Part shown: piece after piece, positions 1 to 64,000 of the stretch
Layout of the letters: every line of letters starts with the position of its first letter
How positions within the stretch are numbered: position 1 is the stretch's first letter
IMG/VR virus record: IMGVR_UViG_3300045988_154277
DNA length: 64,000 bases
Direction: 5' to 3' (one strand)
DNA from: a virus
Position numbers and translations under genes: made by a program
The notes under the pieces: model-generated
Seen by the model: only the letters and a program-made list of their open reading frames with translations
What the model was told of the DNA's origin: nothing
Databases searched by the model: none

Positions 1-447
1 GTTGAGTTTCTTCTTCAGCTCTTCCACAAGAGCTGTCTGACCATTTTGAGCAGCACGGTTCGCCAATCGAGTTACCACTTCGACCATAGCTTTGGTGTCA
101 TCAGACAATGCACCTTTGGCATTCTTGATCTTGTCGAAGGTCGTCTCAACAGGATCTTTCTGTCTCTCGATGAAGAGGTCGATAATCCGATCGAAGAACT
201 TCCTTTTGATCGTCTTGGTAACCGATTTGATATACTGCTCGTTGTTCCAGAAATCAGGGTTCGATTGGAACGATGATGCATTAGTGGCCATGGAATCCAA
301 CAATGAATTGGTATCCATGTCGATGGCGGAGGTGGACTCTTCTCTGTACTTCGGCAAAGTCAGTTCCTTGTAGAAGTACTGGAAGATCTTAAGTCTTGGT
401 TTTCCCATGCTTGTTTCGATGCATGGATGTTTGGTGTACTGTGTCAT
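1..447 (-). CDS. hypothetical protein, N-terminal 149 codons (gene runs past window start)
   Basis: Hand translation of the minus strand from ATG at 447 (2 nt after the TAA of the upstream gene) is stop-free to position 1 (MTQYTKHPCIETSMGKPRLKIFQYF...). Absent from the ORF track because no stop lies in the window. Confidence 0.55.
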   Translation of the reverse strand, partial: MTQYTKHPCIETSMGKPRLKIFQYFYKELTLPKYREESTSAIDMDTNSLLDSMATNASSFQSNPDFWNNEQYIKSVTKTIKRKFFDRIIDLFIERQKDPVETTFDKIKNAKGALSDDTKAMVEVVTRLANRAAQNGQTALVEELKKKLN

Positions 448-449
448 GA

Positions 450-665
450 TTATTCCTCTTTTGTTTTAGGTGGCATAGGAGCTTCACAACAGATATCAAT
501 CACTCCAGAAACAGACGTATCAACGTATACCACAGGGATTCGATCACATCCTGTATAAACAGGTTCTGGTGTTTGACTGTTGATCCACACAGCGAGTGGA
601 AGATCTTGATTCTCTACTTTCTTTAGAAGTTCGATGACTTCTCTAACGGTTAGTTGTTTGTGCAT
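450..665 (-). CDS. hypothetical small protein (71 aa)
   Basis: ORF in the co-directional tightly packed gene string; stop lies 2 nt before the next ATG. Confidence 0.45.
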   Translation of the reverse strand: MHKQLTVREVIELLKKVENQDLPLAVWINSQTPEPVYTGCDRIPVVYVDTSVSGVIDICCEAPMPPKTKEE

Positions 666-952
666 GATACCTCCTTAAGCAGTTGTTCTACTGCTTTTTG
701 AATGTACGGCAACGCAGCTTTTCCATAGTCGTTCGGCTCAGAGAGTTTCTCCTCTTCAAAGCGGATGACAACACCGGTATGTCCGATGTATTGATCCCCT
801 TTGAACACGTCAATCTTGGCATAGCCTGTACTAGCATCTACCAAGCTGATAAATGTAGTAGCCAGGATGTCGTCTTGATACCCAACATCAACAAGTAAGT
901 CAGGTGTGTTGTTCACATGACATCTCATCTTTTTAGCAGTCAGCCTCATCAT
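650..952 (-). CDS. hypothetical protein (100 aa)
   Basis: ORF in the same string; its start region overlaps the upstream gene end by about 20 nt. Confidence 0.45.
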   Translation of the reverse strand: MMRLTAKKMRCHVNNTPDLLVDVGYQDDILATTFISLVDASTGYAKIDVFKGDQYIGHTGVVIRFEEEKLSEPNDYGKAALPYIQKAVEQLLKEVSCTNN

Positions 953-1997
953 CTTCTTCTCCTATGATAATGTATTCGTCGTCTTTGGTATCCATCAGAG
1001 ACTGATACGTCTCGACCCGCTCGATCGCTGCTGCGATCTGCTGGATCAGGATAGCATCACGCTGTTCTTCCGGTGTATGCTGTATCAAGCTGATCACCCG
1101 TTCCACGGAAGGATAGTCCTGCAGAACTTGTCCTTGTGCATGGATCCGTTCTGTGATCAGTTGTGTGAGGTTGTCAAAAGCCTCGAGTCTCTGTTCTGGT
1201 TCCCAATCGTTCAAGATCAGACACAACCTCATGAAGAAATCCAACGTGATATCTTCATGTTGTTGTTCTATGTAACTCGTGATGGGAGCGGTATCGTCCG
1301 TATCAGTACCAACACTTGCGGCATGTTTGTAGAGGTTGTACTCACGGGTGATGTTCTCCATCGCCAGTTCGTTGTATTTGTTGAAGACTGGAGTGAGGAA
1401 CAGTCCAGATGAAGCAGTAGCGTCCATCAACATATTAAGGAACTTAAGACGACCTTCATTGTATTTTTGAGCATCAAGGGAACCGAACTCATTCCGCAAC
1501 GGTTCTCTATTCATCACCATCACGGCATACGATGCGAATGAGATATAGTCCAGATCGTGGAGCAGAGCCCAACTGGGATGTTGCTTGATCTGATTAAGAT
1601 CATATCCGATCTTGGTGCTGTTGATCATAGCAGAGACATCACAAATGAAGTCGGGTGATATATTATCAACGTTCTTTGCATACTGCTCCCATTCAACTGC
1701 GGATTTCTGTTCGTTGCATGAATCTCCCGGGATGTACACAACATCATGCCAGCAGATCGCAACGAGTACTTTCGCCAGGTCTTCTACCGTCAGTTCATCC
1801 TGGAAGAACTTTCGGTTATCTGGGTTCTTGTACTCCGCATCGAGAACTTGCAACATAGTCTCGACATGTTGCACGGTGTGGTACTTCGTTTTGTCAGTGG
1901 ACATCCGACTGACACCAGCATCCATCCACTGATGGATGTCAGGATACTCTTTGACTGTCAAGTCAATGACTGTATTGTTGGAAATGATTGGGTGCAT
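933..1997 (-). CDS. hypothetical protein (354 aa)
   Basis: Long ORF, first gene after promoter-like motif and hairpin; GGAGG-type RBS before ATG. Confidence 0.6.
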   Translation of the reverse strand: MHPIISNNTVIDLTVKEYPDIHQWMDAGVSRMSTDKTKYHTVQHVETMLQVLDAEYKNPDNRKFFQDELTVEDLAKVLVAICWHDVVYIPGDSCNEQKSAVEWEQYAKNVDNISPDFICDVSAMINSTKIGYDLNQIKQHPSWALLHDLDYISFASYAVMVMNREPLRNEFGSLDAQKYNEGRLKFLNMLMDATASSGLFLTPVFNKYNELAMENITREYNLYKHAASVGTDTDDTAPITSYIEQQHEDITLDFFMRLCLILNDWEPEQRLEAFDNLTQLITERIHAQGQVLQDYPSVERVISLIQHTPEEQRDAILIQQIAAAIERVETYQSLMDTKDDEYIIIGEEDDEADC

Positions 1998-2035
1998 AAT
2001 ACTACCTCCTGTTGATATAGTTTGTTGGTTCGTTA

Positions 2036-2057
2036 CTAGGTAATATATACGTGAAAG
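2036..2057 (-). promoter_or_regulatory. recurring AT-rich promoter-like motif (CTAGGTAATATATACGTGAAAG; minus-strand reading TTTCACGTATATATTAC)
   Basis: One of at least 7 intergenic copies of the same 17-20 nt motif. Here it points toward the minus-strand 354-aa gene. Confidence 0.4.
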
Positions 2058-2066
2058 AACATAGAA

Positions 2067-2100
2067 CTACACTAGATTGGGATATCCCAATCTAGTGTAG
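2067..2100. terminator. perfect 16-bp stem / 3-nt loop intergenic hairpin
   Basis: CTACACTAGATTGGGA tat TCCCAATCTAGTGTAG between two minus-strand genes; no U-tract. Confidence 0.5.
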
Positions 2101-2105
2101 ATATG

Positions 2106-3146
2106 TCATTTCTTCTCAGTATCAGGGGTTGGTTGTTCTTCAGGTTGAGCTTCCTGTTGTGGTTGTTCTTCCTGCGTAGCAACACTGTAGCCCTGTGCTT
2201 TCTTGGCGATCTCAGTAACCAACCTACGGAACCGTTGTTCCACAGATTTCAGGTACTTGATATCGTTGAAGATGATCCTGGTGTACACGAATACAGCTTG
2301 TGATTCAACGGTAGGTCCAGCATCATTACGGAACCTGTTGTTCGTAAGACCAGAGACCAGTTTACGAGTCTCCTTACTTACAGTTTTCAGGTTGGTAAGA
2401 ACACTGTTGCCTGCTTGCATACAAGATTTGATCTTGCTATCCACTTCTACGAACCTATCGTACGACGTGAATCCAAGCGTCTGTAGGGAAGACATCTTGC
2501 GTTGACGATCTTCGTAGGGTGTTTGATAGTTGGGACCAACCTTCATACCACCCGCTGGAACTTTTGAGTTGAACCTCTGCAGATATGTTGCACGTAAGCT
2601 ATCGATCGGAGCCGTTGGGAGAGACGGTTTCACCACATCATCGTACGTTACCTCGAAGTGTTTCTGCACGATCTCACACGTCTTGATAAAGCGAGAAGCA
2701 GAGGTCGAATGGAACTTCTCATTCTGCATCGACTCGACTTTGTCTTTGATGAACGCGAGTTGCTTCGTGTAGGAACGTTGACTACGAGAGAAGAACGCTT
2801 CTGCGAAATCCAACACCTTGGAGACGATCGTCTGCAGAGCGTGAATGAACGCAGTGATCCCTTTCTTCACAACACCACCGATTTCGCGAGCGGTTACTTC
2901 GATACCATACTGCGCAAGTGTATTACCGTAAAGAGACTCCACAGAACGAGTATACCCGTACTTCTGGATCACAGTATCGAGTATGGTGAGATGCTCGATC
3001 GAGTGCAAGATCTCTTCTGCTGTTCGGATCGCGTCTTCTGCTTCATTTATGGTGCTAACGAGCATACACTCAGCAGCGATCGCGTCCTCGATTGAGAAGA
3101 GATGGTCGTTCTTGGACGGAACGAGATTTTCAAATCCAAAACGCAT
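2106..3146 (-). CDS. helical protein, paralog family member A (346 aa)
   Basis: N-terminus MRFGFENL... and KYGYTRSVESLYGNT block are shared with the 246-aa and 323-aa neighbours. Confidence 0.6.
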   Translation of the reverse strand: MRFGFENLVPSKNDHLFSIEDAIAAECMLVSTINEAEDAIRTAEEILHSIEHLTILDTVIQKYGYTRSVESLYGNTLAQYGIEVTAREIGGVVKKGITAFIHALQTIVSKVLDFAEAFFSRSQRSYTKQLAFIKDKVESMQNEKFHSTSASRFIKTCEIVQKHFEVTYDDVVKPSLPTAPIDSLRATYLQRFNSKVPAGGMKVGPNYQTPYEDRQRKMSSLQTLGFTSYDRFVEVDSKIKSCMQAGNSVLTNLKTVSKETRKLVSGLTNNRFRNDAGPTVESQAVFVYTRIIFNDIKYLKSVEQRFRRLVTEIAKKAQGYSVATQEEQPQQEAQPEEQPTPDTEKK

Positions 3147-3172
3147 ATCGATCCTTCTTGTTTAAAACTAGA

Positions 3173-3203
3173 CATAGGAGGAGGAACAAGACCTCCTCCT
3201 ATG
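3173..3203. terminator. 12-bp stem intergenic hairpin
   Basis: CATAGGAGGAGG aacaaga CCTCCTCCTATG. Confidence 0.45.
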
Positions 3204-3228
3204 TCAAAGTTCATATAAGAGTTACAGC

Positions 3229-3969
3229 TTACTTAGCCGCGTTCTCTTCCGGAGCAGCTTGGTCAGCATTCTTGTCTTTCGACTTGTCGGCACCACCTGC
3301 ACGCTTCGCGGCAGCGATGAACGAGTTGGCAACTCGGATGACGTTTCTGTCGTCCTCGACCGCCTTCTTGATGGCATCACGCAGCTGTTGAATGTATTCA
3401 TCAGTAGCTGCATTCTGCGCTTCTTTGAGCTGATCTTCAAGTTGACTTTTTGTCTTCCCAAGTTCATTGACAGCCTGCTTCAGTTTATTGAGAGCAGCCG
3501 TGAACTTACCTTCATCGGTAATCTTACCATCGATCACAGATCCGCCTTTGATTTCGAACGGACCTTTGAACTTCAGCGAGTTCAGAGCAGAAGCAGTACG
3601 TTCTTTCTGGTTGAAGAGCCATTTGAAGAAATTCGTAACTTTCGCCCAAAGATCCTTCAGGATCTGCTTGATCTTCTGACCGAGACCCTTCTTGGCCTCT
3701 TCGTTCTCAGCTTCCATAGAAGCGGCGCTGCTGAAGTTCTCTCCATAGAGAGCTTCCAGAGAACGAGTCACGCCATATTTCTTGATGCACTTGCTGATGG
3801 CGTTGACGTTGTCATAAGTGCGAACCGTAGCGGTGAGTTCATGACACAGATCCAGGACATCGGAAGCAGCCTGATTGAACTGGATCAGAGAATCCAGGTA
3901 CTCATACGAAAGTTCACCAGAAGCTTTCGGAGCCATGCCCAGATTTTCAAAACCAAGATTGATACCCAT
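3229..3969 (-). CDS. helical protein, paralog family member B (246 aa)
   Basis: MGINLGFENLG... and KKYGVTRSLEALYGEN; paralog of the 2106-3146 product. Confidence 0.6.
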   Translation of the reverse strand: MGINLGFENLGMAPKASGELSYEYLDSLIQFNQAASDVLDLCHELTATVRTYDNVNAISKCIKKYGVTRSLEALYGENFSSAASMEAENEEAKKGLGQKIKQILKDLWAKVTNFFKWLFNQKERTASALNSLKFKGPFEIKGGSVIDGKITDEGKFTAALNKLKQAVNELGKTKSQLEDQLKEAQNAATDEYIQQLRDAIKKAVEDDRNVIRVANSFIAAAKRAGGADKSKDKNADQAAPEENAAK

Positions 3970-4123
3970 GAGTATTCACTCCTGTAAAGATGTTTGTACG
4001 TACATTTGCGAGATGATCATCACACACAAGAAGTCAAATGTAGTCTGAAGAGATAGACATACACGTAACCTCAACACATATGATGTCACCGTGAGACATG
4101 TTACAACTACACACTGTCTTGGT

Positions 4124-5050
4124 TTAGGAGTCCGTATCCATGAGACCGTACGGATCATTCGTCGCCACATCAAGATCTGATGCTGTGGTCGTAATGTCCT
4201 TTTCTGATACATTGCGTGTCTTGAAGTACCGGTAGTCCCACGTTACTTCCTGAAGCTTCTTGTACAGTACATTCAGGATCTTCTTAACACAGTTGTAGTA
4301 CCGTGTATCATCTGTTGTCAGTTCAAACTCTTGCATACACAGCGTGACAAGACGATACGTGTCGTGTTTACAAATGTATGTGTCTCGATTCCACACGGGG
4401 TAGTTTGCATTCAGAAACTCACAACAAGTACAATACTTATCTTCCGTGTAAGTATCCGGATCTTGTAAGTAACGTGTCAATGCTCTGTTGTATAGCGTCT
4501 TATAGAACTTATCGACAACATGGTTGATCGCGGTTGTGTAAAGGGCATGCTCTTTTTGGAACCCTTTATCGGTCGCTTCTTGTTCGTCTTTGAACGTATC
4601 AATGCGAGCATCTGCACAACAACCAAATATCTTCTTGATGATACCAGGTTCTGCGATGTGTTGTGTGCAAAGATCCATCACCCATTCAGGTAGCGGGTGA
4701 AACGCAGGTTGTTGTAGTGACTTTTGATTGGGTTCGTAGAACGATTTGGCGATACTTTCTACGGTGTATGGTATACAGTCGGGGTTGTCGATATGACATG
4801 TTCTAACCCAAGGGTCGCTGTTTTTATGTAGCCGATACATGATCTGGTCAACTACTGCTTCGTAGTTGATTTGCTCCGGTACAGGGATGATCTCTTTGAG
4901 AAACGTTATCAGAGTGTTTCGAAAGTTAGCGTCTACGGACGCTGGTATCTTGACATACCCATAGTTTCTCCAGACACTGTTCGCAAGTGGTTGGATCAAC
5001 CCGTCGATGGTTGCTTGGAATTCTTCTCTTGTTACGATGTTGTTCTCCAT
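4124..5050 (-). CDS. hypothetical protein (308 aa; start moved to MENNIV)
   Basis: ORF 4124-5083. Internal ATG at 5050 has a GAGGAG RBS and removes the overlap with the upstream gene. Confidence 0.5.
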   Translation of the reverse strand: MENNIVTREEFQATIDGLIQPLANSVWRNYGYVKIPASVDANFRNTLITFLKEIIPVPEQINYEAVVDQIMYRLHKNSDPWVRTCHIDNPDCIPYTVESIAKSFYEPNQKSLQQPAFHPLPEWVMDLCTQHIAEPGIIKKIFGCCADARIDTFKDEQEATDKGFQKEHALYTTAINHVVDKFYKTLYNRALTRYLQDPDTYTEDKYCTCCEFLNANYPVWNRDTYICKHDTYRLVTLCMQEFELTTDDTRYYNCVKKILNVLYKKLQEVTWDYRYFKTRNVSEKDITTTASDLDVATNDPYGLMDTDS

Positions 5051-5063
5051 AATGCTCCTCTTG

Positions 5064-5453
5064 TCATCTGTTGAATATCCCAAATCTTCTCTTGATCTTC
5101 ACTTTCACCGTTACCTTGGATAACCCAACCAAGTACATTTTGAAGTAGGGTTCTCCGTAGTTGCAGCAATCTCTGTTATGTTTGTTGATCTCTTCTACTA
5201 CACCAAGTGCAGCTCCCATCTGTTTTAACAGACTGTAATTCACGACACGAAGAGATACGTTCAGACTGTACTCCAACACCTTGTCGTGATACATCTCCTC
5301 CACACATCGACGATATGCATCGTGAACGAGGTCGTAGATACATCTGGTGATCTCATCACTTGGGTTCTTCGCATTCTTGATGCGGATCGACATGTTCTTC
5401 AATTGTTCTTCTTGTTTCTGGTAAACAAGATCGTAAAGTTGTTTGGCATCCAT
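5064..5453 (-). CDS. hypothetical protein (129 aa; start moved to MDAKQ)
   Basis: ORF 5064-5561. The upstream part overlaps a promoter-like AT-rich element (5480-5510), and an AAAGGA RBS precedes the ATG at 5453. Confidence 0.4.
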   Translation of the reverse strand: MDAKQLYDLVYQKQEEQLKNMSIRIKNAKNPSDEITRCIYDLVHDAYRRCVEEMYHDKVLEYSLNVSLRVVNYSLLKQMGAALGVVEEINKHNRDCCNYGEPYFKMYLVGLSKVTVKVKIKRRFGIFNR

Positions 5454-5534
5454 TGTTTCTAATTCCTTTCTACGTATGCATGCTATGATCACTTGACATT
5501 CAATATATTTAACCAATCTAACATGAGGTGTAAG

Positions 5535-6573
5535 ATGGCTTTCAAAAGACGTAAGATCCAACTGGATCCAGAGATGAAACAGAGGATGGAAAGTAGCAGT
5601 AGGAACATTTTCGAAGTGTTCTACTCTGCGACGACTACCCCCCCCAGGTGCGTTCCCACTTTGGACAGGTGAGTGGATCCTGAACTGTGCGGGTACTTAC
5701 CCAACATTCTACCAGAAAGCAGTAGAATATCAATCCAAAGGTACGATCCGTGCTGTGAGCAATGCTGATTATGAATCAGACTTAACTATATATGGAGAGT
5801 GTGGCGCATTCGTAATCCAAGGGAATGACATCCGTTTACCTAAGATCACTTCGTATGTGAAATCATGCAATCTCAAAAGCGACATCGGTGTTACACTACC
5901 TCCTGGTCTTCCTAACATCACAGGTACATTCGGTGGTATTTCCAGAAGGACAGATGCCGGATGGATCCACCCGAGTGGAGCGTTGAGTTTGATCAGAGAA
6001 CCTTTTGGTTGGGGTCCCGCCGGTAGTGATCCAACTTACGCTGGAGAACTTCAGTTCAACGCTAACGCATCGAACAGCATCTATGGAGCATCGGGTACCG
6101 TACAGCCTCCTTCTGTTCAGTTAGCGGCTTACATCCAAGTGTATCACGGAGTATCGGACCAATCTCTCGTCAACATCGGTGAACTCACCAACCAGATCTC
6201 TCAGTTATCTGCGAAAGTAACAGAACTCACCAGACAGTTGGATACCTACAAATCGAACAACTTCGGTGCTCCTGATCATAGCAATCGTGTTGTGTTGACT
6301 CCTGAAACATCGGCAACAGAACTATCATACACTCCGAATGTGAATGGATATATCTCGGGATACTTCATGCGAAAGGACGACGGAGCAACCCAGATCGACC
6401 TGATTGTAAATGGAGTTACCTATAGCAACTGGTCGAGACCTGGTTCGTATTACGTGAATGGTCACATGTCCGTACTGATGCCTGTGAAAGCAGGACAGAC
6501 GGTCGTTGTAAGAAGAGTCAGTGGTAATTGGAACAACAGGCTCAACTGGTTGTACTTCATCCCGTGTGCTTAA
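5535..6573 (+). CDS. tail-fibre-like protein, reading frame broken by a C8 homopolymer (two ORFs as sequenced: 5535-5672 and 5755-6573)
   Basis: GAGGTG RBS plus ATG at 5535; frame 0 stops at 5670. The +1 frame from 5578 onward encodes PPGAFPLWTGEWILNCAGTYPTFYQKAVEYQSKG...YGECGAFVIQGNDIRLPKIT, paralogous to the middle of the 605-aa fibre, but has no start codon. Deleting one C (C8 to C7) fuses both parts. Confidence 0.6.
5638..5645 (+). repeat. C8 homopolymer tract inside the fibre gene
   Basis: ACTACCCCCCCCAGG seen directly. Confidence 0.9.
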
Positions 6574-6575
6574 TA

Positions 6576-6616
6576 GTTGATAGAGTGAGGAGTATGACAC
6601 TCCTCACTCTATCAAC
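6576..6616. terminator. 18-bp stem bidirectional hairpin between convergent genes
   Basis: GTTGATAGAGTGAGGAGT atgac ACTCCTCACTCTATCAAC. Confidence 0.55.
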
Positions 6617-6618
6617 AT

Positions 6619-7590
6619 TCACTTCTCTATGATCTTTAAAAGAACTTGGCATTTCTTACCAACAAGCGTAGAGTATTTCATCACACTACGTACATTGTTG
6701 TCGATCTGTTTGACAAGCGTCTTCACGGTGTCGAGTTTGGTCTTCGCCATCTCTTTCGACATCTGGGTGTTGGACTTTGTGTCGTTAGCGATTGCTTTCG
6801 CCGTCGTATGGAAGTTACGAATGGCTCCGATGTAAGTGTTCATCTCATCGAACCGTGTAGCCAAAGTATTCAAACTGGTAGCATCGAACCATTTACCGTT
6901 GACAGGGTCCATACCATCCTCAGTATTGCGGACATCTTTTCCGTTACCAGACTCCTTTTTGAGTTGGTCTTGGGTGGTGGTCAGGGCGTTATCTTCCGTT
7001 TTAGATTGTTCCTCCTGTCCCTGTGCTTGTACGGTCTCTTCGTTCGTCTTCAGTGCTTTAAGCTTATCGGCTCGATCTTGGAACTCTTTCTGATTGTCCA
7101 AGATCTCTTTCAGGAACTTCGCGATCGACTCAGTTGATTCACCGTGTGTGGTATACTCTTTCTTGAGTTTATCCACATTCTTCGGATCTTGACATTTGTT
7201 CGCCAACTTACGAAGGAGATCAGCAGAGGCCTTCGTGCTGACAGACATCACCTCTGTGAGGTATCGAATCAACTTCGGGAAGAACTCAGTTACTTTATCC
7301 CACATCGTAGTCATCGTCTTGGAGATCCCTCCTGCAACTTCAACGCTAGAAGTATAACCTTCTTGTGCAAGTTGTAAGCCGACGATATCTTGAAACACAT
7401 GATCTGTACGCAATGTATCAATGTGATGTTCTAACCACATCAGATTACGACACAACACATCCAGATCCTCCAAGGACTGGAACAGTTCTCTCGATGTGTC
7501 ATTGTGCTGATCTTCTTTCAAGGTCAAAAGGATCCGTTCATCCATAGACAAGGATGGGTCCTTATAAAGCGGTGTAAAATTAAATGACAT
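6619..7590 (-). CDS. helical protein, paralog family member C (323 aa; start at MSFNFTPLY)
   Basis: ORF track starts at 7824, but that region contains the 7619-7651 hairpin. The ATG at 7590 has a GGAGAC RBS. The product resembles the 346- and 246-aa proteins. Confidence 0.55.
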   Translation of the reverse strand: MSFNFTPLYKDPSLSMDERILLTLKEDQHNDTSRELFQSLEDLDVLCRNLMWLEHHIDTLRTDHVFQDIVGLQLAQEGYTSSVEVAGGISKTMTTMWDKVTEFFPKLIRYLTEVMSVSTKASADLLRKLANKCQDPKNVDKLKKEYTTHGESTESIAKFLKEILDNQKEFQDRADKLKALKTNEETVQAQGQEEQSKTEDNALTTTQDQLKKESGNGKDVRNTEDGMDPVNGKWFDATSLNTLATRFDEMNTYIGAIRNFHTTAKAIANDTKSNTQMSKEMAKTKLDTVKTLVKQIDNNVRSVMKYSTLVGKKCQVLLKIIEK

Positions 7591-7618
7591 GATAGGTCTC
7601 CTGATTTTAGCATAGGAT

Positions 7619-7651
7619 GGAACCATGGGTGAGATACTCACCCATGGTTCC
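7619..7651. terminator. 15-bp stem / 3-nt loop hairpin
   Basis: GGAACCATGGGTGAG ata CTCACCCATGGTTCC. Confidence 0.55.
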
Positions 7652-7658
7652 AGATGTA

Positions 7659-9917
7659 TCAACGACTGCTGATATTTGCAGTATCGGTACCACGACCCCG
7701 ATTCGTAACACGATTGAGAGAAGTAGCATTCGTACTGATGTCTGTCTTCTCGTGGTTCGCATACGGAGCTGTAACAGTAAGGAACCTGGCTGCAGGAGAA
7801 CGTCCGATCTTGGCACCCCACCATGTGGGATTGAAGATCGTGTTCTTCTTGATCAAGGTTGCAGCTGCAAGTTTCCGCATCGACTTCGGCATCAAGTACA
7901 GTCGTTCACTGATCCCCAATGCAGACAAGGTATCCAGATACTCCATCAGGTTGTTGTTCCTGGTAAAGGTATCGAAGAACCCGATGTCTTGCATACTGAG
8001 GAACACAGCAGGACTGAGATCCTTGATGCTGAAACTCACATCGATCGCAGTTGGCAGGTTGGTACTGCTCCAACCAAACTCATCTTTCCCACGACTGATC
8101 GACATATCCGTGATCATTCCACACGGTACTGCGAATTTACCTTTGCAGTATGCGTTGATGATGAACGGAGAGGTGTACATGTTGTCACCTACTGATCTGG
8201 GAAGAGCGGCAGCCAACAACATCAGAAGAGGGATGTAGATGCTCTGGAAGATGGATGTAGGATCTCCATACCGAGCTCTCAACTGGATCGTGAACGAATA
8301 CGACTTACTGAAGGAACTACCTTTCCACACTTCAGGGATATCGATGAATCCACTACCATCGGTCAGGATCGCTCCGATGTCACCGATACCAACAGCACTT
8401 GCTGTTTTAGCAAGTAGTTCCATACCAACTGTTTTAGCGAAGTCACCGATCGATTTCTTCTCCGATAAGTTCTTCGCTAGACGCGCTACGAAACTACCAC
8501 CACCAGTATCATCGAACTCATCGCGTTTCTGTTGAGCGACTTGGTTTAACCTTTGACTGATCCCAGTAGGACCTGTCTGGTTGGAGATGTTTTCGGTACA
8601 GTTCAATCCACGTTCGATCCGGAATCCAACGAAGTCGCCAGCACCGAAGAGCGTTCCTTTCAAAGCTTCAAACGATTTGGTGAAGACACCCTTGGACTCG
8701 TTATTCTTGACTTCCGTGAAGTTGCCATCTTTGTCAACCTCATACTTCGGTTGAGGATTCACATAGTACTGAGACGTCTCTTGTTGACGTTTCCACTGTT
8801 CCTCCATCAACTGACGCGTTGTCACTTTCACACGCTGTGCGTTGAACAACATCGCACGTCGGTTCATGATGGTGAAGATATCAGGACCGTTCTTCAACAA
8901 CTCAGGGATCCCACAGTCGTTCGTGGAGAACTTCCCTGACTTTGAATACTCACTGATATCGATCGGCATCACGGATCGTGCGCTGTATCCTGCTTCTCGC
9001 ATGACCTGAGCGACAGTCTTGCCATCTGCATTCAGTACGATACCGTTATCATTCGCTGGTTGGGGTTTGTTTGTGTCGTTCGGAAGATCCTTCGTTCGAT
9101 CCGAACGTTGGAACATCCAGGTTGGATACAACCCCATACCAACAGCGAGATAACTGAGCATCGTGTTCACCGTCTCGTAGTAGAGAGGCATCGCTGGTTT
9201 GAAATAGTAGTACATCGTGATCCGTTCACTATCGAGTTTCATCATCCATCGGTTGATATGGAATGGAGCTAAGACAGGGAACGTGATCGCCCAGATCGCT
9301 GTACTGAACACCATGCGGATGATCTTACCAACCAAAGTGCGGATCGATCCTTGGTTCATCGCGATCGCAGCTTGACGATTACCACTAACGGTATAGAACT
9401 GAAGTACGTTGACGAACTCAGGAACACCCATCCTCATCCAGAGGATCTCCTGGTTGTCGTCGTACATTTCTGCATAGACTCTTCCCATACCAGAGGTGAA
9501 TGCCTCCATCCCAGGTATACGAAGTAAAGGAGGAACGATATCATCGTCTCGATTGAACTGCCAGTACGGGTTGATCGCATCATTCCCACCAACACGAGTA
9601 TCCGTGTAGTTCGGTGAGGCATAGAGCGACTTACCCTGAGCCATCTCGTCGGTGACTTTGTCTTTGTTCAAGGCTGCAGAAGATGCATCGGTCTGTTCCA
9701 CGTTCTTCAGGATATTCATCCACTGTGTCACGTTCGCAGTGATTTCACTGTTATCGGCATCTTGAGCCAAGACGAACCGTTCGATCTCCATAAGAGTTTT
9801 GAATGCTTTGTTCGGATCTTCTGCGATGCGGACTCCGTAGGGTGAGCGAACCCACCCGTTGGAGTCCCCACCAACAGATGTGATCCCAGCAGCATCTCTT
9901 AAGATCTGATAGGACAT
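7659..9917 (-). CDS. large virion-type protein (752 aa), function unknown
   Basis: Long ORF immediately downstream of the giant gene; hydrophobic segment VFSTAIWAITFPVLAPF. Confidence 0.6.
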   Translation of the reverse strand: MSYQILRDAAGITSVGGDSNGWVRSPYGVRIAEDPNKAFKTLMEIERFVLAQDADNSEITANVTQWMNILKNVEQTDASSAALNKDKVTDEMAQGKSLYASPNYTDTRVGGNDAINPYWQFNRDDDIVPPLLRIPGMEAFTSGMGRVYAEMYDDNQEILWMRMGVPEFVNVLQFYTVSGNRQAAIAMNQGSIRTLVGKIIRMVFSTAIWAITFPVLAPFHINRWMMKLDSERITMYYYFKPAMPLYYETVNTMLSYLAVGMGLYPTWMFQRSDRTKDLPNDTNKPQPANDNGIVLNADGKTVAQVMREAGYSARSVMPIDISEYSKSGKFSTNDCGIPELLKNGPDIFTIMNRRAMLFNAQRVKVTTRQLMEEQWKRQQETSQYYVNPQPKYEVDKDGNFTEVKNNESKGVFTKSFEALKGTLFGAGDFVGFRIERGLNCTENISNQTGPTGISQRLNQVAQQKRDEFDDTGGGSFVARLAKNLSEKKSIGDFAKTVGMELLAKTASAVGIGDIGAILTDGSGFIDIPEVWKGSSFSKSYSFTIQLRARYGDPTSIFQSIYIPLLMLLAAALPRSVGDNMYTSPFIINAYCKGKFAVPCGMITDMSISRGKDEFGWSSTNLPTAIDVSFSIKDLSPAVFLSMQDIGFFDTFTRNNNLMEYLDTLSALGISERLYLMPKSMRKLAAATLIKKNTIFNPTWWGAKIGRSPAARFLTVTAPYANHEKTDISTNATSLNRVTNRGRGTDTANISSR

Positions 9918-9927
9918 ATACTACTCC

Positions 9928-12900
9928 TTACGCTGGTACAGGTTTGGCAACATTGATTGCAGGTTCTCGTCTTGGTTTGGGACGGGACGCTGCTACCGCG
10001 TTCTGAGCGGTCTCTTTGGCATACGCCATCGCAGCAGTTAATGCTTTCTGAGCCCCTTCAGACGTTGCCTTCTCCTGAGCCACTTTGCTGTCAGATGTGA
10101 CGATGATCTGTTCCTTCATCAGGTTGACCATCTCAGCGAGTTTATCGACGATACTGCTGTTACCGGAAGTTGTCGCTTGGACGAGTGCTTCCGTTCCAGC
10201 AGCCTGTTGACTAGCAGCATCACCAGCCTTAGAAGGCTGTTTGCTCTCCAGATAAGCATTGACACCATCGTGTTTCGCCATCTGTTTGTCGCTGATGCTG
10301 GATGCTGTATTGACAGGTGATTTCGGTTTAGTGCCGGTGATCTTGTCCCAGAAGGTTTGCTTCTTCGGAGCGAACCGATCAAGAGCATCGTAGACGTCTT
10401 TCGCAGAACGTTTCGATTGACCTAACTCCGTATATTCACCAGGACCTTTCAAGTTACGACCGATGTTGTGGAGATCACTCATCGCCTCAACGACATTCTC
10501 TTTGTCGTTATCAACGAAATCTTCGGTGAGTGTAACTTTACCATCAGGTCCGACCACCTCTTTGGTAGAGGCTCTGCGTTCGAGTGCACCATGAAGACCT
10601 TCAACCGTACCTGTTGTTTTCTTGCGACGGTTGACGATCGATGCGTTCAACGATTGGCTGATGTCACTGGTACTTACTTCTCCATTGTCGTCTGTAGTAA
10701 GGGTGTCTTTTGCACCCAACAACATACCGCTGGTGTCGATCTGTTTACCAGTCATCCGATCCCAGAGACCGAGATGATGTTTCATACGAGTATGCTGATA
10801 CTCACGTCTCAGCTTGTCGTACTCTTCAGGACCAACCATCTTCACCGCTTCTTCAGCGGACATGCTCATGATCTTTTCGACATAAGCAGCTCGTTCTTCC
10901 TGACCACCTTTCAGTTTGTCAGCAAGAGCACGAGAGCCTGTTGCTGCGATATCTTTCAGATCGGTGATGAACCCTTCACCACTAGCATTCGTAGCAACAT
11001 CTTCAAGGTACCCAGCAGCTTTCCCAGCTAAGCCTGCGGCTTTACCGCGTGCCCACTTAAGTCCTGCTTTAGCACCTGTAACCATTTTGCCACGAAGTTT
11101 CGCTTTCAGCTCATCAACTTTATCATTGGCAGCTAGGATACCTTTACCTATGGTTTTAGCACCACCTAGTAGTGCGTTACCAACGGCTTTGTTACCTGCT
11201 ATATACTTAGAACCGAGCCATTTGGCTCCTTTCCAAGCATTCTTAAGGTTACCAAGTGCTTTCGCACCTGCCCACTTAAGTCCTTTAGCAGCTTTACCTG
11301 TTAGGTCGAACTTATCGTTGAGAGCTTTCGCACCCATAGCGGCTAACCCAACTGGTGAAGTGAACGTTGCTGCTTTCAGAAGCTTACTACCCCATCCAGG
11401 TTTCTTTATGGTTGCTCCTTCCAACGCCTTACTTACGATGTCTGATTTGGTGGCGGTGCTGGCACCTTTGTCTGTAGCACCCTCTTTAGTCTTACCTTCT
11501 TCTGCAGGTTTTGCTTCATCGGACGACTCGGTGGTCTTCTCAGATGATCCACCTTTGTTGCCCCACATCGATGTGACAGTTGCTTCGATGAGTGCTCGAC
11601 GACTGGATGCCGACGCATCGGGATAGTGTTCATCGACATAATCCCGAAGTTCTGATTTGAACTCAGCCACGGAGTCGGAAGTGTCCATCAGAGCTTGTGC
11701 GACGTTCTGAGGGATACTCAGTTTACCGCTATCTTTTTCCTCAGTCTTTTCTGCACCTTCCTTCTTCTCGTCTTTCTTACCGAAGCCGAGCTTCTTGGCT
11801 AACCAACCGCCAGCCTTAGCAGCGCCTGTTGCAGCAAGACCGACTGGTGTTGCATATTTCAGGAGGTTTTTAGTTCCTTTCCAGAACCCACCTTTGGCTG
11901 CCTCCAGCTTCTTCTTGGCTCCTTCATCACCTAGTGATGCTTTGTATTCCAAATCAGCACGTTCATCAGCATCGAGGTCTGTAGAAAACCCGGCCTTCCT
12001 GGACAACCAGTTGACACCACGAGTCGCTTTGTCTCGATCCAAAAGACCAAAAGTTAAACCAGAAGCGACACCTCCAAGTGCACCAGAAGCTTTCTCAGCG
12101 AAGTTCAGTTTATCCTGATCTACACCAAGAGCTGCCCCTGCATTACCCCAGCCTTTATATCCGTCGTAGAGACCTTTCGCTGCTGTGACGGCGAGACCGA
12201 CAGGTCCTGCAAACTTGGCAAGTCCTCCAGCGAGAGAACCCAATCCTCCAAGTTTACCAGCGATACCAGCAGCAGCTCCGCCGAGCTTCCCGAGACCACC
12301 GGACAGCAGTCCGCCTGCTTTCGTAGCGATGCCTCCTCCAGCACCTCCAAGAAGACCACCAACTTTGCTAAGTCCACCAGAGATCAACCCACCTGCTTTG
12401 CTGGCGATCGATCCACCGGCTTTACTCAGTACGGAACCAACGCGTCCTGTGATCCCACCCATATCTCCTTTTTGGAGAAGAGTACCGATGCCTTTACGCA
12501 TCAGTTTACCGACACCAGAATGGAGGAACTTACGACCGAGTTTGGTCTTGCGAAGGAGCTTCATACCTCCAGCAGCGAGTTTGTTACGTGCGAATTTGAG
12601 TGCTTTGCTCTTTACAGCATCCATCGCATCGTCCATCAACCCACCACCTTCTTCATCTCCTTGACCTTCACCAGATCCTTGTCCTTGGACTGTGCCTTCT
12701 CCACCTTGTGCAGCGGCTTTCGCTGCTGCATCTTCTGCCATCTTTTTCTTGCGTTCTTCAAGACGTTTTTCGTTGGCAGCTTGCTGTTCTTCAGCGGACA
12801 TGTTGGCTTCGGCTTGTTCGGCGTCTTTCTTGGCTTCTTCTTCTTTCTGATCCTTCTCGACACGACGATCTCGTTCTTCCTTCAGAAGATCGTAGATCTC

Positions 12901-15900
12901 GGTGATCTTGTTCAGAAGAAGATCGATACCAAGTTTACGTCCAGCTTTCGGTACTTCGGAGTCACCTTCTTTCTCTTTACTGAAGAATTTAGCGATCCCA
13001 GAACCTACCTTTTTAGCACCATCCCAAGCGGTACGGAAGAGACCACCCCATCCTTTGCGATTCCAGATGTTATCGTCTTCTTCCCCTTCTTTCTTCTTGG
13101 AAGGTCCACTTGATTTGGAGAACCAACCACTCACTTTGTCTTTGATACGACTGACCAGGGAGGGTTTCGCACCAGCTTGTGCTGTTTTATACTGTTCAGG
13201 TACTTGATCAGCACTGACGAATCTACCATCTGGACCATGCCATCTTCCGTTGGCATCCTGATAGTACTGTTTATCCTCTGGAACAGGTTCTTCCAGTGGT
13301 TTTGCATCTTTCTTACGGAATGGGTGTGTGATTCCTTTCCAGGCTTTGCTGCCCAACCACTTGCCACCTCTCCAAGCGCCACCAACGGTCTTCTTCGTGG
13401 TCCACCAAGACGCTTTACCAAGCCACTTGGCTGGAGTGAGCAACGCCTTGCCAACAGCAGGTGCTGCTTTCAGAGCACCTCCGATGACACGACCACCTCC
13501 ACTCAGAACACCTTTGGCGATGTTACCGTACATCCCCATCATCGCCGCCATCATGCGACCATAAGCTCCGATCAAACCACCGCCGATCTTACCACCTGCA
13601 CCGATGATAGAACCAAGGATTCCTTTGCCTTTGCCACCTCCTGGGATACCCATGATAGCAGAAAGCAAAGATTGGTTATCAGCGATCTGTCGTTGAGCAA
13701 ACAGTCTGAAGTCACTGTGGAATACAGACTCAGCCTCTCCTTCGAACTTCAGATCACCCTCTGGAGCTTTGGATTCTTCTTTCTTGGTAGCCTGTACCGT
13801 AGTAGCAGGAGTTGCATCGACTGCAGCTTCTTTCACTTCCGGTTTGTTGCGATGAAAGAGTCCCTTCATCTTACCGAAGAACCCAACCTTGTTGACATTC
13901 TTGATATCAGACTGAGGTTGATCTCTATGGAAGAAAGATCCGATCTTCTTGAAGAACCCTGGTTGTTTGGCTGCAACAGGTTCCGATTGACCGACTTCTT
14001 CGTCAGCATGTTGGAGAGTTGCATCCGGGATGGCATCTTTCGCGATGTCCTGAGGAGTGAACTCACCCTCATCTCCAGATCCTTCCAGCTGAGTAGCATT
14101 CAGCATCTTCGGATCGATCTTCTGTTCTCCGGGTTTCGCGTTCTTGTTGTACTTCTCGATCACCTTCTTGGCTGCTTCTGTACCTTTCTTGACGTCACCT
14201 TTGGCTTTCTCAAAAGCTTCCTTGACGTCTTTCTTGACACTGTCCGGGATGTGAGCCATGATCCAGCGACCGATCTTCGAACGACGAAACTTCAACCACC
14301 CATAACGAAGCTTCCTCCAGAGACCACGGATACCGGATGTCGCTTTGCTTTTGATCGCTCCACCAACACCTTTTTCCTGGATCTCTTTCTGGATATCCTC
14401 AAGCCCACTTACCATCTTCTTACGGATGTTGTCGAGGGCTTCTTTCCGTTTCTTGCTATCGGTGATCATACTCTTGTAAGAGGACAACTGACTCAGTACT
14501 TCACCGAGATACTTTTTGCGCTGATCAGCGCTTGGTATCACGGTGGAAATTCTCTTCAGATCATCCAATATCTTCTTCTGTGCACCGGTGGCTTTTAGAT
14601 CTGTTCCAAGCTTATTGAGGAACTTCCCGATGCTGTGCCCAGACTTGACTGCGTTGTCATAAAGAACACCGACTTGTTCCTGCATGGATTCTGGGAAATA
14701 CTTCACCAGTTCTTCTCTGCTTTGGAATGTCTCCACTAACTTACCGGTGACATCTTGGACTTTCTGTTTCGCACCTTTGACAGCATCTGTTGTTGTCTTA
14801 GGTGATTCCTTAGCACGCTCTTCCATGAGAGCACTGAATCCCATAGGACGATGTTCTTCTGGCGCAGTACCTTGTACGTTGGAAGTAACATTACCGACCT
14901 GCATCTCAGTGGTGGATGTTGCCCCACCAGCGGAATTCACAGCATCAAAGCCGATCCTACGAGAACCCTCTTGGGTATAAGTGGGTTTGGTTCTCCACTC
15001 AACACCATCCGTTGGATTGTATCCATCTGGCGGGATAGGACCATTAGAAGGTCTTCCACCACCGAGTAACTCGATGATACGATCCAGTTTATCTGGGATC
15101 CAACGACGAAGCGATGTTCTGCTGTCCGCATCGAATGCAACAGCTTCTTCAGCGACATCCGCAGCAGTACGGACTTTCACCTGTTTGGTAGAACGACGTT
15201 TGCCTTTGGAGGAACCACTAACCGTGTAGTTACCGGATGCACCTGGTGTAACAGTATACGCAGGTTCCGGCTTAACCTCTTCGTAGTGTTCCGGTATGTC
15301 ATTCTCTTCAGTGATTTCACTGTAACGGAAGCTGGGATCACTCATGTCGAATACCCAGCGTTTCTTCGTACAGAGCTTATTGATCTCTTCTACAGGGAGG
15401 GTCCCTGGTTGAAGAGGTGTGGACACGTTGATCGTCTCACTGTACCGATTGAGTCTTAAGTCAGAGGCAGAGATTACGTAGGTCGTAGGACCTGTTTTCA
15501 CGACAGAGTTTACGTGAGGCTTCTTCTGCTCACTCTCATCGTACTTGCTTTTCGCTTTGCTGTAAGTACGACCGATCACGGTGTCATCAGAGAAGAAATC
15601 AGTAACACCCTGTTTGGTTTTCTCATACTTCCCTTTCAGCCAACCAGCTGCTTTCGTGAGATCGTTGTTGATGAAATCAGGTGTCGCATATGCTGCTCCA
15701 CCGAGCACACCAGAGAGCTTATCAGCGAAGTCACCCTCTTTACCACCACGGTGCTTCCACCGCTGACGGAGCTTCTCCTCTTCTGCTTTCAGATGACGCA
15801 ATTCATCCATCTCATATGACGCAGTACGTTCTGCATCATCTTGGGTTTCCAAGTCAAGACGCAAGTCCTTCAATTCCTTCTGACTGTACGGTTGTCCAGT

Positions 15901-17940
15901 CTTAGGATTATAGAAGGTGGTTTTCTTCTTCTTGAGTTTGGGATCCAACATGTTGAGAAGACCAGCGTTCTTGACACCCTCTTTGTGAGTGGCGATATCG
16001 GAGAACAATTGAGACTGACCGAATCCTTCCGAAGCTCTCGCCATCATCTCCTGAATGTTGGTATCGTTCATACGATCTGAGATAGCAGCGTTGATACGAT
16101 CTACCATCATCCCACTTGGACGATTGGTCTTCGGATCTTTGGTCATATCCATTAACAACTGCACAAAAGCTTTTCTGGTAGCATGATCCTCAGGTATCCC
16201 GTCGAATACAAGCTTGATGTAAGACGAGGTGATGTCAGTTCTGTTCTCTGCACCAGGACTAGATAACGCTTGGTAATATTCGAGAAGTGTTTCATAATCG
16301 AAGAACCGAGCAGCCGTTGCAGAGTTGATCAAGAACCGTTTCAAGTGATCTTCCATCTTGGACATCTGCTCTTGAAGCTTCTCCGCTTTTGCAGTACCCT
16401 TCTTAGCGTTCTTGTTCGTTAAAAGGATCGCACGGAACTTACCCATCGTCTCACCCATACGGCGAGCACGATCTTCTTTGCTACCGAACTCTTTGGAGAT
16501 GAAGTCTTCTCTAGCTTCTTCAACGGTTGTGAGTTTCCTCTGATGAACGTTGAAGGTCATCTGGTTGATCTTAGCATTCGGAGCTAAGGTTTGCTGTAAC
16601 GCTTCTACCAGATTACCGATCCTCTCCAGGTGACGTGGCATTACTTCAACGATCGTCTGTCTCGTTGTATTGTCGAACGGAACCGCTTCGTTCGCTCCTT
16701 CCAACATACTGTTACGAACAGCTTGTTTGTTGAAGCTCGGGATCTTATCAGCGATCCACCCGAGGAGGGTACCGTATTCACCACGATGTCTCTCCGCGAA
16801 CTGCTGAAGCCATGAGATCCCTTTGTTCTTCATGAACATGCCTTTATTCTCGATCAGATCACGAAGTCCACCATACTGTTTCAGCTTATCTCCGAAAAGT
16901 TTCTTTGCTCCGAGTTGAGCACCAAGTCCGAGACCCATAGCAACAAGTTTCATGGGAGTGAGTTTCTCCCCACCCCCCATCATCTCCATCATGGAAGTCA
17001 TCATGTCCAACTGAGGGATGATCCCCCTGGTGACATTCTTTACACTTCCCATCAAACTCTTGGAGATGTTCTGCATCATGGTGCTGCGGAACGAAGACTG
17101 ATACTCCGAATAGGTCTGGAGACGAGATCCTCTGGAAGCAGCAAGTCCCCCAACTCTCAGATTACCAGCTTTCATGTAATCAGGAACGCTGGTATTCTTA
17201 CTGATCTCTTTCAGACGCTCTTCTGAGATCTTAGCGATCGCAACCGTCGCCTTATGGATGTCTTTCATCACGAAGAGTCCCTGATACTTCAGTTCAAGGC
17301 TCTTCTTCAAATAACCAGTATAAGTACCCGTCAAGAACTCAGCAACTGTACTGACACTGTCACCGATCTTGTTGAGTGCTTCATAAGAAGCTTTAAAATG
17401 TTCCTCATTCAGTTTACGGTCGACCATGCGTTCCGTATCCTGTTTGATGATCATCTGCTTCTGTACTTCAGCCTGTCCTTCGAAGATAGACTGTAACGAA
17501 GAGCGTATGGTTTCATTGCGGATCTCCGCTTCCATATCTCTCTTCTTCTCCGCAGGGATGATGCTCTCTTCCAGCTTCTTCTTGATGCTATCATACCACT
17601 TCTTGGGCATGATCTTCTCCACCATGGGCATGGAACGAAGTGTAATCTGTTTCATGCTGTTGACAGCTGGAGAGATCTCGCTGGCAAGGTCCTGTTGGAG
17701 CTTCTTGAAATCATCCACAGTAGCAATGGTCTCATCGACAAGTTGGCTGGTGTTTCCGAACCGATCTTTCAGTTCGTTGTGCAACCCTTTCAATGCACCT
17801 TTGCCTGTGCTCTTCAGAAGCTCAGAGACATTCTTCAATGTCTCAGAACCTTTCTTCTTATTGGAGCTGTCATCACCCATGTCGATATCAAACTCATCGA
17901 ACATGTCTGCGGATAGATTGTCGAATTGGTCAGCGCCCAT
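9928..17940 (-). CDS. giant virion-associated protein (2670 aa), Gly/Ala/Lys-rich repeats, tape-measure-like or ejection-protein-like
   Basis: 8-kb uninterrupted ORF; repeated blocks of the type KAGGLLSGGLGKLGGAAAGIAGKLGG and AKKLGFGKK. Plus-strand ORFs inside it are shadows. Confidence 0.75.
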   Translation of the reverse strand: MGADQFDNLSADMFDEFDIDMGDDSSNKKKGSETLKNVSELLKSTGKGALKGLHNELKDRFGNTSQLVDETIATVDDFKKLQQDLASEISPAVNSMKQITLRSMPMVEKIMPKKWYDSIKKKLEESIIPAEKKRDMEAEIRNETIRSSLQSIFEGQAEVQKQMIIKQDTERMVDRKLNEEHFKASYEALNKIGDSVSTVAEFLTGTYTGYLKKSLELKYQGLFVMKDIHKATVAIAKISEERLKEISKNTSVPDYMKAGNLRVGGLAASRGSRLQTYSEYQSSFRSTMMQNISKSLMGSVKNVTRGIIPQLDMMTSMMEMMGGGEKLTPMKLVAMGLGLGAQLGAKKLFGDKLKQYGGLRDLIENKGMFMKNKGISWLQQFAERHRGEYGTLLGWIADKIPSFNKQAVRNSMLEGANEAVPFDNTTRQTIVEVMPRHLERIGNLVEALQQTLAPNAKINQMTFNVHQRKLTTVEEAREDFISKEFGSKEDRARRMGETMGKFRAILLTNKNAKKGTAKAEKLQEQMSKMEDHLKRFLINSATAARFFDYETLLEYYQALSSPGAENRTDITSSYIKLVFDGIPEDHATRKAFVQLLMDMTKDPKTNRPSGMMVDRINAAISDRMNDTNIQEMMARASEGFGQSQLFSDIATHKEGVKNAGLLNMLDPKLKKKKTTFYNPKTGQPYSQKELKDLRLDLETQDDAERTASYEMDELRHLKAEEEKLRQRWKHRGGKEGDFADKLSGVLGGAAYATPDFINNDLTKAAGWLKGKYEKTKQGVTDFFSDDTVIGRTYSKAKSKYDESEQKKPHVNSVVKTGPTTYVISASDLRLNRYSETINVSTPLQPGTLPVEEINKLCTKKRWVFDMSDPSFRYSEITEENDIPEHYEEVKPEPAYTVTPGASGNYTVSGSSKGKRRSTKQVKVRTAADVAEEAVAFDADSRTSLRRWIPDKLDRIIELLGGGRPSNGPIPPDGYNPTDGVEWRTKPTYTQEGSRRIGFDAVNSAGGATSTTEMQVGNVTSNVQGTAPEEHRPMGFSALMEERAKESPKTTTDAVKGAKQKVQDVTGKLVETFQSREELVKYFPESMQEQVGVLYDNAVKSGHSIGKFLNKLGTDLKATGAQKKILDDLKRISTVIPSADQRKKYLGEVLSQLSSYKSMITDSKKRKEALDNIRKKMVSGLEDIQKEIQEKGVGGAIKSKATSGIRGLWRKLRYGWLKFRRSKIGRWIMAHIPDSVKKDVKEAFEKAKGDVKKGTEAAKKVIEKYNKNAKPGEQKIDPKMLNATQLEGSGDEGEFTPQDIAKDAIPDATLQHADEEVGQSEPVAAKQPGFFKKIGSFFHRDQPQSDIKNVNKVGFFGKMKGLFHRNKPEVKEAAVDATPATTVQATKKEESKAPEGDLKFEGEAESVFHSDFRLFAQRQIADNQSLLSAIMGIPGGGKGKGILGSIIGAGGKIGGGLIGAYGRMMAAMMGMYGNIAKGVLSGGGRVIGGALKAAPAVGKALLTPAKWLGKASWWTTKKTVGGAWRGGKWLGSKAWKGITHPFRKKDAKPLEEPVPEDKQYYQDANGRWHGPDGRFVSADQVPEQYKTAQAGAKPSLVSRIKDKVSGWFSKSSGPSKKKEGEEDDNIWNRKGWGGLFRTAWDGAKKVGSGIAKFFSKEKEGDSEVPKAGRKLGIDLLLNKITEIYDLLKEERDRRVEKDQKEEEAKKDAEQAEANMSAEEQQAANEKRLEERKKKMAEDAAAKAAAQGGEGTVQGQGSGEGQGDEEGGGLMDDAMDAVKSKALKFARNKLAAGGMKLLRKTKLGRKFLHSGVGKLMRKGIGTLLQKGDMGGITGRVGSVLSKAGGSIASKAGGLISGGLSKVGGLLGGAGGGIATKAGGLLSGGLGKLGGAAAGIAGKLGGLGSLAGGLAKFAGPVGLAVTAAKGLYDGYKGWGNAGAALGVDQDKLNFAEKASGALGGVASGLTFGLLDRDKATRGVNWLSRKAGFSTDLDADERADLEYKASLGDEGAKKKLEAAKGGFWKGTKNLLKYATPVGLAATGAAKAGGWLAKKLGFGKKDEKKEGAEKTEEKDSGKLSIPQNVAQALMDTSDSVAEFKSELRDYVDEHYPDASASSRRALIEATVTSMWGNKGGSSEKTTESSDEAKPAEEGKTKEGATDKGASTATKSDIVSKALEGATIKKPGWGSKLLKAATFTSPVGLAAMGAKALNDKFDLTGKAAKGLKWAGAKALGNLKNAWKGAKWLGSKYIAGNKAVGNALLGGAKTIGKGILAANDKVDELKAKLRGKMVTGAKAGLKWARGKAAGLAGKAAGYLEDVATNASGEGFITDLKDIAATGSRALADKLKGGQEERAAYVEKIMSMSAEEAVKMVGPEEYDKLRREYQHTRMKHHLGLWDRMTGKQIDTSGMLLGAKDTLTTDDNGEVSTSDISQSLNASIVNRRKKTTGTVEGLHGALERRASTKEVVGPDGKVTLTEDFVDNDKENVVEAMSDLHNIGRNLKGPGEYTELGQSKRSAKDVYDALDRFAPKKQTFWDKITGTKPKSPVNTASSISDKQMAKHDGVNAYLESKQPSKAGDAASQQAAGTEALVQATTSGNSSIVDKLAEMVNLMKEQIIVTSDSKVAQEKATSEGAQKALTAAMAYAKETAQNAVAASRPKPRREPAINVAKPVPA

Positions 17941-17960
17941 TGCGCAATCTCCTCAAGTTA

Positions 17961-18734
17961 TCAGAACGTCGGAATCGTAGAAGGAATGTAAGCGAAGTCG
18001 CAGTAGAGATCCAACTGTGCTCGCGTGGAGGTCAAAGCTTCCTGATACTGTTCCGGGTCTGGAATTAAAGTCTTATTCACATACGGTACTGTGAAGATCC
18101 TGGTATCGAAGAACCGTCCTTCCGATACGAACGCAACGGACAGATCTGTTCCTTCTTTCACGAACTCTTCGATGTTGTAGATCAACAGCAGTTTGTTGTC
18201 TGCATAATCATTCACAGGTGACGTATAACGGGGTTCTTTGGTGATGTCAAAGTGGACATTCGGCATCCTCTCTTGGAACGCTAATTGTAATGCGTTCAAC
18301 AGTTCATCGGGGTAGAGAGGGTTGGCGACATTCATGCGGATCCTGATGTCTACAGGTCTAGACGAAGCTGCTCGGTTGTGATGCTGGATCATCATCAGGA
18401 TATTACCGAACTCGTAATAGATCGAAGTGAACGGTGCTTTAAAGCAGATCATATCCACTTGATTCGGATCACTCAATAGCTCATCCAACTGTTTATCCGT
18501 ATGCTTCAATGCTGGGAAGTGAGTACAACATTCGTAATCATACTTCTTGTTGTACTCAGGAAGTTTATGAAGGATGTATGCCATCTCCTTCGGTACCTTC
18601 ACCAGATGCATCAGCGCACCCAATCTGAGATCCTGTAGATACTCAAGATCTACATAGATCCGTGTGACTGGACCCAGTTCTTGACGGATGAACTGCTCAC
18701 TTGTTTGATTGAACAAGTCCTGTAATTGGCTCAC
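17961..18734 (-). CDS. hypothetical protein (257 aa)
   Basis: ORF 21 nt upstream of the giant gene, same strand. Confidence 0.55.
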   Translation of the reverse strand: MSQLQDLFNQTSEQFIRQELGPVTRIYVDLEYLQDLRLGALMHLVKVPKEMAYILHKLPEYNKKYDYECCTHFPALKHTDKQLDELLSDPNQVDMICFKAPFTSIYYEFGNILMMIQHHNRAASSRPVDIRIRMNVANPLYPDELLNALQLAFQERMPNVHFDITKEPRYTSPVNDYADNKLLLIYNIEEFVKEGTDLSVAFVSEGRFFDTRIFTVPYVNKTLIPDPEQYQEALTSTRAQLDLYCDFAYIPSTIPTF

Positions 18735-18822
18735 GATAGAACCTCCTTATTATTCATAATATTCGATTTCGCATAGCATGCCTGGCTTACGTAGCAAGCT
18801 ATCACACAAAAAAGAAAGAGAT

Positions 18823-18855
18823 GGTAGGAGGGTGACATCATGTCACCCTCCTACC
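18823..18855. terminator. perfect 33-nt palindrome hairpin
   Basis: GGTAGGAGGGTGACATCATGTCACCCTCCTACC. Confidence 0.5.
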
Positions 18856-18883
18856 AGAGTCTCTCAAAGGTCAGCGATATCGT

Positions 18884-19936
18884 TTAGAGTGTGAACGATC
18901 CTGCCGGATACGTCGGCACACCCAGAGGTCCTGACGCCGCACTGACCAACGGCGAAGCAGCACCTGTTGCATAGGAGTTCGTATACATGACATTCCCGTT
19001 GACATCGATGGAGCTGGACGGAACCAGCATCGCAGGTGCCGGAGGTGCTCCGATCCCAGCGGTTGCAGGAACCAACTGCGGTTGTTGGTTGTACGCCATC
19101 GGCGTATTCTGCTGCCACGGTGCCAGGGTCTGCTGGGGTGCAACTTTCTCCACAGTCTGGGTAACCCAGGCGTAGAGCTGTGCATAGCCTTCCAGCGCAT
19201 CCAGATGTTCCTCCAGTTCCTCTCTGTGCAGATCGATCCCACACAGATCACGGCTCCACGGATCCATCGCACTGAGTAGTCCGATGATCACATGAAGTTT
19301 GGCATCCGTTTCCGGGATACCGAGCAACTTGGCCGTATAGGTATACGTTCCGGAGATATCATCCGTCCCGAGGAATGTCGAGATGAGGATCTGGAATACT
19401 TCCCAGGTCTTCTTCCGGTATTTGGAATGCTCCTTGATGTAGTCTTCGTTGAAGACACAGCACTGCGCTTCGGCGGTCTTGGTCTTCTTGTTGTAGAAGA
19501 TGGTGAGGAGGTCGATCGACCGGATCTTCTCCAGTTCATCCATCATCGTTGCGTCGACTTTGTCGATGATCCTCGACATCAGCGGGAACTGGGAGTAGTT
19601 GTCATCCTTCTTCTCCACCGCATCCTGGATCATCTTCTTCATCAAGGATTTAAGGATCAGAGCACAGAGTGTGTTCATGCTGTTGTAGAACCACTCTCTT
19701 GCCCGGTTGATCCCAATGCACTCTTTGAACGGGTTGAGGATCGCAAGATCCTCATGACCAGGCATCCCTTCATAGAAGAATGCCACGATCTTGGTCTTCT
19801 TGCCATCCACCACCGTAACCGGCTGTTGGGTCGAGAGGTTCTTGATCGTATGGTCGTCCTGCACTTGGAAGACGTTCCCGATCTCGATCAGCAACTTCTC
19901 GAAGTTCGCCAATGAGTCTTTGTCGATTGTTTTCAT
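18884..19936 (-). CDS. hypothetical protein (350 aa), Pro/Ala/Gln-rich C-terminus
   Basis: Long ORF. Confidence 0.55.
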   Translation of the reverse strand: MKTIDKDSLANFEKLLIEIGNVFQVQDDHTIKNLSTQQPVTVVDGKKTKIVAFFYEGMPGHEDLAILNPFKECIGINRAREWFYNSMNTLCALILKSLMKKMIQDAVEKKDDNYSQFPLMSRIIDKVDATMMDELEKIRSIDLLTIFYNKKTKTAEAQCCVFNEDYIKEHSKYRKKTWEVFQILISTFLGTDDISGTYTYTAKLLGIPETDAKLHVIIGLLSAMDPWSRDLCGIDLHREELEEHLDALEGYAQLYAWVTQTVEKVAPQQTLAPWQQNTPMAYNQQPQLVPATAGIGAPPAPAMLVPSSSIDVNGNVMYTNSYATGAASPLVSAASGPLGVPTYPAGSFTL

Positions 19937-19960
19937 ATTGATCCTTTATAGTTGATGTTG

Positions 19961-21664
19961 TTACAACGAGTAACTCGAAAAGGTGTTCGCGTTGATCGAC
20001 TGACCAAGCTGATGATCAGGGATCGTATGTCCTCCTTGGAAGGGAGCCTGTCCAGGGGGCAGGTTGGCTTCCGGAGTATATACTGGTTCGTCTTCCAGCA
20101 TATATTTATTATCTCCGAATGCGTTCGGTCCCAACCGTTTCATGATCGTTTCATCCGCTAACGATGAGAGCATACTCGCGTTGGAATTCAGAGTATCGAG
20201 CTTACAAATCATCGGATTCATGAGACCACCGAGTCGTCCGTTGGTCTCATAGAACCCGTCTTCCGGACTCGTTGTATTCCGCTGATCATCGAAGTAGTTC
20301 AGATCCAACAGGATCTCACCGGTCAGGTTGCAGATCGCCATCAGGTCGAACTCTCCATTTACGGCACGTAAGATCGGGAACAGTTCGTTCTCCAACGTCA
20401 TCTTGAAGAGTTCTACCATCTTCTTCATCTGCTCAGGGGTCGACTGCGCCAGAGAGTGGATCGGTTCGTAGAACTCCCAGATGCCGGATGGCGTTGCCAT
20501 GAACTGATCGCTCTTGATCCAGCTATTATACCGGAACGAGATATCAGCCAACCCACACCCCGGAAGGATCGAGGTGATCGTGGATGCAACCATCGAACAC
20601 ATCTTGTTCCGGAGGGACATGTTCTCCTGCGGAGTGATACCCCAACCACCCTGGTTCGGTACCTTGATCGGTCGGATGTTGATGTTCGGGAACATCGACT
20701 GCAACTGCATCAAGGTGATCGGACGAGAGGTATCAATCCCTTGTTTCGGGATGCTGTAGTTGGAGTTCGGAAGTTCCTGGGTGAATGTTGTCCGGACCAC
20801 ATCTGCTTGTACGTTCGGAGTAGCCGGAAGGATCGAACTCTTCATGAAGTCATCATCCGACCGTGCTAACGCCGCATCCAAAGCATGCATCACAGTGTTC
20901 AGCTGATGCTTCGGAGATTTCAACACGGAGCTGATGTTCTTCGCCCCTTCATCCACCACGTTGTTGGTGATCGCCAGAGGACCGTACGCTCCAACCATGG
21001 TGTTGGGGTCGCTGGTATCGATCATCCCCATGAGATCTCCAGGAGTACCCAGGAATAGCTGTTCGCTGGATGCTGACATCATGGAAGTCAAGGCGGAGAT
21101 CAAATCCGTATCGTGAGATACGGTGTATTTCCTGACCCCTCCTCTCATCCCGATCTCATTGTGAAGATAGGTGATCGTTGCATGGGTGAACACCAATACC
21201 GCTCTCGGATTGATCGACTGAGTCAACGGATTCACCGGTTCCTCAGCTCCGAGATTATCCAGACCTGCCACATATCCACTTCCGATAAATCGTGTGGATG
21301 CAGATGGTGCTGCCATCCGGATACCGTGGTTGATTGGGTTGTCATCGATCGTCAACACGAAACTCCAGGTATTGGAGAGCTCGTAGGTGTTCAGCAAGGA
21401 TCCGAAATCCTCCGGAAGGATCGCTGTTACAACACTTTTTGCTTTGCCTGCTCCGTTCGGTGCTACAGCTTCCTGCAGAGTGGACGCTCTGCCGACCACA
21501 TCGTTGTAGAACTGAGGAGTCAGGTTGTAGGCATATGACCGAAGCACCTGTGTTGGTAAGAGCTTCGGCGAGAATAAGAACAGGGTCGCTTGAGGACCCA
21601 TGTAGTCGCCGAGGTGTGCCTGCATGCCATACAGGTTGGCGACGAACTGGTTGTAGTCTTGCAT
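19961..21664 (-). CDS. hypothetical virion-type protein (567 aa)
   Basis: Long ORF; no motif recognised. Confidence 0.55.
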   Translation of the reverse strand: MQDYNQFVANLYGMQAHLGDYMGPQATLFLFSPKLLPTQVLRSYAYNLTPQFYNDVVGRASTLQEAVAPNGAGKAKSVVTAILPEDFGSLLNTYELSNTWSFVLTIDDNPINHGIRMAAPSASTRFIGSGYVAGLDNLGAEEPVNPLTQSINPRAVLVFTHATITYLHNEIGMRGGVRKYTVSHDTDLISALTSMMSASSEQLFLGTPGDLMGMIDTSDPNTMVGAYGPLAITNNVVDEGAKNISSVLKSPKHQLNTVMHALDAALARSDDDFMKSSILPATPNVQADVVRTTFTQELPNSNYSIPKQGIDTSRPITLMQLQSMFPNINIRPIKVPNQGGWGITPQENMSLRNKMCSMVASTITSILPGCGLADISFRYNSWIKSDQFMATPSGIWEFYEPIHSLAQSTPEQMKKMVELFKMTLENELFPILRAVNGEFDLMAICNLTGEILLDLNYFDDQRNTTSPEDGFYETNGRLGGLMNPMICKLDTLNSNASMLSSLADETIMKRLGPNAFGDNKYMLEDEPVYTPEANLPPGQAPFQGGHTIPDHQLGQSINANTFSSYSL

Positions 21665-21702
21665 GTTAGCCTCCTATGCGTTGTGCTAGACTTGGTTATG
21701 GG

Positions 21703-22866
21703 TTACACTCCGTGTTGATCCATCACACACAGACTCGCTACCGCATATACGGTGAAGTCGATGTAGTATTGATCCACGAAGTCGTCACTGTGTTTTATTT
21801 CAATGTAAGCTTCATCCAGCCAATTCTTAGTGATGTCGATCTCAACCACCGTGTTGTTCATCGGGGGTTTGGTAAGATCATGCCAGTACCATCTTGCGAA
21901 TGCGTTGAACACTTCGTCGATGTGGTATTGGTCCATCATGGCTGACTGTTGAGAACTGATGCCTTTGTACCGATTGTACAACTCGTATTTGTGATCGGAT
22001 ACGATGTTCTTATCCAGTGTGATATGGAGATGATAGTCAGTGGCTTCGATCATACCTAACGCTTGGACGAGCGTCATGAACCCCCACCTCCGATCCACAT
22101 CTTCTTCTCCATATTTCACACCTTCTCCTGCAGGATCGAACGGTGGTTCGATCTCTGCTGAGATCACAGAGCACATCGGTACACCGAAGTCCAAAGCTCG
22201 GATCGTTTTCAGATCTTTCAGTGTGATATCGTCCTGCAGGAACACTTTGGTGAACGGATCCACCTCATGCTCCGGGATGTAATCACAAATGTATGGTAAC
22301 TCTGACACATACCTCGGATCACTTCGCATACCAAGAACTCTCTCCAGAACATCCACGTTGGCGGAGTCGTGTCCGAAGATACACTTGTGTACGATGTGGT
22401 CCAAGTTCCGCATCAACGCTTCTGCTTTGGGGTTCCAATACAGAGAGTTGCATACGGCTCTCAGGATATGACTGTGGATGGTCCTCGGACAACAGAGTCC
22501 GATCCCTGTCATCTGCAGCACACCGGTGATCCCATTCAAGAACTTCACGGTCTTGACGTTCGCCAATGAAGATCCTTGATGCATCTTCTGATAGATCCCG
22601 TTGATCTGGATATCGGATGTCCACCAACGTTTCTTCAGATCGATCGGTTCCGATGTGACGAACATCCGCTCGATTACTTGATTACCGACAACTTCCACTG
22701 TCTTGTATTTGTGGAATCCCGCACTCATCAGAGCTACGATATCGACATCCCAACCATACCAGTGGATATCATCCATGCGCTCCCCATCGGAGAACACCGG
22801 AACCACCGATGAGAACTTCGCATCCGATTGATACCTCGATGGTATCGGTACTAAATCATACAACAT
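21703..22866 (-). CDS. hypothetical protein (387 aa)
   Basis: Long ORF; AGGAGG RBS. Confidence 0.55.
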   Translation of the reverse strand: MLYDLVPIPSRYQSDAKFSSVVPVFSDGERMDDIHWYGWDVDIVALMSAGFHKYKTVEVVGNQVIERMFVTSEPIDLKKRWWTSDIQINGIYQKMHQGSSLANVKTVKFLNGITGVLQMTGIGLCCPRTIHSHILRAVCNSLYWNPKAEALMRNLDHIVHKCIFGHDSANVDVLERVLGMRSDPRYVSELPYICDYIPEHEVDPFTKVFLQDDITLKDLKTIRALDFGVPMCSVISAEIEPPFDPAGEGVKYGEEDVDRRWGFMTLVQALGMIEATDYHLHITLDKNIVSDHKYELYNRYKGISSQQSAMMDQYHIDEVFNAFARWYWHDLTKPPMNNTVVEIDITKNWLDEAYIEIKHSDDFVDQYYIDFTVYAVASLCVMDQHGV

Positions 22867-22890
22867 GTTAACCTCCTAACGTTGTTCACA

Positions 22891-22911
22891 TCTAGTAATA
22901 TATAGTTGAAA
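22891..22911 (-). promoter_or_regulatory. promoter-like motif copy (TCTAGTAATATATAGTTGAAA)
   Basis: Motif family; precedes the minus-strand 387-aa gene. Confidence 0.35.
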
Positions 22912-22926
22912 TCACTCTCAGGATAT

Positions 22927-24255
22927 TTACAAAATATATCCTAGGTTCGTGTTGAACGCGATCGATTCCAACCGATCTCTGTTCACCAGACTCGGAGTTA
23001 TAAGGTGATACATGTTGAGATTTACATAATACCATTCCACCAAGGTTCCTCTGGTTGCTGCGATCAAGATCTCACCCAACCAGGTTTTGGATAACGTAAC
23101 TTCGCTGTACTTGTGGATCGAAGTTTTCCAGTTCAGGAAGATCTTACGAAGTTGATCTAGCAGTGGTCCGAAGATCATATCCGTCTGTTGATAGACTCCG
23201 AATCGATCGTACGTGTAGATCTCAGGTTCTTGTTGGTCACAGGACAACCGAACGGTTACATCCGTGTATGGGACATGACAGAAGAACTCGATGAACTCAT
23301 CGAAATCGATCCCTTCCTCCAACCCGGATATTTGATCCATCAGAGGAGTAAGCGGATAACTCTCAGAAAGATGTACGTCTGCACAAGCCATGTCGAAGTA
23401 GCCACAGGCTAAATTTCGATCCTCTAGGTAAGGGAGCAGCGCATCCATCGTGAGGTAAGAAGGAGTGTTCAAACAGACCATGGTGACAGGGTCATATTGA
23501 CCTCGGAACATGAACTCATCGATCAAACATCTCGGATCTTCTTTCGCGTTTAAGCCGATCAACTCATCCACCAAGGTGAACAACCCATCTTGGTTCTTCT
23601 CATAGAAGACCAGATCCTTCAATAGATTGATCACCGTGGCAGGACGTTCTGGAGTTACCTTCTGTCGGATGTTGAATGCGAGGTCGTTCGGACACCAGCG
23701 GACGAAGTCACTGTCCATCCGAGTGTTCGATACGATCTGAAGCATATTGTCCAAATACTCCACGATCCCACACAGACCTCTGTAGTTGCCCATCGGGATC
23801 CGATCTGGTGTATCCGGATAGATCGGTCGTGCTACAGGGAGAGTGATGTTCGTGCTATCACTGATCTTCATCCCTAACACATAGTTCGACAATAAGAAAT
23901 CGATCGTTTGTGTAAAGAGGAAGGTCTCTGTAATACAACCTGGTTTACCATACGTCGCAGAGATAGGAACAAGCACTGGGGGAGTCCGATAAACTCCCCC
24001 AGTGTATATATCTCTATGCATTTGAAGACATCTTGGGTCGAATGTTTCATCGGTGATGAAGGTATGTGCGATCAGATACCCGTCCCAGGTGGAATACACC
24101 TTGTAGAATGCCAAAGGAGGAACACGGATGTTCCTCCCATAAGTCCAGGTATCTTGGGTACCCATACCGTCCCAAGTGTCTTCGCTTGTCTCTCCGAGGA
24201 TCATGGCACCAGGTCGATAGATCCGGTTCGGAACCGGAAGGATCGCCTTGATCAT
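22927..24255 (-). CDS. hypothetical protein (442 aa)
   Basis: Long ORF. Confidence 0.55.
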   Translation of the reverse strand: MIKAILPVPNRIYRPGAMILGETSEDTWDGMGTQDTWTYGRNIRVPPLAFYKVYSTWDGYLIAHTFITDETFDPRCLQMHRDIYTGGVYRTPPVLVPISATYGKPGCITETFLFTQTIDFLLSNYVLGMKISDSTNITLPVARPIYPDTPDRIPMGNYRGLCGIVEYLDNMLQIVSNTRMDSDFVRWCPNDLAFNIRQKVTPERPATVINLLKDLVFYEKNQDGLFTLVDELIGLNAKEDPRCLIDEFMFRGQYDPVTMVCLNTPSYLTMDALLPYLEDRNLACGYFDMACADVHLSESYPLTPLMDQISGLEEGIDFDEFIEFFCHVPYTDVTVRLSCDQQEPEIYTYDRFGVYQQTDMIFGPLLDQLRKIFLNWKTSIHKYSEVTLSKTWLGEILIAATRGTLVEWYYVNLNMYHLITPSLVNRDRLESIAFNTNLGYIL

Positions 24256-24261
24256 CGTTGT

Positions 24262-25875
24262 TTACCCCACTTGTTTTGTTTGCTCGATTTCAAGCAGCCA
24301 ATCGTAGAACGAGCAGATCGCCACGATCGTGATCTCCTGTGGTTCGATCAGCTTCCCATTGAGGTTGTCCTGATCCAACCAATCCCACAACCACGGAGCG
24401 GTGTTGTACACGTATCCGGTCAGGAGGAGTTTGTTGGTCAGTTCCTGGATGTAGTTATCCCAGTCCTTCCCAGATGCTCCGAACGGAGATGCTTCCAGCC
24501 TCTGCTTGCAACGACGGTACACATCGGTTGCACCAACGTTCAGTCGGAACTGTCCATCGTTGATCATCGAACTGACACCTTGATCGGAGGACTGTTGCAT
24601 GGTCATCGCATGCGCCAGCGTCTGATAATTGGTATCCAACTGGAAGAGAACCATCTGAAGCAGAGCCACCAGCTTGGTATACTCCGGACTCTTCAGGTAG
24701 AGGATCCCACGTCCACCACCGATGTCATCGCTGTAGAACATACTGCACAGCATCTGGTTGATCGGAGTTGGAGTGATCGGATGTTTCGCATAATAAGCGA
24801 GCACCGTCTCGTAGTCCTCAGGATCGATCCCGTAGAGGTTGAGATACTTCTTCGTGTTCTCCACAGCAACCGAGATCAACATCCGAGTATCACTCGTCTT
24901 GCGAGAGGTCATCGAGTCGATCTCGATCTGAGCCGTGTTGCCGTCATCCTCATGTTTGGTTGTGATCGGTTTACGACTGTAGGTTGGGAGTTTGTTGATG
25001 GTACTGTAGACCGTACGGATCGCTCGTTTGACCGAGACGATGATGTAGGTCATCAAGTTCCCGTCGCGGATGCTCAGATCCACATTGACGAACTGACGGA
25101 TTAACAACTGACTCTTCAAATAGAGAGTCAGATTGAAACTGTTATATCCATGCATCAGCGAGCTCAGAGAAGTCTCCGTTACCTGATTCACCGTATGCTC
25201 GATATAGTGATCGAGTTTGGCGATCAGCAACTGATACTTCCGATTAAACAGTCGACTGAAGATGTTCGCACACTGGATCTCTTTCAGCTTGCTGTCGATG
25301 TGTTGACTGAGATTCTTCATCATCGTACTGAACATCGGACAGAGCATCTTGCAGAGCAATGTGATCGTCATGAGATCGATCACCTCCGGCGGATGGAATG
25401 TCAACTCGGCGCTGTCCTGTGCTCGCTTCCCAGCACCTTCGAACAATCCGATCGGCATGTTCCCAACCACATATGCTCTGAGTTTGTCACAGAGGTTGAT
25501 GTTGCGATCCAGGAGATCCAGATAGGATCCGAGGTCTCCGATGAACTGCTCCAGATCGTACATGTTCCCATGACATTCCTGGAAATAGTTGTTGATCCGT
25601 CCATGCATCAGTCCGATGCAGGTTGCCAGTTCTGTTTTGTCATCCGAGCTCAATGTGTTCATGAACGCGTTGACCGATGCGAAGATCACATTCCATCCAT
25701 CATCGCCTCTGGATGGGTTGAGTTTCACATAAGTACTGATCTTGAAGACGAAGAGATCCTTCGTCTTATCCAACAGAGATTTCAGTTCCGTGTCGGAATG
25801 CTCGACATCCAGTTCGCTGATGTCGAGTTTCGCACACGTCACTTTTTCGTCTGTTACGAAAGGTTCGAATTGCAT
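24262..25875 (-). CDS. hypothetical protein (537 aa)
   Basis: Long ORF. Confidence 0.55.
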   Translation of the reverse strand: MQFEPFVTDEKVTCAKLDISELDVEHSDTELKSLLDKTKDLFVFKISTYVKLNPSRGDDGWNVIFASVNAFMNTLSSDDKTELATCIGLMHGRINNYFQECHGNMYDLEQFIGDLGSYLDLLDRNINLCDKLRAYVVGNMPIGLFEGAGKRAQDSAELTFHPPEVIDLMTITLLCKMLCPMFSTMMKNLSQHIDSKLKEIQCANIFSRLFNRKYQLLIAKLDHYIEHTVNQVTETSLSSLMHGYNSFNLTLYLKSQLLIRQFVNVDLSIRDGNLMTYIIVSVKRAIRTVYSTINKLPTYSRKPITTKHEDDGNTAQIEIDSMTSRKTSDTRMLISVAVENTKKYLNLYGIDPEDYETVLAYYAKHPITPTPINQMLCSMFYSDDIGGGRGILYLKSPEYTKLVALLQMVLFQLDTNYQTLAHAMTMQQSSDQGVSSMINDGQFRLNVGATDVYRRCKQRLEASPFGASGKDWDNYIQELTNKLLLTGYVYNTAPWLWDWLDQDNLNGKLIEPQEITIVAICSFYDWLLEIEQTKQVG

Positions 25876-25925
25876 ACGACGCTACCTCCTATGTTGATGG
25901 GTGTTATTCCTTCGATACGCTCTCT

Positions 25926-25945
25926 AGTAGTAATATATATTCAAG
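25926..25945 (-). promoter_or_regulatory. promoter-like motif copy (AGTAGTAATATATATTCAAG)
   Basis: Motif family; precedes the minus-strand 537-aa gene. Confidence 0.35.
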
Positions 25946-27149
25946 CTTGCGCTGAGGGTTCTTGGAGTTCTCCAGTCAGAGCTTTCTCCAGATAGGGGAT
26001 GTGTTCCGATATCGCTTGTACCAAATGAAGGATCCACTGCTCATCTTTCGATCTCTGTTCCAGATAGTAGAAGACCGTATCGTATTGCAACTCCAGCATC
26101 TTGGTGAAGAACACACTGAGTGGTCTTCGATCACATACGAAGTCGCATCCCCAGCTGGAGATATCGGCGACATATCCTTTCAGATAAGTCACGAACTTCT
26201 GTTGCATCTCACCTACAGACGAGGGATCCTCTTTGGTATGCAAGAACGTATCCTGATGCATCTTGAGAAGACCTTTGTGTAACTCCAAGATCTTACTGGT
26301 GTGATAGTGAAGTTTATCTTCCTTCATTTCAGCAAACGTTTGAGTTTGCTGCTCACACCCCACTTGGTAATCTTCCAGATTGGCTTGCGTAGCGAGGGAT
26401 GCTTGATGTATAGCTTCCCACATAGCAGTCCGATCTTCATCTTCGTCTCCAGGCGCATAGAACGTGTCCTCCATCGGTACTTTGTTCAAATCATCTTTGT
26501 AATTCTGTAGAGCAGACATGAATGGAGATAACAACTCCAATACTTTACTGGAACCGATCGGTCTGCGATCATCCATGTCTATGTCTTTGTTGATCTCTGC
26601 GAACAGATCTGAAATACGCTTACGAAGCGGTGGATGATCTCGATCAACCAGAAGAGTCATGATCGCCTTGTATCGCTTGAGGTAATCCAACATGTAGACG
26701 GGATCTTGTCTGCGTTCTCTTAACTCTTTCTGGAGAGCCTCTACGGTTCTGGTCGCCGAGATGTACTGTGCGAACGCGTGACAGATCCGCGTGAATATTT
26801 GGGGATCTTTGGCAACAGCACGTCTGACTGCTTTGTATGCAGGACGATCCAATCGTTCCTGTAAAGCCATTCGGATCTCATCGGTAAACTTCATGTTGGT
26901 AGAAGAGGTTCCGAACTCAGGGAACTTCTTGGCGATCCTCGGGAACTCCTGTGTTCCGAAAGTTGTGATTTGTTTCTCCAAACGAAGCTGTTCCGGTGTT
27001 TTGGTAGAGACGAGTCTGTACTCATCCCCACCAAACCGTATCAATAGATCTTCTGGTTCATTGCAAAATCCAAAGTCCAACTGAACCTCTTTGGACTCCT
27101 TCGTTGTTTTGTTATAGAGAACTAGTATGTCTCTTGGTGCTTCTTCCAT
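25941..27149 (-). CDS. hypothetical protein (402 aa)
   Basis: Long ORF; first gene of the minus-strand block. Confidence 0.55.
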   Translation of the reverse strand: MEEAPRDILVLYNKTTKESKEVQLDFGFCNEPEDLLIRFGGDEYRLVSTKTPEQLRLEKQITTFGTQEFPRIAKKFPEFGTSSTNMKFTDEIRMALQERLDRPAYKAVRRAVAKDPQIFTRICHAFAQYISATRTVEALQKELRERRQDPVYMLDYLKRYKAIMTLLVDRDHPPLRKRISDLFAEINKDIDMDDRRPIGSSKVLELLSPFMSALQNYKDDLNKVPMEDTFYAPGDEDEDRTAMWEAIHQASLATQANLEDYQVGCEQQTQTFAEMKEDKLHYHTSKILELHKGLLKMHQDTFLHTKEDPSSVGEMQQKFVTYLKGYVADISSWGCDFVCDRRPLSVFFTKMLELQYDTVFYYLEQRSKDEQWILHLVQAISEHIPYLEKALTGELQEPSAQA

Positions 27150-27205
27150 GTTAACCTCCTATCTTTGGCAAAAAATGTACACCTGATATACATTAATATT
27201 GCCTA

Positions 27206-27244
27206 CGTTGGATAGGTTGAGTATCGAACTCAACCTATCCAACG
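27206..27244. terminator. 17-bp stem hairpin
   Basis: CGTTGGATAGGTTGAGT atcga ACTCAACCTATCCAACG. Confidence 0.5.
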
Positions 27245-27300
27245 TATGTGCACAACAATCATTTTCAATGAGAAATATATATTCAAAACTCGGATGAACT

Positions 27301-27522
27301 TCACGGGTTACGTGGAGGTTTCGGTCGATTGGAGTGTGGTAGGTTACTGAGGAAGAATGTGAGGATCGTGGTGAGCGAGGTAATTAAGTAACAGATGAAC
27401 AGTACCTTACATGTTAAATAAAACCAGTCCGGTTGATCATTCACATACGTTACTAAATACCAAAGTGCTAACAGGTGAATGATGTTGTCCATCATCGCCA
27501 TATGGAATACTTTTGTTGTCAT
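27301..27522 (-). CDS. small membrane protein (73 aa, two hydrophobic helices)
   Basis: ORF 27301-27549; AAAGGA RBS before the internal ATG (MTTKVFHMAMM...). Confidence 0.4.
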   Translation of the reverse strand: MTTKVFHMAMMDNIIHLLALWYLVTYVNDQPDWFYLTCKVLFICYLITSLTTILTFFLSNLPHSNRPKPPRNP

Positions 27523-27582
27523 AATGGTTGTTCCTTTCTTACGTCTCATTCTATGAATAAAACAACGTTAGGAGTTACACAC

Positions 27583-27783
27583 ATGCCTACTATCAATCGT
27601 GGTACATCGGGCACCTACGCGGTGTCTTCGGATAAAACAACAACCAAACAGACTGTTACACCTCGCAAGACGACGAAACGTGTCGTTGTATCTGAACAAT
27701 CTGATGTGGTTTACACTAAGTTACCGACCAAGCGACTTACTAAAATAGTTTCGATGGAAAAGATCTCCAAGAAACGCAGATGA
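27583..27783 (+). CDS. small basic protein (66 aa)
   Basis: AGGAG RBS plus ATG (MPTINRGTSG...); followed by a hairpin. Confidence 0.45.
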   Translation: MPTINRGTSGTYAVSSDKTTTKQTVTPRKTTKRVVVSEQSDVVYTKLPTKRLTKIVSMEKISKKRR

Positions 27784-27808
27784 GCAAGTATCGCGTTGCC
27801 GTATCTTA

Positions 27809-27846
27809 CTACTAGAGTGTGGTGAGCTGACACCACACTCTAGTAG
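27809..27846. terminator. 16-bp stem hairpin
   Basis: CTACTAGAGTGTGGTG agctga CACCACACTCTAGTAG. Confidence 0.5.
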
Positions 27847-27906
27847 ACATCTATGCTGGATCCGGCATGGTATGCCATTTAGACTATATAGAAGAAGGAG
27901 GCGAAT

Positions 27907-30900
27907 ATGCCATTCACATTCGATATGTCACCGAGTGAAGAGCGTCTTCTCTACGACAAGTTCTTCCGGACGAATATGTTCCGTAGGATCAATGATCTTA
28001 CGAGATTGTGGAACCGAGAGGATCTTGTTGAATACCCCGTAGGGAGTATGCTTCACTTGATCGACGATAACTTCTTGATGAACCATCCTGTTGTGTTGGT
28101 TCCCGATACCTCTGGTTGGTCTATGACCAGAAAACCAGACCGTAAGTTCGTGATGCACATCATAGAACCGGTACCTGCAACAGCGATCCCTCTTACAGAA
28201 ACCTTCGCTCTACCTACCTCAGGGGTGTCTGTTACGATCTTGAACTTCAAGAAGCGTAATCAGAACCTGATGCGTCCTGTTGTGAAGATGGAGGATTTTC
28301 CGAGTCCGATGCGTCCTGAAGTACAGAGTATCATCTCGTACAACGCACTTTACCGTGCTCGTATCTTTGGACTGTTGCGAGGATATCGTCGGTTCAATTA
28401 CATCTTCACCAACATCTTCAATACCATCTGCTCGATCGGAACGGGAAGACGACATTTCATCCCGATCCCTGTCGGAGATAAGGTCTTTGATCGAAACAAG
28501 TTCATGACCTCTTTTATCAAACACGATAAAGGTTCTCTGAAACTTGCAGAAGATCCGTGGTATCTGTTCATGGTTCACTTCATGGGGTGGTTGAACACCC
28601 AAAACACACCCTCTCTGTTCGAGAAAGTCCCTGAGAAGTATTGGGAATATATCAACTTCGTTCTGTATACAAGAACCAAAGTTCTTGTTCTCAATATGAA
28701 GCTCTTGAAAGAGTTCAACGAAGGGAACAAGATCCTTTGGCGGGTGATGAATTTGATCAACCTGATGGCTGAGGAAGGTCATCAAGCTGCGATGCAGGAC
28801 TTCGGTGATGTTCCGGTTGCATGTGATACACAAGAAGAACCAGGAGAACTCGCTGTTCAAGCGGATACTCCTTTTACAGAAGAGAAGGAACCGATCCATG
28901 TCACTACTCAAGAGACTGCTTCTGATCGTGACAACCAAGATCAGAGTACTGTTCCACAAGGATCCCCCAGAGAGGAAGATCAGGTAAACGAGGTTACCTT
29001 ACAGCAACCTCCTGCGGAACCTGCCCCCAAACAACAGGAACCCCCGTCTCCTGTGAAGACGATGTTCACTTCTCCTACCAGGAGGAAACCCATCCCGTAT
29101 CTCACCACTCAGCAGAGAGTCAAACGGGAGACTGATGAGTTCGAAAAGTATCTCGATTTCGAACCTCAGACGCTGACGATCGATCCCAAGTGGTTAGAAG
29201 TAGAGATGGTGGAGGGGAAACAGAATGCTCCCGAGTTCAAAGAGAACATGACGGAAGAGGAACAGAAAACCTCCAACCAGAAGTTCTTGAATGAGATTGA
29301 CGAAGGAGCGAAGACTCATATCGAGAATGATCAACATCTCAACAACTATCAAGCAGAGCAAGCGAAGAAACTCGCTGAAGCATACAAGAACATCAAAGTT
29401 GGAGATAAGACGATCGAACAGATCATCCAGGAAGTACCAGATGACACGGTTGCAACCAACACGTTGAATTTCTTGGAGGACGATCCGGATATCGTGGATA
29501 AGTCCATGTTGAAATCTTCCGTTGCTACGTTCGAACACGACTACATGAAGAAACTCTTCCTTCGGGATATGGTGATGAACCTCACCTCATTCAACAAACA
29601 AGGGATGTTCCTGAAGCAAGTGGATGTGGAAGACGTCAGCGATAGTCTGAACCAGCTGATGGAGTACAAAGTCACCTACGAGGATACAAGCAAGAAAACG
29701 CACGTCATCCGATTCAAACTTCCCAAAGTAGATGAGAGAGGATACTGTTATGTGAACGGTACGCTTAGCGTCCTGAAGAAACAGAGAGTCCCTCTTCCGA
29801 TCTGTAAGATCAACCCGACAACTGTTACGTTGACCAGCAACTACAACAAGTATCTGGTGGTGCGGAATGTCACGGTGGCTCACAGTTATATCAACTACAT
29901 CGAGTCGATCCTGAACAAAGGCAATACACCAGAACATCCTGTTGTTGTTCAGCTGAACACCAAGACTTGGAACGATGTGACACTCCCCTACGAGTACACC
30001 TCGTTGGCGAAGAAATACCTCAGCATCAAACTCTCGTTGACAGAGACAGTTGAGTTCTATTTCAACCTGGAAGGAAGACACCAGTGGTTGAGGGATGTTG
30101 GGGGTCTCTTACCAGAGGACTTGGACCTCGTAAAATCGATCGAGAGCGACGCGAAATGCCTTGCTGTAGCGTACGTTGGGAAGCGTCTAATCGGGTTCAT
30201 AGATATCAACAACATATTTACCGTGATCAACTTGGACGACCATACAACCTCTGCTTCTACGACGATCATCGATTTCTTGTGTGAGCAGTTGAATGTAGCT
30301 CCGACTCCGCTGTCAGAGTGGACGGATTTCAAACTGTTGGAGACAACGGTTCCTGTGATCTTCGCTCTCTGTTATCGGTACGGTCTGAGTGAGATGTTGA
30401 ACTACACCAAGACACAGTATCGTATCTTGGAATCAGGAGAACGTTCCTATCGGAACTGGTCTGATGTTGTAATACGGTTCGCAGATAAGACGCTGATCAT
30501 CCCGAGGTCTCCTCTGGTGAACAGCATGCTGTTCGCTGGGTTGAACTTCTTCCAGTTGAACAAGATCAATATGGAAGAGATGGACAGTAAAGATATCTAC
30601 TACGATCTTCTCCAGAGCAAGAAACGTTCTGTTCATTTCCTGAAAGGGATCGATAACTTCTTCGATCTGTTCGTGGATCCGATCTCCAGAGAGGTTCTGG
30701 AACAGATGAAAGAACCAACCAATGCAAGAGATATCCTGATCCGTGCTACTCAGCTTCTGACGACAGAAGATCACAAACCTCAGGCTTCCAGCACCAACTT
30801 CCGATTCCGTTCTTATGAACAGATCAATAGTGCGATATACAAAGTACTGAGTCGATCCTTCGCCAACTACAGAAGCAAGAGTGTAGGCGCTACTCACAAG

Positions 30901-31269
30901 TGGAGTATCGCAGATTACGAAGTGCAGCAGATGGTTATGCAGGATCAGTTAAAAGAGAATGTCGACATCATCAACCCCATCAACGACATCAAGTATCAGG
31001 AGGAGTTCTCCCATGCTGGATTCGCTGGTGGACGGAAGAGTCTGCAGAGTTTTACAGTCCCAGATCGTCAGTATCCGAAAGATGCTGTCGGTATCATCTC
31101 AGAGGCTACCGTCGATAGTGCGAAGACTGCATTCGCAGCGTCCACTTCGATGGATCCGACGATCGTCAATATGCGTGGGATGACACTCACCTCTAACCCA
31201 GATGAGTTGAAACCTACTCAGATCTTGTCGATCAGTTCTTTGATCATGCCTGGAGTGACGCAAGATGAT
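27907..31269 (+). CDS. multisubunit RNA polymerase beta-like subunit, exon 1 (about 1121 codons)
   Basis: GAAGGAGG RBS. NTPEHPVVVQLN resembles beta ETPEGPNIGLIN, and the C-terminal SLIMPGVTQDD resembles beta SLIPFLEHDD. The ORF is closed by a TAA that lies at the 5' edge of group I intron A. Confidence 0.6.
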
Positions 31270-31681
31270 TAACATTATAACAGTCCGGTATACCCGAAGA
31301 GGGTGTGCTTGTTACCATTCCTAATACTAGGAAGTTCTTAAGGTTCTACATACTACAACGTAGCTCAAAAGGCAAGCGTGATAGTCGCGAAAGCAGAAAG
31401 AAATGTAGAAATGACCTATGCTGAAATAAAAGCCTGTTACAAGGTGCTAAGGGTTGCTAACAAGGAATTACTAGTAGCGAAGTCTTGTCTATAAGACAGG
31501 ATGTGCTCAACGACTAGGGGGTTAATCGCCCCGTACCCGCCAAGTGGCGCTGGGAAACGGAATGGACCCTAACAGATTAAGCTGAGGGTTTGACATAGTC
31601 TCTACATCTACGGAAAGCGTAGAGCAGAACTTAATGTTCGGGTGATGAGTAACGATCATCACTGAAGATAAAGAGCAAGCG
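31270..31681 (+). ncRNA. group I intron A (ORF-less); core to about 31622 plus a possible 3' extension
   Basis: P7 halves GACTAG (31512-31517) and TAGTC (31596-31600). Q/R region GGATGTGCTCAACGACTAGG parallels Tetrahymena GGAUGCAGUUCACAGACUAA. P9 hairpin CTACG gaaag CGTAG (31608-31622). Extra hairpin GTGATGA gtaacga TCATCAC (31642-31662). Confidence 0.65.
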
Positions 31682-31690
31682 TCAAAATTT

Positions 31691-32047
31691 AAACATTACT
31701 GAACCGTATACTGGAAACAGTGTGCGTGCATAGACCCTTTAATTGTCTGGGAGTTCCTAAAGCCTGTTGGACCACAACGTGACTTGTAAAAGTGAGCGTG
31801 ATGGTGACGAAAGTAGAAAGAATCAACAGGATGTCTCATGCTGCAATAAAAGTCTACTTCTAGTAGATGCTAAAAGACAGTAACAATGGATAATCAGCAG
31901 CCGAGATCCTTCACGGAGGATCAGGTTCATCGACTAGACCTGAGAAGGTCGTACCCCTCAAGTGAGGCTGCGGAAATAAGGGTCCGCTAAACGTATCGTA
32001 AGATACGCATGTGTGAGATATAGTCAGTACATCATGCGAAACGCATG
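31691..32047 (+). ncRNA. group I intron B (ORF-less), homologous to intron A along its whole length
   Basis: R: TTCATCGACTAGACC (31932-31937 is GACTAG). S: GAGATATAGTCAG (32021-32025 is TAGTC), nearly identical to Tetrahymena AAGAUAUAGUCGG. P9: CATGCG aaa CGCATG (32033-32047). Aligns with intron A from AACATTA onward. Confidence 0.65.
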
Positions 32048-33241
32048 AGCTGGGTAACCATTCCCGGGACGGAAGTAACGACTCCGTCTGAACACAAAAG
32101 CGTAAGTATCCACCTCTCTCACTACCTTCCCACTGAGAAGTGTGAAGTGTCTCGTCTTCGTACAGGTTACGAGAAGATCGTAGCCCATCGTTGTAATCCT
32201 CCCTTCGCTTATGCTGCAGAAGCAGATGGTGTGATCGAAGCTATCGATCAGGAAGCGAAGATCCTTCGTGTGAAGTACAAAGATAAAACCGTTGCCGTAT
32301 CGTTCGGTGATGATTACACTAAGAACGGCGGTGGTGGATTCTACTGTACTCAGAACATCGTAATCAACGGATACGAAGAAGGAGATAAGGTCAAGCGTGG
32401 AGATATTATCATCTACAACGACCGGTTCTTCACTCCTGATCCGTACAGCAAACAAGTCAATTGGAACATCGGTGTGTTGAAAGACGTCGTTCTTATCGAC
32501 GGTGACAGTACACTGGATGACAGTTGCATCATGGATCATGATCTTGCTAAGGATCTTGCATTCAACCCTGTCCATATCCGTGACATCGTGGTCACCAAGA
32601 AGACTACGATCCACAAATATGCATCCATAGGAACAGAGGTCAAATCGATCGATCCTCTGATGATCTTCGACCAGTCGGAACTGAATGAAGATATGTTCGG
32701 TGGACTGGATGAAGATGCGATCCGTCTGTTGGGTAAGATCAACAAGAGAACTCCGAAAGCCAAGTTCACTGGTAAAGTAGTCGCACTGGATGCGTTCTAC
32801 ATCGGAGGGATCCAAGACATGGCTCCTGGTGTTCGTGGGTTGGTCAGTCTGATCAACAAGATGAAATATCAGAAACACCAAGCTGCGAAAGGAACTGTCA
32901 ACCAGGACAACTACCCTGTTTCTCAGAACATCACTCAGTCCAACCGGATCGGTATGACCGAACTGGATGAAGAGACGGTGATCTTCCGGTTCTATATCCA
33001 GCAGGATATGAAGATGAACGGTGGAGACAAAGTGGAGTTCGATAGTTCCTTGAAATCCGTCTGCACAGGTATCTCGAACAACTCCTGGGTGAGTGAAGAT
33101 GGTTCGTTGGTAGGACATGCTCTGTTCTCCACGATCGGTATCGACAACCGTATCATCAACTCTCCTAAGATCGAAGGGATGTGCAACAAGATCTTGGAGA
33201 CTGCGGAACAACAGATCCTCAAGATGTATTTCGAAGAGTGA
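32048..33241 (+). CDS. multisubunit RNA polymerase beta-like subunit, 3' exon (about 398 codons; exact 3' splice site uncertain by a few nt)
   Basis: Matches to E. coli beta: [32 protein letters not shown] versus [58 protein letters not shown] versus [43 protein letters not shown]...NKILET versus GDKMAGRHGNKGVISKI...GQILET. The ATG at 32045 used by the ORF track lies inside intron P9. Confidence 0.6.
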   Translation, partial: [397 protein letters not shown]

Positions 33242-33246
33242 ATAAG

Positions 33247-33284
33247 GTACTGTAGGGTGATGGATGTCCATCACCCTACAGTAC
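33247..33284. terminator. perfect 38-nt palindrome hairpin
   Basis: GTACTGTAGGGTGATGGA tg TCCATCACCCTACAGTAC. Confidence 0.5.
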
Positions 33285-33288
33285 AACT

Positions 33289-33672
33289 TCACAGTTTGTA
33301 GTAGATCTCCGATTCATCATACGGAGTATTGTCCTTGATCCAATAAGACCAGAACCGTTGAAGTTTCGTCTTACCATACCGGAAGAACGACACTTGTTCG
33401 ATCTCCACGAACCCACGGATCGTTTTTGTTTTATCCCCCTTGACACGGGTTGGAGGATCGTATCGCAACGCGTACGTCAAGATCTTGGTATCACGTTTCA
33501 ACGACTCCTTGAAGAAATACGTCGTCAGGACTCGCTGACGGATCGCATGACCCAAGAACTTCTGTAGGATCGGTCCGATCTTGGCTGTGTCGTTCGTGTG
33601 GAATGCTCCGAACCGATAGCTGGATCGGAGGTGCTGGTCCATAGCGGACAAAGTACGGTAGACGTAGAACAT
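33289..33672 (-). CDS. hypothetical protein (127 aa; start at MFYVYRTL)
   Basis: ORF track gives 33289-33798. AAGGAG RBS precedes the ATG at 33672, which sits 2 nt after the TGA of the upstream gene. Confidence 0.5.
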   Translation of the reverse strand: MFYVYRTLSAMDQHLRSSYRFGAFHTNDTAKIGPILQKFLGHAIRQRVLTTYFFKESLKRDTKILTYALRYDPPTRVKGDKTKTIRGFVEIEQVSFFRYGKTKLQRFWSYWIKDNTPYDESEIYYKL

Positions 33673-33674
33673 CC

Positions 33675-34112
33675 TCAACTCCTTAAGATTGTTGTATAAT
33701 TGGTCTGATCGACATGTTTCAATTTCACGATATCCGTATTCGTAAGCCAGTCGTAAGTCCAGTTCAGGCAGAGCATATCGTCTTCTGACTTCCCCCATAC
33801 GAATGATACACGGATCTCAGCTTGTCCGCAGAGGACGCCTTGCTCAGCAACCTGTTCTTGATACCGGCAGATCTTGTTGATGTCGTATGCATATACCGTA
33901 TACTGCTTGAACTTCAAGAAGTGATACAGGTTCGTAAACTCTCGGTTGATGAGTTGTTCCAACTCATCCAGTCGTACACGACGAGTGAGCATATTCTTGC
34001 TCTTATCGTAGAGAAGATCTGGTCGTTTACGGATCTTCAGCCCGATCTGGTCAGTCGTGTAGTGGATCGCTTGCGTGATGGTGGTGTTCTCCTTGTCTGT
34101 TTTCGTTGTCAT
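33675..34112 (-). CDS. hypothetical protein (145 aa)
   Basis: ORF; stop abuts the next ATG. Confidence 0.5.
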   Translation of the reverse strand: MTTKTDKENTTITQAIHYTTDQIGLKIRKRPDLLYDKSKNMLTRRVRLDELEQLINREFTNLYHFLKFKQYTVYAYDINKICRYQEQVAEQGVLCGQAEIRVSFVWGKSEDDMLCLNWTYDWLTNTDIVKLKHVDQTNYTTILRS

Positions 34113-34223
34113 GTTTTGATTCCTCTTGTGTTGTGGTTGAGTGTACTTAATGGTGTGAGTAACTTAAGTATTTACCAACTACGATTCACCCTATGCGAAC
34201 AAACTTAACATAGGAGAATAACG

Positions 34224-35588
34224 ATGAATATTCTGAGTGACATGGACACATTCGACAGTGGTGACAACCCGAATTTCAACACGGGAACACTGCTCGATCT
34301 ACCCACTGGTAAATACGTACAAGGTGTGGATGATGAGTGGTATCTAACCGGTGGATTACCGATGCACATCACGGTATTCGGTGGTCGTAATGGACATTTC
34401 AAGAGTACGATCACCAACGCTTGTGCTCAACGTATCACCGCGATCTATCCGGACAGTGACCTGATCGTGGAGGATACGGAAGACAGTCTCACCAAAGACA
34501 AAGACCGCGCTTATGCGATGGCTGAAGAGCTGGCTCCGCAAGTGAATAAGAATAACGTTCAGTGGTTGAAAGGCATCGACTACGATCTCGACAGCTTCGA
34601 TAAGTGGTTCAAAGACTACTGTATCAAGAAAGAAGCCAATGCCAAAGATCTCATGGTGGAAACTCCGTTCTACGATGAGAAGACTCAAAAACCTCTTCGT
34701 GTGATGATCCCCACCACGATGATGATGGACAGCATCACTGAACTGGTAACCGCAGTGGAAGAGGACATGGTCAACGGTGAGAAGACTCAAGGGATCGGTG
34801 ACCCGAAGAACAATACTGTCGCTATGGTGGATGGCAACAAGAAAACACTGTGGATCCGAACCATGCGTCGTCGTTGTCAGAAGTACGGGATCATCTTCGT
34901 TGGTACAGGACATTACGATAAGATCCTAGAGATGGATCCTTACTCACCGACTCCCAAAGAGACCATCGTCGGGAAACAGTCGTATAAGTTGAAACGCTGC
35001 GGTAGCAATCTCAAGTTCCTAGCATCCATCTATGCGATCACCAACGCTACCCTCCTTGTCGATAGCAACAAAGAACCGCTTTACGACGATGGTACTTCTG
35101 CATCGAAGGATATCTTCCAAGTGGATGTTACGTTGGAACGTTGTAAGACAGCTTGCTCTGGAACAACAACTCCGTTCGTTGCATCGCAGACCAAAGGATT
35201 CCTGAATGCTGTTACCAACTACCACTACCTCAGACTGAACAACTACTTCGGTCTGAACGGCAACAAGCAAAAGCAGCAACCGTTCCTGATGCCAGATACT
35301 ACGATCTCTCGCAATACCGTTCGTCAGATCGCAGGATCCTCTCCTCAAGTGAGACGTGCACTGGAACTGGCTGCACAGTACTGCTTCATCAAGAACAACT
35401 GGAACACAAGAGATCTTCATGTGGATTTCAGTATGGATCCTGCCAAGGTCTTCGATATCCTGAACAGCGATAAGAAGAAGACATTGGTTCAAGACATCCT
35501 CAACACCAGAGGATACTGGACCTATGGTCAGTGTGACATCCCATACATGAGTCTGATCCGCATGTTGGAGCTTGTAAAACAAGGATAA
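34224..35588 (+). CDS. RecA-superfamily recombinase, UvsX-like (454 aa)
   Basis: TVFGGRNGHFKST resembles the non-canonical UvsX P-loop (GPSKSFKS type); a second block MIPTTMMMDSITEL. AGGAGA RBS. Confidence 0.4.
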   Translation: MNILSDMDTFDSGDNPNFNTGTLLDLPTGKYVQGVDDEWYLTGGLPMHITVFGGRNGHFKSTITNACAQRITAIYPDSDLIVEDTEDSLTKDKDRAYAMAEELAPQVNKNNVQWLKGIDYDLDSFDKWFKDYCIKKEANAKDLMVETPFYDEKTQKPLRVMIPTTMMMDSITELVTAVEEDMVNGEKTQGIGDPKNNTVAMVDGNKKTLWIRTMRRRCQKYGIIFVGTGHYDKILEMDPYSPTPKETIVGKQSYKLKRCGSNLKFLASIYAITNATLLVDSNKEPLYDDGTSASKDIFQVDVTLERCKTACSGTTTPFVASQTKGFLNAVTNYHYLRLNNYFGLNGNKQKQQPFLMPDTTISRNTVRQIAGSSPQVRRALELAAQYCFIKNNWNTRDLHVDFSMDPAKVFDILNSDKKKTLVQDILNTRGYWTYGQCDIPYMSLIRMLELVKQG

Positions 35589-35595
35589 TACATAT

Positions 35596-35633
35596 CTAAC
35601 ACTAGAGTGGCAACAACACCACTCTAGTGTTAG
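35596..35633. terminator. 15-bp stem hairpin
   Basis: CTAACACTAGAGTGG caacaaca CCACTCTAGTGTTAG. Confidence 0.5.
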
Positions 35634-35640
35634 ATGTTTA

Positions 35641-36108
35641 TTACGCGGGGATGAAGTAGAAGAGTTTCATCCGATTCGGTGTCTCGGTGGTAACGATGTG
35701 TGTCACACAATACATAAGACGTCCATCCGAAGCGGAGAACTTTTGTTTGCGGATCAGGATCTGACCCTGCATCTGCTCGATGGTATCACCCTCTTCCAGA
35801 TGATCTTTCTGAGCACACCAGTCGGTCCAGAGAGATTCTGTGATCGCAACTGCGTTGCTCGGAACAGAAGGATGCTGGTGATCACTGAAGAACAGTCCGT
35901 CTTCCCAGTAGTAATTGTTACCACTGCCAGGTTCGTTGGTCACGTGTTTGAGCGCCAGTTCCACCGTATCCACAAGACTGAGGATCTTGTTGTCCACAAC
36001 AGCACGACTTGCGGTACTGATGTCGCTCACCATCTCACCAGCGAGAACGGTCTTGATGTACGCTTCCACAGTCTGTTTCAGCTGTGCCTTGAATTGTTCT
36101 TTCGTCAT
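35641..36108 (-). CDS. hypothetical protein (155 aa)
   Basis: ORF divergent from the fibre operon. Confidence 0.5.
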   Translation of the reverse strand: MTKEQFKAQLKQTVEAYIKTVLAGEMVSDISTASRAVVDNKILSLVDTVELALKHVTNEPGSGNNYYWEDGLFFSDHQHPSVPSNAVAITESLWTDWCAQKDHLEEGDTIEQMQGQILIRKQKFSASDGRLMYCVTHIVTTETPNRMKLFYFIPA

Positions 36109-36148
36109 AGAAGAACTCCAAACGACCCCCAGCTGATATTCCTCGCAT

Positions 36149-36157
36149 GGGGGGGGG
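36149..36157. repeat. G9 homopolymer tract in the divergent promoter region of the fibre operon
   Basis: GCATGGGGGGGGGTAAGCC between the gene starts at 36108 (minus) and 36288 (plus). Confidence 0.9.
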
Positions 36158-36287
36158 TAAGCCGCCCCATACTTGGTTCACGAATGTGTTCTATACCATG
36201 CTTCTGTACCTCTGATCACAGCCTCGTCTAACGCCATGCTATGGCTCAAAACTACCTTGAAAAACCAAGCACATAAGGAGCTTAGAT

Positions 36288-37526
36288 ATGTCTACTGCGC
36301 CTATCCCACCTGTGGTGCGTTCTCCCCTCGTAAGGGATGTGACAGACGCATCGCAGAACAGATCGAAGCAGTTCATCCCCTCCGCATACGCCGTCGGCAA
36401 ACTGTTCACCGGCGTTACGTTGAAGGATGACATCGATCTGGATACTTACGTGGCACCAGGTGTGTCGCGTGTGAATACGTATAAAAACGGACCTCCGGTT
36501 ACCAGTCCTGGTTATCTGGTGATCCACACCGTGAACCCGGATGAGGATAAGAGTACCCTCAAGTATCGGTATCGTCAGATCTACTATCCAGACAGCACCA
36601 CGGAGACAACTCCCTATACTCGTGTGGGTAACAGCACGAATGGAACTACTATCACTTGGTCTGTGTGGACCACGATGGGTGGTAACTGGGTATGTGAGAT
36701 CTTGGGTGGTAACAAAACTGGTATCGTCAACTACATGTACCACTCGTTCAACAGCTGGACGCTTACCCTGCCTGATCCTAAACTGTATGTAACAGGAACC
36801 AGGATCGGATTGACCCAGTGGGTGAACAACGGTAAGGTGGTCTGGGGAACGAACGAACAGGTCACAACCCCTGATATCTCTGAAGAAGGAACTGTGGTTG
36901 GTGCCCTTCAATATATTTTTCAGATTGTACCTAAAAAACAACCGGATGGTAGTAGTGTAAACATATGGGCTCTGGATGTAGACAACAACATCGATGGTAC
37001 CGTCGAAAAGTTGGTGGAGAACTTCCAGAGCAAGGTCGATACGATCAATACCACGATCACGAACCTTACGAACCGCGTTGCTAAAGAAGAACAGACCCGT
37101 GCTTCAGAGGACACTGCGATCCGTAATGAGTTCCGTGCAGCAGATACTGCATTAGAGAACGATTTGAATGCGAAAATCGAAAAGAAGCAGCGTTTGATGA
37201 AGCACTTCATCAATGTAACTAACGCAACAGTTACGAATGGTTCTGGAAACTACGATATATCCGAGTTCGACTATACGCTGGAAGTGATCGCTAATGGAAC
37301 CATTTCAATCTATCCATCCAGCTCCGGAAATGCAGGACCGCATGGCGCACGACTTGTGTTGCATCTTCATCCAGGAATCACCACCGTTGTCAAATACATC
37401 AAGGGGGGACCTGAATATGCAGAGGAAACATTCCAAAACACAAGCACGTCCGATATCCTTGTTATCGATATGCAACTTACATACGTTAACAACACAACGA
37501 CGTGGACTGTCCTGGAAGTAGGATGA
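36288..37526 (+). CDS. tail fibre / receptor-binding-like protein (412 aa)
   Basis: AAGGAG RBS; Thr/Asn/Gly-rich beta-type sequence with a central coiled segment (NLTNRVAKEEQTRASEDTAIRNEFRAAD); located in the fibre locus. Confidence 0.5.
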   Translation: MSTAPIPPVVRSPLVRDVTDASQNRSKQFIPSAYAVGKLFTGVTLKDDIDLDTYVAPGVSRVNTYKNGPPVTSPGYLVIHTVNPDEDKSTLKYRYRQIYYPDSTTETTPYTRVGNSTNGTTITWSVWTTMGGNWVCEILGGNKTGIVNYMYHSFNSWTLTLPDPKLYVTGTRIGLTQWVNNGKVVWGTNEQVTTPDISEEGTVVGALQYIFQIVPKKQPDGSSVNIWALDVDNNIDGTVEKLVENFQSKVDTINTTITNLTNRVAKEEQTRASEDTAIRNEFRAADTALENDLNAKIEKKQRLMKHFINVTNATVTNGSGNYDISEFDYTLEVIANGTISIYPSSSGNAGPHGARLVLHLHPGITTVVKYIKGGPEYAEETFQNTSTSDILVIDMQLTYVNNTTTWTVLEVG

Positions 37527-37551
37527 TCTATCTAAATAAGGACACAACATC

Positions 37552-39369
37552 ATGCCTAATGATTTTATCACAACAAGAACCCCAGGTTCCCGTACTTCAA
37601 CGTACGGACTGGCGGATCACATAGCGGATACAAATGCTAATCCGCATCCTCAGTATCTGCTGAAGGACGATTACATCACTGGTGGTGCTGTAACTGACGG
37701 TAAATTGGAAGCACATATCAAAGATCTCAATGCACACGCTGGCGTACTCGCTTCGATCCAAATGCTGAACAACTATGTGTTGATATCGAAGTTCACTGAG
37801 CTCTTGAGTGCGAATCTGTATCATGATTATGCAAACGACAGTAGCGAAGCACATGCTGCATCTATGTCTGCTGTGAATGGCGCATATGGTGCAGCGCTGA
37901 CTGCGCTGAGCCAACATACGGTTCAGTATGCACAAAATGCCGCAGTAACAGGGCATCGTGATTCTGAGAACCAAGAGCTGTATGCACATCGAGTGCATAC
38001 ACATACATTGGAAGAACTGGGTGGAGCTACCAGTTTGCTCCCAGATCTGGATAAGAGGTATTCTCAACTTGGTCATAACCACGATGACCGATATGCTCTT
38101 ATCACACACTACCACAACTACCTTGCGCAGTCTGATCTTGAATCAGTCGGTATCTATCCGAACACGACGATCGGTATCGCTGGTACTGATACAGAGACTG
38201 GTGCTGTTACCGATCCGTTTGATTTCAATGACGAGACGCAACAGGGGAATGTTTCGATATCTCCTACTGTGATGTCTTCTGCGTTGAACAAACCAGACAT
38301 CACAACTCCGAGTGCCGCTTCGTTTTTGAATATCACCACAGAGATAACCTCTGCTGACAAAGAAGACGATAGTGATACTACCATCTACGGAGAACGGTAT
38401 GTGTCTCAGTCTTTGACCACCGATAATGGCATCTACTACCGTATCGGTCATCGTGCTGCTGGTTCATTGGCTGAAGGTCAGGATGAGTCTGCTCTCTGGA
38501 CTTGGAGTGATTGGCAACCTGTTGGTGGAGGTTCGAAGGATATCTTCGAGGTGTTTTACTCGACATCAACGGCTACACCAAGAGGCGCATTTCCACTGTG
38601 GACTGGTGAGATGATCACGAACTGTAAAACGCTATATCCGACGTTCTACCAGAAAGCGCTGGAATATCAAACCAGCGGTAAGATCCGAGTGGTTACCCCC
38701 ACTGTTTACGAACAAGAGCTGACTACGTACGGTGAGTGTGGTGCATTCGTGATCGACACAGCGACTGGTAACATTCGTCTTCCGAAGATCACAAGATTTA
38801 TCAGTTCTTTGGATGCGGTTGGTGATATCGGCGTCGCGAAGAACGATATGCTTGTTGACCACACTCACACAAATGATTACACAAATGTCAGTGGCAACGC
38901 ATCCCCGACTGCTGATGGAGTTCATGGTAGTGCCATGCCTGCAGAACGCGCAACTAGAAACACTACAGTGTCTGCAAGTAATTCTAAAACCACAGTTGGT
39001 AATGAAGTCCAACCCAAACACGTTCGTTTGGCGCTGTACATCCAGGTGTACAACTCGATTACGGCATCTGCGATCACTGATCTGGATGCTCGTGTTGGTG
39101 TGCTGGAACAAAATGCGATCATGTTCGCAAGACATGATTTCACAGCATCCCAGTGGAACGATAACAGTGATGGTACCTTCACTTATACGTTCAATACGAA
39201 CCACTTCACTTCATCTCACATTTACATGAATGAGACAGGAGGGTCGGTCCTTGTTGATGAATCCGTAGAAGTGCATATTGAGGGTCCAACTGAAACTGAC
39301 GCATCTTCGCGTAAAGTCAGATTGGTCTCCCCACAGCGGTTCTCCGGATACATCATCACATTGGGGTAA
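37552..39369 (+). CDS. tail fibre protein with His-box repeats (605 aa)
   Basis: NANPHPQY, LNAHAG, HRVHTHTLEE, LGHNHDDRYALITHYHNY motifs. Its internal module GAFPLWTGEMITNCKTLYPTFYQKALEYQTSGKIRVV...YGECGAFVID...IRLPKIT is shared with the 5535-6573 gene. Confidence 0.6.
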   Translation: MPNDFITTRTPGSRTSTYGLADHIADTNANPHPQYLLKDDYITGGAVTDGKLEAHIKDLNAHAGVLASIQMLNNYVLISKFTELLSANLYHDYANDSSEAHAASMSAVNGAYGAALTALSQHTVQYAQNAAVTGHRDSENQELYAHRVHTHTLEELGGATSLLPDLDKRYSQLGHNHDDRYALITHYHNYLAQSDLESVGIYPNTTIGIAGTDTETGAVTDPFDFNDETQQGNVSISPTVMSSALNKPDITTPSAASFLNITTEITSADKEDDSDTTIYGERYVSQSLTTDNGIYYRIGHRAAGSLAEGQDESALWTWSDWQPVGGGSKDIFEVFYSTSTATPRGAFPLWTGEMITNCKTLYPTFYQKALEYQTSGKIRVVTPTVYEQELTTYGECGAFVIDTATGNIRLPKITRFISSLDAVGDIGVAKNDMLVDHTHTNDYTNVSGNASPTADGVHGSAMPAERATRNTTVSASNSKTTVGNEVQPKHVRLALYIQVYNSITASAITDLDARVGVLEQNAIMFARHDFTASQWNDNSDGTFTYTFNTNHFTSSHIYMNETGGSVLVDESVEVHIEGPTETDASSRKVRLVSPQRFSGYIITLG

Positions 39370-39372
39370 TTA

Positions 39373-39379
39373 CCCCCCC
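39373..39379. repeat. C7 homopolymer tract between the fibre gene and the LRR gene
   Basis: GGGGTAATTACCCCCCCTCAG. Lies inside the 123-nt start-codon-free open leader of the LRR frame. Confidence 0.9.
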
Positions 39380-39437
39380 TCAGTTTAAATATACGCTTAT
39401 TGACTGGGGCGGGGTAACCGCTGCTCGCATCACAGGG

Positions 39438-41069
39438 TTGGAGTCGAATGAGTCCAACATATCAGCGTTGTACGTCCCATCCTTCATCACAGATGAGGAT
39501 GGGGTACAGTATCCTGTGAAATCTGTTGGTTTGAAAGCGTTCGCGGGTAATCCGAACCTTGTCAAAATCTATTTTGGAGAAGGTATCGAAGAGCTTCGTG
39601 AACAAGTATGTTACCACTGCTCTAACTTGGAGTCGGTATCACTTCCGTCTACACTACGTTATATGTGGAATGCGTTTCAAGAGTGTGGGAAGATAACTAC
39701 GTTGGAGTTACCAGCTAATCTGGAATACCTCGGATCAAGTTGGATATATTCGATGGTAGGACTTACTGGGGTGATCAACATCCCAGCTAAGGTAACTGAG
39801 ATCAATATAACAGCCATCTCGTCAGAGCATATAACCGGGTTTAATGTAGCAGCTGCTAATCCCAACTACAAATCCGTCGATGGGTGCTTGTTCACCAAAG
39901 ATGGAACAACGTTGTGTTTAGTACCGTCATCCGCTGATTGGGTGACTGAATATGTTACACCAGATGGTGTAACAACGATTTGGACAAGTGCATTTTCTAC
40001 CAACCGCAGTCTTGTCACATTGACACTTAGCGAAGGGGTTGTATCTGCACCAAGCGCAATCGGTAGCTGCACAAAGTTGATACAGTTGAATCTACCGTCT
40101 ACTCTAACAACCAACCCATTCCAATCCCTCGCCAATATGTACAGCTTATCTGCGATTACCGTATCGGAGAATAGTCAGACATTTGCGGCGGTGGATGGAG
40201 TGATGTTCACCAAAGATCTGAATACATTGATCAAGTATCCTCCTAAGAAAGAAGCAGCATATATCGTACCTTCTACTACCAAAATACTTGGTAGTGGTGC
40301 GTTCTCTTTAGGTAGGATGCAGTCTCTCACCTTGAATGAAGGATTACTTGCTATTTATTCAGATGCATTACGGTCTGTGATCAAAGTTCCAAGTGATAGT
40401 ACACTGAATGTGTTGCGTATTCCGAACACGGTCAACTCTATCGCCAACAACGGATTGTTTGAAGCGTTCTGGTCTGGCTTTGAAGTAGACAACACACATC
40501 CTTATTATTCCACGGATGGTTCTGTTCTTTATAACAAAAATAAGACTGCAGCTCTTGTGTATACCTGTGATACCTCCGCTCCTCACGATCGAGAAGTAAC
40601 ACTTCCATCTACCGTTGAGGAGATCGGTTTAGGTTTCTCACATAACAACAGTCCACTTGTGAAGTTAGATCTGAGTCGAACCAAAGTAACGGTTCTTCCG
40701 CAGTTCACTTGGTTCTCAACAGCGAACGACGGTAATGAACGAACTCTTTTGCTTCCAAACACGTTAACAAGGATCAATTATAACAGCATCCGAATCGTAA
40801 GTGCAAGAACTCTCACGATACCGGCTGGTGTAACTACCATTGAATCTGCTGCGATAGGGTTGGATAATGCAGAGGAGATCGTGTTCGAAGATCCAGGGCA
40901 AGCTGGATCTGATGGAGTTAAGGTGTTCAACCTGACAACCTTCAACAGCATCTTCTGGACTATATCTCCAAGGTGTGTTGTTCGTGGGTATAAAGGATCT
41001 GAAGACAACTTGTCTCCAGCTGAACAAATCGCCAAGCAGTATACATTGCTGTTTGAACCACTCGGTTAA
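39438..41069 (+). CDS. BspA-type leucine-rich-repeat surface-protein-like domain protein (543 aa), probable fibre/adhesin component
   Basis: Repeats of the form xxSVxxIGxxAFxxCxxLxxIxLPxxL throughout. No ATG: the track uses TTG at 39438, and the frame is open upstream back to 39315. Confidence 0.5.
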   Translation: MESNESNISALYVPSFITDEDGVQYPVKSVGLKAFAGNPNLVKIYFGEGIEELREQVCYHCSNLESVSLPSTLRYMWNAFQECGKITTLELPANLEYLGSSWIYSMVGLTGVINIPAKVTEINITAISSEHITGFNVAAANPNYKSVDGCLFTKDGTTLCLVPSSADWVTEYVTPDGVTTIWTSAFSTNRSLVTLTLSEGVVSAPSAIGSCTKLIQLNLPSTLTTNPFQSLANMYSLSAITVSENSQTFAAVDGVMFTKDLNTLIKYPPKKEAAYIVPSTTKILGSGAFSLGRMQSLTLNEGLLAIYSDALRSVIKVPSDSTLNVLRIPNTVNSIANNGLFEAFWSGFEVDNTHPYYSTDGSVLYNKNKTAALVYTCDTSAPHDREVTLPSTVEEIGLGFSHNNSPLVKLDLSRTKVTVLPQFTWFSTANDGNERTLLLPNTLTRINYNSIRIVSARTLTIPAGVTTIESAAIGLDNAEEIVFEDPGQAGSDGVKVFNLTTFNSIFWTISPRCVVRGYKGSEDNLSPAEQIAKQYTLLFEPLG

Positions 41070-41078
41070 CAACATGAT

Positions 41079-41111
41079 AACTTCTTGGGAGTATGTATCT
41101 CCCAAGAAGTT
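41079..41111. terminator. 13-bp stem hairpin
   Basis: AACTTCTTGGGAG tatgtat CTCCCAAGAAGTT. Confidence 0.5.
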
Positions 41112-41134
41112 CTATTAACAACAAGGATAACATT

Positions 41135-41482
41135 ATGTCTTACATCAAACATATGGGTAAGTTGGAACACGGAGGTGCTATCGGTGTCCCTGATTACCAA
41201 CAAGGGATCGTTATCCCTTGGGTAGATGGGTCCGGTTCTATGCAAGAGATAGGTGGTTCCAGTCGTAATATCCAGAAACAATACACGATACCTCAAGATG
41301 GATGGGTGATCGGACGACTTGGTGCAACTCACTACTCAGTCAACGGGATTTGGGTGAACCAAGGACAGGACAGCTACAACGGAGAAGGTTGTATCCCTGT
41401 GAAACAAGGCGACATCCTTGGTTGTGCAGCCAACTCACCATCAGATCATGTTTATTTCTACCCAGCTGTGGGGGGGGGGTAA
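41135..41482 (+). CDS. small fibre-locus paralog 1 (115 aa) ending in a G10 tract
   Basis: MSYIKHMGKLEHGG... ends PAVGGG-stop, with GGGGGGGGGG at 41470-41479 directly before the TAA. Confidence 0.55.
   Translation: MSYIKHMGKLEHGGAIGVPDYQQGIVIPWVDGSGSMQEIGGSSRNIQKQYTIPQDGWVIGRLGATHYSVNGIWVNQGQDSYNGEGCIPVKQGDILGCAANSPSDHVYFYPAVGGG
41470..41479 (+). repeat. G10 homopolymer tract at the 3' end of paralog 1
   Basis: Seen directly. Confidence 0.9.
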
Positions 41483-41512
41483 TTACCTTCTTGATGAGAG
41501 GAGGGCTGCCTA

Positions 41513-41902
41513 ATGTATACCAAATATATGGGAGCTCTCACTCCGAGTGTATGCGGTGCGCCTGATTACTCCAAGGCTGAGAACAGACCTTACACTACCA
41601 ACTCCAACGGCACTCGCGCATTCCATTACACAGAGTCACAATCGGGTTGGTTGTTCATCCAGTATGTGGCTGATGCGTTCGAAAGTAACCGTGCGAATCG
41701 ATTGATGATTGATGGAACTGCATTTGTGTTCAACGATACTAATGGAGCGAAGCATTACATCGATTATGTGTCGTATCAAGTTCCGATCGGTGCAGGAAGT
41801 ACTTGGGATTTCTCCTTCCAAGGGCAACGTGCTACAGTCACGTTCGTTCCATCGGGGGGGGGGTCGTTAGCTAACGACCTGATCTACGAGGAGGTGGCGT
41901 GA
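41513..41902 (+). CDS. small fibre-locus paralog 2 (129 aa) with a G10 tract 13 codons before its stop
   Basis: MYTKYMGALTPSV...VPSGGGSLANDLIYEEVA; GAGAGGAGGG RBS; G10 at 41854-41863. Confidence 0.55.
   Translation: MYTKYMGALTPSVCGAPDYSKAENRPYTTNSNGTRAFHYTESQSGWLFIQYVADAFESNRANRLMIDGTAFVFNDTNGAKHYIDYVSYQVPIGAGSTWDFSFQGQRATVTFVPSGGGSLANDLIYEEVA
41854..41863 (+). repeat. G10 homopolymer tract near the 3' end of paralog 2
   Basis: Seen directly. Confidence 0.9.
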
Positions 41903-42234
41903 TGGCTTACGTAAAACACATGGGGATCTTATCCCACGTTTATGCCGATATGGAGATCGACTACGCCAATGCTGTCACGCTTACCAGTAGCGAAACATAC
42001 ATCGCACCCAATGCAGGTGTATACTACGCGAAAGGTCACTCCACGAACAGTGGATCAGCGTCGATCATCGTCAGGGCTGTGAAAGGTGATGTACCGGCTA
42101 TCACCAACCAAGCTATCGTAACAGAAGGTAGCTACGACTTACACGCTAGTGTGGTGGTCGGCAAAGGTGACAGTTGTTCGATGATCGCAACCAGATGCAA
42201 CAATCTCGTGATACGGTTCTATCCATTCAAGTAA
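41902..42234 (+). CDS. small fibre-locus paralog 3 (110 aa)
   Basis: MAYVKHMGILSHV...; start overlaps the stop of paralog 2. Confidence 0.5.
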   Translation: MAYVKHMGILSHVYADMEIDYANAVTLTSSETYIAPNAGVYYAKGHSTNSGSASIIVRAVKGDVPAITNQAIVTEGSYDLHASVVVGKGDSCSMIATRCNNLVIRFYPFK

Positions 42235-42240
42235 TAGATC

Positions 42241-42277
42241 GTAGGATGTAGGTGGGATATCCCACCTACATCCTACC
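42241..42277. terminator. 17-bp stem / 3-nt loop hairpin
   Basis: GTAGGATGTAGGTGGGA tat CCCACCTACATCCTAC. Confidence 0.55.
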
Positions 42278-42282
42278 TTACG

Positions 42283-42870
42283 CTACTTATTGCGTTTGTT
42301 TGTAGTAGTGGTCGTGGTACTCGAGTGATCGTCTACCCGCTGTATCTGATACCACTCTTGTTTCTGTTCACGAGATCCGATCAGCTCCTTTAAGTTGAGA
42401 GTGAGCGTGAACAGGTATCCAATGATGATACCGATACCGCCGATAACTGCAAAGAACGCATACACCCAGATCGACACATGTTCCAAGTGTTTGATACGTT
42501 TCTCAAACCCAGCATGTACATCAGCAGAACTGTTGTTCAGTTCCAATATGTGCCTGATGTTGTTATTGATCTCGGTGATATCTTTTTGCAAACCACTGAT
42601 GTCTTCCTTCTGAGCATTTTGTCGTTGCTCAAAATCACGACGGCGTTCTTGCTCCCCACTGAGAATCGTACCGATCTTAGTCAATTCATTTTTCAACTCA
42701 TTATCCCTCTTTGTTTGATCTAATTGAGAGGTAGTGAGCATCTCAACCATCGTAGTTAAGCGTCCTTCGATCCTCTGGTTTTCCTCTTTTCTAGATTGTA
42801 GAGATGCTTTGATCTCTCCGATCTGCTGCTGTTGAATACAGACAGCCTGATGTGTCGTTTCCTCAGCCAC
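42283..42870 (-). CDS. coiled-coil protein with C-terminal transmembrane helix (195 aa)
   Basis: Gln/Glu/Lys-rich helical body, then VSIWVYAFFAVIGGIGIIIGYLFTL, then a TTTTT tail. Confidence 0.5.
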   Translation of the reverse strand: MAEETTHQAVCIQQQQIGEIKASLQSRKEENQRIEGRLTTMVEMLTTSQLDQTKRDNELKNELTKIGTILSGEQERRRDFEQRQNAQKEDISGLQKDITEINNNIRHILELNNSSADVHAGFEKRIKHLEHVSIWVYAFFAVIGGIGIIIGYLFTLTLNLKELIGSREQKQEWYQIQRVDDHSSTTTTTTNKRNK

Positions 42871-42884
42871 AACGCACCTCCTTC

Positions 42885-44537
42885 CTAGTGTATCGTAGAC
42901 CAGACTTTGCCGATCGCACCGATGTGATTGTGCTCCACAGCCATCTGACGGGTTGTGGTCGTACCGTAGATGTCGAAACTGACACCCATGTATTTCACAA
43001 TGTTGATCATATCGGTAACCAACGCTTTATCGATCTCCTGATCCTCGGTCAGGTACGAAGTGATATCAGCCAATACCGTGTCGATATCATCCACCATCTT
43101 GACAAGGCTATTCGTCGCTGCCAGATATTTCTCCATATCCAGAAGAGAGAGTCTGACATCTTTAAACTCCTTCATCGTCTTGTAAACGGACATGAACTTC
43201 ACATCCATCGGAGTTTTTTGTTCTGTGAAGACTTTATCCACAGAGCCTTTCAGAGAGTTCAAACTGGTCTCTCTCTGTTTGACAAGGTTCACCATGGGAA
43301 CCAGAGTGCTCTTATAATCTTCACTCCGCATCAACTTCCTTCTGAAATCGATCAGAGCAGCCAGAACACCCTGTCCATACGCCTGGATATCCAGCACTGT
43401 ATAGACTTGTTCCAGACTCATACAAGCGTTCTGGTAGGTACCTTTCATACCGCTTGGGATGGGGATATCTAGGTTCGTTACCTGAGTGATCGGAATGCTC
43501 TCGGCTTTCAGACACATCGTCGTATGCGATTCGTAGTAATACCGCATCTCAGAACGCTTCAGGTCTTTGTAGAATTTGAAGATATTGGTCTTGAATGTAT
43601 TGCCGATCTTGAGGAACACATCGGTCACACCGATGAAGATCTTCAGAAGACCGGTTCCGATCCCTTCGGTAGATGTGGTATCCAGAGTACGGAGGTAATT
43701 GTGATAGACTTCCAGCTTACGAAGGTCCTGATAAAGAGCATCACTGTTCCAAGGAATGAACGGATACTTGGATGCACAGACACGGAGGATCTCTTCTGAT
43801 TTCTCGGACTTATCATCCTTGTCATCTTCTTCATCTTCAGGATCCTCTTCCTCAGAGTCATCTTTATCTTTGTCTTTCTTGGACTTAGACTTCTTGTCTG
43901 ACTTATCATCTTCGTCGTCAGACTCTTCATCATCGTCCTCTTTGTCCTCATCGGAATCTGTATCATCATCTTCGTCAGAATCATCCTTATCATCAGAATC
44001 ATCATCATCGTCTTCTGACTCATCCTCCGGGTCAGGCTCTTCGTCTTCTTCATCCTCAGAGTCCTCATCCTTCTTGGATTTGGCGTTGCGGTAGATATAT
44101 CGTTCTTCAGACTTCTCTTCTTCGTCTTCCGGCTCATCGTCAGAAGTGTCTTCACCACCAACAAGATCCCATACTTTATCGACGAACGCTTTGATTTCAC
44201 GACCATCCTTCTTGATCCAGTCGTATTCAACATCGATCTTGATATCAGTATCGTACTTGTCTTTCAGTTCCTTCTCGATCTTCTTGAGAACATCAGACCA
44301 GTCGTCTTTTGTAAGGCTTTCCAGAGTGGAGAAATTGTGTTCTTCCTTTACAAAATCAGGACCATCGGAATAGTCGTTCAATAGTTTACAGATCATCCGA
44401 GAGATGACGTAACGGTTGAGCTCTTTGTCATCCTCTTCCTTCTCATCGGAACTCTCTTTCTCATTCCGAAGGTGCGTTGGTCGGATCGGTCGAAGACCTT
44501 CCGTCCCTAACGCAGACAAGCTAAACTTGGAAATCAT
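42885..44537 (-). CDS. protein with an approximately 130-aa Asp/Glu-rich low-complexity region (550 aa)
   Basis: DSEDEEDEEPDPEDESEDDDDDSDDKDDSDEDDDTDSDEDKEDDDEESDDEDDK... Confidence 0.55.
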   Translation of the reverse strand: MISKFSLSALGTEGLRPIRPTHLRNEKESSDEKEEDDKELNRYVISRMICKLLNDYSDGPDFVKEEHNFSTLESLTKDDWSDVLKKIEKELKDKYDTDIKIDVEYDWIKKDGREIKAFVDKVWDLVGGEDTSDDEPEDEEEKSEERYIYRNAKSKKDEDSEDEEDEEPDPEDESEDDDDDSDDKDDSDEDDDTDSDEDKEDDDEESDDEDDKSDKKSKSKKDKDKDDSEEEDPEDEEDDKDDKSEKSEEILRVCASKYPFIPWNSDALYQDLRKLEVYHNYLRTLDTTSTEGIGTGLLKIFIGVTDVFLKIGNTFKTNIFKFYKDLKRSEMRYYYESHTTMCLKAESIPITQVTNLDIPIPSGMKGTYQNACMSLEQVYTVLDIQAYGQGVLAALIDFRRKLMRSEDYKSTLVPMVNLVKQRETSLNSLKGSVDKVFTEQKTPMDVKFMSVYKTMKEFKDVRLSLLDMEKYLAATNSLVKMVDDIDTVLADITSYLTEDQEIDKALVTDMINIVKYMGVSFDIYGTTTTRQMAVEHNHIGAIGKVWSTIH

Positions 44538-44594
44538 AGTTGTATTCCTTTTGTTATGTTGTTTCTATTCGAGTCATACGATGGCTCAAGATAC

Positions 44595-44635
44595 GATCTA
44601 TAGGTAGGGTAGTTACACTACCCTACCTATAGATC
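44595..44635. terminator. 18-bp stem hairpin
   Basis: GATCTATAGGTAGGGTAG ttaca CTACCCTACCTATAGATC. Confidence 0.55.
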
Positions 44636-44640
44636 ACGTG

Positions 44641-46323
44641 TTAAGCGAATGGATCGTACGTGTCTTCCTCTGCAGGAGGTTGTTCTGCTTCTACAACCGT
44701 TGGTTCTTTCGGTTCCTCTTCTTTGGGGAGAGGTTCCTGAGGAACAGGTTGTTCTGATTGAGGTTCCGTTACATTCTGGAAAAGCGCCAACCCTCCAGCA
44801 TCCGTCACCTCATTGTTGTTGTCGCTGTAGATATCGGGCACACTAGTGTCCTTATCCAAGTAGATATCATCCATGATACCTAGAACAGGACCCATGAACC
44901 GATACGCACAGTACCGATCCTCCTTCGGCGGCGGCGGCTCATCACGGTGTTTACTCCAACATAACGTCAAATAAGGCACTTCGTTCATGTTCCTTTCGAT
45001 ATACATGAAGATCAATCCAGTCAACTCCCTTCGGAATCCTTTACAGTCACCGAGATGGATCGCACCGTAGGATTTGACAACGTTGGCTTGACCACTTGCG
45101 TTTAACTCCTCAGCACGACTATCCAACTGAAGACCATGCAGCATCAGACAGTTGTTCCTCTGTCCGTAGTTGTACATCTTCTGCATCAACTTCTGAAGAC
45201 GTTTGGCTGGATTGTCACTATCCTCATCTACTCTCATCAGTGTGATGTAGTCGATGACCGTTGCAACAACCTCGTAGCCTTTCCTTTTCAGTTCTTCCAT
45301 CTCTTTCACGAAGTCTGAGTAACCGAAGTTCTCATCCTTACGCATCATGATGAACTTGATCCCGTTGCTGTTGAAATACCGAGCAACTTGCTCAGCCATC
45401 TCGCGCATCGGCATGTCTTTGGGAGGCTCTGCTCTCATCGCATTAACATAAGCCGACACCACCATACTGTTGGCGTTCTCAGGAACTTCGTTCTCCAAGG
45501 AGATCAATACCACACATGGGATCATACCAGGTTGTACATCTACTTTCCCGTAGACCGTACACCATCTGGCACAGTTCATCAACATCTGAGATTTATAGTT
45601 GTGAGAGGATGCTGCGAATGCCCACGACTCTCCTCTCTTGAATCCTCTGTCTTCTCCCAACATCCGGTTCAATGCCTTCAACCCAGTTGGGAATACATTG
45701 GATTTCCTCTTGTTCCTGTAGTTATCCAGAGACTTCATCAGAGCATTCGCATCTGTCATATCGACGTTGTCGATCGTCTCTGACATCCCGAATCCACCCT
45801 CTGCTGACTTCACCAGATCTCTTGCATATTCCGCCACATCATTCAAGATGATGTCGTTTGTCATGTCATCCGTTGGGTTGAATTGACTTCCACGGATCTG
45901 CATCTTCTGGATGATTCCCATGGACTTCGCCATCGCAACCCAGTTGCTCATCCTGTGAAGCAACCGAGTGACGCGCCGATCACTGATCTCTTCACTGTTT
46001 AGAAGAAGACTGCTTAACTGCTCCACGATCACGGGATCTTTCTGAGCCAGATCACTCTTCTTCAGTTTCACCACGATACGATTGATCTCTGCTTTCTTGC
46101 TGAGATCCGCATCTCTGGTGACGATATCCTGGATGATCTCGAAGAACACATCCAGATCTTTGTTCAGGATCTCTGGCTTCTTCTTCTTCGTAGCCATGTA
46201 GATATCCAAGATCGAGCCCAATGTCTCCTTGGAGTTGTCTGATTTAGAAAATGCTGCCAGACATACAGCATCCAACATGAAATCCGTATTAATCGCTATC
46301 ACGAGTTCACCTACCTCTTCCAA
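44641..46323 (-). CDS. DnaB-family replicative helicase-like protein (560 aa) with degenerate Walker A
   Basis: TGLKALNRMLGEDRGFKRGESWAFAASSHNYKSQ versus DnaB TGFTELD...IIVAARPSMGKT; VVLISLENE versus LIFSLEMP; VIDYITLMRVDEDSDNPAKRLQKL versus MIDYLQLMRVPALSDNRTLEI. Confidence 0.5.
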   Translation of the reverse strand: MEEVGELVIAINTDFMLDAVCLAAFSKSDNSKETLGSILDIYMATKKKKPEILNKDLDVFFEIIQDIVTRDADLSKKAEINRIVVKLKKSDLAQKDPVIVEQLSSLLLNSEEISDRRVTRLLHRMSNWVAMAKSMGIIQKMQIRGSQFNPTDDMTNDIILNDVAEYARDLVKSAEGGFGMSETIDNVDMTDANALMKSLDNYRNKRKSNVFPTGLKALNRMLGEDRGFKRGESWAFAASSHNYKSQMLMNCARWCTVYGKVDVQPGMIPCVVLISLENEVPENANSMVVSAYVNAMRAEPPKDMPMREMAEQVARYFNSNGIKFIMMRKDENFGYSDFVKEMEELKRKGYEVVATVIDYITLMRVDEDSDNPAKRLQKLMQKMYNYGQRNNCLMLHGLQLDSRAEELNASGQANVVKSYGAIHLGDCKGFRRELTGLIFMYIERNMNEVPYLTLCWSKHRDEPPPPKEDRYCAYRFMGPVLGIMDDIYLDKDTSVPDIYSDNNNEVTDAGGLALFQNVTEPQSEQPVPQEPLPKEEEPKEPTVVEAEQPPAEEDTYDPFA

Positions 46324-46374
46324 AGCTCATGCTATGCTTAAATGTCAACCCCTTACTATAGAGGTATCCAAATC

Positions 46375-48147
46375 ATGCAATCTTTTATCAAGTTCATCGC
46401 GGATGTCACCATCCCTTATAATCCGGACTGGTTGGCAGATCCGGACAAGATGTTCCGTTCGCTTAGCACAGAAGGTAAAGTATACTTCCTGATGCAACAA
46501 GCGATCGCCCTCAACTACCTTGAGCGAGTATACGATAAGGGTCTTCCGACACTTATTAAAGAGTATAAAGAGAAGGTCACCAAATGGTGGCTGGTTGACC
46601 TCGAATATGAGGTCAATGCTCTTGAGACAGACGATCCTTCTCTGGAGAAGGAAGGGTATCTCAATATCCTGGCTCTTCTCGATGATGACCGTAGCAACCA
46701 GATCGATGCGGAACGCTGTTCCGATTGGGCATCTCATCAACGAGAAGATGCTCCTGTTGCTATGAAAAATACATTCTATAGTCCATACTTGCGTTTCGCT
46801 GAACGAGCCCGCAGGTCGGAGACGTTGGCAGACGGTGAACATGCCCAGAGCACAGAGTCATTCAGTGTCCCTGGTCCAGTCACTCTTCCGACGTTCACCT
46901 ACCAGGGAGCGATCCTCAGCGTGCGTCACGATTTGAGTTATTCCGGTTATAAGTACGATTACACATCCAATCACAAATACGGGACATCCCAGTATGGATT
47001 GGGTGTTGGGTCCATCTTCTCCTACTGGAGAGGATATAACTGGACTGACTTCAAATTTAATAGTGTGGTGGGAGTGCTCGCTGCACAGTGTTTGGATTTG
47101 GATACAAACACCTTCCCAAACAACTCGCTCCTTTGGGCTTACTACTTCGTTTACTGCAAAGTGACCGGATGGCAACCGAAAGGTGCAAGTGAATCGAATT
47201 ACATTTGGCTCTCGTCTGAATCGAACTTTCTCAGACGCTGTGTGCTCAGCTTCTTGATCGATCTTCGTGATCGATACAAGGTCCAGTTTGACGATAGTGA
47301 GCTTCTGGCTCGCTTGATGCAAGGGGATACGGCTGAGGATGCAGATCAACTACACGCATTTCTGAAGGCATCCGAGCCGACAGAAGTAAGTGTCGAGATG
47401 TATCACGCTTTTCAGAAGAGTCCCTTCGCTCGTTTCGACGAGCTCGACTTGATCAAACATAAGAGGTTGTCTAGTCGTGAGTTGATGGATGCTACCATCG
47501 ATGCGAGGAACTCGGAAACGGACCCATCCGACACCCAGCAGGATGATGATTCAACATCGGGTAGATCCCGTCGTCGCAGAACCAGTAGACCCTCCAGTGA
47601 ACCGAATCTGTCGGACAGCAGCTTCGATCAACTGGATGAAGAGACTGGGATGACGGAAGATCCGGCACAGCCTGATGGTGAAGACGAAGAAGCTGCGGCC
47701 ACTGAAGATCCCAACACTGATGAGTTGTCGGACAACAACTTCGATGAGTTGGATCAGAACATGGACCCGGAAGCTGACGCTACTACTCCTGACGAAGAGC
47801 CGACCGACCCTGAAGGGAACCCTGAGGGCACAGAAGATACAACACACAACACACAACACACACAAGTACCTGATATGCCCGATATGGATGACAAGAAGGG
47901 CGTGAAGCTCGAACTGAGTGCGGGTGAGACCGCAAATTCGGTTCTTTACAGGATAGAGTTGGAGTCGTTCATTGATTCACTCCTAGCGAACTCTCCCAAT
48001 TTCTTGTCAGCACAGAAGGTTGAGCTGTTGAAACGTGTCAAAGCGTACTGGCTCAATCGTCTTTCACCTGAAAGCTTGGTGAACTTGCTGAACTCCATCA
48101 TCAAGTTACCCAAGTATCTTAACATCAACAAGAATAAGGACAAATAA
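46375..48147 (+). CDS. hypothetical protein immediately upstream of the capsid-candidate gene (590 aa; acidic, probably disordered C-terminal half)
   Basis: ORF track starts at 46342; ATG at 46375 has a GAGGT RBS. Contains an AACACAC x3 heptamer repeat at 47841-47861. Confidence 0.5.
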   Translation: MQSFIKFIADVTIPYNPDWLADPDKMFRSLSTEGKVYFLMQQAIALNYLERVYDKGLPTLIKEYKEKVTKWWLVDLEYEVNALETDDPSLEKEGYLNILALLDDDRSNQIDAERCSDWASHQREDAPVAMKNTFYSPYLRFAERARRSETLADGEHAQSTESFSVPGPVTLPTFTYQGAILSVRHDLSYSGYKYDYTSNHKYGTSQYGLGVGSIFSYWRGYNWTDFKFNSVVGVLAAQCLDLDTNTFPNNSLLWAYYFVYCKVTGWQPKGASESNYIWLSSESNFLRRCVLSFLIDLRDRYKVQFDDSELLARLMQGDTAEDADQLHAFLKASEPTEVSVEMYHAFQKSPFARFDELDLIKHKRLSSRELMDATIDARNSETDPSDTQQDDDSTSGRSRRRRTSRPSSEPNLSDSSFDQLDEETGMTEDPAQPDGEDEEAAATEDPNTDELSDNNFDELDQNMDPEADATTPDEEPTDPEGNPEGTEDTTHNTQHTQVPDMPDMDDKKGVKLELSAGETANSVLYRIELESFIDSLLANSPNFLSAQKVELLKRVKAYWLNRLSPESLVNLLNSIIKLPKYLNINKNKDK

Positions 48148-48149
48148 CA

Positions 48150-50387
48150 ATGTCTGCTATTGACAAATACCTGAAGCAGCTTGAAACTGCGTTCGCCAAT
48201 ACTGGCAAAGCTGGTGATCTGGTTGGTATCGGTCGCTCGACGTACGACGCTGTTGGGAAATACCTTACCACCCGCAACATGATCAAGCGTGGCGCCTATG
48301 AACAGATGTCCATCAGCAACGAATCCATGAGCTTCGAAACTGCGATGAACGCGCAGGGCGTCGATGGTCTGAAAGACCTCGTTGAGAGTTGCGGCGTTCC
48401 GCAGGCTTACGTCAAGGACTGCTGCAAGACCATCCTGAACATCATGAACCGTTGCTCGCAGGGTGCGGCCGCTGCTTGGCAGCAGCAGAACCTCCGTGCG
48501 GATCACACGGCCAACGGTCAGGCGGAAGCTCGTCCGCTCTCCTCGATCTACAGCTCCGACGTTGCTGGCATTCTGAACAGCACCGCTGTGGCCGGTCAGG
48601 AAGCGTTCGGTACCAACGTCGATATGGCGGTTCCGGATATGAAGGTTGCCATCACGGTTGCCATCATGGACTTCCATGTCCGTCTGATCCCCCGCGTTAT
48701 GCCGACCCGTTCCACGACTCAGCCGAACGTCTCCTACACCAAGGAGTGGCTGGAAGTTTACGATCTCACCGGCAACACCAAAGACAGCCAGCGTCTCGTT
48801 GACCTGTACGCCGATCCGTCCTTCGCTCGCAATGAGCTGAAACTGATCGAAGTCAACCCGGCCAACGATCCGGAACAGAAGTTCATCAACGGTGATGGTA
48901 CGCTCAAGTTCGGCCCGAAGGCCAACATCCTCGAGCTCTCCACCCGTGAGGACAAATACGGTTACAGCCATATCAACCGCACCGACCTGATCGCGGACAA
49001 CGTCCAGATCAAGTTCGTTCGTGTCGCTCTGACCTTCAACGGTGGCGAAGCGGAATACTTCGACTGCGAAGTTCCGATCAGCAAGAACCGTCTGACCCGT
49101 ATGGTCAACGCCAACGACTCTGCGATGCGCAATGCAGACATCAAGTTCCGTACCTACCTCCGCAAGAGTGCGATGATGGCGAACGGCTCTGCGTCCGGCA
49201 TCCTCTCGAACCTGAGCGACAGCGAAGCGTTCGTCCTTGACTTCAACGTCAAGCCGAGCATCTCTCTGAAGTGGGGTATCGCGGACTGTCTTGCGGACGT
49301 CAGCGTCAGCGTTCGTCACGATATCGACAACGCTCAACTCAGCGGATTCGCGACCTCTCTGATGAGCAGCGGCGCTCTGAGCCTGATCGGTTATGAACTC
49401 GACGCTCGTTTCTCGGAAGAGAACCTGCGCAAGACCTCCATCGCGGTTATGACCCACCGTGTTCCGTTCTCGTTCGATATCCCGATCGGTCGGAACTATG
49501 TGTTCGATTACGCGATCGGTCAGGTCAATGCGGAAGAGAACGCCACCAACCTCACCAAGGTCATCGGTCTCGGTCAGGACAAGGTTGCGCTCGAACTCGG
49601 CATCCGTACCATCGAAGATGTCTACGATCGCATCCGTGCGGTCAGCCCGAACCCGGTCGATCGTCCCGAATATGTCGGCACCAACTATGTTGCTGGCGAC
49701 AAGGTTCGCCCGTCCATCTTCATCGGCGATCTGGATCTGACCAATCTGGAAACCATCCGTGATGCTGACCGTGCTGGCGACATCAAGCAGAAGGCCATCT
49801 CCATGCTGACCGCTGCTACCAGCCGTATCCTTCAGGAGTCCTTCCTGCAGCAGCAGCTCGGTGGTTCGACCACGGCTACCTTCAAGGGTATCACCAGCAT
49901 CGAGATCCTCGGCAACGTCATCGGTATGCCGCACATCCACGACCATATGTCCAAGGATGATGGTCGCAACGTCGGTGACGGTGTGGAATACGTTCTCGTT
50001 CTGCCGAACGGCGTGAAGATCGAGTTCGTGACCTCCACCTTCGACAGCATGCGCGACAAGATCGTCATGTGGCCGACCATCCCGAACAACACCGAAAGTG
50101 AACTGCACTTCGCTCACAACTGGGACTATGGGTGCATGGTTGCCCATTACACCCCGAGTGGTGAAGCGGCTCACCATCGTCTGTTCGGCAACATCCGTGA
50201 ACTGCCGATCGTCGTCAACCCGCTGGGTCTCATCATCCAGGTCAAGGGTATCGAGCTGGCGAACGGTATCGCTCTCGATGGCGTCGTCCGTCCGACCTTC
50301 AACGTCAACGTGGAAGGCTCGGTTGTCACGACTGTCAACGGAACGATCACCACGGCTCCGGAACAGGGTGGCACTGAAGAGCCCTGA
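48150..50387 (+). CDS. highly expressed, codon-recoded 745-aa protein; candidate major capsid protein (alternative: another very abundant structural or shell protein)
   Basis: AAGGA RBS. G+C and codon choice visibly differ from neighbours (CTG, CGT, CCG, GGT, AAC, TTC, ATC, ACC dominate). Size is typical of jumbo-phage major capsid proteins. A full-length antisense ORF (828 aa) is a GC3 shadow. Confidence 0.45.
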   Translation: MSAIDKYLKQLETAFANTGKAGDLVGIGRSTYDAVGKYLTTRNMIKRGAYEQMSISNESMSFETAMNAQGVDGLKDLVESCGVPQAYVKDCCKTILNIMNRCSQGAAAAWQQQNLRADHTANGQAEARPLSSIYSSDVAGILNSTAVAGQEAFGTNVDMAVPDMKVAITVAIMDFHVRLIPRVMPTRSTTQPNVSYTKEWLEVYDLTGNTKDSQRLVDLYADPSFARNELKLIEVNPANDPEQKFINGDGTLKFGPKANILELSTREDKYGYSHINRTDLIADNVQIKFVRVALTFNGGEAEYFDCEVPISKNRLTRMVNANDSAMRNADIKFRTYLRKSAMMANGSASGILSNLSDSEAFVLDFNVKPSISLKWGIADCLADVSVSVRHDIDNAQLSGFATSLMSSGALSLIGYELDARFSEENLRKTSIAVMTHRVPFSFDIPIGRNYVFDYAIGQVNAEENATNLTKVIGLGQDKVALELGIRTIEDVYDRIRAVSPNPVDRPEYVGTNYVAGDKVRPSIFIGDLDLTNLETIRDADRAGDIKQKAISMLTAATSRILQESFLQQQLGGSTTATFKGITSIEILGNVIGMPHIHDHMSKDDGRNVGDGVEYVLVLPNGVKIEFVTSTFDSMRDKIVMWPTIPNNTESELHFAHNWDYGCMVAHYTPSGEAAHHRLFGNIRELPIVVNPLGLIIQVKGIELANGIALDGVVRPTFNVNVEGSVVTTVNGTITTAPEQGGTEEP

Positions 50388-50430
50388 TCTTGGCATAACC
50401 AAGACACTCGTATAACGAGTTAGTATAGGC

Positions 50431-50464
50431 ATCAGGTGTAGTAGGACAACCTACTACACCTGAT
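50431..50464. terminator. 15-bp stem hairpin after the recoded gene
   Basis: ATCAGGTGTAGTAGG acaa CCTACTACACCTGAT; preceded by a small ACTCG tataa CGAGT hairpin. Confidence 0.55.
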
Positions 50465-50477
50465 CCTAGCTATTTGA

Positions 50478-50807
50478 TTAGTTGTATTGTTTTGTAACTT
50501 CGTGGTATTGCAGTTCCATCGAACCTGCATGATGTTGTTGGTAAAGAAGTTGAGCACGATGTATTGTACCACAACAAGTAACTTCCCAATAAGATCGATA
50601 TACATCCATGAGATCAGCGTTTTCATCCATTTCAGCACGCTTCAATTCAACAGAACATTTGGCACATCGGACATTACACACTGCGAATTGATTTTTGGCG
50701 TAAGGGCACAACAACCCAACTCGATCATCTCCTGGTAACTTCTGTACATAGATGTTACCTTTTATATCGATATCGATCCTTTCCGACAACATATCGTATT
50801 TGATCAT
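50478..50807 (-). CDS. Cys-rich zinc-ribbon-like small protein (109 aa)
   Basis: CPYAKNQFAVCNVRCAKC...CCG cysteine pattern. Confidence 0.4.
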   Translation of the reverse strand: MIKYDMLSERIDIDIKGNIYVQKLPGDDRVGLLCPYAKNQFAVCNVRCAKCSVELKRAEMDENADLMDVYRSYWEVTCCGTIHRAQLLYQQHHAGSMELQYHEVTKQYN

Positions 50808-50888
50808 AAAAACCTCCTGTTATAGCAAGCGAAAAAGAAAAGGAGAAGGACGAAATATCCTTCTCCTGTACAGTGGTGCAGGGACCTC

Positions 50889-52703
50889 TTATTTTGAGGT
50901 CTCTACGCTCACACGGTTGGTTGGAACTTGGATCGTTTTTAGGTCCAGATTCAGGTGATGTTGTTCTGCGAACAGACTGAGCATTTCGTCATATCCAGGG
51001 ATGTTGAAATGCTGCTCACAAAGCTTGACTGCATTCTCTACAACGGCTGGATATCTGGAGAAGAACTCGAAGATATACTCAGCGTTCTGTTTGACGATCT
51101 TGTCTGCATACTTCTTCTCTGCTTTGGTCTTCTCTTTCGGTGGGAGAAGATCGATCTCTTCTCTCATCCTTTGTAGTTCCTCGATCGAATATGGACAACC
51201 TGTGATCCAGAGTACCGTAGCCTCTTTTGTCTCACGGGAGATGTTCATCGCGATCGTGATACTGGGATAGAACGAAGTTACATCCAAGTCACAACAGAGT
51301 CGATAGATGCCGGTTGGATCGTCAGACTCCTGCATACAACGACTACCCTTGTATCGCATCAGAGATGGACTGAGTACAGTACCGCCGACGTTGCTGATTA
51401 GTTTATCATAACTCTTCGCCATGGAACCAGATACGGTTCCAGGCACAGCTCCTTTAGATAGGCAATACTCGTAGAACTGTGCTTTTAACTGTACTGTCTG
51501 ATGAGCGAAGTCGTCCAACAGGGATGGTCCTGTCAACATGATCATCGAGGATATGTCGGTTGTGACATGATCTAGGATGTTGGGTTGCAGAACGTCGAAG
51601 CAGTTATATACAGCGTAGCCTACTTTGTCCTTGGTCTGCATCAGGTAGTGAGTTTGATTTGATCCGAACTTCATCTTACCAGCACCCAGGTTCTTCCCAC
51701 AAATATAATCCAATGTGTACATGACCTCACGTCCTTTTACCTTACGGAGTCGTCCATACAGACACATGGGATCCACCCAGTAACTATATCCAGGACATTT
51801 CAAGATATGCCACTTGTCTGCCAGATGTTCCACCTTCCGTTTGTCCTCTTCGAATTTAAACATTCGAAACTCAGGAGGAACATCAGGGTGTGCGAAGAGT
51901 TCAACTGGATCCAACCCACGGAACAGAGCACGTCTTGGGATCCAATCCAATTCGTAAGCATCGTTCCAAGCCAACAAGAAATCTGGTTTACACAGGATCG
52001 CTGTTCTTACGGATTGCTCGATCAACTCTTTCTCATTGGAGCACATGATGAACTTCGGTGTCCACTCTTCTGGGATGAACACTTTTTTGGCTTTGTCATT
52101 GAGCTGACTGTAGATGTTGTTCAACTCAAGATTCCACCGATCCATCAACTCCTGTCTCCAGTTCTCAGATGGTTGGAACCATTCTTGCAAGATCCAACAG
52201 TAGATCGTCCGGGTTTTCCAATCACAGTAACCGTTCAGGATGATCTGCTCATCTCCGAGAACGGAGGTTTCAATATCCATCACTCCGATGTCATAGGTTG
52301 TGATACCCTTCTTCGAAGCTTCGATATACTCCAACTTCATTTGGATCTCAGGATCGATATCTGCTCCATACACATAAGGACTCTCTAAGAGCTTCCGTGT
52401 GTTGATGTAGCCATATGTAGGGTAACCTAACGCTTTCGCTAAGGTCTCTCCCATCTTCTTATACTGACAGATATAGACATCCAGTTCTGACAGTTTTGCA
52501 CTCTCTCGTTTGTTCTCGTAGTTGCGAAGTCCTTTTCTCGCAACCCACACTCGTACCATAGGGTTCCTTACGATGTGTAGTTTGGACTCCAAGGTATCGA
52601 CATCTTTCACCATAGCCACGATCCCATCCATACCGGAAGGATTGTTGGATGGAGGGATATAACAACTGTGGATGAAGTTACAATTCGGTATCGGGTTATA
52701 CAT
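50889..52703 (-). CDS. family B (T4 gp43-like) DNA polymerase, N-terminal part only: exonuclease domain plus palm motif A
   Basis: Exo I YDIGVMDIETS. Motif A DLDVTSFYPSITIAMNISRET versus RB69/T4 DLTSLYPSIIRQVNISPET. ORF ends about 139 aa after motif A with no KxxxNSxYG or YGDTDS. Confidence 0.7.
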   Translation of the reverse strand: MYNPIPNCNFIHSCYIPPSNNPSGMDGIVAMVKDVDTLESKLHIVRNPMVRVWVARKGLRNYENKRESAKLSELDVYICQYKKMGETLAKALGYPTYGYINTRKLLESPYVYGADIDPEIQMKLEYIEASKKGITTYDIGVMDIETSVLGDEQIILNGYCDWKTRTIYCWILQEWFQPSENWRQELMDRWNLELNNIYSQLNDKAKKVFIPEEWTPKFIMCSNEKELIEQSVRTAILCKPDFLLAWNDAYELDWIPRRALFRGLDPVELFAHPDVPPEFRMFKFEEDKRKVEHLADKWHILKCPGYSYWVDPMCLYGRLRKVKGREVMYTLDYICGKNLGAGKMKFGSNQTHYLMQTKDKVGYAVYNCFDVLQPNILDHVTTDISSMIMLTGPSLLDDFAHQTVQLKAQFYEYCLSKGAVPGTVSGSMAKSYDKLISNVGGTVLSPSLMRYKGSRCMQESDDPTGIYRLCCDLDVTSFYPSITIAMNISRETKEATVLWITGCPYSIEELQRMREEIDLLPPKEKTKAEKKYADKIVKQNAEYIFEFFSRYPAVVENAVKLCEQHFNIPGYDEMLSLFAEQHHLNLDLKTIQVPTNRVSVETSK

Positions 52704-52750
52704 AAGCGTTCCTTTTCGTTGTTCGTCAAAGTATCGTTCGAAGTGCTTAC

Positions 52751-52795
52751 TTAGTAATATATACGTAAGATAGGGCTGACCCTATCTTACGTATA
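52751..52795 (-). promoter_or_regulatory. promoter-like motif copy (TTAGTAATATATACGTAAGA) fused to a 16-bp stem hairpin
   Basis: Motif family; TATACGTAAGATAGGG ctga CCCTATCTTACGTATA; upstream of the polymerase gene. Confidence 0.4.
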
Positions 52796-52802
52796 CACTA
52801 GT

Positions 52803-53273
52803 TCAAAGCTGTTGTACGTCAGCATCTCGCAGATCGATCTCAACCTTCTTTGGTTGAAACGCTTGGCTCAATGTTGCTTCCATCTTGGGATCATCCAGTT
52901 CCACATGGAACGGGTCTCCCAAACACGCTTTCCCTCTACGGTCCATCACGAGTCCTTGGAACTCAAGATTCGTCAACTGCATAAACTGAACCGTGTGGTT
53001 GTTCCCTGAATCATAGAGCCCACGATCATCCATCGCAGGTAACAGTTTGTGTACCTGGATCGGTACGAGACTCTTATCGTCTTTGGGATTACCAACACAC
53101 ATACATCCTGGTTTCGAGATGGAGATGAAGTTCCACCCAGGATAACGTTTCATGATGTTGAGGAGATACTCTCCGATGTTGTTCATATCAACTGTATCAG
53201 AGGGAGTACGTTTCGGTTCCATCCCTGCAGCTCGTAGAGCGCGCCGTCTCTTCTTCGCTTGTCGTTCGGACAT
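52803..53273 (-). CDS. hypothetical protein with basic N-terminus KKRRRALRAAG (156 aa)
   Basis: ORF. Confidence 0.45.
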   Translation of the reverse strand: MSERQAKKRRRALRAAGMEPKRTPSDTVDMNNIGEYLLNIMKRYPGWNFISISKPGCMCVGNPKDDKSLVPIQVHKLLPAMDDRGLYDSGNNHTVQFMQLTNLEFQGLVMDRRGKACLGDPFHVELDDPKMEATLSQAFQPKKVEIDLRDADVQQL

Positions 53274-53287
53274 GTTTAGATCCTATC

Positions 53288-53842
53288 TCACTTCTGGTTC
53301 AATACATTACAACAGAACGTCCAGTTACACGCGATCGCATCCGCTGAATGTTCTTTCAACTTATATCTTTCGGACTCTTCGAACTGGATCTCCGGGATCT
53401 TGCGGATGGCTTTCTGCACATCCAGTTTACCTGAGTCTCCACGTCCGACTGCTCGTTTGATCACTTTCGGTTGGAAGGTATACAGTTTGATCTGATACGT
53501 CTTCCATAAGAACAACTCGACAGCTGTGATCCAACCCAATAAGGCTGCATACGCTGACGGTCTAAATCGATTAAAGAATGCATCTTCCGAACAGATGTAG
53601 TTCGGTCTGTATTCTGCATAGAGATCACTGACCATCTCTTCTGTCTTCAATAGAGTCAGAAGACGACGTCCACACAATTCCACCATCGGTCGCATGATCG
53701 ACCGATCCAAGTCTTTGGATGGTTCCATCACTCCGTAATCCAAGATCTGGAGTAGATTTTGACCCTTGTAATAATCACCGATCGCCCATCCTGCGAAGGT
53801 GAGTCCGGGGTCGAAGCTTAAGATCCGTACTGCATCCGACAT
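53288..53842 (-). CDS. RuvC-like Holliday junction resolvase (184 aa)
   Basis: ILSFDPGLTFAGWAI (RuvC N-terminal catalytic Asp motif) and EHSADAIA (C-terminal catalytic motif). Confidence 0.6.
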   Translation of the reverse strand: MSDAVRILSFDPGLTFAGWAIGDYYKGQNLLQILDYGVMEPSKDLDRSIMRPMVELCGRRLLTLLKTEEMVSDLYAEYRPNYICSEDAFFNRFRPSAYAALLGWITAVELFLWKTYQIKLYTFQPKVIKRAVGRGDSGKLDVQKAIRKIPEIQFEESERYKLKEHSADAIACNWTFCCNVLNQK

Positions 53843-53868
53843 GATACCTCCTGATCAGGTACCACATC

Positions 53869-54012
53869 GTTATTCTTCGATGTCTTCAAGATCATCGCCT
53901 TCGTTGTTCTCCACTGTGGAAGAACCGGGATCCATCACTTCCAGACTATCGAGAGTCACCTCTTCTTCAGTTGCCTGAGGAGGTTGTTTTTGTTTCTGTT
54001 TCGGCATATGTA
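53869..54012 (-). CDS. possible small acidic protein (47 aa)
   Basis: GGAGAT RBS plus ATG (MPKQKQKQPPQATEEEVTLDSLEV...DIEE); below the ORF-track size cut-off. Confidence 0.3.
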
Positions 54013-54040
54013 CATCTCCGTGTTGATCAAAAAGAAAATA

Positions 54041-54086
54041 GGAGAGGATGCAAGATCCTCTCCTAGTATGGTGAACTCAGTTCACC
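54041..54086. terminator. two consecutive hairpins after the 157-aa recoded gene
   Basis: AGGAGAGGAT gcaag ATCCTCTCCT and GGTGAAC tca GTTCACC. Confidence 0.5.
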
Positions 54087-54088
54087 GA

Positions 54089-54562
54089 TCAGCCATGGAT
54101 CGCCTTGAACGCAGCTTCCACTTCTTTGGCAGCCTGATCCAGAGCTCCGCCTTCCTCAGCCAGACGCTTCGGAACTTTGTGCTGGAACTTCACGGAGACC
54201 ACGCCGTAGTTGTGATGAACTTCGCCGTTCGGATCACGGGGGTTCTTCGTTTCGACATGCTCTTTCATGCCGACAACGATACGACCGTTGCCGAGTCCGG
54301 CTTTGAGAACGCAGTCACGATGATCGTTCTTGACGTGATCCTTGAGGAACCCAACCGAACGTTCGGTGAGAGTGTCGATGGCCGCAGATTCCGCTTTCTT
54401 GAATTCGGCATATTCCGGAATGCCGTTCTCCTTGAAGAACTTGTTCAGTTCATCCTGAGACATGGTGAAATCGCCGTTCGACCGACGGGTGACCTCGCCA
54501 AGTCCTTCGACGTTGTAAGACTTCTGTTCGAATTCCTTCTTCTCTTTCGCTTCTTCGCTCAT
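54089..54562 (-). CDS. second codon-recoded, probably very highly expressed small protein (157 aa)
   Basis: AGGAG RBS; same host-optimal codon style as the 745-aa gene; own promoter-like motif upstream; double hairpin downstream. Confidence 0.55.
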   Translation of the reverse strand: MSEEAKEKKEFEQKSYNVEGLGEVTRRSNGDFTMSQDELNKFFKENGIPEYAEFKKAESAAIDTLTERSVGFLKDHVKNDHRDCVLKAGLGNGRIVVGMKEHVETKNPRDPNGEVHHNYGVVSVKFQHKVPKRLAEEGGALDQAAKEVEAAFKAIHG

Positions 54563-54686
54563 GAGAAAACTCCTGTTTTGATGTTGTTGTCTTTGATGTA
54601 CGCTACCTTATTACCGTAGGTGTCCAGGACTACGGGAAGCTTCACACTAACTTGTGTTCCAGGTTCACTTATCAGGATCTGCTTCA

Positions 54687-54707
54687 TAGTGTTATATATA
54701 CGTAAAT
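54687..54707 (-). promoter_or_regulatory. promoter-like motif copy (TAGTGTTATATATACGTAAAT)
   Basis: Motif family, variant TATATATAAC; upstream of the 157-aa gene. Confidence 0.35.
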
Positions 54708-54859
54708 ATGTTTTGACGTGATTTGACACAAAAGAGAAAGTATGCGAACATATTAATGGAAAGTGTTCTGTCCAGAGAATCACTTCCCAAATTAGTATGC
54801 TAACAAAACAATGATAAGTCAGGATTTCGTTGTAATGTTAGCATATCACTCGTTGTTTG

Positions 54860-55012
54860 TTACTGACGGATCACACAGTCATAAGTGTGACCGGTCAACC
54901 AGACCTCATACTGGATCTGGGCAACGGCACGTTGCATGGCGGTCAACAAATCATCACCACGTGCTAGAAACTCGTTTTTCAGAGTCTCGTATCTGTAGCC
55001 AAACTCAGACAT
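54860..55012 (-). CDS. tiny protein, paralog pair member 1 (50 aa)
   Basis: GAGGAGGTGG RBS plus ATG; MSEFGYRYETLKNEFLARGDDLLTAMQRAVAQIQYEVWLTGHTY... Confidence 0.4.
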   Translation of the reverse strand: MSEFGYRYETLKNEFLARGDDLLTAMQRAVAQIQYEVWLTGHTYDCVIRQ

Positions 55013-55115
55013 AGTTCCACCTCCTCTCGTATGACGTTGTGTGATGCTATCAAGTTACCTGACAATTTGACGGCTCACGGTTGTATGTAATCAGGACGAA
55101 ACTAACAACGAGACA

Positions 55116-55144
55116 CAGAGAGGTAGTGTGTAGCTACCTCTCTG
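55116..55144. terminator. 11-bp stem hairpin
   Basis: CAGAGAGGTAG tgtgtag CTACCTCTCTG. Confidence 0.4.
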
Positions 55145-55242
55145 TACCTTCTATTGTAAGTTCTCCTGTATGTAGTAAAAAAGAATCATCAAGCATCATG
55201 TTCTGAGTCAGGATCAGAACACAATACTTGATGATCGTAGGA

Positions 55243-55262
55243 CTATAGCTAATTAGCTATAG
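55243..55262. promoter_or_regulatory. perfect 20-bp palindrome CTATAGCTAATTAGCTATAG
   Basis: Seen directly; overlaps the stop codon of the 55253-55396 gene. Could be an operator or a terminator. Confidence 0.45.
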
Positions 55263-55396
55263 GTACGTCCTGTTGTACGGACTTCGTACTGTATCTGTGA
55301 CACAGCCAAATTCATCGCATCCAGGATATCGTACCCAGCAGCTACGAATTGGTGATACAATTCATAGTAGCGTTGATGAAACGTCTTCACGTATTC
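55253..55396 (-). CDS. tiny protein, paralog pair member 2 (47 aa, GTG start)
   Basis: AAAGGAGGTG RBS plus GTG; VKTFHQRYYELYHQFVAAGYDILDAMNLAVSQIQYEVRTTGRTYS; shares the AxxQIQYEV block with member 1. Confidence 0.4.
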   Translation of the reverse strand, partial: EYVKTFHQRYYELYHQFVAAGYDILDAMNLAVSQIQYEVRTTGRTYS

Positions 55397-55479
55397 ACCT
55401 CCTTTCTGAGAGTTGAACACAAGTAGGCAGCTTCCTGACAACTGTTCTACCTGTGTTGTGATCTCTTGACTTCAAACAA

Positions 55480-55516
55480 GACACTGTACCGTAGCTCGCA
55501 ACTACGGTACAGTGTC
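55480..55516. terminator. 15-bp stem hairpin
   Basis: GACACTGTACCGTAG ctcgcaa CTACGGTACAGTGTC. Confidence 0.45.
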
Positions 55517-55584
55517 GCTTTCTATCAAGAAACCACAGGGTTGAAAAAGAGAGCGACGATACAGCAAGTGTCGCTCTAAGAATC

Positions 55585-55610
55585 GCGGGTGCACAAACTA
55601 GTGCACCCGC
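55585..55610. terminator. 10-bp stem hairpin
   Basis: GCGGGTGCAC aaactag TGCACCCGC. Confidence 0.4.
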
Positions 55611-55618
55611 ATCTTACA

Positions 55619-55640
55619 CTAAGTAATATATACGTGAAAA
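55619..55640. promoter_or_regulatory. promoter-like motif copy (CTAAGTAATATATACGTGAAAA)
   Basis: Identical core to the copy at 2036. Here it lies 65 nt upstream of a plus-strand gene, so its orientation is ambiguous. Confidence 0.35.
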
Positions 55641-55705
55641 TAGTTCCATCTACACTTTTCTAAGTGACTGTTCAAAACCATCTTTTGAATCAAAAAGAGG
55701 TCATT

Positions 55706-58282
55706 ATGTTTATCACACGTTTTGAAATACACTTATACAAACCACTCCTACACAACAACATCAAACATGTAGTTGTGAATGATCTAACTCAGCAGACGGT
55801 ATTGGTTGCACCGAATGGATTCGGGAAGAGTTCGATCATGAGAGAGTTGACTCCTTACCCTGCTTGTCGCTCTGACTATGAGAAGCAAGGTAAGAAGATC
55901 ATCGAGATCCAACATGAGAAATCTTACTACATCCTTACATCGGATTTCAGTAAGATCAATGGAGCACATAGCTTCATCAAAGATGATGAAGAACTGAACC
56001 AGAGTGGCACCACAGAGGTGCAGGAGAGCTTGGTTGCACAACATTTCGGATACACTCAGGTGATCGACAAACTGTTATCCGGTGAGTATCAGGTCTGCTC
56101 TATGAGTGTAGCTGCTCGTAAGGAGTTGATCTACAGTACTTACCCAACATCATTAACGTTCATCTTGGATAAGTACCAAGCTTTGAAATCCAAGATCAGA
56201 ACATGCAGCAATCAGTTGAAGTTGCTGAATGAGAGAAAACTCAAGTTAACCGATCTTCTGTTGAAAGACGAAACACTTCAGTACTTTGAACAGTATCGGA
56301 AAGATCTCAACCGTGCACTCAGTGTTTTGGATCGTGAGATCTATGCGATGAACAAAACGTCTGGTGATATCAAGAACCGAATTACGACGTTAAAGATGGA
56401 ACGTGGGTCTGAAGCTGAGGTATCATTAGAGACGATCCTTCAGGAGTGTAAGAACATCTCCATGGAGATGTTCGAACTGAAGTTGAACCATGAGGTAGAT
56501 CTTGTTGTCCCTGCACAACTGGATCGGCTGATCGGGAAGTTAAGTGCACAAGCTGAGACACATCATGAGAAGAAGAACACTTTAACAGAACGAGGAACTC
56601 AGTTGAGTTCTGAGATCGATAAGATCCGTACTTCTCTTCAGAACGACACGGCTACGGCGATCCAGGAGTGTAAACGGTTGATCGAAGTCCAAGAGGAGAT
56701 CGTCCGGCAGAACACGATGGACGACGATACACCTGTTGTTCCATTGGAAGAGGCTCTGAAGTTGGAAGAGAACATAGATAAGATCCGAGAGGATCTTCAA
56801 TTCTTACAGGGATATCTTCCACTGATCACGCATAAAGAGTACAACGATCTTCTAGCCAAACGCGCACTACTGGAAGGCAGGATCCATCAGGTAGAACCGG
56901 AAGTATCACGGTTGGAGAATGTGATCGGTGAAGTCCAGAAGAAGATCCACTCTTTAAAGGACAAACACTCGTATCCATCAGACTGCAAACGCACTTGTAA
57001 GTTGAGAGAGAACTTGGAATCCGTTCTTCTATCTTACCAATTGGAGTTGAAAGATTACGAGACTTCTTATCAACGGGATCGTAAGATCCTACAGGAAGCA
57101 AAACAGCAGTATGACGAAGCAAATACAAAGGTTGAAGGGCAGAGAGCAGCGAGGCTTATTTTGCTCAAACTGGAGACACTTTTCACCCGCAAAACCTGGG
57201 GTCTTTTTGTGTGTTCTGATCTTGATCCATTAGACGCGATCAATCAGGACGTTACGAAAATCATCAACCGTTGTCTGAAGGTTGTTCAGAAAGCCAAAGC
57301 ACATGCTAAAGTCAAAGAGGCAGAGGACAAACTAACAGGACTTCGTGCGAAGTTGTTAGGTCTCCAAGCATCCGATCAACCTGTGAAAGAGTATCTCACG
57401 AAATCTCTGGTTGAGAAAGAGTATGAGTTGAATCAGATCGGGAAACAACTCTCCTTACTGGATCAGAGATTATCGTCTACAGAACTCGCTCTTCAGGTTT
57501 ACAAAGATCATCTGAATCTCCATAATCGTATCACTCACCTCAATGGTGTGTATCATCTATGGCAACAGCTCTATGTGCATGAAGAGGAGTTGCGATGCCT
57601 GGACGATATGGTGTGGTATCTTCAAGATGTGAAGAATCAGATCAACGAGAAGTTGAGAGAGTTGGAGACGATCGTCAAAGAACAGTCCGGATATCTGACC
57701 CGATTGAAAGAAGAGATCGAACCATCGATCCAGGAGATCTCAGGTAAGATGAAGAAGTTGGTCGCTGTAGCGGAACAACTATCTCCTGTATCAGGGATCC
57801 CTTATCGGTATACCGTAAGATACGTCAACACAGTTTTGCAGTTGGCGAATATGTTTATCCGTCAGGTGTGGAACTACGACATCGAACTGGCTTATTTCGA
57901 TGAGAACAAACAGAATGATTTCGACTTCAACTTCCGGTTGTTGATCAACCACAACAGTGAAGTGAAAGATATCAAACTCTGTTCGAAGAGCCAGAAGTCG
58001 ATCATCAATCTGGTGATGCGGTTGGCGATCTGCATCTATCGTGGATACATCCATCAGTATCCTCTGAAACTGGATGAGATCGATGATGGTTGCAGTCCGA
58101 TCCATCAGGATCGGTTGACTTCGTTCCTTGTGGAGTTTCTGAACAAAAAGAATATCCTACAAGCGTTCATCGTCAACCAATCGGTTGCTGTAAGCAGTAG
58201 CTTCACGGATGCTGGTATGATCTTGTTGTCGGAAGATGAGATCGTTCCGGAACACTGTGTTGTAAAGTCCAAAGTCAATTGA
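55706..58282 (+). CDS. SbcC/Rad50 (T4 gp46)-like coiled-coil ATPase (858 aa from the ATG at 55706)
   Basis: Walker A VAPNGFGKSS; about 600-aa coiled-coil middle; signature-like CSKSQKS; Walker B/D-loop LKLDEIDDG. AAGAGG RBS. Confidence 0.6.
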   Translation: MFITRFEIHLYKPLLHNNIKHVVVNDLTQQTVLVAPNGFGKSSIMRELTPYPACRSDYEKQGKKIIEIQHEKSYYILTSDFSKINGAHSFIKDDEELNQSGTTEVQESLVAQHFGYTQVIDKLLSGEYQVCSMSVAARKELIYSTYPTSLTFILDKYQALKSKIRTCSNQLKLLNERKLKLTDLLLKDETLQYFEQYRKDLNRALSVLDREIYAMNKTSGDIKNRITTLKMERGSEAEVSLETILQECKNISMEMFELKLNHEVDLVVPAQLDRLIGKLSAQAETHHEKKNTLTERGTQLSSEIDKIRTSLQNDTATAIQECKRLIEVQEEIVRQNTMDDDTPVVPLEEALKLEENIDKIREDLQFLQGYLPLITHKEYNDLLAKRALLEGRIHQVEPEVSRLENVIGEVQKKIHSLKDKHSYPSDCKRTCKLRENLESVLLSYQLELKDYETSYQRDRKILQEAKQQYDEANTKVEGQRAARLILLKLETLFTRKTWGLFVCSDLDPLDAINQDVTKIINRCLKVVQKAKAHAKVKEAEDKLTGLRAKLLGLQASDQPVKEYLTKSLVEKEYELNQIGKQLSLLDQRLSSTELALQVYKDHLNLHNRITHLNGVYHLWQQLYVHEEELRCLDDMVWYLQDVKNQINEKLRELETIVKEQSGYLTRLKEEIEPSIQEISGKMKKLVAVAEQLSPVSGIPYRYTVRYVNTVLQLANMFIRQVWNYDIELAYFDENKQNDFDFNFRLLINHNSEVKDIKLCSKSQKSIINLVMRLAICIYRGYIHQYPLKLDEIDDGCSPIHQDRLTSFLVEFLNKKNILQAFIVNQSVAVSSSFTDAGMILLSEDEIVPEHCVVKSKVN

Positions 58283-58284
58283 TA

Positions 58285-58320
58285 TCTAGAGGTAGTGGAG
58301 GATCCTCCACTACCTCTAGA
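58285..58320. terminator. 17-bp stem / 3-nt loop hairpin
   Basis: TCTAGAGGTAGTGGAGG atc CTCCACTACCTCTAGA. Confidence 0.55.
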
Positions 58321-58326
58321 ACTCTA

Positions 58327-59190
58327 TCACATCTTAGTGATCGTAACATCGTTGTTGTTGGTGGATACACGGAACTTCTTATCGGTCCCTCTGATCGCAA
58401 TGACATTTTGAGATTCGTTGATCAACTCGTAACTTCGTTTTACGAAGGGGTGTTCTGAGTTGTTCAAGATATACTCGATCACTTGATAGTGGTACTCGTC
58501 AAGTTTCTTATACTTGATATACTCGTTAAAATCTGAGTTGATGGGATGAACTTTCCCTGAGATGTGATCCGTTTCGAATGAGTGACTGACGATCATCTGG
58601 CATTTCGTCTCAGCGTAGATCACCATCTGAGTACTGCGGTCTACGAAGTTCACAACATCGTAGCAGACCGTCTTCGGGTAGTCGATCGCTCCTGTTACCG
58701 TGAACAGTTGGTTGTTCAGACTGAAATCGAAGTTCTTCCTCTGTGCATCAGTCACAGCAGTACGGATCAATGTGACATTGTACTCCTGTTCATCTATCTG
58801 TGCGATCGTTAAACAAGAGATGTAACTCTTACGACAAGCGTTCACCTGGATGTCGATGATCATACTGTTGTTGTACAGGTACATCTCATTATAGTTCTCC
58901 AAATCAACGTACAGTCGGATGCTGTCATTGTTTCGTTCGATCGCATACGTGAATGTCTTACCATGCTCCAGATCAACGATCTCCAATGATCCTGCGATAC
59001 AGACGTTAGAAAAGAAGGTATAGTTGAAATGGTACCGTTCTCCTCCGACGATTACATCGTACTTCATGTACTTGTCTTTAATAGTTTTCTGAAGTACAGT
59101 GATGTTGTACTCATCGTCAAAACGTTTGTGTCGAGGCATGATGTTGTTCACGACGGTAGCGTTCGCATACCACATGAATTTAAGGTCCAT
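58327..59190 (-). CDS. hypothetical protein (287 aa; start at MDLKF)
   Basis: ORF track gives 58327-59205; GGAGGT RBS before the ATG at 59190. Confidence 0.5.
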   Translation of the reverse strand: MDLKFMWYANATVVNNIMPRHKRFDDEYNITVLQKTIKDKYMKYDVIVGGERYHFNYTFFSNVCIAGSLEIVDLEHGKTFTYAIERNNDSIRLYVDLENYNEMYLYNNSMIIDIQVNACRKSYISCLTIAQIDEQEYNVTLIRTAVTDAQRKNFDFSLNNQLFTVTGAIDYPKTVCYDVVNFVDRSTQMVIYAETKCQMIVSHSFETDHISGKVHPINSDFNEYIKYKKLDEYHYQVIEYILNNSEHPFVKRSYELINESQNVIAIRGTDKKFRVSTNNNDVTITKM

Positions 59191-59303
59191 GTTACCTACC
59201 TCCAACGTTATAAGTTATAATGTGCATACCATGACTCCTAGCCCCACTGTTCCGGGTCATGGTATGGCAAAATCAACAGAAACTAGAATGGAAGGAGATC
59301 ATC

Positions 59304-60116
59304 ATGAACAATGCGATCGATCTTGCTTTAACAACGATTACGAATGAAATACCTCCTGATGTGTTGGCTTATGCGTTCAGCACCAGAGAGGAAGAAGAGA
59401 AGACATGGAGTGTTCAGCAGATGGTTCTGGATAAGGTGATCCAGGATCGTGTGTTGAAAGATATGAACGTTCACGGTGGTAAACTGAAACATATCGTTCT
59501 ACTCCCCAAATACAGAGAAAAACTCCGTATGGATGTACAGGATGCTTATATGCACACGGGTCCGTTCTCCCTGTATCGTATCCCACCGGAGGAACGGGAA
59601 GGGCTTCCTCTCGTAGAAGTACATGGGTTGACGTATCGCGGCAACTATGCTGGATATGTCCCCAATATGAACGGCTGGGCTGGTGGTGTGAATCTAAACA
59701 CACTTGGACAGGCTGTGTTAGACAGTCATACTTTCGCATCCTCTCCGCCGAAGCCCAATGTGGAGCTTCTGAGTGGTGACCTTGTGAAGCTATGGCCTGC
59801 ACAGCATTCGATCATCGTGTGGGTGATGAGTTGTCGTATCGCTTACGACAAGGACTTCACCAACCTGAACACCAGTGCGTTGGAGACATTTGAAGAGTTG
59901 TGCCTGGAAGCTACCAAAGCCTACATCTACAATCAAACGATCATCGCTCTTGATAGAGGATACGTGGAATCTGGTTATGAGATCGGTGAGATGAAACGTA
60001 CCATCGACACTTACGCTGATAGTCGACAACGCTATCGTGAGTTAAGAGAGCAACTCGTCGGAGCTATGAACTTGGATCCGAGCCGGATCATCGAACTGGC
60101 AAGCTTCATCCTTTGA
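59304..60116 (+). CDS. hypothetical protein (270 aa; start at MNNAIDL)
   Basis: ORF track gives 59259; GGAAGGAG RBS before the ATG at 59304. Confidence 0.5.
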   Translation: MNNAIDLALTTITNEIPPDVLAYAFSTREEEEKTWSVQQMVLDKVIQDRVLKDMNVHGGKLKHIVLLPKYREKLRMDVQDAYMHTGPFSLYRIPPEEREGLPLVEVHGLTYRGNYAGYVPNMNGWAGGVNLNTLGQAVLDSHTFASSPPKPNVELLSGDLVKLWPAQHSIIVWVMSCRIAYDKDFTNLNTSALETFEELCLEATKAYIYNQTIIALDRGYVESGYEIGEMKRTIDTYADSRQRYRELREQLVGAMNLDPSRIIELASFIL

Positions 60117-60129
60117 TGTGAAACAAAAA

Positions 60130-60164
60130 GAGAAGGTAGGACCTGGATGGTACCTACCTTCTCT
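60130..60164. terminator. 12-bp stem hairpin
   Basis: AGAGAAGGTAGG acctggatggta CCTACCTTCTCT. Confidence 0.4.
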
Positions 60165-60167
60165 TAC

Positions 60168-60548
60168 TTATTTGGATTTTTCATCAGATCGCTTATCAGG
60201 TTCCAGATCTAACGATCGTGTAATCCGTTCTGGAAGTTGATAGATCGGATTTACCTTGACCAACGATTCCAACTCCTTCATGGCCTGACGATGAAATGTC
60301 TTTGCAAGTTCTTTATCGATCTTCAAGGCATTCTTCATCCAAGCGTTGTCTCTCAGATTACAAATGTAGTTCTTCAGACCATCGATGGTGGTTAACAACG
60401 ACAACACGATCCTCCAGAGTAACTTGGTCTCCACTGAGTAGTTCAGTGCGATCGACACGTGGTGCATACCAACGAAGATCGACGCAAGTACACTCAGGAA
60501 CGCCACGAGTGTCATCAACCAACAGTATCCGTTCCAATCACCCATCAA
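60168..60548 (-). CDS. small N-terminally anchored membrane protein 1 (126 aa)
   Basis: N-terminal hydrophobic helix WLMTLVAFLSVLASIFVGM, then a polar C-terminal domain. Confidence 0.5.
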   Translation of the reverse strand: MMGDWNGYCWLMTLVAFLSVLASIFVGMHHVSIALNYSVETKLLWRIVLSLLTTIDGLKNYICNLRDNAWMKNALKIDKELAKTFHRQAMKELESLVKVNPIYQLPERITRSLDLEPDKRSDEKSK

Positions 60549-60565
60549 CTGATCTCCTTCCGTGT

Positions 60566-60859
60566 TTACAGATGTCTTCTATTGATAATGTAAGTATTAC
60601 GATATTCACGCATCTCTTCGAAAACTTTGAGACGGTCTTCTTTCGATGGAGCGTAAGCGGCTTTATTGGATAGTTCTGTGATCTTCTGGTCACGATACTT
60701 CGAACACCAGATACGATCTTCAACCGTCTTGATGCCAACTTTCACAACAAGTCTCGTGATATCAGCGATGATAAGTGAAATCAATGTTACCAACAACATA
60801 ACACCTGCCATGAGCATGACGGTGTAGTAATATGCCCATTCCAATGTTAGATCAATCAT
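60566..60859 (-). CDS. small N-terminally anchored membrane protein 2 (97 aa; start at MIDLT)
   Basis: GGAGAAG RBS; ATG overlaps the upstream TGA; helix YYYTVMLMAGVMLLVTLISLII. Confidence 0.5.
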   Translation of the reverse strand: MIDLTLEWAYYYTVMLMAGVMLLVTLISLIIADITRLVVKVGIKTVEDRIWCSKYRDQKITELSNKAAYAPSKEDRLKVFEEMREYRNTYIINRRHL

Positions 60860-61128
60860 CACTTCTCCGTTTGTTTGATGAGTGTTGTATAGTTGCGAGA
60901 AACTTTGATGATCTGGGCACAAGCATTATCAAGGGTTTGTAAACACTCGTTGTGTTTGCCTTGCTCAGCAAGGACTTTTGCTTTGGTGACCAACAGACCG
61001 ATCGCGTTGAACTGTCTGGTAAGTCTGTAGAATTTGAGAACCTTGTTCAGGTCCTTAATCGTAGATCTTGCGATGTAGATCGTCTCAACTGCGAGAACGA
61101 TCAACAGAATACTGTTGAATAGTGTCAT
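60859..61128 (-). CDS. small N-terminally anchored membrane protein 3 (89 aa)
   Basis: Helix LFNSILLIVLAVETIYI. Confidence 0.5.
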   Translation of the reverse strand: MTLFNSILLIVLAVETIYIARSTIKDLNKVLKFYRLTRQFNAIGLLVTKAKVLAEQGKHNECLQTLDNACAQIIKVSRNYTTLIKQTEK

Positions 61129-61475
61129 GATATCTCCTTCAATAATGTAAGTGGTTGTTCGAACTCACTAAGTGTGAGTCCATCTGGGTTGTAATAGGTA
61201 AACGCTGTCTTGACATTCTCCCTGGCTGCTAAGTAGTGTGTCTTGATATCAAGGATCACTTCTCGTTCCAGCTCAGGTGCGATGTTCCTCTGTTTCAGCT
61301 TAACGTAATTATCCATAAGCTCTAACACAGTAGTGTATTGTATCAGAGCTAATGTGATGTATTCCGAGTATCGCATCACTTGAATGAAACGTTTTCTTAT
61401 CTTGATGAAGAGCCATAAACTCGCGATTACCTCCAATACGAGAAAAGAGCAAAGTATGATAACCAATATATCCAT
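61125..61475 (-). CDS. small N-terminally anchored membrane protein 4 (116 aa; start at MDILVII)
   Basis: ORF track start 61526 lies inside a hairpin; GGAGG RBS before the ATG at 61475; helix ILVIILCSFLVLEVIASLWLFI. Confidence 0.5.
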   Translation of the reverse strand: MDILVIILCSFLVLEVIASLWLFIKIRKRFIQVMRYSEYITLALIQYTTVLELMDNYVKLKQRNIAPELEREVILDIKTHYLAARENVKTAFTYYNPDGLTLSEFEQPLTLLKEIS

Positions 61476-61483
61476 AAGAACCT

Positions 61484-61545
61484 CCGTATCTAATGTGAGC
61501 CATACAACTATCCATAGGGTAGTCATACGCTCACATTAGATACTT
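61484..61545. terminator. 15-bp stem with 28-nt structured loop
   Basis: GTATCTAATGTGAGC ... GCTCACATTAGATAC. Confidence 0.45.
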
Positions 61546-61549
61546 GATG

Positions 61550-62539
61550 TTATTTGGTGATGTTGAATCGTGAAGCACTCACCAAAGTGATCAGGTTCTT
61601 GAAGAATACGGTGAAGCGTGCATCCTCACCATACTCGAGAACACCAATCCTCTTCAGATCCTCTTTGCATTCCGGAGTATTGAGAACATCCGGAAGGGCG
61701 ACATCGTCTATGTCGTCAATAAGATGCGCGAGCAGATCGTTCAGGATCTCATTGTACCGACGCTCCGATGTTCCATAGATACCGAACTGGTTCGTAATAG
61801 CTGCGATGAAATGGTCCATCAACATACGACCGATCTCCGGTGTGAATTCGCAATTGGATGATACAGACGGGACACACACTTTGACCGATGATGCTTGGTC
61901 CACTTGTTTGGTCACGATGTTCCGTTCTATTTTGAAGATCTCAGAGAACTCTTCGAGTCTGGGATCCGTATGATCTGAACTCACACGGAGCAAATATCTC
62001 AGGAAGAAGAACGGGATCTCTCCCAGTCTTCCGATGAACTGAGCGGACTCCTCACCGTGGTTGTCCGTGATGTGATCGAGTATCGCCACGAGCTGCCAGT
62101 AGCGGATTTCATGTTTGTTAAACGGAACAACGAGTTCCTTCCGCTGAAGTTGACCCATCGGGTCATACAGCTCAACCACGATCCTGTTTTCGGATCTCTT
62201 CACGGAGAAAAAGTACCGCGTGAACCGTCTTTTCAGTTCCGTCAGTTCCTGGATCAACATCCACTCGTATTCACGAGCCATGTAGTCCGTCACTGACGAC
62301 GCTGTCAATATAGAACTGACGATGCGTCCCGTAATCAGACCGGCTTCATGGGCGAACGCCTCCGGGTTCTGATCAACCATGTAGTTCCGTTGCGGTACTC
62401 CGATATTCGGAACCGCAGCCTGCGGGATGATCTGCGCGAAATTAGTGTTGACAAAGTCAGGCGACTGTCCATACATGTTGTTTTGCATCTTTTGTTCTCC
62501 TATGCTTGATGCGTTAAGGGATGGGTGATATGGTATCAC
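61550..62539 (-). CDS. hypothetical protein (329 aa)
   Basis: Long ORF. Confidence 0.55.
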   Translation of the reverse strand: MIPYHPSLNASSIGEQKMQNNMYGQSPDFVNTNFAQIIPQAAVPNIGVPQRNYMVDQNPEAFAHEAGLITGRIVSSILTASSVTDYMAREYEWMLIQELTELKRRFTRYFFSVKRSENRIVVELYDPMGQLQRKELVVPFNKHEIRYWQLVAILDHITDNHGEESAQFIGRLGEIPFFFLRYLLRVSSDHTDPRLEEFSEIFKIERNIVTKQVDQASSVKVCVPSVSSNCEFTPEIGRMLMDHFIAAITNQFGIYGTSERRYNEILNDLLAHLIDDIDDVALPDVLNTPECKEDLKRIGVLEYGEDARFTVFFKNLITLVSASRFNITK

Positions 62540-62553
62540 CCATCCCGATTGTT

Positions 62554-63087
62554 TTACTTGAACCAGAGTTTGGTCTCACTCTTAGTCAGCTTGAAGTCAT
62601 ACTGTTCAGCGATCTTCATCCACGTACGGATCATCTCTTTCGGGATGATCCCCGAAGAGTAATCGAGCAACTTAATGTAATCTTTCTCGACGTACATGAT
62701 CCGGTTGTTGGGATACTTGTCGTGATCCGTATGAGTTGTGATCAGATATCTTCTCTTCGCATACTGGAAGAAGAACTTGTGAACTCCTCTTACCAGATGG
62801 GAGGTATATCCCTGATCGCGTTTGGTCACCATCTCATAACCTCTTCCGAGGAAGAGGAAGAGCTGGTATGCATGTTTGATGTAGTCTTTCTTCTTGGTAG
62901 GGAGTTTGTTGAACTCCAAGTCCAACTCACTTTCTTCCAGCTGGAAGAACTCCATCAGGAACTGATCGGATGTCTTCTCTTTCAGAAGACCCAGTGTTCC
63001 AACCGTCTGTGTGATGATCTGACAAAGGCAGACCATCGCTGATTCGTTGAATTTGCTTACTGCTTTAAAGTCGTAGTCAATTTGCAT
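62554..63087 (-). CDS. hypothetical protein (177 aa)
   Basis: ORF. Confidence 0.5.
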   Translation of the reverse strand: MQIDYDFKAVSKFNESAMVCLCQIITQTVGTLGLLKEKTSDQFLMEFFQLEESELDLEFNKLPTKKKDYIKHAYQLFLFLGRGYEMVTKRDQGYTSHLVRGVHKFFFQYAKRRYLITTHTDHDKYPNNRIMYVEKDYIKLLDYSSGIIPKEMIRTWMKIAEQYDFKLTKSETKLWFK

Positions 63088-64000
63088 TATTAGCCTCCAT
63101 TTCTTTTCTGATTTCAGATTTCACAAACATTCCAAGATCGGTGTAGATAAACGTGTCTTGCTTACATACACAACAACCATTGTCCGGATCCGCCTGGATC
63201 ACTCCAGAATACAACAAACGTCGATATTCACGTTTATGTGTATCGTACTTATAATACGGGAATACAGCTTTCTTGGTGGTATCTTTCAGTGTATTATAGA
63301 ACTCGAGTTTCCACTCCTCATCTGCATCACCGAGTATGTTGTCGAACCATGCAAGCCATGAAAACTGCAACGGTTCCAGAGATGCACCCACCTCTTCTCC
63401 TTTCTGAGTCAGACGATACTTGACAGTGGTAGTTGACCCGGACTTCTGAATCAACCCTTGGTTGTACATTGTTGCGAGTAGAGTCTTATGCTGAATCTGT
63501 GTGATATTGATGTCCAGAAATCCTCTGATACAAAGACTAGAAACCTCTTCTACTCCTTTCTGCTTGAGAGCATAAAGTATTCTGAGATTCATCTCACGAC
63601 ACTGCCGTGCGACTACTTTGTTCCCGTTAGACCGAAGATCCTCATTAATCACCGAAACACGTAACTTCTTCACGCGCTCACGAACCGATGGAACATTTTC
63701 TTCCCCATCTTTCGGAACATCCTCGAACGGGTCATCTTCCTTCGGTGGTTCCTGAGGCTTCGGAGGCTTAACAGGAACAGGTACATCTCTCGTCCTAACC
63801 ATGATACCGTGTACTCTCTTGTCCTCCGGGATCATATCGAAAGGATCATGAAGTTCAACGCGGATCGTGTGTGTGGACTGATCATACCACACTTGGAAAT
63901 AGAACCGAGCATACAACCCGTTCTTCATCTGGGACAACATCTGCATGATGTGCCAGATCATCTCGTAGATGGCCACAGTACCAAGCACTGTATTGAATTT
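63077..64000 (-). CDS. protein with winged-helix (MarR/PadR-like) DNA-binding-type segment; gene probably continues beyond the window end
   Basis: LRILYALKQKGVEEVSSLCIRGFLDINITQIQHKTLLATMYNQGLIQKSG...KYRLTQKGEEVG. The frame is open to the last base of the window. Confidence 0.45.
   Translation of the reverse strand, partial: KFNTVLGTVAIYEMIWHIMQMLSQMKNGLYARFYFQVWYDQSTHTIRVELHDPFDMIPEDKRVHGIMVRTRDVPVPVKPPKPQEPPKEDDPFEDVPKDGEENVPSVRERVKKLRVSVINEDLRSNGNKVVARQCREMNLRILYALKQKGVEEVSSLCIRGFLDINITQIQHKTLLATMYNQGLIQKSGSTTTVKYRLTQKGEEVGASLEPLQFSWLAWFDNILGDADEEWKLEFYNTLKDTTKKAVFPYYKYDTHKREYRRLLYSGVIQADPDNGCCVCKQDTFIYTDLGMFVKSEIRKEMEANNAN

What the first reader, a model, noticed from the sequence alone, without database searches (positions are those of the whole stretch)
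31623..31690. Inter-intron spacer cannot be a normal exon: stops in all three frames and a 7-bp hairpin, implying a micro-exon or an intron-A 3' extension
If intron A ended where its homolog B does (after its P9, about 31622-31624), the 66-68 nt up to the AACATTA box of intron B would be exon. But all three frames contain stops here (TAA at 31632, TGA at 31643, TGA at 31663), and the segment folds as GTGATGA gtaacga TCATCAC (31642-31662).

The simplest reading is that intron A carries an extra 3' peripheral hairpin and its omega-G lies further downstream, for example G31679 or G31681. That would leave only a 9-11 nt micro-exon (for example TCAAAATTT encoding SKF) between the introns. Phase bookkeeping works for 5' splice after T31269, 3' splice after G31681, second 5' splice after T31690, and final 3' splice after G32047. 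This yields ...VTQDD-SKF-SWVTIPGTE... in frame.

A micro-exon between twin introns, or two ribozymes that must cooperate to remove one insert, would be mechanistically interesting.
Basis: inference. Interest (0 to 1): 0.6.

Follow-up and report, generated by a model that had tools for sequence, protein, structure and literature searches.

The report
Two self-splicing introns, 17-base exon
The "spacer" is the tail of one self-splicing group I intron plus a real 17-base exon encoding an active-site motif of a giant phage's RNA polymerase, followed by a second related intron; this layout has precedents in other phages and is interesting but not new in kind.

Summary
In detail: 31623-31690 has stops in all three frames and a perfect 7-bp hairpin at 31642-31662.

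The host gene is the phiKZ gp178-type virion RNA polymerase beta subunit of a jumbo phage. It carries two ORF-less group IA introns about 62% identical to each other.

- **Intron A** is 31270-31673 and ends at G31673.
- **The micro-exon** is 31674-31690, AGCAAGCGTCAAAATTT, encoding SKRQN plus two bases of Phe.
- **Intron B** is 31691-32100 and ends at G32100.

Both introns carry the same 3' extension of P9.1, P9.2 and an 11-12-nt tail. The flagged hairpin is P9.2 of intron A.

The spliced product reads VTQDD-SKRQNF-VSIHLSHY. It matches intronless homologs (DD-GKRANF-VNIHLSHY) without a gap.

Natural alleles fix the boundaries. A genome 96% identical in the flanks lacks exactly 31691-32100. Other relatives lack intron A and read DD-SKRQN straight through. 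Others have both introns, or neither.

Cooperation between the ribozymes is not needed.

Precedents are the PhiPA3 intron at the same Asp-Asp site and the phage Twort orf142 introns, which flank a 23-nt exon.

The parts
27907..31269 (+). Exon 1 of the virion RNA polymerase beta-subunit gene (phiKZ gp178 homolog). It ends ...PGVTQDD, with the last base U31269 at the 5' splice site of intron A.
   Evidence: ORF. tblastn matches jumbo-phage RNAP beta subunits. phiKZ gp178 is annotated as RNA polymerase beta subunit / structural head protein. The exon end equals the DD position in intronless homologs.
31270..31673 (+). Intron A, an ORF-less group IA intron of 404 nt. P1 pairs exon GAU 31267-31269 with GUC 31283-31285 (U31269 with G31283). 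P2 is 31288-31308. P7.1 and P7.2 are present. The last base is G31673.
   Evidence: Rfam RF00028 gives 43.1 bits, E = 2e-9, below the gathering score of 50, and that alignment stops at 31624. RNAalifold finds covariation for P2, P3, P4-P6, P7.1, P7.2 and P9.2. Relatives L007, L008, L009, L011 and L012 lack it precisely. No + strand ORF of 40 aa or more lies inside it.
31607..31623 (+). P9 of intron A (UCUACG gaaag CGUAGA).
   Evidence: Helix 1 is 95.5% paired, and 5 of 6 pairs show changes on both sides.
31627..31639 (+). P9.1 of intron A (GAAC uuaau GUUC).
   Evidence: Helix 2 is 93.3% paired, and 3 of 4 pairs show changes on both sides.
31642..31662 (+). P9.2 of intron A, which is the hairpin in the finding (GUGAUGA guaacga UCAUCAC). 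The 7-nt loop is conserved as (G/C/A/U)UA(A/G)CGA.
   Evidence: 7 of 7 pairs show changes on both sides. Covariance model R1 scores 31595-31673 at 90.7 bits.
31663..31673 (+). 3' tail of intron A (UGAAGAUAAAG), ending in the terminal G31673. The UGAA(G/C)A start of the tail is conserved across the family.
   Evidence: The 3' boundary is fixed by the A-less alleles and by L010, where the exon continues AGCAAGCGTCAGAATTTTGTC directly after ...GATAAAG.
31674..31690 (+). Micro-exon of 17 nt, AGC AAG CGT CAA AAT TT, encoding Ser-Lys-Arg-Gln-Asn plus the first two bases of Phe. Its last 3 nt (UUU) form P1 of intron B.
   Evidence: It matches DD-GKRANF / DD-SKRISF of intronless homologs. SKRQN is identical in the A-less alleles, encoded TCG AAA AGA CAA AAT. 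L004 encodes AKRLN with synonymous K, R and N codons. The spliced ORF has no internal stop.
31691..32100 (+). Intron B, an ORF-less group IA intron of 410 nt and a paralog of A (about 62% identical). P1 pairs UUU 31688-31690 with GAA 31701-31703. P10 pairs UUAC 31696-31699 with exon GUAA 32102-32105. P2 is 31705-31726. The last base is G32100.
   Evidence: Rfam gives 21.7 bits, E = 0.0055, and that alignment stops at 32048. L010, 96% identical in the flanks, lacks exactly these 410 nt. P1 and P10 covary.
32032..32048 (+). P9 of intron B (UCAUGCG aaa CGCAUGA).
32050..32067 (+). P9.1 of intron B (CUGGG uaaccauu CCCGG).
32068..32088 (+). P9.2 of intron B (GACGGA a guaacga c UCCGUC). It has the same loop as intron A's P9.2, and its stem differs from A's by compensatory changes.
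   Evidence: R1 scores 32020-32099 at 83.4 bits.
32089..32100 (+). 3' tail of intron B (UGAACACAAAAG), ending in the terminal G32100.
32101..33241 (+). Exon 3. C32101 completes the Phe codon (TT + C), then VSIHLSHYLPTE... through to the stop codon.
   Evidence: The first 7 nt, CGTAAGT, differ from the B-less allele (TGTCTCC) only at synonymous positions and match the B-only alleles.

Best explanation
The segment lies inside the virion RNA polymerase beta-subunit gene of a jumbo (phiKZ-like) phage. Two independent, ORF-less, self-splicing group IA introns sit 17 nt apart in the codons of the universally conserved motif D-D-x-K/N-R-x-N-F (E. coli RpoB EHDDANRALM).

Intron A is 31270-31673. It is inserted right after the Asp-Asp codons. 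Intron B is 31691-32100. It is inserted after the second base of the Phe codon.

Each intron has the standard group I core plus a family-specific 3' extension after P9. That extension is hairpin P9.1, hairpin P9.2 with a conserved GUAACGA-type loop, and an 11-12-nt tail ending in the terminal G. The region 31623-31690 is therefore the last base of P9 and a short linker, then P9.1, P9.2 and the tail of intron A (through 31673), followed by a 17-nt micro-exon (31674-31690).

Splicing joins ...GAT GAT | AGC AAG CGT CAA AAT TT | C GTA AGT... to give ...VTQDD-SKRQNF-VSIHLSHY...

Each ribozyme recognises its own 5' splice site through a short P1: GAU/GUC for A and UUU/GAA for B. Intron B also pairs its AACAUUAC box with the first bases of exon 3 (P10).

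**Shown here:** the boundaries, the conservation of the helices, the coding constraint on the micro-exon, and the independent presence or absence of each intron.

**Inferred:** actual self-splicing, the tertiary role of P9.1 and P9.2, and spread by gene conversion.
For: 1. **Homolog match.** Intronless homologs at 43-58% identity read DD-GKRANF-VNIHLSHY or DD-SKRISF-LNIHMSHY. Only the 17-nt exon model reproduces this with no gap, and it gives a 1506-aa ORF with no internal stop.
2. **Natural empty sites.** L010 aligns to window 28697-31690 and 32108-36000 at 96% identity and lacks exactly 31691-32100. L007, L008, L009, L011 and L012 read GAC GAT TCG AAA AGA CAA AAT TT straight into intron B, with no intron A. 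L004 and L006 have both introns. L013 and L014 have none.
3. **Coding constraint on the micro-exon.** SKRQN is identical although 3 of 5 codons differ synonymously between alleles with and without A. L004 encodes AKRLN with synonymous K, R and N codons.
4. **Splice-site rules.** Both introns begin after a U paired to a G and end in G. P1 covaries: A has GAU/GUC, B has UUU/GAA, and L004 intron B has CUU/GAG. P10 of B shows a compensatory change.
5. **Conserved 3' extension.** P9, P9.1 and P9.2 are 92.9% paired in a MAFFT alignment of 15 introns, against 29-42% for slid partners. The covariation score is 0.879 against 0.155 or less. The figure is 96.8% in 26 distinct sequences after model-based realignment.
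6. **Core helices.** RNAalifold on 12 full introns recovers P2, P3, P4-P6, P7.1 and P7.2 with compensatory changes.
7. **Old paralogs.** A-type and B-type introns form separate clades (73-94% and 68-98% identity within clades, about 60-63% between them), so they are not a fresh duplication.
Against: - No RNA evidence: splicing and its products are inferred from DNA only.
- Both introns score below Rfam's gathering threshold (43.1 and 21.7 bits against 50).
- P1 has only 3 exon-side base pairs in both introns.
- No convincing P10 was found for intron A. How its 3' splice site is selected among nearby G residues (G31664, G31667, G31673, G31675) is not explained structurally.
- The model-realigned alignment (A5) is fitted to the structure and leans towards it.
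Confidence: 0.9

Rival explanations
1. Intron A ends at G31679 or G31681, a 9-11-nt micro-exon encodes SKF, and intron B ends at G32047, giving VTQDD-SKF-SWVTIPGTE...
For: The phases are arithmetically consistent. Rfam's generic group I model ends its alignment of B at 32048.
Against: The product lacks the conserved K-R-x-N-F motif and carries about 12 extra residues relative to all intronless homologs. L010 lacks 31691-32100, not 31691-32047. The A-less alleles have 17 nt, not 9-11 nt, between DD and intron B. The sequence 32048-32100 is conserved as RNA helices with compensatory changes, not as codons.
Confidence: 0.01
2. The whole 31270-32100 segment (or 31270-32047) leaves as one composite unit, as a tandem twintron does, and the spacer is a non-coding pseudo-exon left by duplication of an intron plus its flank.
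For: Similarity between A and B continues past P9 into the spacer and into what looked like exon 2. Tandem group I modules that splice as one unit are described in fungal mitochondria (PMC12308204).
Against: Removing everything joins GATGAT to CGTAAG. This shifts the frame, hits a stop after 11 codons, and deletes the K-R-x-N motif. The 17 nt are under protein-level purifying selection. Each intron exists alone in related genomes. The post-P9 similarity is explained by conserved P9.1, P9.2 and tail, which are found in many single introns of the family.
Confidence: 0.02
3. There is no splicing. The beta subunit is simply split into two polypeptides here, as jumbo-phage RNAP subunits often are, and the intervening sequence is decayed intron debris or another structured RNA.
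For: Gene callers predict two ORFs. Database proteins P0001 and P0005-P0011 are exon-3-only products, and an ATG at 32045 opens a 398-aa ORF.
Against: The two-ORF reading loses the conserved K-R-x-N-F residues. The ORF starts differ between relatives and fall inside conserved RNA helices. The ribozyme helices are maintained by compensatory changes. The 17-nt exon is conserved at the amino-acid level in exactly the frame required by splicing.
Confidence: 0.03
4. In addition to normal splicing, the two similar ribozymes produce a substantial exon-skipped RNA (exon 1 joined to exon 3). This could occur through a hybrid ribozyme or through stepwise use of a distal 5' splice site, as in phage Twort orf142, and could have regulatory consequences.
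For: There are precedents: Twort orf142 introns 2 and 3 flank a 23-nt exon, Coxiella 23S rRNA has a 34-nt exon, and engineered tandem Tetrahymena introns skip a short exon (PMC10136302). Here the introns are paralogs with near-identical core segments.
Against: The skipped product is out of frame and truncated. P1 guide sequences differ between A and B (GUC against GAA), and engineered tandem introns given distinct P1, P10, P9a and P9.2 splice-site recognition elements no longer skipped the exon (PMC10136302). No RNA data are available.
Confidence: 0.15

Closest known systems
PhiPA3 gp210 intron in the virion RNAP beta-subunit gene gp211/209, the homolog of PhiKZ gp178 (Birkholz et al., Science 2024; PMC11620839)
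   Same: The host gene family is the same. The insertion point is also the same as intron A: the paper places its intron immediately after the two conserved Asp residues (E. coli RpoB D675 position). More distant metagenomic relatives carry HNH-containing versions at this site, for example the 1558-nt intron in L015 with a Pfam HNH_3 ORF.
   Different: The window's intron A has no endonuclease ORF. A second, paralogous intron sits 17 nt downstream. The PhiPA3 sequence itself was not fetched, so its RNA structure was not compared here.
Staphylococcus phage Twort orf142 introns 2 and 3 (Landthaler and Shub 1999, as summarised in PMC10136302)
   Same: Two highly similar phage group IA-type introns in one protein-coding gene, separated by a very short exon.
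   Different: The exon is 17 nt here against 23 nt in Twort, and the host gene and phage lineage differ. Exon skipping is documented for Twort and untested here. Here natural alleles with A only, B only, both or neither are all seen.
Coxiella burnetii 23S rRNA tandem group I introns (as summarised in PMC10136302)
   Same: Two group I introns flank a short exon (34 nt).
   Different: That case is an rRNA gene with introns of different subgroups (IB2 and IA3). This one is a protein-coding gene with paralogous introns.
phiKZ gp179 (HNH) intron between gp180 and gp178, predicted by Mesyanzhinov et al. 2002 (cited in PMC10914365)
   Same: It has the same 3' architecture of P9, P9.1, P9.2 and a tail ending ...CUGAACAUAACG. 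Model R1 scores it at 77.3 bits.
   Different: It lies in a different gene (the 3' end of gp180) and carries an HNH ORF. It is a single intron.
Tandem or composite group I twintrons of fungal mitochondria, such as Ophiostoma cox3-640 and cob-201 (PMC12308204)
   Same: Two group I modules lie side by side with a short intervening sequence. For cob-201 there is an 18-nt sequence whose status as exon or pseudo-exon is debated.
   Different: The cox3-640 modules appear to splice as one unit. Here the 17 nt are demonstrably coding and each intron is independent.

Membership tests
Group I intron (Rfam RF00028) | Match to the family covariance model at the curated gathering score | tested here: not met
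   A scores 43.1 bits (E = 2e-9) and B scores 21.7 bits (E = 0.0055) against a gathering score of 50. The model lacks this family's large P5/P6 insertions and its P9.1/P9.2 extension, so the shortfall reflects divergence of the periphery rather than absence of the core.
Group I intron (Rfam RF00028) | Conserved core helices (P3-P8 with the P7 GACUA/UAGUC pairing), supported by covariation | tested here: met
   RNAalifold on 12 introns predicts 74 pairs, 60 of them with compensatory changes, covering P2, P3, P4-P6, P7.1 and P7.2. P7 and P8 are read from the Rfam alignment and the sequence.
Group I intron (Rfam RF00028) | The 5' exon ends in U, wobble-paired with a G of the internal guide sequence (P1) | tested here: met
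   U31269 pairs with G31283 and U31690 pairs with G31701. The 3-bp P1 covaries between A (GAU/GUC), B (UUU/GAA) and L004 intron B (CUU/GAG). P1 is short.
Group I intron (Rfam RF00028) | The intron ends in a guanosine (omega-G) | tested here: met
   G31673 and G32100, at boundaries fixed independently by the empty-site alleles.
Group I intron (Rfam RF00028) | P10 pairing between the guide sequence and the 3' exon | tested here: inconclusive
   For B, positions +2 to +5 of the exon (GUAA) pair with UUAC 31696-31699. This is 6 bp in L009 and L011, with a compensatory change in L004. For A, no conserved pairing was found.
Group I intron (Rfam RF00028) | Guanosine-dependent self-splicing | not testable with these tools
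   This needs in vitro transcription and splicing, or cDNA.
Subgroup IA (phage-type) group I introns | Extra helices P7.1 and P7.2 between P7 and the 3' strand of P3 | tested here: met
   Alignment columns 300-302 with 312-314, and 318-323 with 328-336, both with compensatory changes. Assignment to IA1, IA2 or IA3 was not attempted.
[quoted passage not shown] | Two related group I introns in one gene, separated by an exon of a few tens of nucleotides or fewer | tested here: met
   A and B are about 62% identical and 17 nt apart.
[quoted passage not shown] | Exon skipping alongside exon inclusion | not testable with these tools
   No RNA data. The predicted skipped product is out of frame.
Twintron or composite intron spliced as one unit | No functional exon between the modules, so the whole insert must leave together | tested here: not met
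   The 17-nt exon encodes the conserved SKRQN(F), and each intron occurs alone in relatives.
Mobile intron with a homing endonuclease (PhiPA3 gp210 type) | An intron-encoded HNH endonuclease ORF | tested here: not met
   No + strand ORF of 40 aa or more lies in 31270-32044. HNH ORFs do occur in family members L015 and phiKZ gp179.
Mobile intron with a homing endonuclease (PhiPA3 gp210 type) | Insertion immediately after the two conserved Asp codons of the vRNAP beta gene | tested here: met
   Intron A starts right after GAT GAT (DD). The PhiPA3 site is as described in PMC11620839.

The most novel reading that the evidence does not exclude
The twin arrangement may be more than two selfish insertions. 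Both ORF-less introns lie within about 17 bp of the site that PhiPA3 gp210-type HNH endonucleases nick. They could act as stacked 'armour' that destroys the recognition site of competitors' intron endonucleases.

The 17-nt exon would then be a mosaic of two co-conversion tracts left by successive endonuclease-driven gene conversions.

In addition, the two paralogous ribozymes could give regulated or order-dependent splicing, including exon skipping, of an essential early-transcription enzyme.
Probability: 0.15. Interest if true: 0.6.

Novelty: new member of a known kind. Interest (0 to 1): 0.38.

Why it matters
**Annotation.** Automatic gene calling splits this essential polymerase subunit into two ORFs and silently drops the 17-nt exon. 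That exon encodes the conserved K-R-x-N-F segment next to the catalytic-centre Asp-Asp. Rfam at its curated threshold reports nothing in the whole window. The covariance model built here for P9, P9.1, P9.2 and the tail finds these introns at 65-90 bits in jumbo-phage metagenome contigs, so such genes could be repaired.

**Biology.** The locus is a natural four-allele series (A+B, A only, B only, neither) at the same hotspot where an intron endonuclease was shown to mediate phage-phage competition. It also offers a second natural phage test case, after Twort orf142, for how two similar group I ribozymes only 17 nt apart avoid or use exon skipping.

Tried and rejected
- **Rfam at gathering threshold on the whole window:** no hits. 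Only relaxed scans revealed A and B.
this gives a 12-residue insertion relative to homologs. Intermediate candidates G32080 and G32086 were considered from the sequence and dropped once the K-R-x-N-F motif was seen to be missing.
- **Recent tandem duplication of intron plus 3' exon flank, with the spacer as a pseudo-exon:** rejected. A-type and B-type introns are separate old clades, and the post-P9 similarity is shared by single introns of the family.
- **P10 for intron A:** none in the classical register.
- **A 7-bp complementarity between GCUUGUU (31307-31313) and the micro-exon start AGCAAGC:** present in the window but not kept in L004 or L017 (my inspection). Treated as coincidence.
- **AACAUUA (31271-31277) complementary to UAAUGUU (31632-31638):** weakened in L010 and absent in B. 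Treated as coincidence.
- **A tertiary partner for the conserved GUAACGA loop:** none identified.
- **Pfam on the exons and neighbouring ORFs:** no hits, and no free-standing endonuclease was recognised next to the gene.
- **Landthaler and Shub 1999 (PMC22036):** not held. The Twort details are taken from PMC10136302.
- **PhiPA3 locus:** not retrieved. It was not among the listed rows.
- **Weak R1 hit at window 50176-50271 (17.3 bits, E = 0.068):** judged to be noise.

Full report
**1. What is at the coordinates**

The segment 31623-31690 lies between two matches to the group I intron model. These are at 31266-31624 (43.1 bits, E = 2e-9) and 31700-32048 (21.7 bits, E = 0.0055). Both are below Rfam's gathering score of 50, so the default scan of the window reports nothing.

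All three frames of the segment contain stops: TAA 31632 and 31650, TGA 31663 and TAA 31669, TGA 31643 and 31646. The hairpin GTGATGA/gtaacga/TCATCAC sits exactly at 31642-31662 and appears in the minimum-free-energy fold, with z = -2.7.

**2. The host gene**

ORF 27907-31272 and ORF 32045-33241 together match the virion RNA polymerase beta subunit of phiKZ-like jumbo phages. Identity to Erwinia and Pseudomonas phage proteins is 34-36%. The phiKZ ortholog is gp178, annotated as RNA polymerase beta subunit and structural head protein.

Exon 1 ends in ...PGVTQDD. These are the two Asp residues of the RpoB motif EHDDANRALM. The E. coli numbering D675 is taken from PMC11620839.

**3. Where the exons really are**

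Uninterrupted homologs read EHDD-PKRINFISIQ and DRDS-PNRTNFISIQ. Closer metagenomic relatives at 43-58% identity read DD-GKRANF-VNIHLSHY and DD-SKRISF-LNIHMSHY.

That has no K-R-x-N-F motif and is about 12 residues too long.

The missing motif is in the spacer, in another frame. AGC AAG CGT CAA AAT TT (31674-31690) encodes S-K-R-Q-N plus TT and is preceded by G31673. The Phe codon is completed by C32101, which is preceded by G32100 and followed by GTA AGT ATC CAC, encoding VSIH.

The spliced ORF is 4521 nt and 1506 aa, with no internal stop. It reads VTQDD-SKRQNF-VSIHLSHYLPTE, a gap-free match to the homologs.

**4. Natural alleles confirm both boundaries**

| Allele type | Loci | Evidence |
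|---|---|---|
| A only | L010 | |
| B only | L007, L008, L009, L011, L012 | |
| A and B | window, L004, L006 | |
| Neither | L013, L014 | |

- **L010** (IMG/VR UViG_3300045988_142450) is 96% identical to the window in the flanks. It aligns to 28697-31690 and then to 32108-36000. It therefore lacks exactly the 410 nt from 31691 to 32100, and reads AGC AAG CGT CAG AAT TTT GTC TCC ATC, encoding SKRQNFVSI. It retains intron A.
- **L007, L008, L009, L011 and L012** come from contigs of 23-361 kb and are about 80% identical at the protein level. They read ...GAC GAT TCG AAA AGA CAA AAT TT and then enter intron B. Intron A is absent, and the same five residues SKRQN are encoded with three different synonymous codons.
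- **L004 and L006** have both introns. Their micro-exons are GCTAAACGATTAAACTT (AKRLN) and AGCAAGCGTCAGAATTT (SKRQN).

All four allelic states therefore exist. Each intron must be able to splice alone, and the 17 nt are under amino-acid-level selection.

**5. The spacer's hairpin is a conserved intron helix**

The alignment of A against B continues past P9. The hairpin loop GTAACGA is identical, while the stems differ compensatorily (GTGATGA/TCATCAC against GACGGA/TCCGTC). Both sequences then run into a similar tail, CTGAAGATAAAG| against CTGAACACAAAAG|.

The same layout recurs in single introns at the Asp-Asp site of distant jumbo-phage contigs: L015, L017, L018, L020, L023, L028 and L031. 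That layout is P9, then P9.1, then P9.2 with a (G/C/A/U)UA(A/G)CGA loop, then a 10-13-nt tail starting UGAA(G/C)A and ending in G.

On an unfitted MAFFT alignment of 15 introns, the three helices are 92.9% paired, against 29-42% when the 3' partners are slid. The covariation score is 0.879 against 0.155 or less. All 7 pairs of P9.2 show changes on both sides.

A covariance model of this region (R1) finds 31595-31673 (90.7 bits) and 32020-32099 (83.4 bits), plus one weak 17.3-bit match (50176-50271, E = 0.068) judged to be noise. After realignment of 26 distinct sequences, 96.8% of cells are paired. That alignment leans towards the structure because it was fitted to it.

The region 31623-31673 is therefore intron, and the flagged hairpin is P9.2 of intron A. 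Intron B has the same extension at 32050-32100.

**6. Ribozyme anatomy**

RNAalifold on 12 full-length introns gives 74 pairs, 60 of them with compensatory changes. These cover P2, P3, P4-P6, P7.1, P7.2 and P9.2. P7.1 and P7.2 place the introns in subgroup IA.

P1 is short but covaries with the exon:
- Site-A introns pair exon GAU with GUC, with U31269 opposite G31283.
- Site-B introns pair UUU with GAA, with U31690 opposite G31701.
- L004 intron B pairs CUU with GAG.

In the window this is GUAA 32102-32105 with UUAC 31696-31699. It is 6 bp in L009 and L011, and L004 shows an A-U to U-A swap.

No conserved P10 was found for intron A. Its choice of 3' splice site is not explained structurally.

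Neither intron has an ORF. Family members L015 and phiKZ gp179 carry HNH endonuclease ORFs.

**7. History**

A-type introns are 73-94% identical to each other. B-type introns are 68-98% identical to each other. Identity between A and B is about 60-63%. They are therefore old paralogs, each tied to its own site, and not a recent tandem duplication.

Exons of the window and L010 are nearly identical except for a cluster at site B: CAA AAT TT|C GTA AGT against CAG AAT TT|T GTC TCC. All the differences are synonymous, and the window there equals the B-only alleles.

The 5' part of the micro-exon is AGC AAG CGT in genomes carrying A and TCG AAA AGA in genomes lacking A. The 17-nt exon therefore looks like a mosaic of two short co-conversion tracts, as expected if each intron arrived by gene conversion. 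This is inference. The B-side changes also create P10.

**8. Comparison with what is known**

[quoted passage not shown] That is site A.
- Phage Twort orf142 has two highly similar IA2 introns flanking a 23-nt exon, with exon skipping. Coxiella 23S rRNA has a 34-nt exon between two group I introns (both as summarised in PMC10136302).
- Engineered tandem introns stopped skipping the exon when all four of their splice-site recognition elements (P1, P10, P9a and P9.2) were made distinct (same paper). Here the P1 guide sequences of A and B differ. Skipping would give a frameshifted, truncated product.
- Fungal mitochondrial tandem modules that leave as one unit (PMC12308204) are not the model here.

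**9. Verdict**

Both 3' splice sites, the exon length, the frame and the predicted peptide are wrong. Cooperation between the ribozymes is not required.

This is a new member of a known kind: neighbouring group I introns with a very short exon, at a known intron hotspot of jumbo-phage RNA polymerase genes. It has annotation value, and it provides a useful natural allele series. Splicing itself remains to be shown experimentally.

Noticed in passing
L035 (phiKZ NC_004629.1, reverse complement of 181348-191507), locus coordinates 3723-5349: The phiKZ gp179 (HNH) element between gp180 and gp178 has the same intron 3' architecture, and R1 scores 5084-5162 at 77.3 bits. After ...CUGAACAUAACG| an open frame runs from 5163 to a TAA at 5347-5349. 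This looks like an unannotated second exon of gp180, about 62 codons long. The intron was predicted long ago, but ONT-cappable-seq saw no splicing (PMC10914365).
   Followed up: partly
L031 4168-4246, L033 4084-4161, L029 4123-4217: Model R1 finds further intron 3' ends of the same family (63-74 bits) about 1.1 kb downstream, inside the exon-3 part of the same beta-subunit gene in distant relatives. This is a third insertion site in the gene.
   Followed up: no
L016 about 2589-3043; L024 about 1621-2994: Other relatives appear to have introns at slightly different positions in the same motif: after DD-GKR in L016, and after PKRVN+AT (near site B) in L024. The DD-xKRxNF codons are an intron hotspot with at least three sites.
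   Followed up: no
L011 and L012 (IMGVR_UViG_3300045988_163688, 361 kb; 90456-97592 and 263449-270585 reversed): The same locus occurs twice in opposite orientation on one 361-kb contig. This suggests an inverted-duplication assembly artefact or a concatemer rather than a real 361-kb genome.
   Followed up: no
window 31352-31455 and 31738-31833 (P4-P6 region of both introns): This part of both introns is 74-78% identical at the DNA level to unannotated stretches in Enterococcus, Lactococcus, Brochothrix and Enterocloster phage genomes. Related group I introns probably go unannotated there too.
   Followed up: no
Pseudomonas phage EL AJ697969.1 199344-201135 (hit H109): The gp178-homolog match is split into two pieces spanning about 1.8 kb for a 1.4-kb query. 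This suggests an intron of about 400 nt in the same region of phage EL's beta-subunit gene.
   Followed up: no
window 28780-29100 (about residues 292-398 of exon 1): Exon 1 contains a long acidic, Pro/Gln/Glu-rich low-complexity stretch (…DTQEEPGELAVQADTPFTEEKEP…QQPPAEPAPKQQEPPSPVKT…). It looks like a lineage-specific disordered insertion in the polymerase subunit.
   Followed up: no
window 50176-50271 (+): A weak match to the P9/P9.1/P9.2 model (17.3 bits, E = 0.068, GC 0.57). Probably chance.
   Followed up: no

Follow-up and report, generated by a model that had tools for sequence, protein, structure and literature searches.

In an uncultured phiKZ-like jumbo phage from the human gut, hypermutable tracts of G or C probably give rise to heritable, fast-changing variants of the distal tail fibre. 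The tracts were found in a window of 64,000 nucleotides (the whole stretch of DNA that was analysed), which is part of a ~279-kb genome that has its own DNA polymerase gene; no match to it was found among GenBank phages by nucleotide or by capsid protein. We compared the window with ~20 related metagenomic contigs from different samples, and about 82 of the 279 kb (~30%) was seen in all. All tract lengths given here are those of assembled contigs, and the relatives that have the tracts in place are 3-10% divergent. These comparisons support a reading of the tracts as contingency loci and, if this is true, a population of the phage would be a mix of distal tail-fibre variants, comparable to phase variation in bacteria.

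Long G and C runs in the genome

A complete scan of the window for G or C runs of at least 7 returned five (C8, G9, C7 and two of G10; Table 1), with exactly the positions and lengths reported in an earlier note on this DNA. Its statement that the longest G or C run elsewhere in the window is 6 was also borne out, the only such runs being C6 at 16973 and G6 at 37403, and no A or T run is longer than 6. Under Markov models of orders 1-4, with the long tracts masked, 0.3-1.5 G/C runs of at least 7 are expected by chance in 64 kb. The three G9 and G10 tracts are far beyond chance, since only 0.008-0.06 runs of at least 9 are expected in the same length, and the C7 and C8 runs on their own do not exceed the chance expectation. 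GGG makes up 16% of the Gly codons; both coding G tracts nonetheless read GGG-GGG-GGG, and each of the 12 other Gly-Gly-Gly tripeptides in 30 genes uses at least one different Gly codon.

Table 1. Coordinates of the tracts, genes and repeats in the window
Feature	Position	Strand	Remarks
Second, short tail-fibre gene	5535..6573	+	OFF in the window by a frameshift; match to PHROG tail fibre weak (E 1.9e-4)
C8 tract	5638..5645	+	Codons 35-38 of the fibre paralog, near its 5' end
Hairpin I1	35586-35643		Closes the opposite end of the fibre module; counterpart of I3
155-aa gene	35641..36108	-	Points away from the fibre operon; conserved in relatives
Divergent intergenic region	36109..36287		179 bp, between the 155-aa gene (start 36108) and the 412-aa gene (start 36288)
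G9 tract	36149..36157	+	Upstream of both genes; 40 nt from the start codon of the 155-aa gene, 130 nt from that of the fibre operon
412-aa proximal fibre protein	36288..37526	+	Coiled-coil segment
605-aa fibre protein	37552..39369	+	His-x-His repeats
C7 run	39373..39379	+	Starts 4 nt past the stop codon of the 605-aa fibre gene
533-aa protein	39468..41069	+	BspA-type leucine-rich repeats; PF13306 LRR_5, E 9.5e-32
Knob gene 1	41135..41482	+	115 aa; stand-alone copy of the fibre C-terminal knob domain; ends ...YPAVGGG*
G10 tract, knob 1	41470..41479	+	Codes the terminal Gly-Gly-Gly
Knob gene 2	41513..41902	+	129 aa in the window; knob 1 paralog
G10 tract, knob 2	41854..41863	+	Gly-Gly-Gly; 13 codons ahead of the knob 2 stop
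Knob gene 3	41902..42234	+	110 aa; tract-free paralog, internal control
Inverted repeat I3	42241..42276		Perfect, 18+18 nt; closing element of both the fibre operon and the convergent 195-aa gene

The earlier note placed all the tracts in or beside host-recognition genes. This is so for the five in the window; a sixth, G12 at position 18387 of the related contig L031 (~9 kb left of the window), precedes an internal-head-protein gene. Its length is variable too (G12 or G9), and the ~9 kb right of the window holds no further tract. As to a uniform scatter, five of the six tracts in the ~82 of 279 kb seen lie in or beside fibre genes. The sixth, by a non-fibre gene, is a point against a fibre-specific reading.

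Length variation between near-identical genomes

Tract positions are kept in the ~20 contigs and tract lengths differ, recurrently on identical backgrounds, so the fixed lengths that would have spoken against stochastic variation were not found. Among the relatives the upstream tract ranges over 7-12 (7, 9, 10, 11 or 12), the knob-1 tract over 7-10 and the knob-2 tract over 8-11, and the tract of the fibre paralog is C8 or C10. The C7 run at 39373, which had been counted with the hypervariable set, does not belong there: its length is 7 in 18 of 19 contigs (8 in L011), and it is essentially stable. Tract length is the character that changes fastest, since two pairs of contigs without a mismatch differ by one G in one tract alone. 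Over 16 kb with 0 mismatches the sole gap between the window and L001 is at 41470 (G10 in the window, G9 in L001), and over 7.4 kb with 0 mismatches the sole gap between L016 and L024 is at the knob-2 tract (G10 versus G11); these two pairs could each be the same sample assembled twice. The contigs L021 and L022 come from two samples and match completely, tracts included; the tract calls are reproducible to that extent.

Contingency loci combine a mutable run of about 7 or more in a coding region or promoter, a polymorphic length at a conserved position among near-identical genomes, and a product that the length switches on and off or between forms. Such runs occur here at the 5' end of a coding region (C8), at the 3' ends of two others (G10) and in intergenic DNA (G9), and polymorphism at a conserved position is seen in all but the C7 run. 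A switched product is predicted for the fibre paralog, and for knobs 1 and 2 the tail and the stop change. The likeness to contingency loci thus stands at the sequence level, with classic on/off behaviour confined to the C tract at 5638 and altered tails at the G10 tracts.

A C tract near the start of a second fibre gene

The short fibre gene is paralogous to the stretch from residue ~330 to ~480 of the 605-aa fibre and has a knob at its C-terminus. Its ATG at 5535 has a ribosome-binding site (GAGGTG) and the GTG at 5755 has none. When the reading frame is computed from ATG 5535, C8 leads to a stop after 45 codons, C7 to 345 aa and C10 to 346 aa; the gene is on with C10, predicted to be on with C7, and off with C8, C9 and C11. 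The window, L014 and L026 have C8, and L025 has C10; full-length 346-aa alleles are P0055, 61, 64, 65, 66 and 68. On three backgrounds the 346-aa ON allele and the 272-aa OFF allele have 271 aa in common, without a single difference, which is indirect support for frequent, reversible switching within a clonal lineage. Given this pattern, the C tract appears to act as an on/off switch, and it is the sole tract that behaves as a classic one.

G tracts in the last codons of the knob genes

In the distant relative L027 the homolog of the 412-aa protein opens the fibre module, and the homolog of the 605-aa fibre is 609 aa with the knob domain fused at its C-terminus. No sequence similarity was found between the fibre proteins of our phage and annotated RBP families. 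The C7 run downstream of the 605-aa gene is entered by a palindrome, GGGGTAATTACCCC at 39363-39376, that takes in its first four bases. The knob itself is a jelly roll of roughly 110 aa. A profile search returned 167 proteins. In most of them, those with a PHROG tail-fibre N-terminus among them, the domain sits at the very C-terminal end.

Because they are placed in the last codons, the two G10 tracts alter only the C-terminal tail and the position of the stop. In the computed frames of knob 1, G10 and G7 give a stop straight after the glycines, and G9 adds NYLLDERRAA with a stop over the knob 2 start codon (TAATG); the relatives have one protein core with the tails GG, GGG and GGGNYLLDERRAA. 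For knob 2, G10 gives the tail GGGSLANDLIYEEVA and a stop that overlaps the knob 3 start (TGATG), G9 gives GGGR*, and G8 or G11 gives GG(G)VVS*; four protein cores have two or three different tails each. A step of +1 or -1 swaps 0 to 13 extra residues at the C-terminus and shifts the stop between ~30 nt upstream of the next knob start and exact overlap with it. At all three junctions seen (TAATG, TGATG, TGATG), the stop of the long frame falls exactly over the next start codon. This variation may have little or no phenotypic effect, since the tracts occupy the last codons and all frames of both close within 16 codons, and the stop-start coupling may not matter because every downstream knob gene is preceded by a strong ribosome-binding site of its own.

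The tract-free knob 3 is 110 aa in 13 of the 15 cluster members listed, and we read the 62- and 93-aa entries as incomplete sequences. It is missing in L007 and L011, where the deletion joint is the knob-2 tract, and in L019 knob 2 is deleted precisely from one G tract to the other; the tracts are therefore also joints of knob-gene deletion. In L090 the tract is retained although the knob cassettes are only 36% identical. The distant relative L027 has no tracts (its codons are GGA GGA), so tracts are not needed for fibre function.

The upstream G tract and a proposed mechanism

The 179-bp region that contains the G9 tract is the presumed site of promoter and 5' leader for both the 155-aa gene, for which no family match was found, and the fibre operon. 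It is non-coding, since stop codons close the upstream reading frames in most relatives. One contig, L008, stops within the tract.

We hypothesize that slipped-strand mispairing at the copying of phage DNA adds or removes bases in the G and C runs, and that replication in a phage nucleus, apart from host mismatch repair, may aid high slippage. The length of the C tract sets the frame of the 346-aa fibre paralog in (C10; C7 predicted) or out (C8). The knob proteins may be alternative receptor-binding tips, and tail switching, stop-start coupling and the length of the upstream tract would change which tips are made or assembled; progeny would therefore differ in adsorption, a form of bet-hedging. 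The diversified adsorption specificity that the earlier note proposed is what we infer from the tract variation.

Alternative explanations

It is unlikely, if well worth considering, that the tracts are a tolerated by-product without adaptive role, kept where frameshifts harm least (at the ends of genes, between genes, or in an extra fibre gene that is dispensable) and drifting neutrally between states. The coding G tracts are 3'-terminal with every frame closed by 16 codons, the three knob-2 frames are similarly frequent (19:11:9 contigs), as near-neutrality predicts, and the fibre paralog is mostly OFF (24 of 36 contigs versus 9 ON); tracts are absent from L027, and an additional variable tract lies in non-fibre intergenic DNA. 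Such drift, however, accounts poorly for all-GGG Gly3 at just these two sites, contrary to codon usage, for a tract that persists across knob cassettes 36% identical (L090), for a long frame that stops exactly on the next start codon at three of three junctions, and for ON alleles that are intact on several backgrounds without a second inactivating mutation. We regard it as highly improbable that the real tracts are of fixed length and that the differences are homopolymer artefacts of sequencing or assembly. Independent contigs have lineage-consistent states (GGVNYLLDERRAA in 6, GGVVS in 5, GGGR in 11), L021 and L022 are alike at all tracts, C8 and C10 differ by two bases, and several contigs have a compensating extra A by the knob-1 tract (G8+A3 is the frame of G9+A2). 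These observations outweigh the proneness to error of homopolymers of 9-12, the break of L008 within the upstream tract, the simultaneous +1 at three runs in L011 and the chance that the zero-mismatch pairs are one sample re-assembled.

The tracts could also be recoding sites at which RNA-polymerase slippage or ribosomal frameshifting yields several protein forms, with DNA variation secondary, but this is quite unlikely. Runs of 9 or more cause transcriptional slippage; a +1 shift at CCC-AGG, where AGG is the rarest Arg codon (8.8%), would bring the C8 OFF fibre gene back into frame, the otherwise intact paralog has C8 more often than any other length, and a perfect palindrome, GTCGTTAGCTAACGAC, lies immediately 3' of the knob-2 tract. 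A fixed slippery run with a conserved stimulator was nevertheless not found among the relatives: a programmed site would need a conserved length and the lengths vary, the hairpin begins too near the run to serve as a -1 frameshift signal of the classic kind, the stability of the local folds is not significant, and in-frame alleles are present in the DNA itself (C10 in L025). Very unlikely, too, is a cis-acting DNA signal (protein-binding, promoter or terminator, or a recombination site bounding cassettes) formed by the G run and palindrome, with incidental length variation. The motif GTAATTAC occurs three times in ~82 kb, always directly after a G run (39363, 41470 and L031:18387). Two tracts lie within divergent intergenic regions, knob-gene deletions fall exactly at tracts, and both the tract and the linker downstream of it are kept next to unrelated knob cores. 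Yet 9 of 19 relatives have a disrupted palindrome (GTAAATTAC), GTAATTAC follows neither the upstream nor the knob-2 tract, and L027 lacks both tracts and motif; a search of IMG/VR for G8-TAATTAC gave scattered hits only, with no enrichment, and one in a related 197-kb contig.

Comparison with known systems

Bacterial contingency loci drive phase variation through homopolymers in Haemophilus, Neisseria and Campylobacter. The C tract of the fibre paralog resembles them in lying close to the 5' end of a gene for surface recognition, in having two of three lengths out of frame and in its recurrent ON and OFF states on identical alleles, and the intergenic G tract resembles promoter-spacer tracts; unlike those loci, the replicon here is a virus with its own DNA polymerase. 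In T2, T4 and other coliphages, homopolymers mutate at elevated rates by polymerase slippage, and these contingency loci produce frameshifts that can revert and make populations heterogeneous (Gomez, Barrick and Waters 2025, 10.1101/2025.10.21.683753). Most of the coliphage runs are 6-9 nt long; they can be of any base, occur in all gene classes and are significantly under-represented in tail-fibre genes (0.77x) (10.1101/2025.10.21.683753). In contrast, the tracts described here are G or C only, 8-12 nt long and mostly in the fibre module.

The presumed outcome, progeny with differing distal fibre parts, is shared with the invertible segments of Mu (G) and P1 (C) and with diversity-generating retroelements such as that of Bordetella BPP-1. 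Unlike Mu and P1, however, this fibre module is not surrounded by long inverted repeats. We rejected an invertible-segment switch, as a search for inverted repeats turned up nothing beyond short hairpins at either end of the module. No recombinase was found in the fibre module, and no invertase or reverse transcriptase is among the genes annotated. In T2/T6/S16-type phages the tip adhesin, gp38, is a protein distinct from the long tail fibre on which it docks. Like gp38, the knobs are small proteins coded just 3' of a fibre gene and could be exchangeable receptor-binding tips; unlike gp38, the knob has no sequence or fold relationship to it and is fused to the fibre C-terminus in relatives. 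That the free form docks on the fibre would be a guess.

Sorensen et al. in 2021 reportedly described polyG tracts of Campylobacter Fletchervirus phages that are hypermutable and lie in receptor-binding-protein genes. These are reported to be G runs of ~7-11 within distal tail or receptor-binding-protein genes, with frame shifts and mixed phage populations in a lytic phage. The present tracts are alike in run length and in frame shifts, and would be alike in the kind of gene and in mixed populations if the knobs are receptor-binding tips. The differences are that ours is an unrelated phiKZ-like jumbo phage of the human gut, known here from sequence, that two of its tracts lie in last codons and would switch C-terminal tails rather than turn the gene off, and that further tracts are intergenic. 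Homopolymer phase variation in phages is known already, and the tracts described here would be a further case, in an unrelated jumbo phage.

A hypermutable set of G/C tracts

A full census of run lengths in the window returned five G/C runs of at least 7, with exactly the positions and lengths that the earlier note had given (see table). The next longest runs, C6 (16973) and G6 (37403), agree with its claim that no run elsewhere exceeds 6, and the same census found no A/T run longer than 6 in the window. Markov models of orders 1-4, fitted with the long tracts masked, lead one to expect 0.3-1.5 G/C runs of at least 7 and 0.008-0.06 runs of at least 9 per 64 kb, so the three G9/G10 tracts lie far outside chance expectation, which does not hold for C7 and C8 taken alone. 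The homopolymers are also not forced by protein sequence, since glycine repeats elsewhere are coded differently: GGG makes up 16% of the glycine codons in 30 window genes, and the 14 Gly-Gly-Gly tripeptides of these genes are coded GGG-GGG-GGG only at the two sites in the small "knob" paralogs, the 12 others all having mixed codons. In L027, a distant relative (about 75-81% nucleotide identity), the equivalent ...PPIGG* is coded GGA GGA.

Coordinates, basis and length variation of the principal features
Feature	Coordinates	Description or location	Basis	Lengths in related contigs
RNA-polymerase beta subunit, multisubunit, split	27907-31272 and 32045-33241		PHROG/Pfam	
Major capsid protein, phiKZ-type	48150-50387		PHROG/Pfam	
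Hairpins, strong	35586-35643 and 42241-42276	bracketing the fibre module		
Operon gene 1		412-aa coiled-coil fibre protein		
Operon gene 2		605-aa His-x-His-rich fibre protein		
Operon gene 3		533-aa BspA-type leucine-rich-repeat protein	PF13306, E 1e-31	
Operon genes 4-6 (knobs 1-3)	41135-41482, 41513-41902, 41902-42234 (+)	three small paralogs of 115, 129 and 110 aa		
C8 tract	5638-5645	fibre paralog, codons 35-38	run-length census	
G9 tract (upstream tract)	36149-36157	intergenic, divergent region	run-length census	7, 9, 10, 11, 12
C7 tract	39373-39379	starts 4 nt past a fibre stop codon	run-length census	7 in 18 of 19 contigs
G10 tract (knob 1)	41470-41479	last codons of knob 1 (final Gly-Gly-Gly)	run-length census	7, 8, 9, 10
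G10 tract (knob 2)	41854-41863	knob 2, 13 codons ahead of its end	run-length census	8, 9, 10, 11

We compared these tracts in about 20 related contigs, which come from various samples and assemblers and were gathered by exact-protein look-ups and one pattern scan. Their positions are conserved and their lengths differ: four of the five vary, as the idea of population-level variation in the earlier note would have it, and the C7 tract is the stable exception. The window and contig L001 show 0 mismatches in 16 kb, the sole gap being G10 versus G9 in knob 1, and L016 and L024 show 0 mismatches in 7.4 kb with G10 versus G11 in knob 2 as the sole gap. Two contigs from two samples (L021 and L022) agree at all tracts, which indicates that the tract calls are reproducible. 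At the sequence level, these comparisons show the tracts to be hypermutable, with changes that are heritable and recurrent.

Further, a sixth tract was found about 6.4 kb past the left end of the window, G12 in one contig (L031:18387-18398) and G9 in an IMG/VR relative (L035, reverse complement, 7070). The tract is intergenic, between an internal-head-protein gene, which it precedes by 35 nt, and a divergent RNA-polymerase beta-like gene, and is followed by TAATTAC, as is the knob-1 tract. To the right of the window, ~9 kb held no G/C run of 6 or more. The proposed clustering at fibre and adhesin genes describes all five tracts in the window but not the sixth, and across about 82 of the ~279 kb the tracts are concentrated in fibre genes without being exclusive to them.

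Phage identity and fibre module

Judging from PHROG and Pfam matches, which also include phiKZ internal proteins, a divergent DnaB helicase and a DNA polymerase, the window is part of a phiKZ-like jumbo phage, and exact-protein look-ups placed its proteins on ~278-282-kb human-gut metagenome contigs. No GenBank phage was matched by megablast of the fibre module and structural genes or by tblastn of the major capsid protein, and an Rfam scan of the window returned nothing. The two RNA-polymerase beta ORFs (1121 and 398 aa) match consecutive parts of one PHROG profile, and in the gap between them (31273-32044, about 770 bp) no gene is called and Rfam matches no intron. Elsewhere in the window, a 2670-aa ORF (9928-17940, -) is 100% identical in a near-identical contig, and a 550-aa protein (42885-44537, -) has a very long Asp/Glu/Ser-rich low-complexity region, with triplet repeats at 43962-44012, and ranges from 540 to 567 aa among relatives.

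Between the two hairpins, the module consists of a leftward 155-aa gene, a 179-bp divergent intergenic region with the G9 tract and a rightward operon of six genes. The fibre, knob and 155-aa proteins match almost nothing among PHROGs, Pfam and PDB sequences besides LRR_5 and a single weak hit to a tail fibre. A profile built from the small paralogs matched 167 proteins among 1.8 billion representatives; in the longer of these the knob domain is usually at the extreme C-terminus, and some have PHROG tail-fibre N-termini. The small genes are probably stand-alone copies of a fibre-tip knob, because the 609-aa fibre of L027 ends in the same domain. The module of L027 is simpler: its only genes encode 404 and 609 aa, a remnant of the knob-3 3' end follows the fibre gene, and long G/C tracts are missing. 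L027 and L028 are two copies of the same region, inverted relative to each other, on a single 361-kb contig (IMGVR_UViG_3300045988_163688), which points to an inverted duplication or to an artefact of assembly. Some relatives have an HNH/NUMOD4 homing-endonuclease gene (L019:262-798, L023:1-441) between the UvsX-like and 155-aa genes; it is likely a mobile insertion adjoining the fibre module, since the window lacks it.

A predicted on/off tract in the fibre paralog

The C8 tract lies in a second, short tail-fibre gene (5535-6573, +), paralogous to the middle of the 605-aa fibre and with the same knob domain at its end. ATG 5535 has a ribosome-binding site (GAGGTG); reading from it, C8 gives a stop after 45 codons, and with C7 or C10 the predicted product has 345 or 346 aa. 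The start that gene callers chose for a 272-aa remnant, GTG 5755, has no ribosome-binding site. The tract is C8 in the window, L014 and L026 and C10 in L025, and in 90%-identity clusters the protein is 272 aa (OFF) in 24 contigs, 346 aa (ON) in 9 and 253 aa in 3. On three backgrounds the ON and OFF proteins are identical over their shared 271 residues (P0061 and P0054, P0055 and P0062, P0064 and P0058), which implies at least three independent switches. Among the tracts, only that of the fibre paralog is predicted from its reading frames to follow a classic on/off logic.

Tails and deletion joints in the knob genes

The consequences of tract length for the predicted reading frames are precise. 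In knob 1, G10 or G7 leads to an immediate stop, and G9 adds NYLLDERRAA with a stop that overlaps the knob-2 start (TAATG). In knob 2, G10 gives the tail GGGSLANDLIYEEVA with a stop overlapping the knob-3 start (TGATG), G9 gives GGGR*, and G8 or G11 gives GG(G)VVS*. Members of the 90%-identity clusters are 114, 115 or 125 aa long for knob 1 and 118, 119, 120, 122, 124 or 129 aa for knob 2, with two or three different tails on identical cores; the tract-free knob 3 has 110 aa in every full-length member. On several contigs a one-base A2/A3 difference beside the knob-1 tract offsets the G count (G8 with A3 restores the frame of G9 with A2), a compensation not expected of random error. The effect of the knob tracts would be limited to the C-terminal tail and the overlap of stop and next start, and may be small because each downstream knob gene has its own strong ribosome-binding site.

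The same tracts are found at the joints of missing knobs. In L019 knob 2 is absent, and the knob-1 flank is followed by G10 and then the downstream flank of knob 2; in L007 and L011 knob 3 is absent and the joint is the knob-2 tract, degraded to GGGCGG. L029 carries a knob 1-knob 2 fusion (P0026) via their common N-terminal motif. The knob-1 slot of L090 holds a knob only 36% identical (P0003) that has kept a G9 tract and whose long frame ends over the next start codon (TGATG). The gene after this slot (L090:3782-3970) begins MYTKHMG, the same N-terminal motif, and continues as a His-x-His fibre-like protein; this short motif may serve different distal proteins as a common module for docking or recombination.

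Intergenic tract and palindromes

The start codon of the 155-aa gene is 40 nt away from the upstream G9 tract, and that of the fibre operon 130 nt. Placement of the tract inside an N-terminal extension of the 155-aa gene, which is called at 199 aa in L016 and L024, was rejected: in most relatives stops close the upstream frames, so the tract is non-coding. A C5 run (36127-36131) lies 18 nt upstream of the G tract; among L011, L019 and L018 it is C6 in two, and another has a 3-nt deletion in its flank. The whole intergenic stretch around G9 is indel-prone. A sigma-70 promoter scan of the module was uninformative, with 4 sites versus 11.9 expected; such phages use their own RNA polymerases.

A perfect palindrome begins at the last G directly after G runs (39363-39376, 41479-41486, 41863-41878 and L031:18398-18405). 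The palindrome GTAATTAC occurs three times in about 82 kb, always after a G run, and is extended at 39363 to GGGGTAATTACCCC, to which the first four bases of the C7 tract belong; the one after the knob-2 tract is GTCGTTAGCTAACGAC. Of the single-strand folds around the tracts, none was significant apart from a marginal one at the outside G12 tract (z -3.0) and the palindrome that follows the knob-2 tract.

Interpretation

We consider it likely that tract length changes by slipped-strand mispairing, which may escape host mismatch repair if the phage DNA is copied inside a phage nucleus, that the knobs bind receptors, and that switching yields phage subpopulations with different fibre sets. It is possible, though on balance doubtful, that in this widespread gut jumbo phage at least five independent hypermutable tracts work together as a combinatorial switchboard. 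One tract would turn the second fibre on and off. Two 3'-end tracts would switch the C-terminal tails and stop-start coupling of the knob adhesins and thereby decide which one of three alternative receptor-binding tips the phage makes or mounts, a phase variation located at the ends of genes instead of their starts. Another one or two tracts would tune divergent promoters, and the same tracts would act as recombination joints in the gain and loss of knob cassettes.

Other explanations have to be set beside the main reading. The hypermutability may be real but neutral, or the tracts may be sites of recoding, through +1 frameshifting at CCC-AGG or through transcriptional slippage. A G run plus palindrome may instead be a cis-acting signal. 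As a conserved functional motif, the G run with GTAATTAC is weakened by an extra A that breaks the palindrome after knob 1 in 9 of 19 relatives; a scan of IMG/VR for this motif was uninformative. A separate IMG/VR pattern scan with the flank of the knob-1 tract gave no hits. Sequencing or assembly artefact is the weakest of these rivals because the tract states are consistent within lineages and each is found on several contigs.

The phage is common, uncultured and of the nucleus-forming type in the human gut, and its tract layout is visible from public metagenomes alone. If the tracts diversify adsorption, this would help to explain how such phages persist beside variable gut hosts. It would also bear on predicting host range from metagenomes, since a fibre gene that looks "frameshifted" is not necessarily a pseudogene or misassembled, and on annotation pipelines, because the same genes were called here at several lengths (272-aa, 115/125-aa and 118/119/120/129-aa versions).

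Hypermutable polyG tracts are reported in receptor-binding-protein genes of Campylobacter phages (Sorensen et al. 2021), and contingency loci have been described in T2/T4 and other phages (Gomez, Barrick and Waters, bioRxiv 10.1101/2025.10.21.683753). Experimental demonstrations of such slippage-driven phase variation are known from only a few phages, namely Campylobacter phages and, in the 2025 preprint, T-even phages. We see what appears to be the same phenomenon in an unrelated, uncultured gut jumbo phage, from sequence alone, and its unusual features would be the tracts at 3' gene ends, the stop-start toggling and the use of tracts as deletion joints. The same preprint finds runs of 6 or more to be under-represented in coliphage tail-fibre genes; in contrast to this depletion, the runs here are concentrated in the fibre module.

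Follow-up and report, generated by a model that had tools for sequence, protein, structure and literature searches.

Three small genes lie in tandem on the plus strand of the window, by which we mean the whole 64,000-nucleotide (64 kb) stretch of DNA that was analysed. Gene 1 (41135..41482), defined from its open reading frame, sequence, AlphaFold model and homologues, encodes a putative free-standing fibre-tip domain of 115 aa that starts MSYIKHMGKL and ends FYPAVGGG*, and its last codons are formed by a run of ten G residues (G10, 41470..41479), after which comes a TAA that sits inside the palindrome GGTAATTACC. Gene 2 (41513..41902) encodes a 129-aa putative fibre-tip domain that ends in FVPSGGG plus a 12-aa tail, SLANDLIYEEVA, and it carries a second G10 run (41854..41863) 12 codons ahead of its stop, followed by the palindrome GTCGTTAGCTAACGAC. 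The TGA stop of gene 2 shares bases with the ATG of gene 3 (TGATG), and gene 3 (41902..42234) encodes a 110-aa domain of the same kind that ends FYPFK* and is without a run. A preliminary description of this locus had placed both G10 runs correctly and had given the N-termini of all three genes exactly. It had also called the genes paralogs, which our comparison bears out, with the qualification that an identity of ~27% makes them distant ones; they share M-x-Y-x-K-H-M-G-x-L at the start and V-x-F-x-P at the end, the conserved 10-residue N-terminal peptide being present on each of the three copies.

The window comes from an uncultured phiKZ-like jumbo phage of human-gut metagenomes. The profile PF25620, which represents the phiKZ-type major capsid protein, matches 48150-50387 (E 8e-15, 54.4 bits against a cutoff of 27), the GC content of the phage is 47%, and related contigs span 197-282 kb, a range that reaches beyond the genome size of >200 kb by which jumbo phages are defined. 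Searches against an isolate-phage collection of 50,697 phage records returned no match, either for the fibre region by megablast or for the capsid protein by tblastn. A tRNA scan recovered no tRNAs, and an Rfam scan of 35.5-42.9 kb gave sub-threshold noise only.

Each of the three genes encodes a free-standing copy of a ~100-aa beta-sandwich domain. In a family profile search, this domain was found mostly at the extreme C-terminus of proteins of 300-2600 aa, and hhalign aligned it to the C-terminus of the short fibre of the same phage (probability 71%, E 4e-5). The AlphaFold models are beta-sandwiches (gene 1, pLDDT 83, with the last strand at residues 106-112 and then GGG; gene 2, pLDDT 77.8, falling below 50 over residues 120-129). 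Structural comparison of these models gave weak best matches, to CBM51, C1q/TNF heads and phage fibre or host-specificity proteins; the best solved structures among them include a phage gp12 short tail fibre, and none is a chaperone. The earlier suggestion of a receptor-binding tip is thus favoured by the position of the domain at the C-terminus of long proteins and of the phage's own short fibre, together with the weak fold matches obtained by structure prediction, and on the basis of sequence comparison and predicted models the three genes are putative fibre tips of a probable host-recognition module. The fibre-chaperone alternative that had been offered alongside it found no backing, with neither a chaperone match in Pfam or PHROG nor a chaperone-like fold. 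When the three genes were scanned against known families, Pfam yielded no match at all and PHROG only two unannotated families for gene 3 (E 0.03-0.07), and Pfam scans of ten long homologues detected no relevant family. Tail-fibre assembly chaperones/adhesins such as Tfa and T4 gp38 are encoded just downstream of fibre genes. The small genes described here likewise lie directly 3' of fibre genes, but they differ from Tfa and gp38 in having no family match, in their jelly-roll-like sandwich fold, and in that many fibres carry this domain as their own covalent C-terminus.

Several further elements of the module, all read on the plus strand, surround the array. An intergenic G9 run (36149..36157) is located upstream of two genes, at 41 nt from the divergent gene 35641-36108 and at 131 nt from position 36288, where a 412-aa coiled-coil protein (36288..37526) opens the fibre block. 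The next ORF encodes a 605-aa long fibre protein (37552..39369) whose translation contains H-x-H motifs and the stretch DIFEVFYSTSTATPRGAFPLWTGEM, which is common to the short fibre. At its end is the element GGGGTAATTACCCCCCC (39363..39379), in which the stop codon sits within a palindrome and is succeeded by a C7 run that serves as the 5' arm of a stable hairpin (z = -3.15 for the RNA fold). The palindrome GGTAATTACC is found only at the end of the 605-aa fibre gene and at the end of gene 1, with 0.04 occurrences expected. Adjoining gene 1 upstream is a BspA-type leucine-rich-repeat protein (39516..41069; Pfam LRR_5, E 9.5e-32), for which the GTG start at 39516 was adopted from the gene calls of relatives. 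The short fibre gene (5535..6573) lies elsewhere in the window and is out of frame there, split by a C8 run (5638..5645): a 40-aa N-terminal part is read in one frame and the part with collar-like, coiled-coil and tip domains in the next.

Long homopolymers are otherwise scarce in this genome. The complete set of runs of at least 7 nt in the 64 kb consists of C8 (5638-5645), G9 (36149-36157), C7 (39373-39379) and the two G10s. The statement that long G and C runs are rare here thus stands, and the two G10s are well above what chance would give: in Markov simulations, 0.005 G/C runs of at least 10 nt were expected and two were observed; for A/T runs of at least 7 nt, none was observed (the maximum is 6) against 1.4-5.5 expected. 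GGG accounts for 16% of Gly codons, and the four GGG-GGG codings among 92 Gly-Gly dipeptides (42 genes) all fall inside the two G10 runs. In addition, all five G/C runs of at least 7 nt fall within or next to genes of fibre type, which occupy ~11% of the window (p ~2e-5 by simple arithmetic). What the preliminary description missed were the on/off runs of the fibre module that lie outside the interval it covered, such as the C8 at 5638.

The two G10 runs are placed such that a change in their length rewrites the C-terminus and leaves the fold intact. In gene 1, G9 appends 10 residues (NYLLDERRAA) and G11 appends 28, slightly fewer than the ~14 and ~32 first proposed; the G11 frame reads 50 nt into gene 2, and the G9 stop overlaps the gene 2 ATG as TAATG. 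For gene 2, a gain or loss of one G was predicted to truncate or replace the tail, as is indeed the case (G9, ...GGGR*; G11, ...GGGVVS*). Both runs are located zero to one codon past the last strand of the fold (F-x-P), so slippage never destroys the domain. Most homologues stop 1-5 residues past this F-x-P motif. The view that the tail is a variable receptor-contacting part sits poorly with these features, since the runs lie past the last conserved strand, homologues end near the motif and the tail is modelled as disordered, and the C-terminal tail is probably not itself in contact with a receptor as the variable part.

Comparison with related loci revealed that the runs differ in length. The gene 1 run is G10 in 12 loci, G9 in four and G7 in one, and the protein forms of 115, 125 and 114 aa match G10, G9 and G7, respectively. 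The C-termini of the gene 1 relatives read AVGGG, AVGG or AVGGGNYLLDERRAA. The +1 frame of gene 1, which would extend 50 nt into gene 2, is absent from all 17 run-bearing loci and from the cluster members listed; by contrast, gene 2 often has G8 or G11. There, the run is G10 in seven loci, G11 in five, G8 in two and G9 in one, and the four lengths sit on protein bodies that are the same or differ by one substitution (P0292, P0297, P0298 and P0302), giving the ends SGGGSLANDLIYEEVA (G10), SGGGR (G9), SGGGVVS (G11) and SGGVVS (G8). Several tail forms on the same gene 2 body are thus found in wild relatives, in agreement with the original claim that slippage rewrites the tails. The two runs vary independently of each other, the combinations (G9,G11), (G10,G11), (G10,G8), (G10,G9) and (G10,G10) all being present for genes 1 and 2. 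Moreover, the gene 1 allele of L004, which is only 62% identical in nucleotides and 51% in amino acids, retains an uninterrupted G10. Length variation extends to the other runs of the module: with identical flanks, the intergenic run is G7, G9, G10 or G11 in relatives, and the C7 after the 605-aa fibre gene is C7 in 18 loci, C8 in two and C9 in one. Unpaired indels of non-3n length elsewhere in coding sequence are few by a rough census, which is noisy owing to compensating gaps in divergent stretches and yields no clean rate estimate.

On/off behaviour is seen for the short fibre, whose C-run, to judge from its alleles, puts the gene in or out of frame. With the same flanks, the run is C8 in the window (out of frame), C9 in L098 (out of frame) and C10 in L097 (in frame), and a second allele has C7 in L015 and C9 in L099 and L100, all out of frame. 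Among the loci compared, the gene is therefore in frame with C10 only, in one relative, and out of frame here and in four others. In-frame, full-length homologues of 346 aa exist at 97% identity (P0147), and the cluster members listed include six in-frame forms of 346 aa and nine out-of-frame forms of 272 or 253 aa. Within the same module, a fourth paralog is interrupted by a G8 run in L014, whereas L006 has G7 and an intact copy.

Taken together, the length polymorphism and the confinement of all five runs of at least 7 nt to the fibre module mark these runs as slipped-strand contingency tracts, and we put at roughly 0.7 the probability that the two G10s are members of a larger group, comprising five or more G/C homopolymer contingency tracts, in the tail-fibre module. 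Invariance of the tracts across related phages had been named at the outset as an outcome that would speak against this idea; instead the tracts vary (G7, G9 and G10 in gene 1, G8-G11 in gene 2), which favours it. The differences are between samples, many of the contigs not being independent lineages, and they would be compatible with high-frequency reversible switching within one population.

How the 3' runs might act is less certain. Slippage would alter the C-terminal tail, leaving gene 1 with no tail or with 10 additional residues and giving gene 2 either its 12-aa acidic tail or one of 1-3 aa. It would also shift the stop codon, either to overlap the start of the next paralog (TAATG/TGATG) or to lie 30-34 nt upstream of it. 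Progeny would then vary stochastically in the amount of each successive tip protein that is made, or in its mounting on the virion, and such variable tips could serve as bet-hedging on host-surface recognition. We infer that the effect on the virion would be exerted through altered docking of the tip or through altered translational coupling. The latter leads to a tentative proposal, which we regard as possible though not likely, that the 3' G runs may be stochastic operon-polarity switches that set the translation of the next tip paralog, perhaps also by pairing with a C/U-rich anti-Shine-Dalgarno (SD) sequence. If this holds, two independent runs would allow a clonal burst to contain several virion types with differing mixtures of three lectin-like tips, which would amount to a combinatorial, frame-encoded dosage switch of a kind not described for any phage. 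Against coupling counts the strong SD sequence that genes 2 and 3 each possess. A candidate hairpin, CCUUCUU...GAGGAGG (41486..41505, plus strand), in which the gene 2 SD pairs with a C/U-rich stretch, is predicted to mask this site in the window and in L010 and is possible in L004; the C/U-rich stretch lies just 3' of the gene 1 stop. The SD-masking folds were not distinguished statistically from shuffled sequences (z -0.5 to -2.2), and we rejected them as proof of translational coupling since they are no better than shuffles. At the gene 1-gene 2 junction, the coupling idea is further weakened by an extra A after the TAA in L016, L017 and L018, which abolishes the TAATG overlap of the gene 1 G9 frame.

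The array itself is subject to rearrangement, and the presence of a run follows its organization. L001 and L020 contain a gene 1/gene 2 hybrid, and L016 contains a gene 2/gene 3 fusion with its junction inside the run. A run at the 3' end is seen only where another paralog follows: it is lacking from gene 1 when this is the last gene (L019), from gene 2 in arrays without gene 3, and always from gene 3, which invariably occupies the last array position. Such fluidity lends some weight to the view, which we consider unlikely overall, that the runs are hypermutable yet functionally neutral, their frame changes at the 3' edge being costless, and are perhaps scars of cassette recombination with no adaptive role. 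The conserved fold does not include the runs, the disordered tails show no conservation between lineages, and two cassette ends have GGTAATTACC in common. Furthermore, every gene 2 frame is frequent, and gene 2 homologues without any tail occur (FVPSRG*, FVPST*); as all three frames are common, the tail may be dispensable and its state nearly neutral. However, synonymous drift should break GGG-GGG-GGG, yet the G10 survives at 51% protein identity in a genome that otherwise avoids homopolymers. Neutrality also fails to account for the absent +1 state of gene 1 among the 17 loci and the cluster members listed, and for the way in which run presence tracks a following paralog.

A role at the RNA level has also to be weighed. 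The G run could pair with the CCUUCUU anti-SD sequence or with a phage or host small RNA, so that its length would tune the next cistron gradually and independently of frame, which we think improbable. The C/U-rich stretch between the gene 2 SD and the G run could pair with either, and the minimum-energy fold of L004 does pair it with the G run; but the folds do not beat shuffles, the distinct sequences are too few for covariation, and the gene 2 run has no evident C/U partner downstream, where a self-contained palindrome is found instead. RNA polymerases are able to slip on long homopolymers (reviewed in PMC5009743), and a fixed mixture of a short and an extended protein is made by recoding in the tail-assembly chaperones G/GT. 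A programmed ribosomal frameshift or transcriptional slippage that yields such a mixture from one genotype is nevertheless very improbable here. Although GGG GGG GGG followed by a stop would permit tRNA re-pairing in both directions, sites of this kind hold their length and frames, whereas here the DNA takes every frame in relatives; the short-fibre alleles would require shifts in opposite directions, and a conserved stimulator was not seen in the sequences compared. Slippage at the RNA level might nonetheless contribute on top of the variation in the DNA. Finally, homopolymers are error-prone, the relatives are all metagenome assemblies and some contigs end at runs, so poly-G miscalls in short-read data could give apparent variation. 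We find an artefact of sequencing or assembly scarcely credible: samples and assemblers that are independent of one another return identical states (G11 is present in two assemblies from ENA and three from Logan, and C9 in two from ENA), in-frame states restore a conserved protein sequence, and the C7 after the 605-aa fibre gene hardly changes whereas the longer runs vary, a pattern expected of slippage.

The contingency tracts proposed here have parallels in other systems. In Campylobacter Fletchervirus phages, hypermutable polyG runs give rise to phase-variable receptor-binding proteins (Sorensen et al., 2021, Cell Rep 35:109214, as summarised in PMC8713573, PMC10579305 and PMC11959909). Both those runs and the present ones are G homopolymers of ~9-10, in host-recognition genes there and in putative ones here. 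The Fletchervirus phages are lytic and have several alternative receptor-binding proteins, with slipped-strand length changes that lead to mixed progeny; the short-fibre C-run would be the same kind of switch. In contrast to Fletchervirus, the present phage belongs to an unrelated lineage (phiKZ-like capsid protein, 47% GC, human gut), which works alike and is no relative. Unlike an on/off switch, moreover, the two G10s are 3'-terminal and do not turn the protein off, and there are intergenic runs too. Contingency loci at single-base repeats have likewise been reported for T2/T4 and other phages, where polymerase slippage is reversible and produces bet-hedging progeny (Gomez, Barrick and Waters, bioRxiv 2025, PMC12633550). 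Those loci are mostly A/T runs of 6-9 in all gene classes of AT-rich genomes with >100 repeats (PMC12633550), whereas the genome studied here is nearly free of homopolymers and confines its few long G/C runs to the fibre module.

A further parallel, for the 3' runs, comes from a bacterium. In Helicobacter pylori tlpB-hp0102, a leader G-repeat in the 5' UTR is under the control of the RepG sRNA, and its length has a graded rather than on/off effect on downstream surface-related genes (PMC8295292). In both cases the G run varies in length, is part of a polycistronic mRNA and does not touch the functional portion of the protein; however, the run here is located at the 3' end of an ORF, not in a 5' UTR targeted by a defined small RNA, and it may affect expression. 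Tropism is switched by other means in Mu and P1, which have invertible fibre segments, and in Bordetella phage, which uses diversity-generating retroelements (cited in PMC10579305). The outcome would be shared, namely that a clonal phage gives rise to progeny with different distal fibre parts, and the cassette array with its conserved ends resembles a set of alternative tips. In contrast to Mu/P1 and Bordetella phage, no invertase, inverted-repeat crossover sites or reverse transcriptase were seen in the fibre module, and the mechanism here would instead combine homopolymer slippage with homologous recombination between paralogs.

Homopolymer phase variation of phage host recognition has so far been demonstrated mainly in one Campylobacter phage group. 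If our reading is correct, a system of several runs in a giant phage from the human gut, uncultured and unrelated to that group, would show that this strategy is more general and that it is minable from sequence. Public metagenomes display in-frame and out-of-frame states directly. Fibre genes of such phages are prone to be mis-called as broken or truncated, as exemplified by the short fibre, and the host range of a gut jumbo phage may vary within a single stock. The 3'-terminal placement of the G10 runs also raises the question of whether slippage tunes the dosage or mounting of alternative tips rather than switching genes off.

A few minor observations concern the runs and their surroundings. 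A G-quadruplex role was dismissed on reasoning only, since four G-tracts are needed for a stable intramolecular quadruplex and a lone G10 falls short of this. A role of the G run as an internal SD was also rejected, as the sequence offers no start codon at a suitable distance. A long perfect hairpin (42241..42276), read from the sequence, separates gene 3 from the convergent gene 42283-42870. Two contigs break exactly at runs, L011 terminating within the gene 2 run and L017 beginning within the intergenic G run, which is an indirect hint of switching.

The fibre block of the window, as read from gene order, ends with three tandem small paralogs on the plus strand, preceded by genes for a 412-aa coiled-coil protein (36288-37526, +), a 605-aa fibre (37552-39369, +) and a BspA-type leucine-rich-repeat protein (39516-41069, +; Pfam LRR_5, E 9.5e-32). 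Gene 1 (41135-41482, 115 aa) ends in ...FYPAVGGG-TAA with a G10 run at 41470-41479, gene 2 (41513-41902, 129 aa) ends in ...FVPSGGG followed by SLANDLIYEEVA with a G10 run at 41854-41863, and gene 3 (41902-42234, 110 aa) ends in ...FYPFK and has no G run. Re-reading the sequence reproduced exactly the genes, coordinates and runs of the preliminary description. Identity between the three proteins is only about 27%, and they have in common an N-terminal M-x-Y-x-K-H-M-G-x-L and a C-terminal V-x-F-x-P motif. Shine-Dalgarno sequences of the strong GGAGG type lie upstream of genes 2 and 3, a long hairpin (42241-42276) lies between gene 3 and the convergent gene, and the centre of a 550-aa ORF on the minus strand (42885-44537) is a very long low-complexity stretch rich in Asp, Glu and Lys.

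These runs are far from chance. The only homopolymers of at least 7 nt in the 64 kb are C8 (5638), G9 (36149), C7 (39373) and the two G10s, which bears out the earlier remark that long G/C runs are rare elsewhere, and A or T runs reach at most 6 nt. Markov simulations predict 0.005 G/C runs of at least 10 nt (two observed) and 1.4-5.5 A/T runs of at least 7 nt (none in the window). GGG accounts for 16% of Gly codons, and GGG-GGG coding is absent outside the two G10 runs (92 Gly-Gly dipeptides, 42 genes). All five G/C runs of at least 7 nt lie in or beside fibre-type genes, which occupy about 11% of the window (p ~2e-5 by our own arithmetic).

None of the three small proteins matched a Pfam family, and a PHROGs scan of them returned only two unannotated families, for gene 3 (E 0.03-0.07). 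A family profile run against 1.84 billion representatives retrieved 138 proteins, many of which are 300-2600 aa long and have the domain at their very C-terminal end. The same profile aligns with the C-terminal 140 residues of the phage's own short fibre (5535-6573, +; hhalign probability 71%, E 4e-5), taking in the G-A-P-D-[YH] and P-V-K-x-G motifs. Structure prediction, which had been proposed as a check, gave eight-stranded beta-sandwiches in the AlphaFold models of gene 1 (pLDDT 83) and gene 2 (pLDDT 77.8), and Foldseek found weak matches (E ~1e-4) among viral models to host-specificity, minor-tail and collagen/C1q fibre proteins. Based on homology and predicted fold, we read genes 1-3 as free-standing, probably glycan-binding fibre-tip domains, each preceded by a short docking peptide at the N-terminus. 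Of the two roles offered by the preliminary description, a receptor-binding tip or a fibre chaperone, the profile matches at protein C-termini and the predicted sandwich fold favour the tip; the chaperone reading found no support. In the related locus L010, the gene after gene 1 (3782-3972) opens with this N-terminal peptide (MYTKHMGVL) and continues into an H-x-H fibre-like protein, not a small sandwich domain, which suggests that the peptide is a shared, transferable docking motif.

The runs are hypervariable among relatives. Across about 30 related loci, many of them closely related to each other, the gene 1 run (41470) is G10 in 12 loci, G9 in four and G7 in one, and the gene 2 run (41854) is G10 in seven, G11 in five, G8 in two and G9 in one. 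Both G10 sites thus differ in length between related phages, and the invariant tracts that would have spoken against the preliminary description were not seen. Among the 90%-identity cluster members listed, gene 2 proteins with an identical or one-substitution body end in SGGGSLANDLIYEEVA, SGGGR, SGGGVVS or SGGVVS, and gene 1 proteins in AVGGG, AVGG or AVGGGN[YH][LF]LDERR[AV]A. The run states of genes 1 and 2 combine independently, namely (G9,G11), (G10,G11), (G10,G8), (G10,G9) and (G10,G10), and gene calling gives an intact gene 3 of 110 aa in all these genomes but L105 (93 aa) and L107 (contig ends within the gene). Contigs L011 and L017 end exactly in a run. The run after the fibre stop (39373) is C7 in 18 loci, C8 in two and C9 in one; the stop codon itself is part of the palindrome GGGGTAATTACCCC, after which comes the C7, and this run supplies the 5' arm of a stable hairpin (region 39363-39416; fold z -3.15). 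The 10-mer GGTAATTACC at this stop has a single further copy, at the end of gene 1 (0.04 expected), suggestive of a cassette boundary common to both ends. The intergenic G9 (36149-36157), located between the divergent genes 35641-36108 (-) and 36288-37526 (+), occurs with identical flanks as G7 in three loci, G9 in two, G10 in three and G11 in two, with one contig starting inside the run, and may act as a length switch in a promoter or leader.

In a comparison of 70 homologues, the domain mostly stops 1-5 residues past F-x-P, the last strand of the gene 1 model (residues 106-112) is followed by GGG, and pLDDT in the gene 2 model falls below 50 at residues 120-129. The runs thus lie just outside the predicted fold, and slippage therefore could not inactivate the domain. 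In gene 1, G11 adds 28 residues, reading 50 nt into gene 2, and G9 adds 10; the extensions had been anticipated, at the somewhat larger sizes of about 32 and 14. The anticipated change of the gene 2 tail also holds, with G9 ending in ...GGGR and G11 in ...GGGVVS. Translation of the run states shows that tail and stop position toggle together at both junctions. Between genes 1 and 2, G10 or G7 gives no tail and a stop that begins 33 nt upstream of the next ATG, and G9 gives the 10-aa tail and a stop overlapping that ATG (TAATG). Between genes 2 and 3, G10 gives a 12-aa tail and an overlapping stop (TGATG), and G8, G9 or G11 a tail of 1-3 aa and a stop that begins 30-34 nt upstream.

The same fibre module holds true on/off runs. 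The short-fibre gene is split by C8 at 5638-5645, with the upstream part (...NIFEVFYSATTTPP) in one frame and the downstream part (PGAFPLWTGEW...) in the next, and both parts show homology to a single uninterrupted segment of the 605-aa fibre. With identical flanks within each allele, allele A is out of frame in the window (C8) and in L098 (C9) and in frame in L097 (C10; 346 aa, protein P0147, 97% identical), and allele B is out of frame in L015 (C7) and in L099 and L100 (C9), such that C10 is the only in-frame state among the alleles compared. The short-fibre cluster members listed comprise six proteins of 346 aa versus nine of 272 or 253 aa; an annotation would start the gene at an internal GTG and show a truncated 272-aa product. 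Other relatives have a fourth paralog with a run directly past its N-terminal peptide; this paralog is intact with G7 (L006), intact with one extra codon with G8 (L012), or split with G8 (L014). Directly downstream of the in-frame short fibre of L097, a 278-kb relative, lies a TnpB-like gene (2676-3929; OrfB_IS605, Cas12f1-like_TNB), whose counterpart in the window (6619-7824, -) had no Pfam match.

We believe that the G10 runs are contingency tracts, with a probability of roughly 0.7 to 0.85. Run length would set the stop position, and through it how tightly translation of the next paralog is coupled, so that the tips are made in different ratios; the additional C-terminal tail may affect mounting of the tip; and one or both of these effects may apply. 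In C1q/TNF-type jelly-roll heads the C-terminus is close to the N-terminal attachment end. Predicted hairpins pair each downstream Shine-Dalgarno with run-adjacent sequence no better than in shuffles, and in L016-L018 an extra A abolishes the TAATG overlap in the gene 1 G9 frame; we therefore hold coupling specifically to be doubtful, while retaining the estimate for contingency tracts. That the runs are simply hypermutable and neutrally tolerated would fit the even frame usage in gene 2 and the existence of homologues without a tail, but there are signs of selection that make this unlikely. The L004 allele of gene 1 (62% nucleotide and 51% protein identity) retains an uninterrupted G10, followed by TAATTACC, although neutral synonymous drift should have broken it. 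Moreover, the +1 state of gene 1 (28 extra residues across the gene 2 start) occurs in none of the 17 loci with a gene 1 run nor among the cluster members listed, whereas G8 and G11 are common at the gene 2 run. The 3' runs are also confined to genes with a further paralog behind them: all genomes in which a paralog follows gene 1 have the gene 1 run, and L019, with gene 1 as the sole gene of the array, lacks it; the gene 2 run occurs only ahead of gene 3; and gene 3 is always without a run. Lineage non-independence limits how much these counts weigh.

Other explanations are less probable still. An RNA-level rheostat, modelled by analogy on H. pylori RepG, which acts on the tlpB G-repeat (PMC8295292), seems improbable. 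Programmed recoding, in which ribosomes or RNA polymerase would slip at the run, is very hard to reconcile with a genomic frame that varies freely among relatives and with short-fibre alleles that require opposite shifts. A sequencing artefact is the least credible, given that run states recur across samples and assemblers and that in-frame states restore conserved protein sequence.

As a contingency-tract locus, the array would work like known phage systems to which it has no sequence relationship. The closest is that of Campylobacter Fletchervirus phages, in which, according to summarising papers (PMC8713573, PMC10579305 and PMC11959909, on Sorensen 2021), polyG tracts make the expression of receptor-binding proteins phase-variable; contingency loci in T-even and other phages are described in a 2025 preprint (PMC12633550). 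In contrast to these, the lineage here is a gut jumbo phage, the runs are restricted to the fibre module of an otherwise homopolymer-free genome, intergenic runs are present, and the two G10s are 3'-terminal and would change tail and stop position rather than switch the gene off.

The paralog array is recombinationally fluid, and the number of intact paralogs found here in relatives ranges from one to three. L001 (13584-14167) and L020 (6698-7281) each have a single hybrid gene, a fusion of genes 1 and 2 via their conserved 5' ends, along with a gene 3 that has lost its frame through an A3 to A4 change (window position 42085); in L016 (7077-7451) a fusion within the G run joins gene 2 to the end of gene 3. 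In L017, a highly structured 153-nt insertion (5751-5903; fold z -3.14) brings in-frame stops into the gene 2 homologue and so interrupts it; the insertion had no Rfam match and no second copy among the sequences compared, and may be a miniature mobile element. For the protein encoded at 48150-50387, the phiKZ major capsid family gave a match (E 8e-15), and related contigs of 197-282 kb are largely human-gut metagenome assemblies; no isolate phage matched at the nucleotide level or in the capsid-protein search. Finally, sigma-70-type promoter matches are depleted between 35500 and 42900 (4 found versus 13.2 expected from shuffles), which, together with the strong Shine-Dalgarno sequences, fits a phage with its own RNA polymerase in a Shine-Dalgarno-using host.
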